DNA of 61,071 nt, counting the filler, from Diploschistes diacapsis (taxonomy: Eukaryota), in NCBI GenBank assembly GCA_023645945.1. It is 8 parts of 8 records of this genome, joined end to end, with 100 filler letters (N's around TTAATTAATTAA, not from the genome) between each part and the next. Parts side by side here need not be neighbours in the genome. Positions count along the whole stretch, not along the records: positions 1 to 7,586 come from JALAIB010001270.1; 7 more parts are not named here. The stretch is one strand, 5' to 3'. Below, one piece after another: positions 1 through 61,071 of the stretch; position 1 is the first letter of the stretch; each line of letters opens with the position of its first letter. Below the pieces are notes generated by a model, which did not search any database, was not told the origin of the DNA, and worked only from the letters and a program-made list of their open reading frames with translations. Position numbers and translations under genes: made by a program.

Positions 1-251
1 GCTTGGGGGATAGACTAGGATAGAGTATGCTGAGAGATGGGGATTTGAGAGGGGACGCTGGAAGGGGCTTTGGGGGAAAGTTTGGAGCCGCATATGCTTT
101 TTCCCCCTATTTTCGAATTCGAACAGAAATTCGAGAGCTTCGTGGACGAATTCTCCTATCTGGGAAGACATAAGGAAAGCGAGCTCATTCGCGTGCAAGG
201 TGGCTCAAATACAGACGATGAAACCGCTGGAGCAATCGAGACCATCCTTAC

Positions 252-367
252 CTCGTCAGCGAAGCCTTCTGCAGGTCCTTGACCTTGCCCATGGCCTCCT
301 TGAGCGGTAGTTTGGCATCCTGCGTCAAGAAGCGGAGCAAGTCCTGGAGTTCCGCCTTGGTCGTCAT
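252..367 (-). CDS. First exon of a conserved fungal hypothetical protein; gene runs off the contig start
   Basis: ATG at 367 reads MTTKAELQDLLRFLTQDAKLPLKEAMGKVKDLQKASLT, followed by a GTAAGG donor at 251; downstream exons are not identifiable in the contig. Confidence 0.55.
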
Positions 368-767
368 GGCGTTTATCTTGAATCGTTTATTCCACTTTCT
401 GCATGGAGCCTTTCACTTCTGGCCCGTTGGCTTGCATCGGTCACCTTCTATGTAGTTTTTTACCGAAATGATTCGACAGCGTTGAAGGGCGGTCGCTCTC
501 CAAAACCAAAGTGCTCGTTCTTGCAGCTGCACTACGCTCTTATAGAGCCGTGAAAGCCTGGACGGGGGAGAGCCCTTCTTCCCCACAGACGCGCAAGACT
601 AGACTGGGTATCTATCCTGGCTATCAAGTCAAGGTTTGAGCTCCTGGGGGCTTTAAGGCTGGATGAAGATGGATTTCTCCGCAGATGCGATTTCGGATTC
701 ACATATAGATGATCCAGGCAATTTTCTTCTCATTTTTCTACATACACCGCCAAATCTGTAAGGTAAG

Positions 768-1290
768 ATGGTTTCTCCCTTTTCGTACCTTCCTGTCTCT
801 CTAGCCGTGGCCAGGGTGCCGTACGCCTTGTCACCTAGAGCACCTTTTGCCCCCCGGAGTTCAGGGTCCCCTCAGCCGTCTTGCATGCCAGGTCGGCTTT
901 AATGGCACATACGGCACGATTCAGTCCGCCGTCGCTAGGCTACCAAACACCCATGGAACCAGCATCTATATTGATCCTGTCCGGCAACTACACGGAGCAA
1001 GTCAATGCAAATCGCTCTGGGCCAGTCTGCCTGCTCGGCCAGACCAGCAACGCCGTCAACGTCATCTGGGCCGCAGTGGCAGGCACGGGCGACAATGCCT
1101 ATACCCCAACCTCGACCGTTGCGCCCAATCTCAACGCCGATACAAACACGACATTTACAAGCAAGTATGGAGCATACATTACCGACAGCTATATCCACAA
1201 GGCGAACAGCCGCCTCAGCATGGAAGGCAAGTGTGCTCTGGGCAGGCCAATATGAGCATCTGCTGTGCTTACCTCGATGGAGCATTTTGG
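768..1290 (+). pseudogene. Pectin methylesterase (CE8) pseudogene
   Basis: CE8-like blocks lie in different frames: YGTIQSAVARLPN; ILILSGNYTEQVN..RSGPVCLLGQT; VNVIWAAVAGTGDNAYT..TVAPNLNA joined directly to TNTTFTSKYGAYITDSYIHKANSRLSMEGKCALGRP. At least 2 frameshifts, a stop at 1253-1255, and the central catalytic region is missing. Confidence 0.75.
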
Positions 1291-2144
1291 AAACACATAG
1301 GGGAAGAAATATTAGGTGTACTATCTATCGTCACATGACTTCTGGTCTTCGCTCCTTTTCTTGTTCTTGGGATTGTAATTGTTGCCGCCAGCCAGCAACC
1401 ATAAGAAAAACACCCCTTGTCTCACAGAGTTACACACTCAGCATAACTCGTTATCTGTTCGTACTCGGTCCAACCCAGTGGTCTCGCACACACCAAATCC
1501 AAAATAAAAAATGTTGCTGTCATAGATGCACATTTAATTTCTGAACGTGCTAGCTAGGTTTTAAGTGGGGCCGGGGGAGCTCTGTTGCTCTTGGCTGTCT
1601 TGTCTATCTATCTTTCGAGCCTTTGACTGTTCGAGTTACGTTACGGAGGAGGGGAGCAGCTTGGAACAATATTAGTACGAATAACTCACTCGGTATGCCA
1701 TCCATTTTGGCTTAGTGGCCACTAATTAGTCTTAGCGTCAGTCAGATACAGCCAATTAGCTCCTTACAAATTGCTGCTAAAAGTCTCATTCTAATCTAGC
1801 CTCCTTCCTGGTGACAGCGCTAATCCTCGTGGGGGAAATTATCGTGGGTGAAGTGAAGATACAGACTACAAGAGCATAAAGCTGCCCGGGCAACCCTTCT
1901 GCCGCTGGTCTAAACTAACTAACTAACTCCTGCACAAAAAAACTACAACTTCAAATTCTTGGCCCTTCTTTCTCTTCTACTCCTATCTACACATTTTGAG
2001 CTCTACACATCTCAATCAAACAAACATCATAATTCTCTAGTCGGCTTCGTCCAGCTTCCTCGTCACTTGCAAGCCTCAATCGTAGTCTTTGACACTTCTT
2101 TTTTTCCCCGCATCTCTCTCCGTTTCATTCCCTTCACTTCCATT

Positions 2145-2854
2145 ATGCTTTCTTCCACCATCCTCTACAGCACATTGCTCGCGGCTGTAGCCCTTGCTCA
2201 AACACCTAATGCCTCCTTCAACCAGACCGTTGTTCAGCAGATCATTGGCGAAATTACCGCCACCGAGCGCAGTAAGTCCGCCAACTGGCTGAACAACGCC
2301 AAATTTGTTAATCCAACGCTTCTTTAGGCAGCTGGTGTACCGCTCAATTCTCTTCATGCGGCAGTCTCTGCGGCGGTAACCCAAGCAGCAACCAATGCGA
2401 CTCGGTATGTTCTCCCATTTTGGCTCCGTCCGAAAAACCCGAATTTACTAACACATCTCAGACATCCCTGAACTACACCTGCACCTGCGCCTCCAACAAC
2501 AGTGCTCCGGCCTTGCAATACTACCAGCCCACTATGCTCAGCTTCATCTGCAACCGGTATCTTGGCGACTGCCTGAAGAATACTGCCATGTCCCAGAGCG
2601 AGCAGGCCAACTGCAAGGCAACCATTGTCTGCGGTAACTCTAGTGCCAATTCCGTTGCCAGTGCCGCTCCCTCTTCGGCGACGCCCTCTGCCACCGCTTC
2701 TTCCACCGCTTCCGGCTCGGCAAGCAAGACCAGCGCCGCAAGCCCCAGCGCCACTCAATCCAAGTCCGCTGGTGATTCGGTCAAGATAAGCCAGGAGATG
2801 ACCACCGGTATCTTCGGGGCCGCGCTGTTTGCCGTCCTTGGCATGGCCCTATAG
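2145..2854 (+). CDS. Small secreted Cys-rich, Ser/Thr/Ala-rich, probably GPI-anchored cell-surface protein (3 exons)
   Basis: Signal peptide MLSSTILYSTLLAAVALA; introns ~2272-2328 (GTAAGT..TAG) and ~2405-2461 (GTATGT..CAG); Cys-rich domain WCTAQFSSCGSLCGG..YTCTC..ICNRYLGDC..NCKATIVCG; S/T/A stalk; hydrophobic C-terminus GIFGAALFAVLGMAL. Confidence 0.8.
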
Positions 2855-3933
2855 GCCAATTGACTGAGAGAATGTACGAGGGACAAGAGGTGGAGCTCGA
2901 AAAGCATATCGTCACAAAGGTTTCCGAGATAGCGCATGACGCACAACGTCGGGCTATGACAGCGAGAGCGTTGGTGGTTCTTACTTGTTTACGTTTAGGC
3001 ATTACTTGCGCACATGAGGTTCCACGATTCTGATATCCTTCTCCTTCCCTTCTCTGTATGCACTAGGCGATACTTATGAGCTTGCTTGAGCAGGAGAGGT
3101 CTTAATGATTCGGAGACAGGCGAGAGAGATAAGGTCGAACTAATAGGCAAGAGGGGAAGAGAGGGGGACTTTTTACCCGCAGTTTACAGCAACCGGTCCA
3201 AGTCCGCGAGAGCTTTTGCACGGCTTCGAAGCGCTTGTAATTCAATCTAATTTTGAAAATCTATAATGTTGCCTTTTCGTACATGGCTCATGCTGCTGAA
3301 TCAATTCCTTATCTATATGTGCATGTTACCTGTACTCCCTACTTCCCGTCGCGCTTCAACCTCCCATTATCCTGCTGGCCCCCCCACCTCCCTCCATTTT
3401 ACCAGCTGCACCATGCACAGTGTACAGGACCTTGCTTCGCGCAGCAACAAACCTTCCTCCCCTGCCCAGTCCTTCAGGAAGGACTTCCTCGTCAACTAGC
3501 TAGCCTTCACCCTCCCCCTCTCCCTCTCCCCTTTTGGAAGCACAGAAGCAAGTGGAACAGGCAGCGAGGACGACGAGACGAAGACGTAGAAAGAGGATAG
3601 ATATATCTAATCTGCAATATCGCGAGGCGGGCCCGGCGTTGCTCCCTGGCACCCTTGTCTCTCTGTATAGACACACATCATACTGAACAACTGTGCTGTA
3701 TAAAACGTGAAAGAAGCCATCATACATAGTGTTTGTTACAAACAACACAAAACATGAAAAAAGCCCGCGTGGATGCCCCACCCCCGTGGGTATGTATATG
3801 CCCCATGCCATGCAATGTTTTTTTCCCTGCCGCCGTTTCGAACCATTTCGTTCCGTAATACAACACAATAAAAAAAAAAAAAAAACCATAACATGGCATA
3901 CCATCAATCGAATCAATCAATCAGATCATCCGA

Positions 3934-5331
3934 TCAAAACTCAAACTCCTCCTCGGCGTCACGCACATACAACTCCTCCTCGAACTCTGCCTCCGCATCC
4001 CTCTTGGCCGGCGGCATCGTCTGCTGCAGATTCGCCGCCATCTGGTCAAGCTGCTGCGTCGTCTGCAGGGGCCTGCCCGCGTTCGGGTTCGGGCCCGTGC
4101 TCTCCTGCTGCTGGCCCCCGCTTCCATCTGCGTCGCCACCGCCGACCTGGCCCGCCTGGCTCGGCAGGTTCCCGGCGGAGCTTCCGCCCTTCTTGTTCCT
4201 GCCGTGCTTGCTGCCCGCGGCCCCGGGGCCGCTGTGCTCGGCGCTGTGCTCGGCTTGGCGCTCCGCCTTACCGGCTCCTTTCTTGGCGCCGGTGGAGAAG
4301 AGGCTCTTGACGGAGGAAAGGCCGAGCGGGTCGGCTTCGGCGAGGCGCGCGTAGAGGGTGGAAAGTATGTCGTCGCCGCTGGAGAAGACTTCTGGGTCGG
4401 CTTCGGCCTCTGCATCCGCTTCTGCTTCGGCTTCGGCTTCGGCTTCGGCCAGTGCCTCTGCTTCAGCTTCCGCCTCAGCTTCCGCCTCAGCTTCCGCCTC
4501 CGCCTCTGCCTCGGCGTCAGCCTCGGCGGCACGGGCATAGATCATATCGAGCAGCTCCTCGTCGTCCATGTAGGCAAATGGCATAGCGTCCCGCCTGAAG
4601 AGCTGCTCGAGCTGGCTGGCAGTGTTTGCAATGTCCCCAATCGTGTTCGCGGCATTGGAGATTTGGCTTCCCTTGATCTTGCCGGCCGCCTTGGCGCCTT
4701 TCTTGACCGCTGAGCCTACCCTGGAAGACGTGGACTTGCCGCCGCTGCTGCCGCTACTGCTGCCCCTACCACTACCACTGCTTCCGCTACCGCTCTTGCC
4801 CTTGGCCTCGCGCACGTACAGGCCGTAGAAGTCGTCGTCGTCGTAGAACGCACCTTGGGCCTCGGCCGAGCGCCTGGCGTTCTGCTGGATTTGCTGAAGG
4901 TTCTGCACGGTTTCCAGACCCTGGTTAATGTGGTCGAGACTGGGAAGGTATTTGCCGGCCTTGCTACCAGCGTTGGTGACGGCCCCAATCCGTGCTTTCA
5001 TGGGCTGGCGGACGTATAGACTAGAGAAATCGTCTTCGTCGTCAAAAGCATAAGCAGAGCGCTTCATGTTTTGCTGGATCTGTTGGAGGTTCTGCACTGT
5101 CTCCAGACCTTGGTTAATGTTGTCGAGACTGGGAAGGTGTTTGCCGGCCTTTCTACCAGCGTTGGTGACGGTCCCTATTCGCGTTTTCATGGGCTGGCGG
5201 GCATAGAGGAATTCAGTGTCGTGGTCGGCTTCACGGGCAGCAAGGTCGTTGTAGTAGGAGTCCTGGTAGGCGGAGGCGACAGTGGCAACGGCGCCGAGGG
5301 TGGCCGCGGCCGAGACAGCGTTCATATGCAT
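3934..5331 (-). CDS. Secreted Kex2-processed repeat protein (KEP-like multi-peptide precursor), 465 aa, intronless
   Basis: Signal peptide (aa ~1-21); repeated [LI]Y[AV]R and KR/RR sites, each followed by X-Ala/X-Pro dipeptides; two near-identical 42-aa cores; acidic spacers; long (EA)n tract. Confidence 0.85.
   Translation of the reverse strand: MHMNAVSAAATLGAVATVASAYQDSYYNDLAAREADHDTEFLYARQPMKTRIGTVTNAGRKAGKHLPSLDNINQGLETVQNLQQIQQNMKRSAYAFDDEDDFSSLYVRQPMKARIGAVTNAGSKAGKYLPSLDHINQGLETVQNLQQIQQNARRSAEAQGAFYDDDDFYGLYVREAKGKSGSGSSGSGRGSSSGSSGGKSTSSRVGSAVKKGAKAAGKIKGSQISNAANTIGDIANTASQLEQLFRRDAMPFAYMDDEELLDMIYARAAEADAEAEAEAEAEAEAEAEAEAEALAEAEAEAEAEADAEAEADPEVFSSGDDILSTLYARLAEADPLGLSSVKSLFSTGAKKGAGKAERQAEHSAEHSGPGAAGSKHGRNKKGGSSAGNLPSQAGQVGGGDADGSGGQQQESTGPNPNAGRPLQTTQQLDQMAANLQQTMPPAKRDAEAEFEEELYVRDAEEEFEF
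4393..4530 (-). repeat. Coding hexanucleotide repeat encoding an (E/D-A)n tract
   Basis: Degenerate 6-bp repeat (gcttcg/gcctca on + strand) encoding aa 268-313 of the KEP precursor. Confidence 0.9.
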
Positions 5332-7586
5332 GTTGGTTGCTGTAAGTAGGATGCGGAATGATGAAAGGATGTTTAAAAAAAGACGGAGTCCAGCGCGATG
5401 ATAGGAAAAAAGTCAAGAGAAAAGACGAGTATAAGTAAGCAAAGTCCTGAGAGATAGCGAAAAGAAATACAAGTACTGAAGATGTCTGGAGAATAGCAAT
5501 GCGACTTGGGAGGAGCACGCAGATGTATATAACCTACCACAATAGGAGGCCTCACAGGCTCGGATTCCAGCTCAGGATGTGCCATGCTGGCCTACTGAAA
5601 CTGCAACACCATGCACTACTGCTGTGGCCCCCATTCCTCCGGTCGCCTTACTCCATACCGAGCGTGTGGTGACAGGCTCTTGGCCAACATGCTACAGTTA
5701 CGAATGTAGAAATCATATTCCGGGTATTAGGTGTGATCTGCGTCAGTTCCTGAAGCTTCAGCACACGGCTGACTGCGATTCATGACGCCGCGAAGGCTGT
5801 GCTCCCTTTACCCCTGTTGGTTGTAACCACCAGCTATTGCACCAACCAGAAGGTCTTTCCCGTGATAAGGATAGCCAGTTGTGCTTTGGCTCAGCTGAGT
5901 TGAGTGATGTCTATAATTCGACATAACAGGGCTGTGAAGTCTTGCGTGTATGTGTCCGTGTCTTTGCGAAAGAGTTGAAGTAAGCACTAACGTCTGTTCA
6001 AGGGCAGACTTTGTAGATGGGCATGTTTGCGCAATCAGGTATGGGTTTTTAGTACTGTAAACCTAACAACAGCACGATCGCAGGCTCAGTTCCTGCAGCC
6101 ATTGTTGCTTTGAGCGACTTGACAAAAAAAGCATGGAAAACTTCTGGTGCTGCACCCAGCAAATTCGCAGACATTGCAGTCAGTCAAGGAACCCTGCTAT
6201 GGGGGCGTGGGAGCGTCGGGCAGCAGCGTTGGGCAGGATCAATCGAAAAATTATTTTGGCATGTCCCAGAATCATGTAGATAACACGTTGGAGAATATGA
6301 AGGGATCCTCTAAACACAGACACTGCTTGTTCTGCGAGAAAGGTGTTGTAGACTTGTGTAAGGCTCAGTCAGGGCTAATCCGGCCGGCACCCTTGGGCCT
6401 TCAATAATAATCCAATCCACCTCTCTCTATCTCTCGGCTTTTCTTAAACACCCAACATCGTCCGCCGCTTCCTTCACCAGCCAGACCATTCCTACACGAA
6501 GTTCCTCTGTACTGCCTACAATGTCGGATCAACTGCGGCCCACTGTTTGAGAGCACTTGAGAATGTGACTGTGCTTGTTGGCTTGGCCGATCCGGCTTCA
6601 GTTTGTTCCTTCTCGTTCATCCCTTGCAAATTTGCATGGGCTCTGTGTAACCTCCAGCCAAGGACTGAGCGTAGCACAACCGTGCCACGGCAACAAGAGA
6701 TTATTGAATTGTGCAAACAGCCGAAGGGTGGGAAGGAGGCTTTTATTCGGTACTTTGGAGTTTGGCCAAGCCTTCAAGGGCCATTGGGATTGTAACATCG
6801 CGCTGGCAGTGTCGAGGTTGCAGTTTAAATGATCCCCAGAAATGGATGCAATGGAAGAAGCCGCCAATAAGTTGCTACGCTCCAACAGAAGAAAGATTAT
6901 TCATAAACGTCAACCTTCCTTGTGGATGCATCCATAAAGCCACATAAAAGACCATGGGGGATTACATAGCTTTCGATCGCAATCAGGCTGGTTTCCATTG
7001 TCCACGTTGAGAACCATTCTGCAGTCTGACTTTCCTGAATATCTTCCACTTGACAGGCTCTTCATGAAGTTTGAAAGGCGTCGTAGGCACGACAAGAAGT
7101 TGCGATCCGTGAGTCTAGCATTTCTTAATTATATAGGCTGGTACGGGATTCAACGTTCTTGCTCTGGCCATGCTTTTTGCCCCGAGATGGAGGTTTTCGC
7201 AAGCCACGACGAGAAGAAACCATATTTCGTTAGATCCAAAAACCTACTATAAGTGATATATGCCACACCAAGGGGAGTCGAATAATAAGAGTCAGATCCC
7301 GAAATGCATGTGTCCGTGGGGCATCGGTATGGTCGAGCTTGGAGGAGAATGCTATGTTAATAATAGGGTTAGTTGCACGAATGGTAGAATGGCAAAATAG
7401 TGAAGTATGCATATACAGTACTATGCCAAAAGTAATGGACCCTCTCCCAAATTACACCAAAATGCGTCTATTTCATAGAGCTATTATACCACCCATAAGC
7501 CTTTTAAAAATCTAAAAAAATATTCAAGCTTTCTATAATAAGATGAATATTTATTCTACTGTTTTTTTTGGAAAATATTAAAGCTA

Positions 7587-7686
7587 NNNNNNNNNNNNNN
7601 NNNNNNNNNNNNNNNNNNNNNNNNNNNNNNTTAATTAATTAANNNNNNNNNNNNNNNNNNNNNNNNNNNNNNNNNNNNNNNNNNNN
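7587..7686. other. Artificial contig linker
   Basis: N44-TTAATTAATTAA-N44 (six-frame stop spacer). Confidence 0.98.
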
Positions 7687-8399
7687 CGGAGGCGGAGGCG
7701 GAGGTGGAGGTGGGAAGAGGAGAGGGACTATTGCTGGTGGTGGTTGTGGCGGTGGGGGAGGGGGCGAAAAGGCGCGGCGGATATGGGTTAGTTACCACGA
7801 GGGATTCTCGAATGCGGTGCGGAAGCCGATTGGGTTGAGGGAGTTGATGGATGGGTTTTGAGCTCCGAGCACGTAAGTTTTCTGCAATGCGCAAACTGGA
7901 ATACATTCGACCGTATTTGAAACGTCGTGAATACATTTCCGTACGCAATTAGGCGTGGATTATGTAGTTATTACTGGGTATGCTCCACGTCCCCAATGCC
8001 ATCTGAAGCTCTCACGAGCTGCTTGCAGTACTCCAGCTCCTTGAGCAGTGCGGTCGGATCTATAATACAGTGAAGAGTTCCCTTTTTATACCGAAACCAT
8101 TGCGCCGTTTCACACTAGAGTTTCTGGCCGATAATGCCGCCCCCTTTCCTCCCGGACGCCGCGCCTCGAAATCGTAGATTCCGCCCCTTCGGAGCTGTTT
8201 TCCAACCGGTATCATTGATGCCAAGCCTTGCCGTGGGCTCGGAGGTGCGCTGGAGCGGTCTCCAACTTTCTTCACTACTGGTCAGTAGTGACGCCAACAA
8301 TCGCTTCCTGAATGTTAGGACTTGCTGAGTTGACTGAGTGAGTGGTGGTTCGTAGAATTAGACAATCCGTAATCCCGCTCATTGCGAGAACAGCTTCGC

Positions 8400-10382
8400 T
8401 CACTCCTTCTCGCTCTCCGAGTCACTGTCGGCCTCGCTCGGCCTCGGCGAGGTATCAATAACGCTGGAGGGCGTCGAGTCGGTCACCCGTCTCACATACC
8501 GCACCCCATCCGTGACAAAAACCTCCTCCTCCTCCTCCTCGTATGGCGGCGGCGGAGTCTTGTTGCTGCTCGCGCTACCTGACCATCTTCGCTGGTGGCG
8601 GCTTGTCCTTTCATTTCTACCGTAACGCCCTTCTTCGGCCCTCACCATCCCATCGACGAGTCTATGGGCTTGTCGAAGCTCCGAGATACCCTCCCATAGG
8701 CCAGAGGTGTGGGTCAGGATGGTTCCACTCTCCGTGGAAACCTGCTTCTCGTGCCACACCGCCCAATCGATACCGTTACGGTGGTTAGGCGAAGGTACTG
8801 CCTCCGCGCTGGTAAGCTTTTCTTGTTCCTCTTTCACGCGGAAAGTTGTGAAGCCTCTGACGCGGTTCCACATTGACTCCCATCTGTATCGACAGGCGGC
8901 CCTGCGGAACAGACGCTTGTTGCGACGCTCTTCACATTGGGCAGCGAGTTCGGCGCGCAGACGAGGGTTGCGCCGCACAATGACGAACATAGCACAGATC
9001 AACGTAGCAAGTATTATAATCAGAGCTGTGATCTGGAAGGCCTTCACGGCCTGCTGGGTGGTCACGTGACGAAAATCCGAGGTCGAAGCGGAGACTGCCA
9101 GATCCGGCAGCTCAGGGCCCAAAGAAGCGGTCGGAATCGTTGCTCGAGCAGTATTGGAAGGCGTAGAAGAGAGAATCTTGGGGCTGTCCTGCTCTTTTAT
9201 ACTTTGCGGGGCTTCATCCTCGTAGCAGTGGCGTAAGCTGTGGAGGCTAGCTGCCAGCAACTGAGCTGCACCCTGTGCCTTACTGCCTAACGAAGACAAA
9301 GTGTGCTGGAGGGCTGAGATGGTATCAGACGCGGTGAGGGGGTGTTGCCAGCTTTGCTGCGCTTGCGTTTCGATCAAGGGCACGAAAGGAGCCGGTCGAG
9401 CTGTCGGTCCGGACTGCTGTGGCACTGAAGGTGTTGATGTAACATGTACTGCGGCGGGTGGTGAGGGAAGTCTAGTCACGTGGACCACGGGACTTGTAGC
9501 CCAAGTGTACTCCGGAGTGGACTCCGGAGTGGACGCCGAAGTAGTCAATGATGGAGAAACAGAAGAGAAGCTCGAAATGAGAGTGGAAGTGGGCACGGCA
9601 CCCCTTTGTAGGTCCAGAAGCGGGGTTCTCCAATGCGAAGAGCTTCCAACGAAGAATTCCATGGGCGATTCCGGAAAGTCGCTGATCCTGACTGACCCTG
9701 CCCTGCCGCTCCGCCCATAAGACAAGGTGAAGCCAGCAGGAAAACCCTGCAAATCAAGTATCTCCAGAACGAAGATCGATTCGATTCTATCCATGCACTC
9801 GTCTTCCGTCCTGGCGGAACGACAAGCGCAGAAACTATACCATCGAACATGCTTCAGAATGGAACTTTCGTCGTCCGGGCTTGACAATGACCCTTCGGAG
9901 GCCGGATAGAGTTCCAATGATTTGCTCGGCTCAAGATGCTGGCCATTGACGGTCAACCCAGCGGGCTCTTTGGGGTTACAGGATCCAGCATTCGAGGGAA
10001 TCGCAATCGAGATAATCTGGTGCTGTGAGATGGTTGATCAAAGCGTTGCATAGTTAATGTACCTCATTGGCAAGACGCTGCTTCTCCTTGTCTGGACAGT
10101 CTCGACACGTGAGCTGGAGTTTGAGGACATTGTCGGCAAGATCTAACACGTGTATCAATCAGCAAGAGGAGCAACGCGGAGTAGTGAGAAATGCATACTG
10201 TAGTCGACAACCTTGGGAACCCTATCATTTGGTAGATTGTCGGGTTCCCGTCGTGATACCTTCGACTCCAATGCTGTATTTTCGACTACGTTCCTGGGTA
10301 AAGCTAAACAACGAGCGAGCTGTGGGCATAAAAGACAGACAAGCAACAGCAATAGAGCTGCTGCCTTTGGACACAATCCCAT
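8400..10382 (-). CDS. Type I single-pass membrane protein, fungal hypothetical (3 exons)
   Basis: Signal-peptide exon MGLCPKAAALLLLLVCLLCPQLARC from 10382; introns ~10143-10198 and ~10017-10062 join it to the 518-aa ORF; S/T/P-rich ectodomain; TM segment ALIIILATLICAMFVIV followed by basic RRNPRLRAELAA; PPPPY motif in the tail. Confidence 0.7.
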
Positions 10383-12392
10383 ACTGGCGCAAGCTCGGTG
10401 GCCACGCCCCTTCTGGAGCTTTACACGCAAGCCAGACTGACGGTTAGTAGCTAGCTTTTCTGTTTGGTCCAGATGGGGTGGACGAGAACAGCGAATCGCC
10501 GGGGAAGGGGCGAGGTTGGTTGCTGCCTAAATACATGTAGTTAATGGGGGAAAAGGCATGAGCGTGTCATTTCACACAGAGCTGAGAGCACAGAGACTCA
10601 GAGAGTAATTGGGAAAGGCTAAAGGCTTGGCGGTGCGGCGGAGCGACGGAGCGTCGGAGTCCATCCATCCCGACCTCCGACCTCCGAGCATATCAACTCA
10701 CTCACAACGACCGACTTCTATATAGTTTATTGTCCCAGTACTGGTAGGACTGTTTTTAGCTGTAGATGTTTATGATAAGCATTTGAAGATGAATCTGAGC
10801 AAGCTCGTGGTTGCTTGATACATTCAGCACCTCCAACATATACTTCTGCAATATGCTGTAACGGTATATCAAAATATATACGAAGTCGCTAAGTTCTGGA
10901 AACGCTGCGAGCTTTTCAGCTTTCTTGCGAACTAACCAAATGTATGCAATCCACTGCTTCTTCCCTGTCTGTCCAGCCAGTTGCTTCGAACTGATTGAGG
11001 TTGGATGCCCTCGAACACGGATGTCTGATATCGCGAGTTGCCCGCTCTTGTGTAGCTTTAGCTGGTGCATCAGCACTGATGCTCAGATACACATCTAGTA
11101 TTAGTTCTAACCATGTAAGTGGCATGAACACAGCCTAGAACATTAATGAAAAGCGAACGATAGAGGTGGCCAGCCAGAAAGATCAATATTCGCGATGAAG
11201 CGAGATGCGTGTAAGAAAGAGTGTTTAAGATAGTAGAAGAGGCGGGCTAATACACAGCCGTGCTCGCCAAACGTTAGCGTAATCAAGTCTGTTGCTGGCA
11301 TTCCAGCGCGAAGCTTTTGTAGTGCTCTAAAAATTCGGAACAGTTGACGGCCATGGCAAGAAAAGAACAGGGCTGACACCTGTCCGTCCAACCTCCAAAT
11401 TCAGTCATCTTAGAACAGCGACTTGGGAAACAAATCGATTACTCTCTTTTCTTGATGTTAAAATATCACAGTTCTATAAGTACACCAGAATAGGCGTCAA
11501 CCCACAGTCAAAAAGGCTCTGGAGTGGATGATATCATCCTAAGCATTTTGCGCCGCCAAATCACTGGTGATAGGAAAGTGACAGTACCTATAGGAGTACC
11601 GGGGTACTTGGGAGTTATGAACATAGCAACGATCATGAATAGATCCATAACTTACAAGCTTTCTAAGGAGGACCCGAAGCCTCTCCCGACGATGGTGTGA
11701 CTGACTTCCTTCCATGTCTCGGTAACCTGCGTTGCACGACCGCAGAAACGTGCATCCAAACACACACCATGGACCGCATCAAACATTGCATTGAGAGCCA
11801 ATGTTGCTCCGACATCTGTCCGTCCCTTCCTTTGTCTCTGGTAGGTTGCTCTTTCTTCAGGAAGACTTGCTGGGAGGTAGGTGGTTTCCTTAAGTCTTTG
11901 CAATGCACTCTTTCCCGCTTAAGCGCCGCGTGGTTAAATCATGTATCGTGAGTGTTTGGCTCTTCATTATCGTCCACCATTAGAGGAAGTTCAACGGCGA
12001 GTCATCTGTCTTAGTCACATTTGTTAAGATTCACCTTGCACGGGCTGCTGTGTTTCACGTTACTGGACCGGATCGCCACGGGGATATGTCGGAATAGTTG
12101 AAGGATACGCTGCATGTTGAGGAGACGCGTGTTAGAGCTGCTAGACCCGCCGGTGACAAGGTTTGCAACTGAAATGTACATTGAACAACCATCTCATCGC
12201 CATAAGTGATTCTTGGAGCAGAACTTCAGAAACGGTACAATGAAAACATGTCACCACGTCTAGTGTATGAGATTAAACAACTTCCCATTCCCTGGGAAAG
12301 AGCTCGCTTGAAAACTCTGGAATTTTAGTCAAACCTAGGCTCTGCTTTCGATTCCACCAGCGCCTTGTTCAACGCCCTAGAAAACCACCAAA

Positions 12393-15271
12393 ATGACCGC
12401 TCCATACAACGGTAGCCCCAGCATAACAATGCCATGGCCGGTGAAGGACGTGAGTCAGGATTCTCCAACCTCATAATGTTCGCTGAAATCTAACTAGATC
12501 ATCTACGTGGCAATCATTGGCCCTCTTATGATAGCAGCCTTTGTCGAATGGATCTTGTTCCTCGCTGCATTCGACTACTGCTTGTGGCAGGCTTATCGGA
12601 AAGCAGAGCACCAGTCTACTCGAATATTAACTGTGTTCATTTCGTTTGGTTTCACAGCACTTCGGTGAGTCTCTATAGCTTGCACCGTTTCGCCCATCTA
12701 ATGAACTGGCAGGCTGGTTTTTTTGCCAGTGATGGTCGTCACTCTGCCTCTGCCTCCACAAATCACGCAATACTTTCCTCAGCAACTGGTCTCGTTCCTC
12801 TCCTGGTTCGCGTTCTACACGTTCTCCGCTCTATTGACAATACCATGGCTGTGCTGCATCTTTGTGTTGATTACACACAGCGTTGGGCGAGAAACGCGAG
12901 CCAAGTTCTTGCTCCAAGAGTCATCGACACCAAAAGTTGCGGTAGTAATGCCCTGTTACAACGAAGAGCCAGAAGTTCTATTGACTGCAATCAAATCGGT
13001 TGTGGATTGCGACTACCCACCATCCTGCATACACATCTTTCTATCCTTTGATGGCGATCAGGTGAACAATCTCTATCTCCAAACACTTGAGAACCTAGGA
13101 GTACCTCTGCCATTGGAAAAGTATCCAAACAGCCTTGACCTCAGTTACCATGCTGCTCGGATTACGGTTTCGCGGTTTCCGCACGGCGGCAAGCGCAAGT
13201 GTCAGAAGTCCACATACAAGCTGATTGATAGGATCTACGCTGCATATCTGAAGCGTAATGATGACATGTTTGTCTTGTTCATAGACTCCGACTGCATCTT
13301 GGACAAACTATGTATCCAGAATTTCATGTACGAAATGCAACTCAAGCCTGGGTCTAAGCGGAACATGCTGGCAATGACGGGTGTCATTACTTCTACCACC
13401 AAACACAACTCCCTGATCACCATTCTTCAGGACATGGAGTACATCCATGGTCAGCTCTTCGAGCGGTCGGTCGAGTCTGGATGCGGAGCAGTAACCTGCT
13501 TGCCTGGAGCATTGACGATGCTTCGGTTCTCCGCCTTTCGCAAAATGGCTAAATACTACTTCGCCGACAAAGCAGAGCAGTGTCAAGATTTCTTTGATTA
13601 CGGAAAGTGCCACCTCGGAGAAGATCGCTGGCTGACGCACTTGTTCATGGTTGGCGCCAAGAAGCGCTATCAGATCCAGATGTGCACCAGCGCATTCTGT
13701 AAAACCGAAGCCGTCCAGACATACAAGAGCCTCCTGAAGCAGCGCCGCCGCTGGTTTCTCGGCTACATCACGAACGAAGCCTCCATGCTAACAGACCTCC
13801 GGCTGTGGAAGAAATACCCCCTGCTCTGCCTCGTGCGCTTCATGCAGAACACCATCCGCACCACCGCCCTCCTCTTCTTCATCATGATCCTCTCCCTCCT
13901 CACAACCGAACAATCCATCTCCAACCTGCCCGTCGGCTTCATCGCCGTCTCCCTCGGCCTCAATTGGCTCCTCATGCTCTACTTCGGCGCCAAGCTCCGC
14001 CGCTACAAGATCTGGCTCTACCCCCTCATGTTCGTCATCAACCCCTTCTTCAACTGGTGCTACATGATCTACGGCATCTTCACCGCCGGCCAGCGCACCT
14101 GGGGCGGGCCCCGCGCGGACGCCGCCACGGCAGACGAGCAGACCAGCCCCGAAGAAGCCATCGAGGCAGCCAAGGCCGCGGGCGACGACCTCAACATCGT
14201 CCCCGAATCCTTTAAGCCCGCCGTCGAGGCCCGCCATCCCTACCGCTACGTCAGCGAGGCCCCGCTGCACCCGTCCGACCGCATAGACGGCCGCTTCGCC
14301 GCCGCCGAGGAGCTGCCTGGCGGATGGTACTACCAGCCCAACGACTCGGGCCTTACGCTGCCCAACACGATGCCGCGCACGATACGCATGCCCCTGTTGG
14401 GCGGAGGAGCCGAGTCGCGCGCCTCGCTGCGGTCGGACGCGACCCGTGACTCATTAGCGTATTCGCAGTACATGCCGCAGCCGCTGGCGAGCATCATGTC
14501 GGACGAGGACCAGCGGAAATGGCACTTCGCCCAGCGGGCGTCACGGGGCTCGAGCGGTGTGTTCGAGCAGGACCGCGTGTCTGGGGCAGGGGCAGGGGAT
14601 GGGGAAGAGCACGGCTACGCGAATGGGTATGGGAGAGCGTACGAGATTATGGGTGATGAAAGCCTGCCGGGAAGGAGCAGTAGTAGGCCTGATGAGGCTA
14701 TGCAGCGGATGATTACACAGGGCGACCGGGGGCAAGATGGAGAGGAAGAGGAAAGGGGGGAGGAGGGAGAAGGCGATATTGCAGACGAGCACAACCCTTT
14801 CCAGCACCAAGACCTGCAACACTCCAGCGCTTCTTCGCCATCGAGCTCCATCATCCACCACATGTCCACCGCAGCTTCTGGTCCCAACCGCGGCTCTATC
14901 GCTGCCCCGCCCCTTGATCGGGATCCAGGTCCAGCTCTGCGGCGCCAATGGTCCTTCGACCCCTCTAATAGCGATGACGACGACAACGAGGACGATGAGG
15001 GCAATCGTCGCTCACCTCGCCTGGTGCGCCAGTGGAGCTGGGAAGCGGCCGATGACGACCGTGTCGAATATCGCGCCGGACTCTATCGTGCTAGCGCGGC
15101 TACTGCGGCTGCGGGGGGCACTAGTGACGAGCAGCAGCGGGTAGAATTGGGATACGAGGCGGGCGACGAACACGAGGAGGCGGGGCTGGAGATGGAGCTG
15201 TACGCGCAGACGCGCTCGACGACGCCGGGGAGTATGGTGCCGCTTATGGCGGAGAGAGGGCGGGTGGGAAG
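12393..15271 (+). CDS. Chitin synthase (GT2), ChsD-like divergent class; 3' end truncated at contig end
   Basis: Motifs PCYNE, FIDSD, LQDMEY, VTCLPG, LGEDRWLT and QRRRW; N-terminal TM exons with introns ~12450-12498 and ~12665-12712; no myosin or cytochrome-b5 domain. Confidence 0.9.
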
Positions 15272-15371
15272 NNNNNNNNNNNNNNNNNNNNNNNNNNNNN
15301 NNNNNNNNNNNNNNNTTAATTAATTAANNNNNNNNNNNNNNNNNNNNNNNNNNNNNNNNNNNNNNNNNNNN
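15272..15371. other. Artificial contig linker
   Basis: N44-TTAATTAATTAA-N44. Confidence 0.98.
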
Positions 15372-15375
15372 CCCC

Positions 15376-16542
15376 TCAAGACCTCACCGTCTCCCCCTCA
15401 CTATCACTCAAACTATCCCTCCTCCCGACTCCACCCCTTCTGAACCCACCCGCAGGCGCCGCAGGACCCTTGCTCAAGCCCGGAATCGGATGGAAATAAG
15501 CCTTCGTGTTCCGACTCTGCTCGGTCTGGCTATCGTACCTGCTCTCGAAATCCAGCGGTTCCGTGTAAGAACCGGGCACGCTAGCCCTAGACGAGTAGCG
15601 ATTGTGGTTGCCGTGGCTGTTGTGAGCGGCGGCAGCGTGGTTGTTGTGCAGCCCCTTGGTCGGCGACGGCTGGCGCGAGTGGCGGGGAGAAGAGGTGTTG
15701 GAGTGACGGCTGCACCCGGGCTGCTGCGCCGACGCGCGGAGCGGGCGGTGCGAGTCGTCGGACGCGACCGAGAATCTGCTCTCCGTGCCGGCCGTATACG
15801 AGAACTGCCTGGCGCTGGGCTTGTTGTGGGTGATGGTGGGCTCGGCGGCCTGACGGCTAGGTTTCTGGAGCGGGGCGTGAGATCCCGCGTCGGAGACGGA
15901 GGGCGCGGTGTTGGTCCATTCATGGTAGGAGCCTTCGGCTTCGCGGTTCAGGCCGCCGACCTTGGCCACCTTCTCATGCCGGTACGCGCGGACGTCCTTG
16001 TCTTGCTTGTTCTTCTTGTGGCTTCTGTTCTTCTGATCTCCCGTGGCCCCGGTCGTTTTCTTGCCCCGGTTGTTGTTTGAGGTGGGGAGATAGCCGCCCC
16101 TGATTCCGCCCTTTTTATCGCTGAACTCGGACATGCTCCCTTGCGAACCGACGATGCTGCCGTCACCGAGCTTGGTGGATCTTGTGGCGTTGGAAAGTGT
16201 GGTGCCATTCGGTCCCTTGCGTCGGAGAACAGTGGACTTGTACTCCGACCAATCGTTCTTGCGCCATCGAAATCCACCGTTCTTGGCCCAGAAGAAGAAC
16301 CAAATGGAAGCTATCACGAAGCCAGCACCTAGTAGCCCGAAGAGGGCGAGTATACCGCTATTGCTAATAGAGGTCGGAGCCACGGCGCCGCTGCCGGGCT
16401 GATAGCTGGCGGTGTTAGCGGCATCGCGGGCGTGGAGGAGACGAGAGAGTTCGAAGGGCGAGGAAGGTAGATTCGTTGATGAGCGTTTCTTGGGAGGATG
16501 GAGGTCGAGATAGACGAGAGAGGACTTGGGAAGAGGTGCCAT
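15376..16542 (-). CDS. Conserved fungal single-TM protein with a long disordered cytosolic tail
   Basis: 388-aa intact ORF; TM GILALFGLLGAGFVIASIWFFFW followed by KNGGFRWRKNDWSEYKSTVLRRKGPNG and YRHEKVAKVGGLN. Confidence 0.75.
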   Translation of the reverse strand: MAPLPKSSLVYLDLHPPKKRSSTNLPSSPFELSRLLHARDAANTASYQPGSGAVAPTSISNSGILALFGLLGAGFVIASIWFFFWAKNGGFRWRKNDWSEYKSTVLRRKGPNGTTLSNATRSTKLGDGSIVGSQGSMSEFSDKKGGIRGGYLPTSNNNRGKKTTGATGDQKNRSHKKNKQDKDVRAYRHEKVAKVGGLNREAEGSYHEWTNTAPSVSDAGSHAPLQKPSRQAAEPTITHNKPSARQFSYTAGTESRFSVASDDSHRPLRASAQQPGCSRHSNTSSPRHSRQPSPTKGLHNNHAAAAHNSHGNHNRYSSRASVPGSYTEPLDFESRYDSQTEQSRNTKAYFHPIPGLSKGPAAPAGGFRRGGVGRRDSLSDSEGETVRS

Positions 16543-17324
16543 AGTTGTAGTTGATGAAGCTCGAGAGCCCTGGGCTCAAGAGCGGAAGATTGAGATGCTT
16601 TCAAAATGGGCGGGATCGGTCTAGTTGACTTGTAGAATGCTGTGACCCTCAGAATAACCTTGTACTTTTGGAGTTGAAGTTGATGAAAGCCTGTAGTTGC
16701 TCTCTCTGAATATCTTTGTGATTGAGGCTTGTAAATAATTCGTGAGGCTGGTGGAGGCGGGAGGTTATGACGAATTTGTTTACTTCGCCAAATTACGCCG
16801 GGGCAACCAACCGTTGTCCACTGGGCATTCTCAACTGCCAAGGCACCGAAAATGGTAACTTGACAACCCTCCCCCTATCTCGAACAGGCGGTCGTCTCCA
16901 TTGTACATAGCCCGCTTTTATGAAATCTCGAGTAGAGACTATCTGTGGGAGGTAGTAATCAGCGTGAATTTTGACTTGCGTATCGTCAATCTGCACTGGC
17001 AACTGATGGCAACAAATAGCACGCGAACCTCTACCGGTCCTGATACCTGTTTGTATGACCGGAGATCAGTACCAAGAAGCACAGTCTGTGTCAGCACACA
17101 AGCAATCACTTTTGGAGAAATACACTTACAGAGTTTGAATACAATGAGATTACTTTGTTTTGAATCACAGCTCGCTACCAGCGGCTCCGAGATGGGAGAT
17201 GACGACCAACCCGACACCATGCCCAACGCCCAATAATGCCATATCCACAGAAAACACTGTTCCCAACGCCTACTAATGCCTTGCATCTATGGCTACAACA
17301 AACACAACCCCTTCCCTTAAGCAA

Positions 17325-19771
17325 CTATCTCCCCTGCTTTCCCGCCTTCTCAATCACAATCTCCGCCTTACTCTCCTCTCCCTTCCTCACCTTAAGCGAC
17401 TCCTCCTCCACACCATCCCCCGCGTCCTCCTCTTCACCCGCCCTCGCCGCAGACTCCTCCTGCTCCGTCGGCGGGCCCAGATACTTCTTGTCCGGCGCCT
17501 CCGTCGGCTCGGCCCCGCTCATCTGCCACTCCATGAGCTTCGTGAAGGCGCCGTCTTGGCGGCTGGAGAGCTCGCGGTAGGTGCCCTGCTCCGCGACGCG
17601 GCCGTCGGGCGAGAGCACGATGATCTGGTCCGAGCGCTTGATGGTCGAGAGGCGGTGCGCGATGGAGATGGTGGTGTTGTTGCTGTGCAGCAGGGCCGCG
17701 AGGGCGGAGTTTACGAGGGTTTCGGACTCGGCGTCCAGGGCGGACGTTGCTGGAATCAAGTCAGTTGTGCTGTGTACTAAAGGGATAAGCGACGTAGCTT
17801 ACCTTCGTCCAGGATCAAGATGTCGGGATTCTTGATCAGAGCCCTTGCAATGGCAATTCTCTGCTTTTGGCCACCGGAGAGCTGCGCGCCTCTTGGACCC
17901 GCATTCGTATCTAGACCGTCGGGAAAATCGGCGATGAAGTTGCAATTGGCCTTCCGTGCAGCCATGTTGATTTCTGCTCGCGTCGCCCCTGGTTTCCCAT
18001 AGGCGATGTTCTCGGCAATTGTCCCCGAAAAGAGAACAGGCTCTTGCCCAACGAACCCAATCTTCCTACGCAGAGACTTGGCATTCATGGAAGCAATGTC
18101 AACACCATTGATCTTGATTGTGCCTTCGCTAGGTGAATAGAACCGTAATAGGAGAGAGCCGATCGTAGACTTTCCACCTCCGGACGGGCCCACAATGGCG
18201 ACATTCGTGCCCTGCGCAACCTCAAAACTGAGGTCCTTGAAAATTGTGACGGCCGGCCGAGTGGGATAGCTGAACGTCACGTTCTCAAACTTGATGGGCC
18301 CTCTGGCTGACTTGACGGGCACACCCCTAGTCGGCGATATTGTCGGGTTGCGGTCCTGAAGCTCGAACAACCGACTCGCGGCACCGACGCCCTTCATCAA
18401 CTCGGAATAGAACGCAGAGAGACCGAAGAGACTCGAGCCGGCGTAAGCGGTGTACATCAGGAAAGAAGTCAAGTCCCCGATACTGATAGCGCCAGACTTG
18501 ACCATCCCTCCACCGACATACAGGAGCGCCAGTATCGTCATGTTTCCCATCATACCAGATGCGCTAAAGAAGGTTGCGCTTATCCAAGCCTCTCTCCTGC
18601 CGAGGAAGAAAAGTTGCTTGACCTGCTTGTTGTACCTTGAAACTTCCAATACCTCCCCCGCAAACGCCTGGCTGGTCCGCACATTTCCGAGTCTCTCTTC
18701 CGCGATTTTCGTAAGTGTGCCCAGGTTTTTCTGTATCTTTCTGCTCAGGTTTCTGATCGCTCGACCGTAAAAGAACGCTCCAATAGCGATCGGCGGAAAC
18801 ATTAATCCCAAGATTCCGGTGAGGTTGATGCTCGTCCACGCCATCAGACCCAGTCCCGCACCGCCGCTGACGAACGAGCGCAAGCCATCGGACAGATTCT
18901 GAGTAATGCTCTTTCCCACGATGATCGTATCCGAGCTCAACCGTGATATCAAATCCCCAACTCTGTTCGCGTCGAAGAACTCCGCATCTTGGATCATTGT
19001 CCTCCGAAACAGTTGCGACCGCAACCGCGTGACGATCCTCTCGCCCACTATCCGCAGGATTATGATGCGCCCATAGTTCGCCACGGCACCAAAAGCCAAT
19101 ATTGCTCCAAGCCCCAAGTAGAACGTCGATGGAGCAAACCCAAAGATCTGATCTCCACTCTCTGCGTTGGTCGCCACGTCGAGGATCTTGCCTATCGAGA
19201 ACGGCACTGCCATTGTGATCGAGGAAGAAAGCAACAAGAGCACGAGGGCAACCCCAAGCACTTTTGCTTCCGGCCGCGCGATCTTGATGAGCCGCCATAC
19301 CTCCCCAAACCCTGCGGACTGGGGTTGAGATTTTCCATCTTTGGAAAGGCGTGCACTGAGGTTGACCTGGGCGGCCTGCGATGCGCGCTCGGATTTGGCG
19401 AAGTCGGAGCCTTCATCGTTCTCCCGCTCGAGATCTTCTTCGAGATCCTCTTCTGTTCTGTAGGCTTTGGCAGGGGCTGTGGTGGCAGCTTCTTGTCTGA
19501 TGGTGCTGGTGGTGGAGACTCGGCGGAAGGATGCTGTAAGAACTAGTTTGGATATTGAAGACGATGAGGGGCGGGAGAGAATGGAAGGCTGTGCGGAGCT
19601 TGTTAAGCTCAGAGAAGGTAATGGTGGTTTAAGGGCATTGCTATGATGTGCAAATGCTCGTAGGCTCCTCGGTTGCATGGAGGCAGCAGCTCCTAGACTT
19701 TGCGCCGGAAGCTGCACCGGCCGCGTTGAAGCTCTCCATATATGGCGACAAAGCAGCTCTGAGCTGTGCAT
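17325..19771 (-). CDS. MDL1: Mitochondrial half-size ABC transporter (ABCB10/Mdl1-like)
   Basis: Arg/Ser-rich presequence, ABC TM domain, Walker A GPSGGGKST, signature LSGGQKQR, Walker B ILILDE|ATSALD across intron 17750-17802, H-loop IAHRLST. Confidence 0.9.
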
Positions 19772-20442
19772 GCTGCTGGAACAGCAAAAATGGTCGAGGC
19801 CTTAGCGAAGGCCAGTACAAGTACGGAGCCGCGTGGTCATCTTATGGCCTGGTTGAAAAGAATGAAGCTCATAGATTCGGAGCGCGAATCTATATGACGT
19901 GCCTAATATCTCGGAGATAATATAAAGCTCCCGACAGGGGAACAGTTCTGTCAGAGTCACTGAACTTCCGCTTACGGATAGATGGGATCAGATCTACCTA
20001 GGTACGGATGGATGGGTTGCGCTCGTTGGGCAGATGCATTTCATCTACGAATGGGTTTCCTTTATCAGGCTGTTCTGGCTATAATGGGCCATGGTCACTA
20101 CGAGTTAGGTAATAATAATTCGGTGTACGTATAGTCTACATGAAGACACGTTTCAGTATGTATTTTGCACTCATTACCACTTGGGTAGCGCCCATAAAGG
20201 CATGTCATTGTTCTAAAAGGAAATGCACACTTTCAAAAGGAACCATTCTTGAACATTCAAATGATTAACTAGTTTGCATACGCCACTCTGAGCATCTTCA
20301 ACACATAGAATCCATTGTACACATCTCAGTCTCGCAGGTATCAACACATTGACCACTGAGTAGACGCCCCTCATCCGTTACCAACCTTGACCTGCCGCAA
20401 AACGCCTGGCTCAAAGTGTTGTACCATATCATAGATCAGGCG

Positions 20443-22164
20443 TCAAGCATCAACTTGGATTTCACCGTTTGGATGACCGTTCACCTCGCTGTGGTGATCT
20501 GCTTCCAATCGTAACTCATAAGCCATGTCAAAGCACTCTGCAAGAAGTGCGTTGACGCTGCCTTGGCCTTCTGGTATGTCTCGTCCGACCATGAACTTCC
20601 CATCGACGCGCATGTTGTCGATCGAGTTCAGCTGCAAGGTACATCAGTCAAGAGCTGGTATTCACCCGTGCAACGTACCTTCATGCTGTACGGGTACAGC
20701 TCCCTTGGCGAAGAGACACCCCCAGCCTTTTTCACCTCGGTTAAGCAGCGACGCAGGGTCTGAAGCTGGTTGTAGATTGGTAGTAGAGCCTCGGACACCG
20801 GCTCGGAGGAAACAATGAGACCCCAAATGCAGGCGTAGCTCCTTCTGATGAGATACAGCAGCGTCTGCAGCAGATCAGCCTTGTGCTTGTACGGCAAACA
20901 ATGCAGGCTTACCCTTTGCGCGTGAAGATCAGCAGGCTTTCCCTCTGCATCAAGAAAGTTGCCGTCGACGCGAGATTCATCGAAGCGATCAAGCTGCCTT
21001 TGGTAACTGAAAAGATCCGTCTCGCGAAGCGACCAGGCTTGAGTAAGCTCCAACTTCTCTAGCTGATTTCGTATGTCTCGTAACCTGTCGTATATGTGAC
21101 CGAAACGCTCGTCGATTACACCACGCCTGAAGTATGATTATAAACAAGGCTTCATCAACGTGCTAGGCGGCAACATACCTCTCCAGCACAATCTCTGCCC
21201 ATTTTAGGCATCGCTGCAGTAGCGCAACCACGGCATCCTGATTCTCCGGCACCGTCCCGTCCTCGGATACAAATTTACCGTCTCTCATCGTGGCTTGCAT
21301 CTTGAACAAGTCTTCTTGAAAGCCTTTGACCTCGGCCTCGGGAAACTGATTCCGATCAGTAACACTCAACATTTTGATTAGATGGCCACCAACAGTGCTT
21401 CGGGTATTAGCTGCGGCCATGGACCTCAATATTGACACGAGTTTCTCATATTGAGGACTCAATGCCTCGCAAAGCTTCGGAATCGAAGCTATGAGCTCAT
21501 TGAGAGTCTGCTGGCAGACGTCGAGACGGTTCGAAAGGAGTGTTATAAGATGCGGCGAGTATGTCTCCTGGCCCCTTCTCAAGCTCTCCCTCATATGGTC
21601 GATCTTTTTGTCCAAGCCGCCAAGATCTTTTGCAGAGTAGAAGCCAGCCTCTTTCAGGTGATCAAGTAGCCGCTGTTCGAGGTTTAGGCTAGAAGTATAA
21701 AGTAATATGCTCGGTGTACCTTTAGCGTAGATGACATGGCATACCTGCACCGGGCTGTAAGTGTCATGCTATGGAGGATGTTGCATGGAGAGACATACAG
21801 CGCGGGAGCTTCATGGTTCCGCCCAATGGTCATGAAGGAGAGGGAAATGAGCTGAAAGCAGTCCTCAAGAACAGTGTCGACTGTACCGCTGCATTAGCCT
21901 CTGGTCTTTTGTTCGCTGATCCTGTGATGCAATTCGCCCACCTCGATTCTGCTCCAGAGGCTTGCCATGTTTTTCGCGTACATTATTCAGCGTATGGACC
22001 TGATCTATTAGAGCCTTGTATAACTCAATCACATCCTCGGATCTTATGTAGGTCGAGCGATCTTGTTTAAGTAGTGAGAGCTCGTCGCGAAGATGGAGGA
22101 GATGATCGAGAATGTCCTGTTCCTGAGGATCCAGGGGCATATGAATAGCGGGCGAGTCGGTCAT
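20443..22164 (-). CDS. UPF0662 / YPL260W (Cub1)-like protein, multi-exon
   Basis: Exons read LRDELSLLKQDRSTYIRS, MTIGRNHEAPA|YAMSSTLK|RLLDHLKE, TQAWSLRETDLFSYQ, EPVSEALLPIYNQLQTLRRCL, RELYPYSMK|LNSIDNMRVDGKF; canonical GT-AG introns. Confidence 0.8.
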
Positions 22165-22548
22165 GGCAGCGGAATGTTCAGTAGTTGTTGATCAAAAGCG
22201 CATCGTACGAGTACGTTTAGACTATGACAATCGGGTTGTTTCATCTATGATATGCCAAAGAATGCTCGAGAAAAACATGGGGGGGGGATCTTCACAAATA
22301 TGCCCGTTCTATGGCATGGCCAGGCCTCGCGGGAGAGATTGCTGAGAAATGGCATGGCGGGGCCGAACTATAACCCCCCCCAAAAAAGAGTCGCCCAAAA
22401 TAAACTCGCTAGCGAAACCCTGCAAGGCGGAACCAGCACACACAGCCAACCTGATCCAGATTCCTTCAATTCGACATCACAACCCATCGTCAATCACAGC
22501 TCATCACCCTAAAACCCCCAAGTTAGTCCAAGGAAGACATCTGCCACC

Positions 22549-22950
22549 ATGTCCACCGCCGAGCTCGCCTGCTCCTACGCCGCGCTCATCCTGGCGGATG
22601 AAGACGTCGAAATAACCGTACATCCTCTCCCCTCTCCCACCCAAGAAAAAGGAACAACAATCACCGCAAAAACCAGCCAAGCTAACGAATCTACGTACGT
22701 GCATACAGGCCGACAAGCTCCAAACCATCATCAAAGCCGCCAACGTCAGCGACGTCGAGCCCATCTGGACTTCCCTCTACGCCAAGGTAAATCCGGGACC
22801 GGTCTAACACCAACAGAAACAACGGAGATCTAACTTTCCCGGGCGGGACACAGGCTCTGGACGGCAAGAACGTTAAGGACATCCTGACGAACGTCGGGTC
22901 GGGCGGGGGTGCCGCAGCGGCCGCGCCCACGGGCGGTGCGGGTGGTGGAG
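22549..22950 (+). CDS. RPP1: 60S acidic ribosomal protein P1 (3' truncated)
   Basis: [74 protein letters not shown] with two introns. Confidence 0.93.
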
Positions 22951-23050
22951 NNNNNNNNNNNNNNNNNNNNNNNNNNNNNNNNNNNNNNNNNNNNTTAATT
23001 AATTAANNNNNNNNNNNNNNNNNNNNNNNNNNNNNNNNNNNNNNNNNNNN
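22951..23050. other. Artificial contig linker
   Basis: N44-TTAATTAATTAA-N44. Confidence 0.98.
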
Positions 23051-23079
23051 CCCTTCAACCCAGCCACCTGCCTCTCGAA

Positions 23080-23793
23080 ATGCCGCCGGGCCCCTCCGAC
23101 TCGGACGCCCAATCCCACCAAGCCCTCCTGGACTCCCTCGATGTCGCGCCCGCGGCCCGCCCCTTCCGCAACCCCCATTGGAAGCCCTCGCAGCGCCGCA
23201 ACAAAAACGTCAAGCAGATCATCGGCGAAGCCGCCCGCCGCGAGGTCTCGACGCTGGCGACGCAAAACAACAGCGGCACCACGACGCCCGTCCCGCCGCC
23301 ACCGCCCCAGCAGCAACACGCGCTCGGCTCCGCTACGCCGTCCGCAGCAGCGGGGGATGGCAGGAACACAAACATAGCGCAGGCAGCGCAGAGCCTGGGC
23401 TCGCTGGTGGTGCTGGAGAAGAATCTACAGACGGGCGGAGCGGCGGGCGCGGACGGGCGGTTGATGCCGGGATCGGCGACGCTGATTACTGCTGCTGGAG
23501 GAGGAGGAGGAGGAGGTGCTGCTGCTGCTGCTGCTGGAAGTGGGGTGGCCGCATCGGCTACCGCCGGAGGAGGGCCGGTGGCTACGTACACGAACATCGA
23601 GAGCGCGCCGAGTCTGCACCCCGCGCACCAGAAGCCCTACTGCGATATCACGGGCTTGCCGGCGCCGTACAGGGATCCGAAGACGAGGCTGAGGTATCAT
23701 AATCGGGAGGTGTTTGCTATGATCCGCACGCTGCCGCAGGGGGTGGCGGAGCAGTATCTGGCGGCTAGGGGGGCGCACGTTGTTTTGAAGTAA
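23080..23793 (+). CDS. IES6: INO80 complex subunit Ies6 (YL1 C-terminal domain)
   Basis: PFRNPHWKPSQRRNKNVKQI and C-terminal TYTNIESAPSL..KPYCDITGLPAPYRDPKTRLRYHNREVF..YLAARGAHVVLK. Confidence 0.9.
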   Translation: MPPGPSDSDAQSHQALLDSLDVAPAARPFRNPHWKPSQRRNKNVKQIIGEAARREVSTLATQNNSGTTTPVPPPPPQQQHALGSATPSAAAGDGRNTNIAQAAQSLGSLVVLEKNLQTGGAAGADGRLMPGSATLITAAGGGGGGGAAAAAAGSGVAASATAGGGPVATYTNIESAPSLHPAHQKPYCDITGLPAPYRDPKTRLRYHNREVFAMIRTLPQGVAEQYLAARGAHVVLK

Positions 23794-24949
23794 TCTCTGC
23801 AGGGGTATAAAGAGCATGGTGGTGAGAGCATGGGGATTTGACCGGGCGTGTGGATCAAGGCTTTGTTTCTGGTGGGAGCATGCAAGCGTGGAACGTTCCA
23901 GGAGTTTTGACTTATGTACATTGTCACTTTGCTGTAGGCCGTAGCGATGTTACTACGGGGGGGAATGAAGCAGTGGAAGATTATCATTACAGGAACTTCG
24001 AGAATATGTTGAGCAGGCGCCCCTCTTTTGAACGTCTGGGGCACCGAGAATCACAATATCTGGCCCATCAAAGTCAAGTCCATCCTACAGCTGCACGGCC
24101 CTCTCGAGCCATGGCCCAGAACACACTCCGGCTTAATCGGGGCCAAGTCTCGCTCTCCGCCTTCTGACGCAGTACCGAGTATCCATGGGGGAAAATGGGT
24201 AATCAGTTACAGACCCTGTTCGGGACTGTTGCCAAGGCGCGACATAATGAATAGAATCTCTCTGGAGGCCACGGAGCAAGAGCACAGCTCAGAGATCGTA
24301 GGTGTCATAGGATTGCAGCAGGGATGCTGTACAGGACGCTGTTTCTGTTGCCTTGAAGCCCAGCCTCTCATCTCCCTTCTCTTCCCGTCTTGTGCGTTTC
24401 TTGGTTTCAAGGTGACGCTACTTTCTTGTAAAGTGGTGCAATCAGAATGGAACCCCGCGCGAAACCGTAAACGTCAACTTCTTTAACTATATACTAGGCA
24501 TACAGAGAGCGAGCAGATTTTTGTAAGACGCAGTGCGAACGAGTAGGGCCAATCACGGCTTGGCGGCGCTTCGAATCGCTTCAATGAGTCTAGCGCGTCA
24601 AGAAGCAAATTCTTCAAGTTCAACTTCTTTTTGTCTCGTTAGTGAAAGTCGGTCTCGCAGTCCCCATGAGCCCATACATCTCCACTACAACTTTGGAAAG
24701 TGCAGCAGATGCTGCTCCAGTTAGCCGGAGCTGTGCGGTCTACGGGTCCAGCTTATGGTGCCGGCCTACCTCCTTTGCAAATACAATCTTTGCGCAGAGA
24801 GTTTCTCACATTTCCTCGTGAGCTGAATACGCCTGCGAGGTTTACATATCTTGTATCTCTATGGACTTCTTCGTTCAGGATTACAGAATAAAAGCTTCCA
24901 GATGATGCAATAAAAACATCCTAAATAAAAAAAACCTATGCTACAGCTC

Positions 24950-26770
24950 TCGTCACAGATTTATCTCGCTCTTTCGGATGCATGAAATGGTCTTCATACA
25001 TCGTGAAGCCCTGCCTATCCTTTCTCGACCAAGTCTCTTCCCCGGGGACAGTTTCTATATCAAAATTCTCTAATAACTGCGGGAGTCAGTAAGATCAGCG
25101 GAACAGCAAGGCATAGGGAATACTTACATACAAAACTAAATTGCTGTCCGAGACACTTACGTGAGCCCTGCCCAAAAGTGAAGTTCAGCCGCCGCATTTT
25201 CCTCGTTCCCTCGCCTTTGCCTAGCCATCTCTCAGGTCGCCATGCACTGGCATCATGCCCATATAGCCCTTCGTTAAAGTTGATGGCGGGTGCAGCGGCT
25301 CCGATGTCTGTTCCTGGTATAAATTGGTCGTTGATCTTCAATCCTCCTTTAGCTACCCGTCTTAGGAGCAGGAAAGGTATGGGCGGATACAGTCGCCCTG
25401 CTTCTTGTACGCAGGCCATGAAATGGGGAAGCCATCGACATCAGCAGTTCGGCATCTATAGCATCGCTTGAAATCCTATTGCTCGAACTTCGGAGGCGGT
25501 CGATCCTGTGAAATAACTCAATTGTATAATCCTACAGAACCCGACATAAAAGTTACAAGAATTCACAATGGGTAGGGGTCAAAACAACTTCACAGTGGTG
25601 TACGAGCACTTGACGTTGTAGGTAAGGGTTTTGGTATGTATCTTGCTTCGGTGCTGTGCGGACTTACTTTGAGTACAGACTGGGTCCAGTCTTCCAATGG
25701 AACTTCGCATTAGGAAATCACGATACTGCATTATAAATCAGTAATGATTCGAGGTACGTCCGCATCTTTTGAGAGCCAAAACTAAGTTTACCGCCATGAC
25801 ATTTCCAATTCCTGTCTGATCTGTACTCCTAGGAAATAGTAATCGTTTGATCCCCGGGATGCTCTTCAAGGGGTTGAAGATATAGGGATACATCGCCATA
25901 AGCCCAGTCAGCACCGCAGAACTCCGTACTGCATCAATGAGGCCAAGATCGTCTCGTTCGCGGCTCGTCATGTCCAAGCGTTGGCCGAACATGAGGTCCA
26001 CGCACATGTCATATAGATAATGTCTAAGTCCTTAGCTGGTGAAGAGAGTTGGCAAAACGTCCGATATTTACCTTACGCATTCGGAGAAATTGCTCTTGCA
26101 TCCTGTTTTCTCCTTCTGAGTTAAGACGTTCACAAATTTCTCGATGCCTTCATCTATCTTGTGTTCGAGCTCCGATAGACTTTTAACGGACATCTATTTC
26201 ATCCCGTCAGCAGGACTGCTTGAGCACCGTGGCAAAGACAAATCTCTTACGACAGGTGCGATAGCCATCCGCCTCCGGGAGTGCTCTCTATGATCCAGAG
26301 TCTGGAGTAAGGGTGGCGTCTCACCCAAAGCTCCATGACTCCAGAAATCACTCTTGGCTACCTGACGATGGTAGACTTGAGAAATTGCGTCCGAGACATC
26401 AAAGGCCAGCATATTTGGAGCGACGCGGACAATGAGGCCTTGTGCAAACGTCAGTGATCTCAAGCTCTAGCGGTCTATGTTCTTACGAAGCCTTACCATA
26501 CTGCTCATGGAGTTTCCTGGCCAGACCCGACACATCGCTCGAGCTTAGCACGGAGAGTTTATAAAGGTCTGTGATGCTGCTCCAGAATGGCCCGGGGAAA
26601 CGACTTAGAGGATGGAGATAGCGGTTGTAGACTCCAAGTATAAGGAAACCAAAAAGACATATCATCAACGTCAAGGCTCCCGAGGCTGGTAACGTCGCCA
26701 GCTCCCAGAGCCAATCTATTGACAATTGCATTGAGCTGATCCGGCTCGTAGCAGAAGTAAGAAGGCGCAT
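24950..26770 (-). pseudogene. Cytochrome P450, probable pseudogene
   Basis: N-terminal TM plus YNRYLHPLSRFPGP, IVRVAPN, K-helix ACVQEAGRLYPP, WRPERW and heme motif FTFGQGSRKCLG. No I-helix AGxDT(T) motif is recoverable between ~25420 and 25790 and the frame is broken there. Confidence 0.7.
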
Positions 26771-28155
26771 TTACAGAACGGGAAGTAGAGAGGAAATGCT
26801 TTGCAGTTGACACGTTTCATAGTACCGACCGACGGCTCCTCTCAGGACGTTTTTGACTGCTTTGGGGTTTACAGCGAGCCCTTGGCCTTTTTTGGCTGGT
26901 TCTCTGACGACTCTTAATTGCAAATGCCATCACTATAGCTGAACTTGAAACCAGCAACGACAGTCTAGATCTTGGTTTAATTCTTGTCAGATGCCGATAT
27001 TACAAACATTATGCCTCGAGTTATTCCAAAGACCAACCATGACCTAACCTATTATCCTTTTCCCACTAGGCAACCCTCCAGTACGATGGGAGCCGACTCA
27101 CAGGGGCAAAGCTACATTCCCTTACCATACGCAAAGATCACCGGCAGCAAGGCACAGCCGCAAGCCTGGTACCTGTCGACTGTAGCTGTGGGATTTTTCA
27201 ACGGTCAGGCTCCAGCGGTAGAACGGCCACGCCGCCGGTTTATGTGAGTCGCTCGTCAGCATTGAGTGTTGCACGGTGTATACAGGACTCTTGTTCTAAG
27301 GCTGGCCTGTTCATAGCTGAAGACCTTGAGGCAATGGTGAAGTGGCACAGCATGACCAATATCTGTTGTACCAGAGGGCACTAATGCTGAGAAAACACGC
27401 AATACCTCTTAACGAGGCAGACAATTCGTCACGATCTTAAACCTTTTTCGCAAGGGCTGCTCAGCTCCGGCCCCCTCGATAGAGCTTGTGATGGTGGCGT
27501 GTCTGTCTTTCAGCGGATAGTTTGAATACGTTTCAATACAATACAATACAATACGGTATAGTAATCAATACACTAACTTTTCGAGGTTCCGAAACCTGAT
27601 GCAGCCACTCCGCAGGACTATCCTGCTTTAAAGTTAACGCCTCATCTATTCATCATTCATATAACCCATCGGTGTCACGGCCTGATATGTAAGTCCATGA
27701 ACGTTCCACTTGCTGGATGCACAGCGTCCCCACTTATCACTTCACTCGGAAGAAAGCCCACATTCAGTGCAGAAAAGCTGCAGGAGTGTGGGAAGGCAAC
27801 AGTTATCCCATGTTGCGGTAAACGTAGCTTGCGAGCGTTTGCGTCAAGAATTATGTATGTCAGCTGGTGGGATCTGATGCATAGTCTCTGATAGGCTGGC
27901 TTCTTTCATTGCTCATTTTGCCATATATTGCCAGGACATGCTCCGACGCTGTTTTTCACGAAGCCCAAGGCAGAGCATGCGAGGCGAGGCAGCGTCAGCG
28001 TTTTGTGAATGCCTATGATTGAGGCCGTGTGGTAGTACGGCCTGCGTCGGGTTGAGAATTTCCCAATACTAAGTCTTGTTGTTGAAACTCTCAATGCGAT
28101 TTCGTTTTCTCGCATATTTGTTGATCATTGATTCATCAATAGTCCAATTCTGACA

Positions 28156-29890
28156 ATGGAGCATACGAAGCCCACAAGCAGCAATGGCAGTTCGAGTCTC
28201 GACAGTGAGAAGCAAGTCTTTGAGAACAAAAAGGAGATAGCTGCACCAGATGCAAAAGGACCGCAAGGTAGAGAGGTTAATCAACAGCAGCTTGGTCCAG
28301 AATGGGAGCCACGCAAGCAAGAAAAGCTCATCATCGGCGTCCTAATGCTGGTTTCCTTGATCGCTGCGCTTGATACTACAGTCTTGACGCCGGCATTACC
28401 GGTAGGTTACTCCCGTAAAATTGTAATCAGTACCAATAGATTCAGACCATTGCATTCACCCTCAACGGCAGCATAAACGACATGTTCTGGGCAGGTACCT
28501 CTTATCTTCTAACCTTCACGTCGCTGCAGCTCTGTCTAGCAGCTGCACCGGATATCTTCGGCAGACGACCACTGCTCTTCATCTCTGTTCTACCATTCAC
28601 AGTCGGAAGCATCGTCTCTGGTACTGCCCAAGGATTCATTGCTTTACTAGCAGGACGCGCTGTCCAAGGCATTGGCGGAGGCGGAATCACTGCTTTAACA
28701 TACGTGATCTTTACCGATGTCATTCCCTTGCGGCAGCGGCCCGCCTATATCGGTCTTATACAGCTCGTGTGGGCGCTAGGAGGCATCATCGGTCCAGTGA
28801 TCGGAGGGCTCATCGCGCAACACACTACATGGCGATGAGTATTCTCCATGAACTTGCCAATCTGCGCAATCGCCTTGGCGACTATTCCCTTGGCCGTGAG
28901 GTTCGAAAAGTATGCAATCGACTGTCCTAAAGAAGGTATCTTCGGTAGATTGGGTTGGTTGCTTTCTGTCCGTGGGAAGCCTGACAAGCTTCCTACTCGG
29001 AGTGACCTGGGGAGGGATCCAGTTCCCATGGAGTAGCTACCAAACTAAACTCCCACTCGTCCTAGGTATAATCGGAATGGCACTCACCCTCCACTGGGAG
29101 CGCCGCGTCGTCAGCCTCCCTCTAATAAAGCTTAATCTTTTCGACCGACAAGGAAAAAATCATCTACCTATGTACTCTCCTACAAGGCTTAATCGTACGT
29201 TCTCCCTCGCCCCCCCCCTTGTCCTCTCCAACACCGACCCCTAATCCCCATCAACCCCGCACAGATGATCTGCCAACTTCTTCTATCTAATCCTCTGGCT
29301 CCAATCCGTCGGCGGCCAAACCCCGACCCTCTCGGGCGTGACCCAGCTCGCCCTGAGCATCAGCATGCTCCCCACCAGCGCCCTGACCGGTCTCGCCATG
29401 GCGAAGCGCGGCTCCTTCCTCTGGGCGCTGCGCACGGGCCGGCTCGTCCTGATCCTCGGCTCCGGGCTCATGATCCGCTTCTCCCGCCGCCTCCGGCATC
29501 GCGTACACCGTCGTTGTCTTCGTCGTCGTGGGCGTCGGCCACGGCATGCTGCTTTCGTCCCAGGGCTTCGCGGCCCCAGGCGGGGAAGGATGCCGGCGAC
29601 GTGGCGGTGGGCGGGGCGGTGGTGCAGAATCGCCTGGCGGGTGCGCTGCCGGCGCAAGATGCGGCACTGGCTATTCCTGGCTTGGGACACATGCCGGCTG
29701 CGGTGCGAGGGCAGCTGCTGCATGCGTACAGTGGCGCTTTTCAGACGCTTTTTTTATCGTTCTCACCGCGCTGGCTGCGGGTGGGGCCGTCCTGAACCTG
29801 GCGCTTGGGGCGCGGGAGACGGAGAGGGGCGTTGGGATCGAGGCACGTTTTGAAGAGGGATGGCTAGTTCTTCAAAGGGAAAGGAAGTAA
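28156..29890 (+). pseudogene. MFS drug:H+ antiporter (DHA2/14-TM type) pseudogene
   Basis: AALDTTVLTPALP, FWAGTSYLL, DIFGRRP, GRAVQGIGGGG, PLRQRP, GPVIGG. In-frame TGA at 28836-28838 replaces W in TTWR*VF, and several frameshifts follow (~28910, ~29155, ~29280, ~29485). Confidence 0.8.
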
Positions 29891-30074
29891 ATAGCATATC
29901 AACGGCACGCCAGCCAATCATTGAAACCGGTTCTTCATCCGACCAACTCTTACTAAATGTATCATGGACATGAATTTCTCAAACAAATCGCAACCCAAGG
30001 CTGGAATGATAACTTTCGCCTTTGCTTGTTCCATTGCCTTCATCTCCCCCCATCTACAAAAATCCCCCATGCTG

Positions 30075-30521
30075 CTACTGCTCTACTTCCGAAAACCCAA
30101 CCCGGACCCCGTTCCGACTCCTCTTCGAAAACCGATACTCCTCGACAAACTCCCGCGTCCCGTCCCTGCACTCGCACACGGCAAACGCCCTGGCAAAGCG
30201 CGCAACCACATAGGCATACTGCGTCACGACCATCTGCTGCGCCGGACAGTTGCGCGCCCCGCCGCCGGAATTGATGGAACTCCCACTTCGGCCGCAGCAG
30301 CAGCAGCGGAGGCCGGGCCGGGGCCGGGGCCTGGCCGGTTTCCAGCCAGCGCTCGGGCCGGAAGGCGCCGGCGTCGGGCCCGAAGTAGCTCGCGTCCTGG
30401 TGCAGCAGGTTGGTGCGGAAGTCGATCAGGGTGCCGCGCGGGACGAAAGACGGGGAATTGCCGTCTGCGTCGCGCGTGCAGAAGCGGATGAGCCGGTCTA
30501 GGGGAGCGAGGAGGCGGAGGC
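30075..30521 (-). pseudogene. Last exon of a CYP52-like cytochrome P450 with a frameshift; 5' part lies beyond the contig end
   Basis: After a CTGAC..CAG acceptor it reads LRLLAPLDRLIRFCTRDADGNSPSFVPRGT..YFGPDAGAFRPERW..RPKWEFHQF; a +1 shift is then needed for GGGARNCPAQQ (heme Cys) ..FVEEYRFSKRSRNGVRVGF; stop at 30075-30077. Confidence 0.7.
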
Positions 30522-30605
30522 CTGTTTTCGCGGGAGGGAAGAGGGGGACGGGGTCAGCGGTGGTCTTGTGGGCTTTTTTGTCCGCCTTGCTTCGTCCTTT
30601 TGGGA

Positions 30606-30705
30606 NNNNNNNNNNNNNNNNNNNNNNNNNNNNNNNNNNNNNNNNNNNNTTAATTAATTAANNNNNNNNNNNNNNNNNNNNNNNNNNNNNNNNNNNNNNN
30701 NNNNN
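30606..30705. other. Artificial contig linker
   Basis: N44-TTAATTAATTAA-N44. Confidence 0.98.
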
Positions 30706-31334
30706 AGGTCGTTTTATGTTCAATTTAGACGAAGTTCTTGAAATAAGTATTTAAATTAAATCGAGTCGGACAGTTTCGAAACGATTTATAACGCGTAAAA
30801 AACGTCGTCGCGTTTCTAAAATCGAAGAAGATAAAGAAAAAAAAAATTGTATTTAAATCGATTAGATTCTAGTTACGACAAACAAATTATATCGAAAAAC
30901 CGTAAAATGTTAATAATAATGATTTGAGGTGGCCGGAATCTGGGGGTGGCCGGAATCCCCGTGAAACACGTTATATTTAAATCGACGTATATTGAATTTA
31001 TAATGCTTGATAAAAAAAATTCGAAAATAACAAACGTAAATTAAATAAACGAATCGAATTAAAAGATCGTTTTATATTTAATATAAACGATGTTTTTAAC
31101 ATAATAATTTAAATTAAATCAAATCGAATAATTTCGAAATGATTTATAACGCGTAAAAACGTCGTCGCCTTTCTGAAATCGAAGAGGATAAAGAGGAAAA
31201 TTTTAGATTCGATTTAGATCGATTATATTTCAATTACGACGAATAGATTATATTTAAAAACCGTAGAATGTTAATAATCATAATTTGAGGTGGCCGGAAT
31301 CTGGGGGTGGCCGGAATCCCCGTGAAATACGTTA
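30706..31334. mobile_element. Two tandem RIP-degraded ends of a Fot1/pogo (Tc1-mariner) DNA transposon
   Basis: Two similar AT-rich units ~361 bp apart, each ending in GAGGTGGCCGGAATCTGGGGGTGGCCGGAATCCCCGTGAAA(C/T)ACGT|TA (30926-30973 and 31287-31334): ACGT terminus, TA target and internal direct repeat. Confidence 0.75.
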
Positions 31335-32136
31335 TTACATCGACTTTTAATTCGAAAAAAAGAAAAAAAAGGGATATTAGATAAAAAAATACGAACATAA
31401 TAACAAACGTTACGGCATTTAATACCAGCGTTTATTATCATCTAAATCGCAAGATTAAAGACTTAAAAACATAAAAATAAACGTCGTTGCCTATCCCTTA
31501 CGTTTTTAAAGGTAAATACGTCGCCGACGGTCTTTAAAGGCACCGGATAATCCATTTCAGAAACTTAAAATAAAAACTTATTTAGCTGCGGATACGTCGA
31601 TAAAGGGCCATGAGGCTCTTCTCGACGCTTATTTACATTAGGACTTTCGCAGCGTAGGCGACGTCTGCGTTTCTATAGGCGGACGCTGCGTACACTTTCG
31701 GAAATACTTCTCAAAGAGGTAAGCAGCGCTCGGCGGCGAGACACGAGCTAACTATGAGTGGACTTACGCGGTGCATTTACAGGGTTGCTAAACCTCTCTA
31801 ATATGTTCCGACTGTTCTTTCAAGTGGGGCAGATGCTTCTAAATTTTTCAGTTACTATCTGAGCGGCATCCTCCTCACCGTTCCCATGTACAGTGTAGCT
31901 ATCTAAACCTCTAGTGGACACATTTTCCATCCTAGAGCTTCCACAGGCTCGACCCAATCTTCAAAGCCGTCCCAAAATATCCACGAAAGCGCCTATAATG
32001 CGTGGCACGAACCTAGAACACGCTTGACTAAAATTACAATACAAATAAACCATGAAAAGGGTGGACTGCCATCGTGAGGTCCAGACCCATCTGAAAGGAA
32101 CCCTTGAGCCGCAAGCGACTGGGTGGCCTAGAGATT

Positions 32137-35100
32137 TTAACTGCCACGGGGCGAGGTAGGTGAATACTGTGGAGAAGTGGGAGACCATTTAGGAGACGAT
32201 GCTGAATATGGGGCAGAACCTGGTGAAGTTGGCGACCCATTATATTTTGGCGAGGTTGGCGAGTAGTGACCCGTCGGACTTGTTGGACTGTAGATGGGTG
32301 AAGTTGGGCTGTAGTTTGCAGGGGATGTGGGTGACGTTGGAGAATGCTTCTTGGCAGCTGGGCCTCCGCTGAATTGAGGACTTGTTGGGCTATAGACTGG
32401 TGATGTAGGGCTGTAGCTTGGGGAAGTGGGACTGTAATTGGGCGAGGTGGGGCTATAGTTAGGAGATGTGGGTGAATAGCTGGGTGAGGTCGGCGAGTAG
32501 GATGGTGATGTTGGTGAGATCCCAGCTTGACCATAAGCTGGAGATGTTGGTGAGTAGCCAGGCGAAGTCGGCGTGTAGGCAGGACTCGAAGGAGAGAAGC
32601 CTGGCGAAGTCGCAAAGCCTCGGGGACTGGTTATACTCATGCCAGGCGAAGTGGGAGAATAGGTAGGCGAGGAGGGAGAAAACCCTGGCGATGTTGGCGT
32701 TCCACTGAAAGGACTGCTAGGAGAGTAGCCTCCTCCAGGGCTGGTTGTGGAGAAGGGACTTCGATCCCCAACCCCAAATCCAGGCATTGGCCTATGCTCT
32801 GAATTGAACCCGCTCGGAGACTCACCACCAGAACTCACGATGGGGGAAAAATTGGCGGCATGATCTGGGGAGTTCAAATAAGAGACATCTTGTAGGGGAG
32901 AGCCACTGTCATATGGGGTCGCTGCTCCGTCTATTATTGTCGAGCCCTTGACGCCGATGCCCTGCATGAACCCCAATCTGGAGTTGTCGGAAATAACGGT
33001 GTCGAGCATTTTCTGATCTAGCATAATGTCCATCTCGCCAGTTCCAAGCGGCGCCAACTGACCTAACATTACGTTCTCGGAAACACCGCGACAGTCATCC
33101 AGCTCTCCGCAAGCGGCTGCATCAAGTAAGATTTCCACAGTCTCCTCGAACGAGCACCTCATCAAGGCTCCTGTATCCGCTCGATTTATACCAAATCGAG
33201 TGATTGGTATCGGAAATCCTCTGACGGTCATAATATCAACTAACAGAGCAAGATGACGATGGTTAACGTAGGTACCATCAAAAGATAGAACAAGTCCGAG
33301 TTCATGCATGAGGGCAGCGCGCGCCGCCTCGATCCCGAGGACTCGGAATAATTGAAGAAAAGAGTTGGTGTATGTGCGACCTGCGTCAACGCCAGGTATA
33401 GCGAGAACCTCGGCAAGGGAAGTTCCACTGGTATCTAAGAACCACTCCTTGCAACGGTCGTCCTCTGAGGAGGTCTTGAGTGAGCCATCAGCAAGCTTCC
33501 GGGTAACTGTGCGTTGACTCAAAAAAGCACGATCGACGCCAGGCACACCCCTTAAGGTTAAAGTATCGAGGATATGCGTTTCCATTTGCTTTAACATAAT
33601 GTCTTCCTCAATATCATCGTCATCTTCACCTTTGTCGTCGCGGACCATGCGAATGCGAATTACCTGTTCGTCGGCGTTGTTGTCACTAAAAATCACTGCC
33701 ATATCGTTAGGATAATTCTCTTTGATTTTAGCCGCAACGTCCTGCACTGTCAGACCTTTGTCGAGGAGTTTCCTACGACCAAGAGTGATGCGAAGAAGCC
33801 ATCGTGACTGTTTGTTGGCGTCAATACCCGCAGCATCCGGGATAATCCAATACGACTCGACCATATCAACGTCTGCTGCAATGCCCGTGGTTTCTACGTC
33901 GGGATCGTAATATATCTCGGTAGAGTCCGTCACAGATCGAAGAGTAGTGTGTTCTACGGCGCTCCGCAGCCGCTTGGCAGTCTCTTGATTGCTGGCCGTG
34001 TCAGGCTCTTGATAAACCGTCATAGCGGGTGTCTTCAAATTCGTAGCACAATTTAAAATCTCTTTTAGACGGGGAACACCTAGGGTAACGTTTTTGGACG
34101 ATATGCCAGTGAAATGGAAGGTGTTAAGCGTCATTTGAGTCGCGGGCTCTCCAATCGACTGAGCAGCCAGCACCCCAACCATTTCGCCCGCGTTGACTGC
34201 GGCACGACTGAAACGATTCTCAATTTCGCCAAGCACATGCTGAAGAGCAATCTTGTTGAGCGAGTCCTCCATGACCAGTCGTTTAAAAGCCAACCTCGAT
34301 AGGAGGTGAGCCTTAACCAGGAGGGTAGCATTGTTCTGGCCCTCGATCGACAGCGGATCATCGCCTCTCACCACGACGAGCCGATCAAGAAGATCACGTA
34401 CTTGAGGAACAACTTCCGAAGGATGCAGATCACTCCGGGCCCCCTTTTTGATCTTGAAAATGGTCTTCGCTGTGTTGATAATACGGATAACATTGACAGG
34501 AAGTTGCAGCTGTTCGTTATCGCCTGGTCGAGTTTCCCGTATCCAATCACGAGCTCTCCTCAAACGTTCCCATTCTTCATCGAAGTATGGCTGAGCATCT
34601 GATTCGCCCCCAAATATGGATGAATCTTCGAGCATACCAGCAGGTATCAGGAATCTCGGATCCATAAGATCAACTCTGAACTTTCTCTCGAAAGCAGCGT
34701 CGGAACAGGCGATGATATCAACTCTTTGAGCCTCGATGTGAACACCGTCGAGACCGTCCTCGCCGTATATGAACTGAACAATATCGCCCAGGGAATTGCG
34801 AACAGTACCATCGTACTTTACCATAACGTCTTCCATGGCCTTGACTAGCCGTCTCTGAATGTAGCCTGTTTCTGCTGTCTTCACCGCAGTATCAATAAGA
34901 CCCTCTCGCCCAGCCATAGCGTGGAAAAAGAACTCGGTTGGTGTTAGACCTCTGAGGTATGAATTTTCTACGAAGCCTTTGGACTCAGGAGAATAATCGT
35001 CCTTGGTGAAATGCGGCAGAGTCCTGTATTTGAACCCGAAGCTGATTCGCCTTCCGTCGACGGACTGCTGCCCGACAGCAGCAGTCATTTGGGAAATGTT

Positions 35101-37522
35101 GATGGAAGAGCCCTTGGATCCAGATTTAGACATCTGAAGAGCATTGTTAATGTCTTTTAGGCAATCCATCGTCACGTCCCCTGCATCATCGCGCGCTGTG
35201 TTTAGCGCTTTTGATACTTTGCTCTCAAATGTTTCTCGCACATTCATGCCAGGAAGTGGTTCAAGCTCGTTCTCAATAGCGAGCCGTGTCAGATCCGCCA
35301 CCTCATTCTTGCGTTTGTTGACTGCATTTTCGATAAGTCGAATTGTCTCCTTGTTGGGAATCGTATCGCCAATCCCAATGCTAAAACCATTATGCAAGAG
35401 CCAATAGTTGACAACGGTCTGTGCTCCGTTGAAAAACCTGAGTGCAGCTTCGGGACCCGATTCATTGTAGACTGTATGAATAATGCCCCCACCACTTGCT
35501 CCCACGACTGATTTGTTCAGTAAGCCGAACATCAACTCTCCATCCTGGATGAATAAGCCATCATCGATCAATGGCGACAGACCTCCGTCGGCCGTTTTAA
35601 CCAGATCCAGACCGTCGGGGATCACCAGGCTAACGATCTGTTTACCCGACCACTTGGGCGTAGGCTTAAGTATAGCTGGAGTGGGGATAATTCCATCCCA
35701 GTCGGGTACCCATAATAGAATATTCATGACCTGTTCCAAATCCAGAAATACATCACGGCGCGTAAGCTTGAATATGCCGCATAGTGTATCCTGAACAATT
35801 CCCATGATTGGTGAGTTGCGTTGGGGTGAGACAATATTCAAAGGCACCATGCAAAGTTGATTGATTTCGGCTCGTGCTTCTTCACTCTGTGGAACATGAA
35901 GATTCATCTCATCGCCGTCGAAGTCGGCATTATAAGGCGATGTCACAGAGAGATTTAGCCTGAAAGTCGAATACGGCATGACCCGCACCCTGTGGCCCAT
36001 CATGGACTCCTTGTGCAGCGAAGGTTGTCGGTTGAAGATGATGTAGTCCCCATCAATTATATGCCTTTCCACCTTCCATCCATATTGGAGCGATATCTCT
36101 CCAGCCCTTTTGTGGTGGCGCAGGTCGATCCTCTCGCCAGTATCTCGAATAACATATTTGGCTCCAGGGTGTAAATTAGGACCATTCTTGACAAGCTGAT
36201 GAAGCTTGTGGATATTGTAAGGCGTAACGGTTTCTGGGTAAGTCAATGTTCTGGCAATACTCCTTGGAACACCAACTTCGTCAAGCGAGAGATTGGGGTC
36301 GCCTGTAATCACAGTACGAGCTGAAAAGTCCACACGCTTCCCCATCAAGTTGCCACGAAGTCTACCCTCTTTTCCTTTGAGACGTGCGCGGATCGACTTC
36401 ACAGGTCGACCCGATTTCTGCAAAGCTTGTGGCTGCCCCGCAATATCGTTGTCCATGTAAGTAGCGACGTGAAATTGCAGCAGCTGTTCGAACTCGGTGA
36501 CAACATGACCAGGGGAGCCGTCCATTTCGCAACGTCTGACGTTGCCGTTGGCGCGGATGATGTCACCGAGCTTATATGTCAGATCATCTTCGCTTTGCAT
36601 GCCGGTGCCGCTACCATCAACTGATATGCTTGGACGCACAGGGGGCGGTGGTACTGGAAGTACAGTGATAATCATCCATTCCGGGCGAGCATAATCGTTA
36701 CTCAAACCCATAATCTTGATATCTTCCGTTGAGATTCGGCGAAAAACACTGTGAGCCATAGACGGCGTAATAGGTTTGGTCTCGTTTTGCGTTCCCTCGG
36801 CTTCATCGTCGCCCTTCTGCGCCTTCCATGTTCCCATGAGCGTTAAGCCTTTGCGCCTGATCGTGGGTTGGGTGTTTCCACACCCTCCATGGTTGTGCTT
36901 GCGCTCTTTTGGCTTGTCCGAATCATCATCCTCGCTTAACGGCGTGTTCTCGCAAACCATTTTGCTCTTGCAGACGTTCCATATGGCGTCAAACCTTCTC
37001 TTACCGTCACGAAAACGCATCGCTTCCTTGAAAGTAGGGTCATTCTGCAAATAAAGGCATCAGCAAAGAACCACTCAAAACACCATGACCATAGGCTCAG
37101 CGATGACTAACTTCGTCTGAAAGGATTTTGCCGCAATTATGGCAAACAGTCTCGAGAAGTTTCTTTATTTTGGTCATGAAACCTATGCATGTTAGATTCC
37201 ATCTCCATGGTAGCCTTTTGCCATTCAATAACGCACCAACATGGAATACAGGCGTGGCAAGCTCTATGTGACCAAAATGCCCCGGACACTCAGACATGTT
37301 TTCGTCACAAGTTGCGCATTTGAATGCCCTATTGATAGAGCCAAGTTTGGGATCATTCAAGCCTCGTTCTCTTGGCCGGAGCTTCTGTTCATCCATGGTC
37401 TCCGGATACTCTATGTGGCAAACACTCATGTTCTTAATTTCTTCAGGAGAAAGCAGGCCAAATTGGATCTCCTGGATGTTTCGCAGCGGAGCGCTGGAGT
37501 ATGAGAAATTGAGACTAGCCAT
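32137..37522 (-). CDS. RPB1: RNA polymerase II largest subunit
   Basis: Zn motif [29 protein letters not shown], catalytic [20 protein letters not shown] and a C-terminal YSPTSP heptad domain; two short introns near the 5' end (~37047-37111, ~37183-37236). Confidence 0.99.
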
Positions 37523-38025
37523 TCTGGTGCAGTATCAACAGTATTCCCTTGCAAGAGAAATGTAAGGCAAGGGCTAGGTTCACCGCAAGAGAGGCCGACC
37601 CTGTGTCTGCCAGCTTTTTAAGCCCTTGAGCTTTTATAGCTCCACCTTAAAATGATATCGAGGCTTCAAGTTAATGGGTGAAAGTGATGTTGTTTGGTCC
37701 AGTAGCCTCTGTAAGTAACAGCCAGAAGAAAAGCGCATCCGGCCTGCTCGCACCAGGTGCCTTGCAACCCTACTCTGCGTCCTTTTCAGTTGGATGTTTT
37801 GATATCAAACATCTTCGAGTTTCTTGTCACACTAAGGTCTGCAAGTGAAAATGTTGAAAATCAGTGGAAAGAAACAGCAGTTGTCCTTTGTCTGATTGTG
37901 AGATCAACTTGGAAGTTCAGTGGCGCAATCGGACATTGTACAAGTAGGTAATTATGAGACACCAGTGCCAGGACACTGTAGGGCTGAATGTCAAGTAATC
38001 TTTTAAATTAGTCATGATCAATCGG

Positions 38026-38232
38026 TAACGTCTTTCACAAGTCATCCGCCCACCTACCTTTCCTTCTACATGTTTTCAACCTTATAATATAATCAATTCA
38101 GGCTATAATCAAATTTCTTTTATTTAATTAATACTATAGCGTTACGAGCATATACGGGCAGTATATTCGTACGAATCATATAGACTGCATTGTGATAAAG
38201 CGCGTGTTCTTTACGAAAGAGCATCATACTTC
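38026..38232 (+). mobile_element. Left end of a Fot1/pogo-type transposon (degraded)
   Basis: TA|ACGTCTTTCACAAGTCATCCGCCCAC followed by AT-rich sequence to the contig end; matches the TIR at 38426-38473. Confidence 0.65.
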
Positions 38233-38332
38233 NNNNNNNNNNNNNNNNNNNNNNNNNNNNNNNNNNNNNNNNNNNNTTAATTAATTAANNNNNNNNNNNN
38301 NNNNNNNNNNNNNNNNNNNNNNNNNNNNNNNN
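38233..38332. other. Artificial contig linker
   Basis: N44-TTAATTAATTAA-N44. Confidence 0.98.
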
Positions 38333-38424
38333 ACCTCTCATACAAAAATACATGTGATGGTACTTAATTGTCGCTCTCCACGTGATTATCACGTACCATC
38401 ACATGTATTTTTGTATGAGAGGTA
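38333..38424. repeat. Perfect 31-bp inverted repeat (MITE-like mini-element)
   Basis: ACCTCTCATACAAAAATACATGTGATGGTAC (38333-38363) and its exact reverse complement (38393-38423) around a 29-nt spacer. Confidence 0.85.
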
Positions 38425-38425
38425 C

Positions 38426-38473
38426 AAAGTGGGCGGATGACTTGTGTGGGCGGATGACTTGTGGAATACGTTA
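38426..38473 (-). mobile_element. Fot1/pogo-type terminal inverted repeat
   Basis: Reverse strand reads TA|ACGTATTCCACAAGTCATCCGCCCACACAAGTCATCCGCCCACTTT, with a 17-bp internal tandem repeat. Confidence 0.7.
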
Positions 38474-38773
38474 TATATAGCGCTTAGGTAATTCAAGTGT
38501 CCTATTCTCAATTGTACGCTTGGAGTTACTACGTGGTAGCTCAGTTGCTAGTTATCGTTTGATGTGAATGCATCGTCTGCACTGTCTGAAGTTGGTTGGA
38601 ACATCCATAGCATTAGAGATTATTGACATAGCTGGTTATGGTATCTTCGCTCAATCCGGCTTGGAGCGCTGCTAGTATGACATGATTCTGGATATCATTA
38701 TGGTTAAAAGGCAAGCAAAGATCAACCGTCAATTCCCAAACAACGCCCCTCCCGAGTTATCCAGTGACTCTCT

Positions 38774-41700
38774 TTAGACGTTGTATCTTCCAGAGGCGCT
38801 TGCACCGTAACCCATTTCGCCGGCATCGTGCATGGGATGCTGAACGTTTACGTCTGGGTTATCGGGAAGGTTTCCGGAGTGGTGGCCGTGCGGAATCCCA
38901 TCTGTGCCAGATCCGTCATGGACTCCCTTGGACGTGTCCATTGGCAGACCCGTCGTCGGGTCCGTGGTAGTGTGGGCAGCTGGGTGATCGCCAGGTGGAT
39001 CCTTTGACATGTCAGTAACCGATAGGAATAGCTAGTTATTAGATTGATCATACCTTGTGCAGTCGGTTCCGGTCGGAATGGCCTGTACCGACATCAATGT
39101 TTTTGTCGTCCTTGTGGCTGGAAAAGATGCCACCAAGGAGACCGTGCTTCTTGTGCTCGCCCTCATGCTCGGGATGTCTCTGCGACTCGGCATAACGCTG
39201 ATCTCTGTCTTCTGGAGCAACGCCAACAGCACCGGGTGCTCCGCCTTCCTTGCCGTGGAACCCGCCCAGAACAGCATGGTGCTTATCGTGTCCGTGTTTA
39301 GCACCAGCACCTGCAGCGCCGGCTCCCGCTGCAGCCTCCTCTTTGTGATGGTGGTGATGGTGTGTCTGGTGGGGCTCATTGGCCAGCGTGGTTTGTTGAG
39401 CGGGTTGACCTGCCATCGTAGCCTGTGTCTGGGAAGGATCTTGAACAGTATGGCGATGCTTGTCGTATTCGTGCGTACCGATAGCGCCGGCTCCTAGAAC
39501 ACCAGCACCAGCAGCGGCATCCCTTCCGTAATGATGGGGTTTGTCCCGATTGTCATTGGCTTGCGAGGGTTGACCACCCAAGGTACCGGTTTGGGGTCCC
39601 GACGGGTCTTGCGATCCTTGGTGATGCTGGCCATACTCATGCTTGCCAAGAGCACCGGCTCCAAGGACGCCAGCACCAGCAGCGGCATCCCTGCCGTAAT
39701 AATGAGACCTGTCTCTATTGTCGGAGGCCTGAGTAGGTTGGCCGATAGCTGACTGAGTGGGCACGTTTCCATAAGGCTGAGAACCTTGGCCACTCGCGAA
39801 TTGGGATCCGGTAGTATCTTGTGGTCCTTGATGGCGTTGGTCATACTCGTGCTTTCCAAGTGCACCAGCTCCAACAGCGCCAGCGCCAATAGCAGCATCT
39901 CTGCCATGATGGCGAGAGGGATCTCTGCTATCGTGGGCTTGCGGAGATTGGCCAGTAATTCCCCTGGACGGTTGACCATAGCCAGTTTGGGTTTGGGTCA
40001 TGTCTTGAGGCGTTTGGTGATGTCTGTCATATTCGTGCTTGCCAAGTCCAGCAGCTCCAAGAGCGCCAGCTCCTGCCATGGCTTCTTCACCGCGGTGGTG
40101 ATGGCCGTGAGTAGCGGAGGGAGACTGAGTAGTAGCTGAAGTAATCGGAACGGCACCAGAGTCTCTGGCCGACTGACCATATGTGGTACCGGCGGCCTGA
40201 GGGTGTGTGTGCCCATATGTGGTGTCGGTAGCATTGGGATGTCTGTGTTCATCATATTCATGCTTTCCTAGAGCTGCAGCACCCACGGTACCAGCACCCG
40301 CCGCTGCCTCCTTGCCTCTGTGATGATCCTTGTGCTCACCAGACCCCTGGTCGTCAACGTCGTCATCCTTTCTGCCAGGATGAAGAATCCTGCTCAGAAG
40401 CCCGCCTTTCTTTTTCCCCTCTCCATCATCGTCTTTATTCCTGTCGTGCTCATGCTCCCCCACGACTACGCCGGCCGCACCAACACCTGCAGCGCCTACA
40501 GCCTCCTTCTCACGCCGCCTTCTCTCCTCTTCCTTGAAGTGCTTCTCTTGCTCAGCATGGGCGGCTTTAAGATCCTTCTCGTGCTGCTTTTCTTCTCTTT
40601 TTATTTCCTTGTCGTGTTGCTTCTCTTGTTTGTGTATCTCCTTCTCGTGCTCTTTCAGTGCCTTGTCGTGTTGCTTCTCTTCTTTGCGTATCTCCTTCTC
40701 ATGCTCTTTCAGTGTCTTGTCGTGTTCCTTCTCGGCTTGTCGCTGCTGCTCCTGGGCCCTATTCTTGTCTTCGTGCTTTTGGGCCTCATATGCCGCACCT
40801 CCGACACCGACTGCACTAGCTCCAAGGGCAGCATCGCGTCCGTAGTGATACTGTTCAGGATGACGCTCCTGCATAGTCTGCGTGGGGTGGCGTGTATCGG
40901 TTGAGGTGGTCTGTCCTGGCGCTGAAGTCTGGGCACTGGGGGGCTGTGCTTGGCTTGCCATGGTGCCAGCTTGGGGGTGAGCACTGGCCTCATGATGCTT
41001 CGCAGCTTCATAACCGCCTAGACCAACTGCGCCTGCGCCAGCTCCGAGAGCCGCGTCACGGCCATAATGGTGACCCCCCGGTTGTTGACTTCCTACCGCA
41101 GTCTCTTGAGGCTGCGTATAGTAGCCCCCACCTATCGTCGGTTGCTGCTGAGTGTTCCGATTCGCTGGTGCAGTAGACCTGGGTTCAATGACAGTAGAAG
41201 CTGACAACCCTTGAGTATTACTTGTTTGAGGCTGTGCTGCACCATCATGGTGCTTAGCAGCTTCATAACCTCCAATACCCACGGCGCCAGCGCCAGCTCC
41301 AAGGGCTGCGTCTCGACCGTGATGATGACCCGTGCTCGGATCGTTGGAGCTTCCGGTTGTCCCCTGAGGCTCTGGTCCAACCCATCGGTCAATGTGTACT
41401 CCCTCAGAATCACCAGCGTCCATGGCGCCGGGCGGAGCTTGTGTGTGTTCATTGGGATTGGCCTTGTTTGCGTGAGCGGCGTGAGCAGCAGCACCGACTC
41501 GGCCGGATTGTGAAGCGGTTTGCTGGGTCTGCTGGTGTTCTCTGTGCAACCTATCCCCTTCGTGCGCAGTGCCTGCGGCAGCAGTTCCTAGTGCAGCGTC
41601 TCTGCCGAGATGATGACTGGATTGAGTAGTTGGTTGCTGAGTCGACTGAGTTGGCTGCGTCTGCTGATGTTCCCTATGCAACCTATCCCCTTCGTACGCA

Positions 41701-42467
41701 GTGCCAGCGGCAGCAGTACCGAGTGCGGCATCTCTGCCGAGATGATGGCTAGATTGCCCGGTGGGTTGCTGAGTCTGCTGGTGTTCTCTGTGCAGTCTGT
41801 CTCCTTTGTAGGCAGTGCCTGTGGCAGCAGTGCCAAGTGCAGCGTCTCTGCCAATGTCATGATCTTGTTTTGCAGAGCTCGCTGTAGGGTCAATGCGAGG
41901 GTCAATTGACCGTGAGCTATAAGGGTTTCTTGCGCCAAGCGAACTGCCCGTACCGGCTGTGCCCTGGGATTGATCGAAAGTAGAGCCGAATTCGTTGTGG
42001 ATGGGAGCTTGGTTCGCTGCGCCACCAGTTGTACCTGCTGTTCTGTCCGGCATATTCTGCTGCGTCAGAGGAGCGTTTGCTCGTGAGGCGGCCAAGCCAG
42101 AGGTTGTGCCTCTTGGATCTTGCCTGATAGACGAGGCTGTCTGCTGATAATCGTGAGCTTGTGGCTTGGTTGCTACCTGGGCAGCTCTCAGTGCATCGCT
42201 TGGGCTTGTCTGGGTATTGGAGCCTAGCGATGTTGCGCCGGTGCCGGCGCTCGAGGTCCCCATGTTCGAAGAGCCAATGCCAGTGCGACCTGCGGGAGCA
42301 TTCGTAGCTCCAGTAGAGCCGCCTTCAACGGGGTCGGTGGTCCTGGAATGACCAAAGTGGCTTCCTTGGCCAGCTACGTTACTGAGGTTGCTGTTGTTGC
42401 CATCGCCGTAAAGAACATCATCATCGGCTTTTGAGCCGGGGCTGAAGACGGATTTGATCTTGTCCAT
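38774..42467 (-). CDS. Large His/Gly/Gln-rich intrinsically disordered repeat protein (hydrophilin-like), ~1210 aa
   Basis: 1139-aa ORF plus a final exon through intron ~39002-39053 (RNRLHK|DPPGDHPAA); many HHxGRDAA(L/A)GAGA..G repeats; charged KEHEKEI.K.EKQHDK repeats; no signal peptide. Confidence 0.85.
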
Positions 42468-43461
42468 CTCGAGTGCTAGAGGTTACCTGAGAGGAAGGAA
42501 GGTAGGTTCTGCCGTCAAGGAAACTCAACGCTTTATAAAGGGCGGGAAACCGAACGCGCAGATGCTACGTTGACTCAGGTGTTCGTACGAGTGTTAGAGG
42601 GCAAGCTACCAGAAACAGTGCTACCTATCCGGTTTTGATATAGAATCTAATAGGTAGCTTCCATAGACATCAGGTGCCACAAAGTTGAACTTCTCGCCTT
42701 CGTCATCGTATTCAAAATCCAGATTTTGGATTCCAGACTCAAGCTTAAAGGGGATTAAGCTCCAGTTAAAACACAAGCAATGAAGTCATTGAGATGAAGC
42801 CGCGTAGCCAAAAGAGGCATGGTGAGCTGGGCCAGCCCCGCCTCGGCACACAAACATGCCGGTTTCTTGGACAATCATTTTGCCTTGACGGGTTACTAGT
42901 GCATAGATCTGCATGGAAGCGCCCATTCCCAAACGCATAATTCTGTGGCTCCACTCGCTGCCTACGAAAGTGACCCCAGAATAAATAAAGGCTAGTACGG
43001 CGGTAGTCGACGCCACACAAGCAAGGGGTCTTTTATTGCTTGTGTGGCGCCACCTACCGTGGTGCTAGCCTTTATCCTGGGGGTTAGTTCATGATTCTAA
43101 AGCTAAGCCGTCGACCAAAATCACGCAAATTGGGCAAGCCGTATCAGCTGATGATGTGGCGGTGGTGGCTGTGCTATGATCAAGCTCAACGATTGGTTCG
43201 CTTCATATTAACGCTAGTTAGTTAACGGAATATATCTTATCTATTTGGCTTAGCGGTACTAAACTGGCGCTTTATATCACACCCTGCACAACGTATGCGG
43301 CTTCCATGCCATGGTTCGGAAAAGAAAAGGATCAACATATGATTTTGAAATTGTCTGGAAAGGGCATCATCGAAGTTTCCTATACCTACTTCTTCCGTAG
43401 AACTACAGATCAAATCTTCACATATGCTGATCCCGAGGCTTCCAGAGCCCCTCTACAAACC

Positions 43462-45132
43462 TCATATACCAACCTCTGAACCTAGGACGCTGGCGGCACC
43501 CGTAGCTAGCCCGCCAAGAGCCATCATCCCCCATGCCATAGCTCCATTCTCCCATTCCGTCTCGTTCTCCTCGTCCCCGTGCTGGCCCACTGCCAATCTC
43601 TCAGAGCTGTGGTCGGTGCCCTCTTCGTAATCTGCAGCTCCTTCGCCCTTCTCTCCCGCCTCTTCTTCAGCAGTCGTTTTGCCCTTTGCCCCTGCCCGTT
43701 TCCTTCCTCGCCTCCTGGGAATAGGCTCTTCCTCCTCCGGCTCTTCGTGACTGGTGTGTATGAGTTGTTCCACTTCTTTTGCCACCAGGGCCTTAACCTC
43801 GTTCGCAGCGTCAAGCTCCAATTTGCTAGCCCAGCCCGCGGCGCGTAAGAGCCTTCGAGGCTCGAGGCCTCTGATCGAGGCCCATGATGCGAGGGAAACG
43901 CTACATAGTAGAGCGTCCCAACCGACGCGACCGACAGAGGGGTGATCTGTGAGCGAGCCCAGCACGTGCGAAAAGGCAGATCGAGCGCGGGCAGTCTTAG
44001 TTCGCTCGGTATCGAGATGGAAGTACAAAAGGGAATGGCGATGACGATGCGCGCCCGGATCCGAGTCTATCAGGGAAACCAAGGTCTGAAGAACGTAGAA
44101 GATGGTGGAAAGAATGGATGCCGTCCGAAATGCAGCCAGAGCACGCGATTTTGCGGTGGCTTCGGAGGACGATGACTTGCCCGCTGCGAGCGGGAGAATG
44201 CGCGGAAGAACCAACGGCAGAATAGTGTTGAAAAGGGCATCCCGTAGATAGGATTTGAACGAGGGAGTGTTCGAGGCAAGAGTCAGCAGCAAGGCGTCCG
44301 TAGCAGTCATGAGAAGAGGGATAACGTAGACCAGCGTGTGAGGGGTCCAATCCGAAGGCTTCGGCCTTAGACAAGAATAGACGAAGCGCGAAAACTGGTT
44401 GCGAAACCTGCTCGTCGTAGCAGCAGTGGCCTCCGCAGTCTCCCGGATGGACTTTGAGGTCTTGCGCCTATGTTTAGAAAGCGCCGACGTTTGAGTCGAA
44501 ACGAGCACCGAACTAGCTGTTCCTGGCGTAGGTACCGGCGTCCACAAGACAGCCAAGAAGAATAGATTCATTGCTAGCGAAACCGATATCAAGGGAGCAA
44601 GTGCGATGAAAGTCCAAGCATGAGGGATGTTCCGGCGCCCTTCCTGAATAGCAACGTATAGACTCCATGGCCCTGTTGTAAGCAACAACTGTTGCGTCCA
44701 CCACCGTCTGCGGGTCTTTTCCATCGCGATCTCCCAGAACTCTGCCAGAATGTCCGTATCATGCAACCACCGGCCAAGCTGAAGCTGTCCAAGACCACTC
44801 GAAAGCACGCCATGCTGGCCAAAAAGCCCAGTCGGCACCGTTTCCCCTCGCTCAAATGCCCATACCTGGTAGCTCAGCTTCAAGCAGTTGTAGCCATAGG
44901 AGATCGCAAAAGCCAAACTGACAAAGGCGAGCGCTGCGAAGGTCTCGATATGCTTTCTACGGCTCCCTTCCCGAGACCTAGTGGCTTGGGATGGCGGAAG
45001 CGCCCTGTGCGCACGGTATAGTACACTATGCCCAATCCTGTAGAGAAGGAACGAGGTCGTCGTGATGTAGACTAGGAACAGAGCAATTGGCCATATGTTG
45101 GAGTTTGATAGATCATGTTCAATGGGAGCCAT
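43462..45132 (-). CDS. Conserved fungal polytopic membrane protein of unknown function
   Basis: 556-aa intact ORF with roughly 8-10 hydrophobic segments; LSYQVWAFERG, GRWLHDT, RRRWWTQQ, HPSVGRVGWDALL, terminal GGLATGAASVLGSE. Confidence 0.8.
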   Translation of the reverse strand: MAPIEHDLSNSNIWPIALFLVYITTTSFLLYRIGHSVLYRAHRALPPSQATRSREGSRRKHIETFAALAFVSLAFAISYGYNCLKLSYQVWAFERGETVPTGLFGQHGVLSSGLGQLQLGRWLHDTDILAEFWEIAMEKTRRRWWTQQLLLTTGPWSLYVAIQEGRRNIPHAWTFIALAPLISVSLAMNLFFLAVLWTPVPTPGTASSVLVSTQTSALSKHRRKTSKSIRETAEATAATTSRFRNQFSRFVYSCLRPKPSDWTPHTLVYVIPLLMTATDALLLTLASNTPSFKSYLRDALFNTILPLVLPRILPLAAGKSSSSEATAKSRALAAFRTASILSTIFYVLQTLVSLIDSDPGAHRHRHSLLYFHLDTERTKTARARSAFSHVLGSLTDHPSVGRVGWDALLCSVSLASWASIRGLEPRRLLRAAGWASKLELDAANEVKALVAKEVEQLIHTSHEEPEEEEPIPRRRGRKRAGAKGKTTAEEEAGEKGEGAADYEEGTDHSSERLAVGQHGDEENETEWENGAMAWGMMALGGLATGAASVLGSEVGI

Positions 45133-45459
45133 CTTCTGGAAAGTCTTGAGAACGTCGATTCAGGAAATGAAGGCAAAGATATAGCGTACGCGACAACGCG
45201 CGATTACGCTGAAGTACACAAAACCTGGGGGTTGAGGAATAACATGATGTGTCTGGCGATATATGATGTCGCCCTTTAAGTTCTTAAGCGAAGCAGTAAG
45301 TATAGAGTAAAAAATCTAGGCTTAAAAACTGGGTAGGTTTATTGAGGGTTGCATTTTTAAACCCCTGCTCCGTAATTACAGCTTAAAAAACTGAGTAAAT
45401 TATTGGGGTTTGCATTCCCAAACTTCTGCTATTTTTTATTTGTGGGGATTGTATCTTTA

Positions 45460-45620
45460 TAACGTGTTTGACGGTCAGCTCGGCCACCCCTAAAGCTCGG
45501 CCACTTTTGCCAAGAAATATTTTAAATCTTTAATAACTCTTCGAATTTAATCGTTATTTTTGATTTTTTTCGAAATATTACTACTAACTCTATCTTTTAT
45601 CATACCCGAAAAGTGCATAT
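45460..45620 (+). mobile_element. Fot1/pogo-type transposon end (degraded)
   Basis: TA|ACGTGTTTGACGGTCAGCTCGGCCACCCCTAAAGCTCGGCCACTTT with internal AGCTCGGCCAC repeat, then AT-rich sequence. Confidence 0.7.
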
Positions 45621-45859
45621 TGATTATATCTAGAACGCCCCTACAGGAATAGGTGCTACACTACCGGGGGCTGAGCCTGATCCGGAAGGATTACGTGTAA
45701 CTGGGCATCTGTAGGCTGAATGGTTCAGATTCGAAAAGGTAAGGAAGAAACTATCTAAGTGGGAGGAGGGCACAAATAAGTAGTCTGGGTGCCAGCCCTA
45801 CCAGCCCTACGGGGTTCAACCCTTGAACCCACAAACGTTCAGGATGTTCCAATATCAGC

Positions 45860-45959
45860 NNNNNNNNNNNNNNNNNNNNNNNNNNNNNNNNNNNNNNNNN
45901 NNNTTAATTAATTAANNNNNNNNNNNNNNNNNNNNNNNNNNNNNNNNNNNNNNNNNNNN
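45860..45959. other. Artificial contig linker
   Basis: N44-TTAATTAATTAA-N44. Confidence 0.98.
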
Positions 45960-45987
45960 GGATGGGGGAGGGGGGACGGTGGCTTAC

Positions 45988-46193
45988 CGCATCCATTGCG
46001 GGTCGTCGGTTATGCTCTCGCCTGGCGTCACGATGCCCTTCTCGCCTGTACGAGCGCGTTTGGTGGGCCGCGGCATGCTGGAGTCGGGCATGTCCGTGTC
46101 GCTGTCTGAGTCGAAGATGGCGCCATTGTGGGAATGGGCATCGTGGTAGCTGGCGGCGGGTGCGGGCTTGGGAGGGAGGATTGAGATTGGCAT
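45988..46193 (-). CDS. RRP4: Exosome complex subunit Rrp4, first exon (rest beyond the contig)
   Basis: MPISILPP...IVTPGESITDDPQWMR followed by a GTAAGC donor; matches the Rrp4 N-terminal IVTPGE..TDDPQWMRGHGT motif. Confidence 0.85.
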
Positions 46194-46496
46194 TAGACGG
46201 TCGTCTTCTGCAGGTAGGAGTACTGTCAAATAGCTAGAATTCGTTCCAACGCAGGAAAGTTTACGATTAATCTTGCAAAGATTGGGGAAGAAGCTCCTCA
46301 CTTGCGAGGTGACGGACCAATCAGGACACAAACTTTCCATTCCCTGCCCTATGACAGTTTTCGCATGATGATCAGATCACATCTTACAGATCCATTATGA
46401 ACTAAAAAGCTCTACTGGAGGACATATAAATTTCATACCGATAGACTCCGTGGAGTTTCTTTATTATATATAGCCTACACCAAATAGCAATACTCT

Positions 46497-47900
46497 TCAT
46501 GGGAACACCATAAAGACATCCAGAGTTTCCAACCCAGTCACTAGATCCCAGTCCTTAGCTGCATTGAATCCAACCTCGCCACTACAACCCGTATTATTCC
46601 CAGTGACGACGCCGTTGAGCGCCTGAGGATTGGCATAAAGCACTGGGTTTATAAAGCCAACAACAGTACCCTTTTCCACCTTGAGCCTCTCCCCATTGAT
46701 TCGCGTCATCATCGCCGCAGCGATAGGTGTACTTGCGCTTGTCCCGAAACTCGGGTACGGAGTGCCTCCTATAGATGTTGCAGCGTTTTGTCCATTAGCT
46801 GAACAATCGGAGAAGCCTCGGTTTGAGCCGTTAAAGGCCGTGATTGCTGTAAGTTACCAGCTAGATCTTTATTAGTAAGGTAGCATTCAATGGCTTCTAT
46901 GTGGACGCAGGGAGACGTCGGAGAAACCGCCGGACGAGGACCCATATTGTATTTCAGAATCGAGTTTCGCTGAGAGCAGAAGAGAAATTCAGACCACTTC
47001 CATCCACATTGGGCCATATGACTGCAGACTCTGGATTGCTAGTGTGTTCTCGCATATATATATCGGTTTAGTTCAATACTGGCGGAATCCAGTATTGTTG
47101 GTCTTTTGGCTATGTGGCCTAGCGGTACTAAACTGGCGCTTTGCAATATCACACTAGGCAGTGCATTGGCAGTACCTGGGTCGCTCCTACGGACGTGACA
47201 TATGATTTAGTTGACGGTCAGGACGGCGGGAACATGCTCCAATGTCACTGAAGCTGGTTGAGATGACACTCGTTATGTTGACAACTCCGCAGGCTGTTCC
47301 TCCTCGAAGTGGAGGATACCAGGTTGAGTTGTCTCTTCCTTTGTAATGGCAGAAAGAGCCATCAAAAGCATCGAGGAATTGGTCGGATAAAGCCTCAGTG
47401 GGAAATTCGTACAGACTGATGCCTTGTGGACAGACTATTGGGCATGCCATTTCAAGGTCTATGGCCGACTCTGAACAGGTATCGATAGCCACACCCCGGT
47501 CAATGTCGTAGAATTTTGGCGTGTTCCATTCTCAATGGTGGGGGATGGTGAAGCTCATCTCATGCTGGATGTGTCGAGGCAAATAACACCATCGCATGAA
47601 ATCCTGGTCGGGCCTTCTAGAGAATGCTGAGAAGGCTCTCAAGTTCTTAAACCGTTGCTGTGAACTTGATCGACCCTCGTCCTGGTGTCACGGAATGCTT
47701 GCTTGGATGATACCAGATTCGGCCAGCCATTCCCTAGTAACTTGCATGCTTTGCTCTGATGGCGACCAGATGCATAAAGGTGCCATCGTAATCTAGGCTT
47801 GTAGTGTGATCTTGATATCCTTGGTGGAGCTCATCGATCAGAGCATAATGATTCCTTTGCGTTGCACGACTCAAGGCATTGTGCCCAAACTTATCACGGA
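46497..47900 (-). pseudogene. Sedolisin/aorsin-like S53 serine peptidase pseudogene
   Basis: Fragments in several frames: prodomain WSPSEQSMQVTREWLAESGI, ESAIDLEMACPIVCPQ, FLDAFDGSFC, CGVVNITSVISTSF, RGFSDCSANG, catalytic GTSASTP, GFINPVLYANP, GFNAAKDWDLVTGL; stops and frameshifts lie between the blocks. Confidence 0.8.
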
Positions 47901-47932
47901 TTCCTGGGTCGGCTCCATATCCTATTAGACAC

Positions 47933-49746
47933 TTAGCAACGTCTGACTGACTGCGACGTCAGCATGAGTACAGTCTTATTATACAAGCTAACAGCATTCA
48001 CGTCAGCGCCGGCTCGTAAAAGTAGCTGCACTATTTGGATTGCTTCATTCCTCGCGCCAGAGGTGTCCATGGTCTGATACAGTAATGTTGCCTGCAACTT
48101 GTCTCTAATATGTACGCTGAGGCCTGCCTGTAAGAGAAGTTCCACACATTGCTTACTGGTTCTAACTGCATAAAAGCCAGGACACAGCCCCTATATCATC
48201 TTTCTTGTTATAATCTGACATGTGCGATAGCAGCGTCCGAGTCGTTTCGTTATCCCTCGTCAAACAGCCCAGGATAAGGCCGTTTTCCTAGTGTGGTCCG
48301 TGTAATCGATCTGGGCAGACTCGTTCTGTAAGACGCTCTCGACCGAATCACGTATCAGGCGCAAGACTGCTTTGTGCAATCGGTTGAACCAGTATGAATC
48401 AGTATGATTCGTCAAAGTCTGGATTTGGAAACAAGGATCTCATCCGTTCTCTCCACTTGGGAGTATGGGCATATCGCTAGAATTCGGTCCTGTGCAATCC
48501 TCTACTGTGTTCTGCAAGCATAGTTAACTTTTTATGAGCACCAGGACATTATTTGAAACCAGACCTTCTTGCGCAGTCTTCCAAAAATACCTAGCCCTCA
48601 TTTCGATAAGAAACTAGGTGCATCTCGTTTTTCATAGCGTGACTGAATGCTATCGGTACCTTTGTTAGCAAGAAGACAAATTATAACAGGGTGAATCACA
48701 TTAAATTCAAAGGTGTGGTACCACCAGGAGAACAAGCTTAAGCATCTACTGACATCTAATCTGCTGCCTTATTGCCTCCAAGTCGTCCATTTCTATCAAA
48801 TCAAAGATAATATGACTTCCTGGTATGGTTTGGCCTATTGTAAGCGAGCAAGTGATTTGGCGACTATGCTCCACCTAGTCTGGAACAGTATGGCCTATCT
48901 CAGAAACCACGTTAGGAAGAAACAACTATCCGCAGCTCGGTCCGCTTATGACACGGGCATCTTTATGGGCAGTGGCCCATAACGGGAATTACCTCTCAGC
49001 CTGGAAAGAGGCTCCCAAGGGATCCCCGCAGGCAGAGTAAAGTGCTGAGACGAGGACAAGCTCGTTGCTGTTGAGGTACCGAAGGCGCAAGTGGTGATAC
49101 CGCAATAGAGACACTTGGAAATTTAGAAGTGTCAGACCGCTGCGCTGTTGTGCTCTAGGTTCTTCGACCAACGGTAGAGGTTGCAGCTAGCTACATATCT
49201 TCAATTCGACCTAGTCTCCTTTCGATTCTGGATTGGCTTTGCATCAGCAACGATAGATCACTGGAGCGTATATCGTTCAGGAGAACCTTGATTCTCAAAG
49301 CTTGTCTCGTGCCAAATATGGCTGCAAAGGCCAGTCAATCTCTGCCCGCTGTCGCGCAAATCTGCTTGTTATCAGAGTGACCTATCATAGTGCCGTAAGA
49401 GTGAGATCTTGTCAAGTTTAAGGTCTGTTGCTCGTCCTGGCTTCGAAGTTCGATACTGCACGACCGTTTCCACCTCCTATCTTGTTTATAGCTTGCTTAA
49501 GGGTACAAGCGTAGAGTTTGAAGATTGCGCTTTCAACAGAAGGAATCGTAGACACTTCGTGTTTGGGACTTTCAAGAAATCGCTTGCGCTCATGAATATC
49601 AAGCGTAAATATATCATCTCGTGGTTCAATTCCTGAGTAAGCCACGGCCCGTCTCTCTGTTTTAAAATTCTGGCGAATGTTCTTGAAGCTGCAAAACATG
49701 CTCCGAGAACCGTCAAGATACCCATTGCCAAAGGAAATAGATCCAT
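47933..49746 (-). pseudogene. Degenerate gene for a fungal N-terminal (HeLo-like/STAND-associated) domain plus ankyrin-repeat protein
   Basis: N-terminus MDLFPLAMGILTVLGACFAASRTF..RDGP..QELNHEM..LRLI; internal remnants LGSLFPG* and FFLTWFLR*; ankyrin repeats ELLLQAGLSVHIRD and IVQLLLRAGADVNAV; many stops. Confidence 0.55.
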
Positions 49747-50620
49747 AGCGTCTATGGGAAGTTCAGAAACATTGCGCTCGACAGAGACGCCTTTATGTGT
49801 CCTTCTGTCGGGCTTCCAGCTTTGTCACTTGAGAACAATGACATGCTACACATACCTTCTCCCCCAGTGCAGCCAAAGCTTATGCCTTTTGGACGCTCAT
49901 TCGACGCCTTTCCGTAGTGCAGCACCTTCACACCCACTTGCCTGTTGCTGCACGGTGCAGATTATCAATTCTCCACCCCCGACGAGCCTTGCGAGACCTT
50001 CATGAATATGACAGACTCCCTGCGGCTGATAGCATAGCCAAATGTGGCTGGTCTTCCCACCCTTGGCGCTGGAAAGCGTTGCCGGCTATTAATTGCCTCA
50101 GCACAGCAACAACAACCGCAGCCTCATCGAGTAAGGCTTACAATATAGTAACGACGGTTGAAGGATATCAGCTATGCGAATTGTCAGTCCTTCCGAACAT
50201 GGGAGCGGAGTAACAAAGCCCTCTGGACAGGTACTGCGTCCTGCTAATATCCCTGATATATTGCGAGAATGCCGCTATTATTTGGTGCCCTTGGGTTCGA
50301 ACGTTCCTCAACACTCCCACACCCTTCGGTATACCGTGCCTATTCCTGCGACAAATCATCAATAGCAACATGCATATACATTTAGTTACCTCCGGGTTTG
50401 TTGAATTTAAGTATCTGAAGGAGTGGACACGTGCGGCTACCTAATCTAGGTGAACCCGGTAATCACACGTGTGACTTTGACTTGTCATTTACATCGCCTG
50501 CTACTGAGGGAATCGGTAATATTACACAAGACAGTTACTTCTCCGTTGTCCCATTAGGGAGCATCCATTTGAAATCTCCTCGCGAATTCCTCTGGTGCCT
50601 CATCACGTAGAGAGGACACC

Positions 50621-51975
50621 TTATGCCTTCTTGAAGTGTTTAAAACGATCAGACACGGGCCAGGCATACGGTTCGCTTTCCTCAACATTCTTCTCAAGGG
50701 GGCCTTCTGCTGTGAGTTGCTCGACTAAGGCGAAGTAAAAGTACACTCCTACTGCTGTAAGAATGTGCCACCTGGGATTGTCAGATTATTCAAAGCCAAG
50801 GCATACGGATAAGGGAAAACGTCTTGCGCAAGAAGAAAAAGTCCACAGACTCACCATCCATGCAGTTCGAGCAAAAAGCCCCATGGCATGCCTAATGATC
50901 TTCGTATTCGGCGGAGATGCGAACATGCCATGTTGTCTATGTTCCACGATACCCACGCTGCAAAGATCATGACTAAGAATCGAATCAGTCAGCAGACCAC
51001 ACAAATGACAGACGGTATGATGCTCAGGTAAGAAGCGATCAGAGGAACCTACTGGCTCCCATTTTGGCCATGCTATTCATCCGCTGCTTCAACTGCGTGT
51101 CGCTAATGCGCCAATTAATCAGCTTCCTGGTCCTGATCGCAACGCAAGCTATCATGACCGCGAAGGTCAATTGGTGAGTGGTACTCTCATGAGCCCAACA
51201 GTGAAAGACCGCAACGGCTATGAGAAGCGCAGACAGGCCAAGCGCGAAGTTGCGGCTCCAGACCGAAGGCCTGCCGAAGCTCATGACGCGATGCAAGATG
51301 ATGCCTGTAGCAAAGAACATGGCGAGGTCATCGGCTGGGAATGACGTGAGCGGTGGGTCTCAAAACTTTGGGGGGCTGATGTACGTTATACTGATTGATT
51401 AAAGGAAAGGGAAAAGCTCACCCCATTGAGCCTGGAGCTTGATAGTGCCATGAAAGGCGGCCGAACCGATACCTACGCTAGCTATACCGAAGTAGGGCAG
51501 CGAGGCGCTCCAAAAATTCGCTTTACGCCTGCATTGCTGGATGCCGTACCATGCATAGAACACTGTCCGGATCAGCTCCGTGTTACTTCTTGGGGACCAT
51601 ATGACCAAGACTTGCAGTAAGAGATATTGGTCAGAGTGTTGACAAACTCCGCAACAAGGCTCGTTTGCAGGTAGTCCTAAGGCAAGTAGGCCGCATTTAG
51701 TACGACGTATTAATAGTATGCGTGTGAACAACGGGATGGTAAATTCTACAGTGTCCTTCCGATTTCCTCAAGGTGGAACCTGCCGCAGTCTACAGGAACG
51801 GTCTCAGATCTGTGTGTAAGGAAAAGCAGCTCTACCTCTTCGCAATAACTAGAAGGACATCAGTAGATGTCTTCGCAGAGTCTTAAATTGTCAAGCCATA
51901 CTTCTCTTGGGACGTGACTTCGCCCCATATACCATCTTTCGGGGCATCCGGGTAAGGGATTCTCATAGTGATCAT
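50621..51975 (-). CDS. Alkaline (phyto/dihydro)ceramidase, CREST family, multi-exon
   Basis: Spliced product WGEVTSQEN|YCEE|DYLQTSLVAEFVNTLTN, GIGSAAFHGT, DDLAM, WNIDN..C, LLELHGW|WHILT; stop at 50621-50623. Confidence 0.85.
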
Positions 51976-52650
51976 GGTGGACTGTAGGAAGATGAGAAAG
52001 CCTCAGAAGTGCAAATGCATATGTAAATACAATTCGAAATCGTGGTATGTGTATATGAGAAGGAAAAAAGTTAGTTGATGATGTTACCAAGGCGCTCTGC
52101 GGTACCATAAGCGATAAATTCCTTGTTCAATTGCTAGCACCATTGCCTCGGTCATTAAAGAGATGAGACAAGACAGAGTAGACACGCTAAAAAATGGGTC
52201 ACGGCTGCAGGCTGCCTGCCCATTATCTGACCGAAGCTGCCACTTTAGCATGTTCTACTCATAATATGAGTCTTCTTCTCCCTATAGTATATCAAAAACC
52301 CTCCTAGGCTCTATCATACCGCAGTCACTGCTCCACAGTAGCTGACCGTTAACTCTATCTTAAGAGACGGCTTGGCGAAACAAAACCTATCTGGTACATT
52401 GAAAGAGTTGTGAATGGTTAGCATCGAAGCAGTGAGGCATTCATTGATCACTCTTCGGTTGAGGAATATACAAGTAAAATACTGAAAAGCTACTCAAGTT
52501 AGGATCATCCAATTGTTGCAGGAACAGCGCGATATATACAGACCTCTCCAATATTGGACAGCATGACGAAGCCATGACGCATAAGCGTCGCTCTCCTGCG
52601 CGAGGCATAGTTCAAACCCACCGTTCTCCTCCCTCCACACCCAAGCACGG

Positions 52651-53484
52651 ATGCCAACATTCCCCGACCTAAGGACTGACACCATTCCCTCCGCCGTCAA
52701 CCCCACTATAATCCACACCTCCTGGACTAAGAAAGACTACCTCCACCCCTGGCCCTCTAACCCCTCCACACTAACCACCCGCTCAACACCTATCTCCTTT
52801 ACCACCGGCACCGGTGCCTCCATTTTCACCTCCACCCTCCTCCCCGCCCTCGAGTCCGCCACTAGCGAGGTAATCCTCTGCACCTGCTTCTGGGCGCCCA
52901 GCCCCACCCTCGTCTCGCTGCGCGCCTCTATCCTCCGTCTGAACGCCAGATCCCTCACCCTCAGCCGCCAAAACGGCGGCAAGAAAATCCGCCTTTACAT
53001 CTGTCTTTCCTCGCGCTCGCTGTGGCAGAAGCTCTTCCACACCAGCTCGCCCAATGGCTACACGTATCCGCCAAGCACATGGAGCTCGAGACTCGGGCTA
53101 CCCGGACCGGAAGATTTGACGGGGTTAGAGGTGCGTGTGGAAAGCCTATTCTTCAGGCCCTTCAGCGTGCTGCATTCGAAGTACCTGATCGTCGATCGGA
53201 AGCGGGTGTATTTTCCCAGCTGTAATGTGAGCTGGGAGGAGTGGCTGGAGTGCTGCGTTGGGTTCGAAGGCCCTGTTGTGGAGCAGGCTCTGGAGTTCTG
53301 GAGGGATGTCTGGAGGCCTCGGAAGTGCTCCACCATAGCACCACCGTTGGACAGTGGCACTAGCGCGATTTTCACCAGTCCGGAATACCATAGAACCCGT
53401 CAACCTACCCTTACCTTTCCCCGCAAGCCCCTCCAAACAGCGTTCCTCCCCCACCCTCACCACTCCTGCCTCTCCCTCTCCATC
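52651..53484 (+). CDS. Phospholipase D/nuclease superfamily protein (3' truncated)
   Basis: HKD motif LHSKYLIVD followed by PSCNVSWEEWLE; ATSEVILCTCFWA. Confidence 0.8.
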
Positions 53485-53584
53485 NNNNNNNNNNNNNNNN
53501 NNNNNNNNNNNNNNNNNNNNNNNNNNNNTTAATTAATTAANNNNNNNNNNNNNNNNNNNNNNNNNNNNNNNNNNNNNNNNNNNN
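53485..53584. other. Artificial contig linker
   Basis: N44-TTAATTAATTAA-N44. Confidence 0.98.
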
Positions 53585-54000
53585 GGGCAGGCACGCGGGG
53601 CGAGGGGGAAGGAAATCCGAGGTCCGGCGACGACGCAGCAGCAGACGTGGATTCTGCCGCCAAAGGCTCGCCGCATGCGGTCTACTACGAGACGGCGCTG
53701 AACGCGCTGCGCCGCATGCGGGACGACCTGGCCCTCGCGAATCTCCTGTCGCGCGACTACGTGGGCGAAGACGGCTCCTGCAAGTGGAGCGTCCCCCGCG
53801 GGGAAGATGGTGGTGGTGACGATGGTGGCGTGTGCGGCTCCGGTCCGGCCCACGAGGCCGTGGTCGCGGACCGCGTGGCTGCTGCACATCCTGCGGTCGT
53901 GAAGTGGACGGGCGTCGTGGAGGCTTGGATGCGTGCTTTTGCCGTCGATAAGGAGACGGTTATGGCATGTCTGCGGGCCAGGCTTGCGGGAAAGGGGTGA
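53585..54000 (+). CDS. 3' end of an unknown protein (5' truncated)
   Basis: GC3-rich open frame from the contig start to a stop at 54000: YYETALNALRRMRDDLALANLLSRDY..VKWTGVVEAWMRAF. Confidence 0.5.
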
Positions 54001-54546
54001 GGCTTGGGGATACCCGAAGCGACTTGCCACCTACGTGGACACGATGTAACGGCTATGCATGGAGGCTCGGCAGCGAAGCGGGCTCCCGAACTGCAGATAT
54101 CGAGGAAATAGGAGCTCTTGGACTTGGATGCAACCGCATTAGACTTAGGAACAAGCATACTGTGCGGCACAGCGATCATGAGATTGAATGCTTGGGCGAT
54201 TTGATCATCCACTATTTCTACTGCAGCAGCTTTGTTTCGATCTTGACAGGAACAGTAGTTGTGTGAGATGCTGATAATCGTTCTACTATGAGTGGTCAAG
54301 TTCTAAATTGAAAAAAGGTCGGCCTATTAGCGCCCGTACTCCGCGCCGTGACTATATCCAGCTTCTCTACAACACAAGTCTTCCATTTGTGGTAAGTTGT
54401 CGCGAGCTGTTTCTTCAGCCTCAATCTGAAAATGTCTCTTTCGTTTACAATATCAATGAGCGATCAGGCTCGTCCACCTCACACCGACCAGTTCCTCTTT
54501 TCAACCCGTCCAATCTCCACTCCTGCAAGACTACCCGTCGTGAAAG

Positions 54547-56259
54547 ATGCCGTATGAGAGTCGAAGAAGCAAGGGCTGCTACACATGCAAGGCTAGGAAA
54601 GTAAAGGTGAGCTACCGTGTGCACCAGGGATACGGCTGCTGCGGGAAAGTTGCACGGCTAACCACGTGGCAAGTGTGATCTGACACTTCCCTCATGCGAG
54701 CGGTGTCTCAAATCCGGGAAAGAATGCGGATACCCTGATTACTTGGATCTGCACTTCAGAGACCAGACAATCCTTGCCGGCCACAGAGCCGTGAGTCAAT
54801 GGCGGAGCCGCACCAAAAACTCCAAATCCTCGGGTTGCACCTCCGTGGCACTTATAGAACCAACACCGGCGAGATCTGAAGATGGCCCATCTGTCCAGGT
54901 CCAAAGCTGGAAGGATTGCTTCCAGACCACGAGTTTCAACGTGGCTGCTCGAGCTAAGGCATGTCCTTTGCTCTATGCACCTAATGTGCCCCAAGAGGCC
55001 TTTGTTATCAACCTGTTCTTCCTTAGCTTTGTATCATGTCCGCGAAATCCGATTCCTTGGTTGAGTTACTTGAAAGCGCTGCCCTCTCTATACGCAGCCG
55101 CTTCGCCAACTTCGTGCCTGCCAGCGACCGTCTTGGCCGTGTCCTACGCCCATCTGGCAGGTCGCACGAACTCGCCGGCTATACGAAGCCGAGCGATTGC
55201 ACAGTATGGCAGAGCTCTCCGCTTGTTGAGCGAAACGTTGAGCAAGGGCAAGGGGGATTTTGGAAACGAGGTGGTATCGTCGTCGAACCTCCTTGCACTG
55301 TACGAATCCATGATGAGCGATGAAGACTTGAGAAGCGAGTCTATTGTTAGACACCTTCGCGGAGCTGTAGTGCTCGCGAGGATCCGAGGACAAGATATCA
55401 TGGCAACCGAACTTGGCAGAACTATTTTCATGCAGCTCTATTTCCACAACGTGAGTGTTGTTCGGATCCGCTGGACGGTAAAGGCTAATATGATCCCATC
55501 TAGCTCGTCAGTAGCCTGAGACTTTCCAGGTGTCCACCGGTACCGGTAGACCACTGGCAGAATGATGTTCGGTCATTCTTCCCTGCAGCACGTTTTGTGA
55601 GAACTATGCACGAAGTAGCCGAGTTGCGCTATGAGTTGCACGACCTGCTTGTGGAGAAGTCATCCAAGCTCTCCATGGAATCCAGGTTTGCGCAGTTCGC
55701 GCAGAAACTAACAGACTATGATGCGGCGCTTGTCGAATGGGAAGCGAAACTGCCAGCGAGCTTTCGGAGCAAAGAAGTGCAGATCGCAAGCCTTCGCCCT
55801 CAAGATCCTCGCACCAGCTTAGTATCCTCACAAGACTTCTTCGACTCCATCCTTTTCTATCCAAGTCTCTTGGCGGCAGTTGCGTACAGCCACGTGCGTT
55901 GCGTTCGAATACTCGTCCTTCAAAGCCTGAGAGATTGCCGAATGACCCTAGGCCAGCCAGATGACTGTGGAAAGCTGGAGTCTGCCGAAAAGGCCGTGAT
56001 GACGGATCTCTGCCGCTCGATGTTCCAATTTCTGAACTGCGGAACGGGTGAAAGTGTCATGTGGCCTGAAGTAGAAATATTGAGCGGCATGCGTGGAGTT
56101 TTTCTGTTCTGGCCTTTGCAAATTGTGGCTTCTGCAAGCCATCTAACCTTGCCTCTGGCGACGCAAGGCCAATTGAGATTTGTCAAGGCAGTACTGACCT
56201 ATATCCATCAAAAGCGTGGCTTGCCGCAGGGCCAAAGCAACCTGTTGGCGGTGCGCTGA
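54547..56259 (+). CDS. Zn(II)2Cys6 transcription factor with a C-terminal fungal TF domain
   Basis: MPYESRRSKGCYTCKARKVK|CDLTLPSCERCLKSGKECGY (intron ~54607-54673); AIAQYGRALRLL, LLALYE, HLRGAVVLARIRG; second intron ~55451-55503; LFWPL. Confidence 0.88.
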
Positions 56260-58256
56260 ACGAGGTAGCGCATAGTAAGGCTCACTGCTTGTCGATAAAG
56301 TCGAAAGTCAAGCTATCGGAGCGGTTCTGAGCATCCTTGGAGTGCCACATAGTCCCAGCTTGGTTAGGAGAAGCGCGCTTCCTCTTGTCGGACCTTACCC
56401 GACCTGGCGGGGCTCCAAGCCCACATGCAATCGGATGGGGTGCTAGCTAGCTCGCCGTCTGGCAATTTGAATTGCGCCTCTTACAACCTGCCCTCGATGA
56501 ATAAGAGGCCGACGATAACACTCAAGCAAAGGCGGTGGGCAGTTAAGCATGCATCTGAAGGATACGTGGCTGATGCGATGAAACCGTGGACCGCGTCCTG
56601 CCAACTCATCAAGCTGCGAACGACTGGCCGGGTCGTCCAAGGGAAGAAGCTGTTACGGCAGGCTATACTAATAATGGTGGTAATTGGCGCATCAAATACC
56701 CCCTTCCATTACACTATATTATGCCCTCACAAGAAACTCGAAAAGATGCTTCAGGCAATCCACAAAACCAACGTGAAAACTGAGAGACAGCGACAAGCAT
56801 CTCAAGTTTGTTGTAATCTCGAGCGGTGGTGGTGTGGGCATGAAGTGGTGAGAAAAGTTGTTTGGTGTATCTATCTACCTATTACCGTTAATATCTAATG
56901 TCGACTCCGGGAAGCAAACTCGCGGCTCGCTTATAGGACGGACGGCAATCAGTGTTGCAGCATACTATACTCTGTAGAATCCAGCAAGATAGTGTGTGTT
57001 AGTTATACGAGGAAGCATGAGTCGAATACAGAGTGAATGAATGAATGAATGAATTGCTCTCTACCAAGGGCCAAAACGGCGGGACAAGTTGAAGTCGACA
57101 CTTTAGAACTAACTACTCTGACTAGTTATAGTCTCCTTCTAAGCTGACAGCTCATCGCGGAACGGATCAGCAAGTTAGTAGCCGACAAGAGCAGAGCCCA
57201 AGTTTTCTGCCCTGCCCTGCCCAATCCCAAAAATAAAAAATAAAAAATAAAAAAATAGCTCCCACCTACTACTACTAAACTCCCTTTGCGCCCATTGCCT
57301 GCTCCGCCCGTCTTCAATTACCCTTCGAATATGATTATGATACTCCTTCGCATCTGATGCAGCTTCCACTGCCTTGACAGAGGGCCCCGGAGCTCGCTCT
57401 TCGAGTGCAGGTGGTGGTTGGGGAGTTGGGGTTTCAGCGCGGCCAGCGGGCGGCGGCGGCGGAGGAGGAGCGCAAAGAGAGATCTTTCGGGCTCTGTCGA
57501 GAGCTTCTTGAAGCTCACCACGAACAGCAGCGCAATTGCGTACAGAGCAACGGTGGTCCAGCGTCTTGAACAACCTCTGAGCTATTGATTGGAGTTCTTC
57601 GACCTTGTATTACCTAGAAAGCACTTCCGAGCAACCCATGCGACTGTGTGAGTACATCATTTCCCCAGCCTCCCCAATAATCAAAATTTCCAGAGAGCTT
57701 CGAAAGATCGTCTCGCTTTGGTTACCGGCCACGCTCTGGGTTCCCAGCCATTGCTTTTTTAAATCACCCGCATTTTTTCTCTCCATCCCAATCACTAACT
57801 TGCACCCGCCATGCAGACACATTCCTGACTTCATGTTCTGCATCAGCGCCGCCGTTGTTCTTCCTACACTCTAGCCTCAATTCCGAGGCGCATTGACGCG
57901 CCAAGGCGCGCTTCCCTCTTCTGTTGTCTTTGCGATAGTTCGCTGCGCTGTATCAATACATTACGTCCAGTCCCCCTCAGTCGCCTGCTGCGTCTCCATC
58001 CCGCGAGAGGATCCATTACGACGTCTACGAGCTTTACGACCCTCTCGCACGATTCCCGCGGCGCCAGCAGCAACGGCCGCCTTCGCGTCCCCTAACTCGA
58101 CCCTCGAGCTCCTCCGGAACAAGCTCTCCCACCTTACGGAGAACGCCAAAGTTCGACGAGCAGGTCCAGGCCCGACGTCGAGCCTTTTCCGCCTCGGCTT
58201 CGGAGCGTCCGATCTTTGAGCAGCCTGTTGTCCAGCAGACCATACAACAGCCTCTC

Positions 58257-60530
58257 TTGCCATTCACCGATCAAGGCGGAACTTCGACAGCCGCAGCTGC
58301 TGGCTCACCGGATCCTCCGCCGTATTGGCCTCGAAGAACCAACCACGTCTCGAGAAGAACCGCCGGTGCAATCCTCTTCGCGCTTGAGGAAGCCATACGG
58401 ACGCCGTTCCCCTTTACTCCCGACAAGGCTGAGGAGAACGCCTCGATGGCGGATCTCAGGGGTCCGGTAGGAACTCCGCGGGTACAAAATGGATCCAAAG
58501 CAGCTGGCGGTCCCGTCACGGTCCCAGTACCAGGAGCGAATCCCGAGGTGCGCATGCGGAGCCCCAGACAAGTAATGCGAGATCGGGAGCTACGAATGGC
58601 CAAGAAGAAGCAAGATGAAGAGGAAGAACAGGCAAGAGTAAGCGCGGAGCGAAGAGCGGTACAGGAAGCTGCTGGCGTTGCGAACGTAACCGGAAGGAAT
58701 AGGTATCAGGAAAGGCTTAGTCAGAGCGCACAAGGTCCTCAGGATCAGAGAAGGAGCCAAACAGACAACGGACGTACGCCAATGGGAACATTAGCGCAAG
58801 GCTCTTCACAGTTGAACTCCAATCCGGGAAGCGTACGAAAATCCGGCGGGCAGCCCCAACGATCTCAACCGACAACGCAGCCCAGAGCGAGAGCTGCATC
58901 ACAGCCAGACCAACTCCGGTCTGGGCAAAGCCAACCTCAACGAGCAGCGTCCGGCACGTATCCCCAACAGCCGCAGGCCACCCAAACGAGGCCAGACAAC
59001 TCCAATCCAGCCGGGACAACTCGAGCTCAGGCCGAGCCCTCTGCATCCACCCAACGCCCCGCGGCTGCCGCGCAACAGAGTACGGCGCAAGCACGACCGA
59101 GCAACACATCTACCTTTCCTCATGCATTCGAGAGATGGGAAACCCTATCCTCACACTGGGAGGGCCTTACCAACTTTTGGATCAAACGGCTCCAAGGGAA
59201 CAGCGACGAGCTTTCTGGGCAGCCTCTCAACCAACAACTCGCTCGCCAGGTGACTGACTTGGCCGCCGCTGGTGCCAATCTTTTCCATGCAGTGGTTGAA
59301 CTTCAACGGCTACGAGCTTCGTCCGAGCGAAAATTTCAGAGATGGTTCTTTGAGACTCGGGAAGAGCATGAGAGGAACCAAGAGAGGATAGCGCAGTTGG
59401 AGAATGAGCTGAGCGAGGCCAGGCGGAATCAGAGGACAACTACGGAGCGACCATCCGGCGCCGTTCCAGAGGAGGCGTTGGAGCAAGCAAGGAAAGAAGC
59501 GCGGGACAGGGCGAACGAGCAGATCGCGAACATTAGACGTGAAACAGAGCTTGAAATCAAGGAAAAGAACAGAGAGCTGGAAATATCCAGGGAAGAAGCT
59601 CGCCGGGGCTGGGAAGAGATCGGCCGAATGGAGCAAGAGAACAGAGATCGTACCTTTTCGCTTCGTCGTGGCGAACCGACGATCGTAGGAGGCGTGCAAG
59701 TGGTCCCTATGATGGCCGCAGGAGCAAGCCGGCAGACAAGCACCAGCAGAGGGCATGCGGGTGGAGGGCTGAGCTCGCATCCGCCGCAGTCCGAGGGTGC
59801 CGGGGGCGCGGAAGCGGGATATACGGGGTACGATCCAAGCAAATCAGAGACGGATACCGATCCTTTCACCGAAAGTGGTAGGGATGCTTCTACAGCTCCC
59901 ATGGTCCCAACCTCCGTTCCTCAACAGCCTCCTACGTCGGCAGCCGCGATGCTAACAGCTGGAGTTGCCTCTTCGCCCAGAGCTCGCACTCCCAGAGACA
60001 TTTTTCCGCCATCAAATGCTACTTACGATATCGATCAACCCGTACAAGCCCCTACCACGTCATCATTTTACCAACATGGTGGTGCTGCTACGGCTCTGCA
60101 CCGGGGCGAACCAGGTTATGCGAATCCTGGCGAAGCTGATCAGCGATCCTACGCAGAGTCTGAGGGGAGCCTAGGGGAAGAGCGCTATCTGGCAGACGAG
60201 CATGGGAATCTCATCTATGACCGGGAAGGCAATCCCATCCTAGCGGTCCGTCAAGCCGAGAGCGAAGGAAGTGCGGACTACGACGTCATCGAGCAGCTGC
60301 AGAGGGAGCGTGTCCTTGCGCCTTTCCCAGGACAAGGACAATACGGTGGATACGCTCAAACCAGCAACGGCAGCTACTCGACACCTGACTATTCTGGGTC
60401 TGGATACGGCAGAGACTGGGAAATTCCGCGGCATCACCACCCCACCAGGCTGAGCGACGTTCCTGAGGAAGACGAGCGGAGCAGAACGAGTCCTTCGCGG
60501 GCTAGCCAGAGGAGCAGAGGAGTACGTTGA
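58257..60530 (+). CDS. Conserved Pezizomycotina coiled-coil/disordered protein
   Basis: 757-aa intact ORF; conserved-looking blocks SRRTAGAILFALEEA, FPHAFERWETLSSHWEGLT, LFHAVVELQRLRASSERKFQRWF, GEPTIVGGVQVVPM and RHHHPTRLSDVPEEDE. Confidence 0.8.
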   Translation: MPFTDQGGTSTAAAAGSPDPPPYWPRRTNHVSRRTAGAILFALEEAIRTPFPFTPDKAEENASMADLRGPVGTPRVQNGSKAAGGPVTVPVPGANPEVRMRSPRQVMRDRELRMAKKKQDEEEEQARVSAERRAVQEAAGVANVTGRNRYQERLSQSAQGPQDQRRSQTDNGRTPMGTLAQGSSQLNSNPGSVRKSGGQPQRSQPTTQPRARAASQPDQLRSGQSQPQRAASGTYPQQPQATQTRPDNSNPAGTTRAQAEPSASTQRPAAAAQQSTAQARPSNTSTFPHAFERWETLSSHWEGLTNFWIKRLQGNSDELSGQPLNQQLARQVTDLAAAGANLFHAVVELQRLRASSERKFQRWFFETREEHERNQERIAQLENELSEARRNQRTTTERPSGAVPEEALEQARKEARDRANEQIANIRRETELEIKEKNRELEISREEARRGWEEIGRMEQENRDRTFSLRRGEPTIVGGVQVVPMMAAGASRQTSTSRGHAGGGLSSHPPQSEGAGGAEAGYTGYDPSKSETDTDPFTESGRDASTAPMVPTSVPQQPPTSAAAMLTAGVASSPRARTPRDIFPPSNATYDIDQPVQAPTTSSFYQHGGAATALHRGEPGYANPGEADQRSYAESEGSLGEERYLADEHGNLIYDREGNPILAVRQAESEGSADYDVIEQLQRERVLAPFPGQGQYGGYAQTSNGSYSTPDYSGSGYGRDWEIPRHHHPTRLSDVPEEDERSRTSPSRASQRSRGVR

Positions 60531-61071
60531 GTTGGATCATGGGTCTTCTGGCGTTTAGCATTTACTGCCCATATCAAAATGGGCGTGAGCGTTATTCCTT
60601 GTATATTTCCAAATCATTCTGATCATATCGGGATAGCATTTGAGCTTGGATCATCAAGGGGTTGTCATTGCCATTGTAAGATAGAGCTGGTAGCGTGGTG
60701 TTCTTCGGCGAGCATGGTTTGAGAAGTCTAGGAGGATCAATATTGAGAGTATTTTAGATTTCGAACTGAATATTAGCAAAATGCAGGAAAGGTTTCTCCA
60801 TACGTACTGGATTAACAGTATTGAAGCATCCTCAGATGCTACCTGGACTTTGAGCGCCAAGATTAGGCTAATAAAGGGCGCAGTTATTCTGACCGAAATA
60901 TTTGCGGTCATTTATTTTAGCGTGCGGCGTAGGATGTTGGTATGGCGGAATGGCCCCACACTCGATATACTTGAGTTTCTTAGTCATTTATATACAATTT
61001 AAAGTACCTTTAAAGTAAACGAATTCTCGTAGATACCAAATATAAAAATGAAGCTATTCAGGGATTAAATT

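Follow-up and report, generated by a model that had tools for sequence, protein, structure and literature searches.

The locus studied here raises the question whether a long open reading frame of the lichen fungus Diploschistes diacapsis encodes a secreted precursor that is cut into several peptides, and which of its parts would be the products. The window analyzed is a stretch of 61,071 nt that consists of eight joined parts with N filler, and the reading frame lies within the part JALAIB010001270.1 (positions 1 to 7,586). A sequence-only reading had claimed a 465-aa polyprotein at 3934..5331 without giving its strand. A single intronless ATG-to-stop ORF of 465 codons was indeed obtained there on the minus strand (protein P0001), with the start context ...CAACATG and no in-frame ATG in the interval between the preceding stop and the start. 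The segments of P0001 are listed in Table 1.

Table 1. Segments of P0001 and their positions in the 61,071-nt window.
Segment	Position	Strand	Basis
Whole CDS, 465 codons + stop	3934..5331	-	ORF, codon usage
Putative signal peptide, residues 1-21, Ala/Val-rich h-region, A-S-A before presumed cut	5269..5331	-	sequence reading
Acidic-aromatic pro-segment, residues 22-45, LxxR at Arg33 and Arg45	5197..5268	-	sites, composition
Core unit 1, residues 46-91: X-Pro, 42-aa basic peptide 48-89, KR exit	5059..5196	-	aligns to P0003 units
Acidic-aromatic segment 1, residues 92-108: two X-Ala, 12-aa acidic peptide, LYVR end	5008..5058	-	sites, composition
Core unit 2, residues 109-154, RR exit; 39/46 identical to unit 1	4870..5007	-	alignment, dN/dS
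Acidic-aromatic segment 2, residues 155-174, LYVR end	4810..4869	-	sites, composition
Core unit 3, residues 175-247: Gly/Ser-rich basic N-part + 46-residue C-part, RR exit	4591..4809	-	composition, alignment
Acidic-aromatic segment 3, residues 248-267: three X-Ala/Pro, acidic peptide, IYAR end	4531..4590	-	sites, composition
Dipeptide tract, residues 268-313: 23 X-Ala/X-Pro in register with Arg267, charge ~-21	4393..4530	-	site count
Acidic-aromatic segment 4, residues 314-329, LYAR end	4345..4392	-	sites, composition
Core unit 4, residues 330-444: three X-Ala/Pro, 107-aa peptide 336-442, KR exit	4000..4344	-	sites, strains
Acidic-aromatic segment 5, residues 445-465: LYVR, one X-Ala, 6-aa acidic tail	3937..3999	-	sites, composition

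Judged by codon usage, substitution rates and frame-keeping indels, the ORF looks like a real gene. The annotated frame had the highest codon-usage log-likelihood (0.283 versus at most 0.141 in the other five frames), and its GC3 was 0.746. Comparison of core 1 with core 2 gave a dS of 0.47 and a dN of 0.08 (omega, dN/dS, 0.17), demonstrating that the cores are under purifying selection. The tract of X-Ala dipeptides is a DNA repeat with a period of 6 and 21.8 copies, of which only 75% of positions match, and its Ala and Glu residues make use of every synonymous codon (four and two, respectively); the tract is therefore maintained at the protein level. Among the indels listed for related strains (12 of 17), those within the ORF were +3, +12, -3 and a +2/-1/-1 set, all of the latter on one contig and with a sum of zero, whereas the six outside the ORF were all single-base changes; among those listed, the frame is thus preserved inside the ORF only. 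That the ORF is non-functional and merely held open by GC-rich periodic low-complexity DNA would fit with long overlapping ORFs on both strands (e.g. 273 aa on the plus strand), with Pfam, which returned no family for P0001 but only sub-threshold or low-complexity matches, and with the absence of the exact protein from a collection of 15 billion sequences. However, codon usage, omega and strain indels, together with a relative at the protein level that is encoded on an unrelated contig (P0003, see below), make this explanation very improbable.

Strain substitutions within the ORF amounted to 14 synonymous and 22 non-synonymous changes (36 of 44, those listed), so that P0001 as a whole is not tightly constrained. 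Constraint is weakest in the middle of core 4, which evolves rapidly and differs in length among strains. Separately, two low-depth contigs of run X4 contained joints that skip 252 and 93 bases, both in frame, the 252-base skip being out of step with the 189-base repeat period. The proposed fungal origin of the precursor was borne out by an RPB1 gene with CTD repeats, a chitin synthase gene and a Zn2Cys6 domain in the window. The DNA of the window is present in a lichen metagenome sequencing run and similar DNA (90-99%), the source of the strain indels above, was detected in three other runs. No RNA run carrying the gene was among the sequencing-run matches listed, and no paralogue of P0001 was found within the 61-kb window.

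The cleavage sites proposed by the sequence-only reading were all found at their residue numbers. They comprise seven monobasic [LI]xxR sites (Arg33, 45, 108, 174, 267, 329 and 457), six of which read [LI]Y[AV]R, and four dibasic [KR]R sites (KR91, RR154, RR247 and KR444). All four cores (48-89, 111-152, 177-245 and 336-442) are entered via [LI]Y[AV]R and left via KR or RR. In 20,000 shuffles [LI]Y[AV]R occurred on average 0.012 times and at most twice, compared to six times in P0001. Moreover, Ala or Pro occupies P2' at 11/11 defined sites but at only 2/10 other Arg residues (Fisher p = 2.2e-4), with a background Ala+Pro frequency of 0.167 when the long tract is excluded. The statement that all basic sites are followed by X-Ala or X-Pro hence holds for the eleven defined sites but not for basic residues in general, as 21 Arg and 23 Lys are present in P0001; four further dibasic pairs are located inside the cores (RK60-61, KK210-211, KK350-351 and KK380-381). 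After the sites, one to three dipeptides follow in all cases but one, Arg267, after which 23 consecutive dipeptides run in register. The longer runs (2, 2, 3 and 23) are placed before acidic-aromatic segments and not before cores, three of the four cores being preceded by a single dipeptide.

A single relative of P0001 was recovered from 1.84 billion cluster representatives (phmmer E = 6.5e-6; BLASTP E = 2e-10). This protein, P0003, has 187 aa and three units behind an N-terminus of the classical signal-peptide type, with a basic n-region and a hydrophobic h-region. In a whole-protein comparison it shares with P0001 the motif [LI]xAR/xP-MKx[KR]IG (slash, presumed cut) and the periodic spacing of hydrophobic residues in the helix, and the residues directly after X-Pro are conserved between the two. 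The processing pattern that had been called complete in P0001 recurs only in part: the LxAR/xP entry is kept in 3/3 units, but neither the dibasic exits nor the dipeptides behind these are present: the units end on a single Arg rather than a dibasic pair and are not followed by X-Ala. P0003 also retains an acidic segment, Asp-Phe...[LI]xAR, of about 7 residues, which has neither dipeptides nor a dibasic site before it.

Word-index searches over certain length ranges returned only a spurious Glu/Ala-repeat match (2% of the query) for whole P0001 and, for residues 22-250, none of 3075 candidates. A profile built from P0001 and P0003 retrieved P0003 alone, again in certain length ranges. Nothing was found in scans of metagenome contigs with this profile and with P0003 or in a scan of prokaryote genomes, and no match below E 0.06 was obtained among PDB sequences. 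Matches to Moricin (E 0.12) and to HET-s (E 0.005) fell below the cut-offs and were set aside. The Phage_Hfq match of P0003 (32.9 bits) was judged spurious, being a sum over three 27-residue repeat stretches. In the ESM Atlas the best hit of P0003 (0.78), a cluster of Ascomycota hypothetical proteins, scored under the level that shuffled sequences also reach and is a lead only. Six motif strings of P0001 gave no match in the available supplementary text of the KEP catalogues (PMC6339444; PMC7329392).

The processing grammar of P0001 is non-random, as seen from the shuffles and the Fisher test, and agrees with published motifs. Kex2 was reported to cut KR and RR as well as an extended LxxR motif, and cleavage at LxxR was shown in vitro for five effectors (PMC8528282; bioRxiv 10.1101/2020.05.27.120113), while X-Ala/X-Pro is the signature of Ste13 (PMC6339444). 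The top-ranked non-basic P2 residues for Kex2 are Arg, Thr, Pro and Glu, together with Ile (PMC8528282); the LxxR sites of P0001 carry Ala or Val at this position, outside the best-ranked set. Further, Asp at P3, as in P0003, was termed unfavourable for Kex2 (PMC8528282). In view of these residues a different monobasic-specific protease may act at the LxxR sites, or they may stay uncut. Genes for Kex2, Kex1 or Ste13 were not among the Pfam matches of the 236 ORFs of the window.

Charge and aromatic residues are distributed unequally over P0001. The putative signal peptide of 21 residues is Ala/Val-rich and ends with A-S-A, but has no basic n-region and is of modest hydrophobicity. Behind it, the cores comprise 280 of the 465 residues and harbor 37/44 Lys and Arg, the remaining seven being the Arg residues at P1 of LxxR, but only 16/73 Asp and Glu and only 3/26 Phe and Tyr. 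The protein contains no Cys, no Trp and no N-glycosylation sequon. The predicted cores of 42, 42, 69 and 107 residues have net charges of +3, +2, +8 and +3, the last one being basic and Gly/Ser/Gln-rich. The C-terminal 46 residues of unit 3 align with unit 1 end to end (z 2.6-3.0; 5-8 of 500 shuffles reach the score), and overall cores 3 and 4 are weakly similar to the other units (z 2.3-3.0). An AF2 model of P0001 displayed isolated helices without a globular fold (mean pLDDT 51, pTM 0.21), including a predicted helix at residues 221-253, and low pLDDT in the segments that precede the LxxR sites. With GRAVY values of -0.50 to -0.93, each of the four cores is hydrophilic, and the best helical hydrophobic moment, 0.57, was equalled by 40 of 200 shuffles. 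The negative GRAVY and a helical moment not above that of shuffles disfavour lytic action, and the earlier description of the cores as amphipathic or cytolytic is not supported; neither measure lends positive support to antimicrobial action.

The absence of a predicted fold and the very hydrophilic, Gly/Ser/Gln/Asn-rich composition would also fit a protein that is secreted uncut, or cut at the four dibasic sites only, and serves as a disordered charged matrix or wall protein, for example in water-holding or surface-coating in a desiccation-tolerant lichen fungus. In-frame length variation among strains and the excess of non-synonymous changes in core 4 (among those listed) point in the same direction. 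A variant would be assembly at the hyphal surface as known for Rep1 of Ustilago maydis, a secreted precursor from which Kex2 releases ten peptides of 34-53 aa and one of 229 aa; those in the range of 34-53 aa can play a structural part at the surface, and these repellents are described as amphipathic, amyloid-forming and wall-bound (PMC3133707). The cores of P0001, however, are hydrophilic and cationic and not measurably amphipathic. In addition, an uncut protein leaves unexplained why Ala or Pro stands at P2' of every defined site, why 23 dipeptides follow in exact register, and why the residues right after X-Pro are conserved in P0001 and P0003. We therefore regard the matrix explanation as unlikely.

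If the precursor is cut, the acidic segments, taken as spacers in the sequence-only reading, might be products in their own right; it is before them that the longer dipeptide runs stand. The Phe/Tyr-rich segments that end with [LI]Y[AV] could be bioactive, alone or with the cores, e.g. as pheromone-size signals, the cores being mainly carriers or counter-ions. Their [LI]Y[AV]R-ended motif is the most repeated element of P0001 (six copies versus two clear cores), their trimmed size of 6-15 aa is that of KEP peptides, and their runs of several dipeptides resemble those before the mature peptide of alpha-factor-type precursors (PMC6339444). An acidic segment is also retained in P0003. On the other hand, that segment is short and stands without preceding dipeptides or dibasic site, the segments of P0001 differ from each other in length and sequence, and the longer conserved element between P0001 and P0003 is the core, with an omega of 0.17 between cores 1 and 2. 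That the acidic segments are the bioactive products is thus considered quite unlikely.

Among known systems, P0001 most resembles KEPs with a Ste13 signature, whose prototype is the yeast alpha-factor precursor. Like P0001, these have a secretion signal (a putative one in P0001), repeats separated by KR or RR, X-Ala/X-Pro after the cut, no Cys and no tailoring gene nearby (PMC6339444; PMC7329392). In P0001 the repeats are represented by the near-identical units 1 and 2 (39/46) and the six acidic segments with [LI]Y[AV]R ends, each of the four KR/RR sites closes a core, and X-Ala or X-Pro follows all eleven sites as in alpha-factor-type precursors. In contrast, KEP cores have ~8-30 aa (PMC6339444; PMC7329392) compared to 42-107 aa in P0001, which moreover has only two near-identical units besides two weakly related ones and a 23-dipeptide tract. 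With LxxR at the entry and a dibasic site at the exit, the stretch between two cores, an acidic-aromatic segment, would be cut out. A strict KEP pipeline demands at least three tandem repeats of at least 8 aa between KR, KK, RK or RR and no separated sequence above 100 aa (PMC7329392); P0001 has two clear repeats only, and its stretch from RR247 to KK350 measures 102 aa by hand count. This pipeline probably skips P0001, which bears on detection and not on mechanism. Alpha-type sex pheromones are repeated peptides of ~9-15 aa, far below the core lengths of P0001, and the ascomycete pheromone motifs quoted in PMC6339444 contain Cys or Trp and are absent from P0001 because it has neither. The lengths of the Rep1 peptides indicate that KEP products need not be pheromone-sized, although Rep1, as far as PMC6339444 describes it, is without the Ste13 signature that P0001 has. 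The claim that P0001 is uncharacterised hence stands at the level of the family, but the kind to which it belongs has already been described.

Other precursors share single features with P0001. That of candidalysin, Ece1 of Candida albicans (named in PMC7329392), is likewise a polyprotein of non-identical peptides with Kex2 sites between them. Candidalysin is hydrophobic and lytic, whereas the cores of P0001 are hydrophilic (GRAVY -0.5 to -0.93) and lack a significant hydrophobic moment. In K2PP effectors an aliphatic residue occupies P4 and Arg P1, P3 and P2 vary, and a disordered acidic segment lies before the site (PMC8528282; bioRxiv 10.1101/2020.05.27.120113), as was found for 7/7 monobasic sites of P0001; these effectors consist, however, of one pro-domain and one folded effector, while P0001 is a fold-less polyprotein with seven copies of the motif. 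The precursors of ant hymenoptaecin and bee apidaecin, like the P0001 gene, have one intronless coding exon that encodes several long, cationic, Gly-rich peptides flanked by RR or KR and by E/D-A/P dipeptide spacers, and in the ant 97-aa antimicrobial units are flanked by EAEP and RR (PMC3415428). Maturation of the ant precursor was proposed to involve an endoprotease, a carboxypeptidase and a dipeptidyl aminopeptidase (PMC3415428), the same three steps that we propose for P0001. The insect precursors differ in being animal proteins with near-identical units, without excised acidic-aromatic segments or sequence relation to P0001, and activity was demonstrated for the ant peptide (PMC3415428), whereas the cores of P0001 are predicted from sequence.

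Dikaritin precursors also have a signal peptide, repeats and Kex2 sites (PMC7329392; PMC12048977). P0001 likewise shows a signal-peptide-like N-terminus along with repeats and Kex2 sites, and the Tyr conserved in its [LI]Y[AV]R motif would then be part of a RiPP core. However, DUF3328 was absent from the 236 stop-to-stop ORFs of at least 85 aa in the 61-kb window (exons below 85 aa could escape), which makes a RiPP of this type unlikely. Neither a tyrosinase nor a methyltransferase was seen in the ORFs of the window, and the closest P450 and MFS fragments lie ~20 kb or more from the gene in positions along the joined window. Furthermore, the conserved Tyr is P3 of the cleavage site and corresponds to an Asp in P0003. 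A dikaritin-like precursor is thus scarcely plausible, in line with the initial preference for linear peptides.

Taken together, P0001 is on balance judged to be a pre-pro-polyprotein of the KEP kind from a lichen fungus, with the cationic cores as probable main products, which would form an extracellular defence-type set and would not be membrane-lytic. The Ala-rich N-terminus would direct the protein into the ER and be removed after residue 21. In the late Golgi a Kex2-type convertase would cut after the Arg of the seven [LI]xxR and four KR/RR sites, a Kex1-type carboxypeptidase would take off the C-terminal basic residues, and a Ste13-type dipeptidyl aminopeptidase would trim X-Ala and X-Pro, one to three dipeptides at most sites and 23 at one. 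The main products would be four hydrophilic, cationic peptides of 42, 42, 69 and 107 residues without Cys, in each of which a basic N-part would be followed by a C-terminal helix that is rich in Gln/Asn and has hydrophobic residues at a spacing of 3-4 positions. Some eight acidic peptides, rich in Phe/Tyr and 6-15 residues long, would arise besides these, among them those predicted at residues 96-107, 159-173, 254-266, 314-328 and 449-456; the role of the acidic segments is most probably to neutralise the positive charge of the cores in transit and to supply the recognition context of LxxR. As a single transcript encodes all of them, the cores would be released in fixed stoichiometry, similar to insect multipeptide antimicrobial precursors, and would presumably act outside the cell, on the surface of either nearby microbes or the producing fungus.

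To our knowledge, little has been learned about unmodified linear ribosomal peptides in fungi apart from pheromones, candidalysin and repellents, and a case from a lichen fungus was not described among the literature matches listed. In our best reading, P0001 represents a new family within an established kind, the KEPs. Its two clear repeats and the 102-aa stretch between dibasic sites illustrate that repeat-based KEP pipelines can miss heterogeneous precursors. A bolder view, which we offer tentatively and consider doubtful, is that P0001 is the founding member of a narrow, unrecognised family (two members in 1.84 billion representatives) of linear, Cys-free, cationic host-defence or partner-directed peptides of fungi, which would be released in fixed ratio with acidic aromatic counter-peptides and shape the bacteria and algae of the lichen. 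Fungi would then have, in P0001, a counterpart to the multipeptide antimicrobial precursors of insects, its grammar of LxxR entry and dibasic exit being undescribed for KEPs. P0001 yields four exactly predictable peptides of 42-107 aa and acidic partners that are open to synthesis and assay, and LxAR/xP-MKx[KR]IG provides a motif for tracing relatives in lichen genomes. Should bacteria or the alga prove to be targets of the peptides, these would offer a molecular handle on partner control in the lichen.

The window DNA is fungal, as it encodes RPB1 with CTD heptads, chitin synthase, an ABC transporter, a Zn2Cys6 domain, ceramidase and P450 and MFS fragments. Only one sequencing run, labelled lichen metagenome, contained every sampled word of the stretch, and this run may be where the DNA came from; parts of the stretch were also present in three more runs, which belong to three other studies. 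The peptide gene lies on the minus strand as a single ORF, 465 codons running from ATG to stop; the sequence-only reading was silent on the strand. It has no upstream in-frame ATG and its start context is CAAC-ATG.

The ORF appears to be a real gene. With RPB1, the ABC transporter and chitin synthase as codon-usage reference, its frame gave the highest log-likelihood of all six (0.283 vs. at most 0.141), and its GC3 is 0.746. Cores 1 and 2 (residues 48-89 and 111-152 of the predicted protein P0001) share 39 of 46 residues, with dS 0.47, dN 0.08 and omega 0.17. DNA that is 90-99% similar was found in the runs X2-X4. The six indels listed within the ORF are +3, +12 and -3, plus +2, -1 and -1 on one contig, which sum to zero; the six listed outside it are single bases. 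Counting against a real gene, 14 of the listed substitutions are synonymous and 22 non-synonymous. The non-synonymous changes are concentrated in the middle of core 4 (residues 336-442), and those listed spare every P1 Arg, P2 basic residue, P4 Leu/Ile and P2' Ala/Pro; with divergence so small, this sparing is only consistent with constraint and is not significant evidence for it.

Core 4 contains a 12-base unit repeated 2.1 times (4230-4254), and one X2 contig carries an extra, slightly different copy at 4229; core 4 hence shows between-strain copy-number variation of a four-residue unit with the frame kept. Two contig joints lie in the ORF: low-depth contigs of X4, a rock metagenome, skip 4885-5138 (252 bases) and 4239-4333 (93 bases), both in frame. 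The longer skip would bring the basic beginning of core 1 directly in front of the final residues of core 2, and differs from the 189-base repeat period; it could reflect a genuine allele or an error of assembly. About 50 bases past the stop codon, at 3870-3885, the plus strand has 16 consecutive A (T in the gene's orientation); the X2 contigs leave 3828-3891 uncovered.

When every [LI]xxR and every [KR]R was taken as a site, 11 sites were obtained. Every site listed in the sequence-only reading was present at the residue given, and the claimed X-Ala or X-Pro follows each of them (P2' Ala or Pro in 11/11). The same held for 2/10 other Arg residues (Fisher p = 2.2e-4), the Ala plus Pro background outside the long tract being 0.167. 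The motif [LI]Y[AV]R occurs six times, whereas 20,000 shuffles averaged 0.012 occurrences and never exceeded 2. Arg267 is followed by 23 X-Ala/X-Pro dipeptides in unbroken register, in which the place of Ala/Pro is constant and the first place varies (Ala-Ala, Asp-Ala, Leu-Ala and a closing Asp-Pro are among the variants). The DNA of this tract repeats only poorly, with period 6 and 75% matches, and uses all four Ala and both Glu codons, indicating that the tract is kept as protein. The processing pattern is real and beyond chance. The four cores (core 3 being residues 177-245; 280 of 465 residues together) hold 37 of 44 Lys/Arg, 16 of 73 Asp/Glu and 3 of 26 Phe/Tyr; the remaining seven basic residues are the P1 Arg of LxxR sites. 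Four additional dibasic pairs within the cores (RK60, KK210, KK350, KK380) had gone unmentioned.

Kex2 cleaves after KR/RR and after an extended LxxR motif, in which P4 is aliphatic and P2 can vary and which was cut in vitro in SnTox3, ToxA, SIX1, SIX4 and SIX6 (PMC8528282; bioRxiv 10.1101/2020.05.27.120113), while Kex1 takes off basic residues and Ste13 X-Ala/X-Pro dipeptides (PMC6339444). Since the site grammar fits these specificities, P0001 is read as a pre-pro-polyprotein with a putative, atypical signal peptide that would mature in three steps: Kex2 would cut after the KR/RR and LxxR sites, Kex1 would strip the basic residues and Ste13 would trim the dipeptides. The non-random sites and this match support the processing design that had been proposed. 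P2 of the LxxR sites is Ala or Val in P0001, and P3 is Asp in its relative P0003; as both are described as less favourable for Kex2 in PMC8528282, another protease with monobasic specificity may do the cutting instead.

The exact P0001 sequence was absent from a 15-billion-sequence collection, and word-index searches over certain length ranges gave no genuine relative. A phmmer search with residues 1-250 against 1.84 billion cluster representatives returned one match, P0003 (E 6.5e-6; BLASTP E 2e-10), a 187-residue singleton from a 929-base JGI/IMG contig. It has a signal peptide of classical type and contains three units that are nearly identical. Invariant between both proteins are the entry [LI]xAR followed by x-Pro and Met-Lys-x-[KR]-Ile-Gly, several Leu, Asn, Thr and Gln positions in the C-terminal helix, and the Asp-Phe opening the acidic segment. 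The exit of P0003 is a single Arg after Thr; dibasic exits, dipeptides after the exits and long acidic segments are not conserved, and the complete pattern is therefore not conserved. Entry site and core thus form the old element of the design, and exits and long tract are specific to P0001. The C-terminal 46 residues of core 3 can be aligned over their whole length with core 1 (z 2.6-3.0; score reached by 5-8 of 500 shuffles), and for the end of core 4 the alignment is weak; plausibly, all four cores arose from one unit by divergence. No paralogue was found within the window, and no relatives in metagenome contig scans or a prokaryote genome scan.

AF2 without an alignment gave no fold (mean pLDDT 51, pTM 0.21) but separate helices, including the C-terminal core halves (69-93, 132-160, 221-253, 426-438) and the Glu/Ala tract. 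The predicted trimmed cationic products have 42, 42, 69 and 107 residues, net charges of +3, +2, +8 and +3, pI 9.5-10.8 and GRAVY of -0.50 to -0.93; eight acidic peptides of 6-15 residues (pI about 4.1) are also predicted. The highest helical hydrophobic moment over 18 residues was 0.57, a value that 40/200 shuffles also attained. As modelled, the core peptides are basic and partly helical, neither hydrophobic nor demonstrably amphipathic, so that a role like that of the lytic peptides candidalysin and melittin is not favoured and the proposed amphipathic, cytolytic character finds no backing.

The gene neighbourhood is summarized in the table. DUF7707 is the sole Pfam match within ~7 kb of the peptide gene. 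The P450 fragments and transporter may be part of a small secondary-metabolite locus; no link to the peptide gene was seen. A dikaritin-type RiPP precursor is unlikely, as had been argued, since DUF3328 was found in 0/236 stop-to-stop ORFs with a length of at least 85 aa across the window.

Peptide gene and further features of the window (no Pfam match: E <= 1e-4)
Feature	Position	Strand	Length	Remarks
Peptide gene	3934-5331	-	465 aa	
DUF7707 ORF	2312-2851	+		E 1e-17; convergent downstream neighbour
Upstream ORF without Pfam family	8403-10037	-	545 aa	Ser/Thr/Pro-rich; one hydrophobic membrane-span-like stretch; C-terminus acidic, Ser-rich
Long ORF without Pfam match	39051-42482	-	1144 aa	
Long ORF without Pfam match	57939-60527	+	863 aa	
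Long ORF without Pfam match	43465-45159	-	565 aa	
Cytochrome P450 fragments and MFS/TRI12-like transporter	25063-25440, 28440-29241, 30043-30657	-, +, -		~20-25 kb from peptide gene

Kex2-processed repeat proteins (KEPs), including ones with Ste13 signatures outside pheromones, are already described in PMC6339444 and PMC7329392, and none of six motif strings matched the accessible supplementary text of these surveys. Precedents for long products are Rep1 with peptides of 34-53 residues (PMC3133707) and animal multipeptide antimicrobial precursors with 97-residue units flanked by EAEP and RR (PMC3415428). P0001 differs from known KEPs in its long, heterogeneous cores, in the predicted entry/exit asymmetry excising acidic-aromatic segments, in the 23-dipeptide tract and in being almost without relatives. 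By hand count, P0001 has a 102-residue interval between dibasic sites and no more than two clear repeats, and so would fail the strict criteria of PMC7329392. Of the sequence-only reading, the processing design stands, as does the case against a RiPP, and the amphipathic, cytolytic character does not. Judged from its sequence, the gene appears to represent a new family of a kind already known, the KEPs, with a predicted maturation of textbook type, and P0001 is a clean candidate, open to direct testing, for a source of predicted linear secreted peptides of a lichen fungus.
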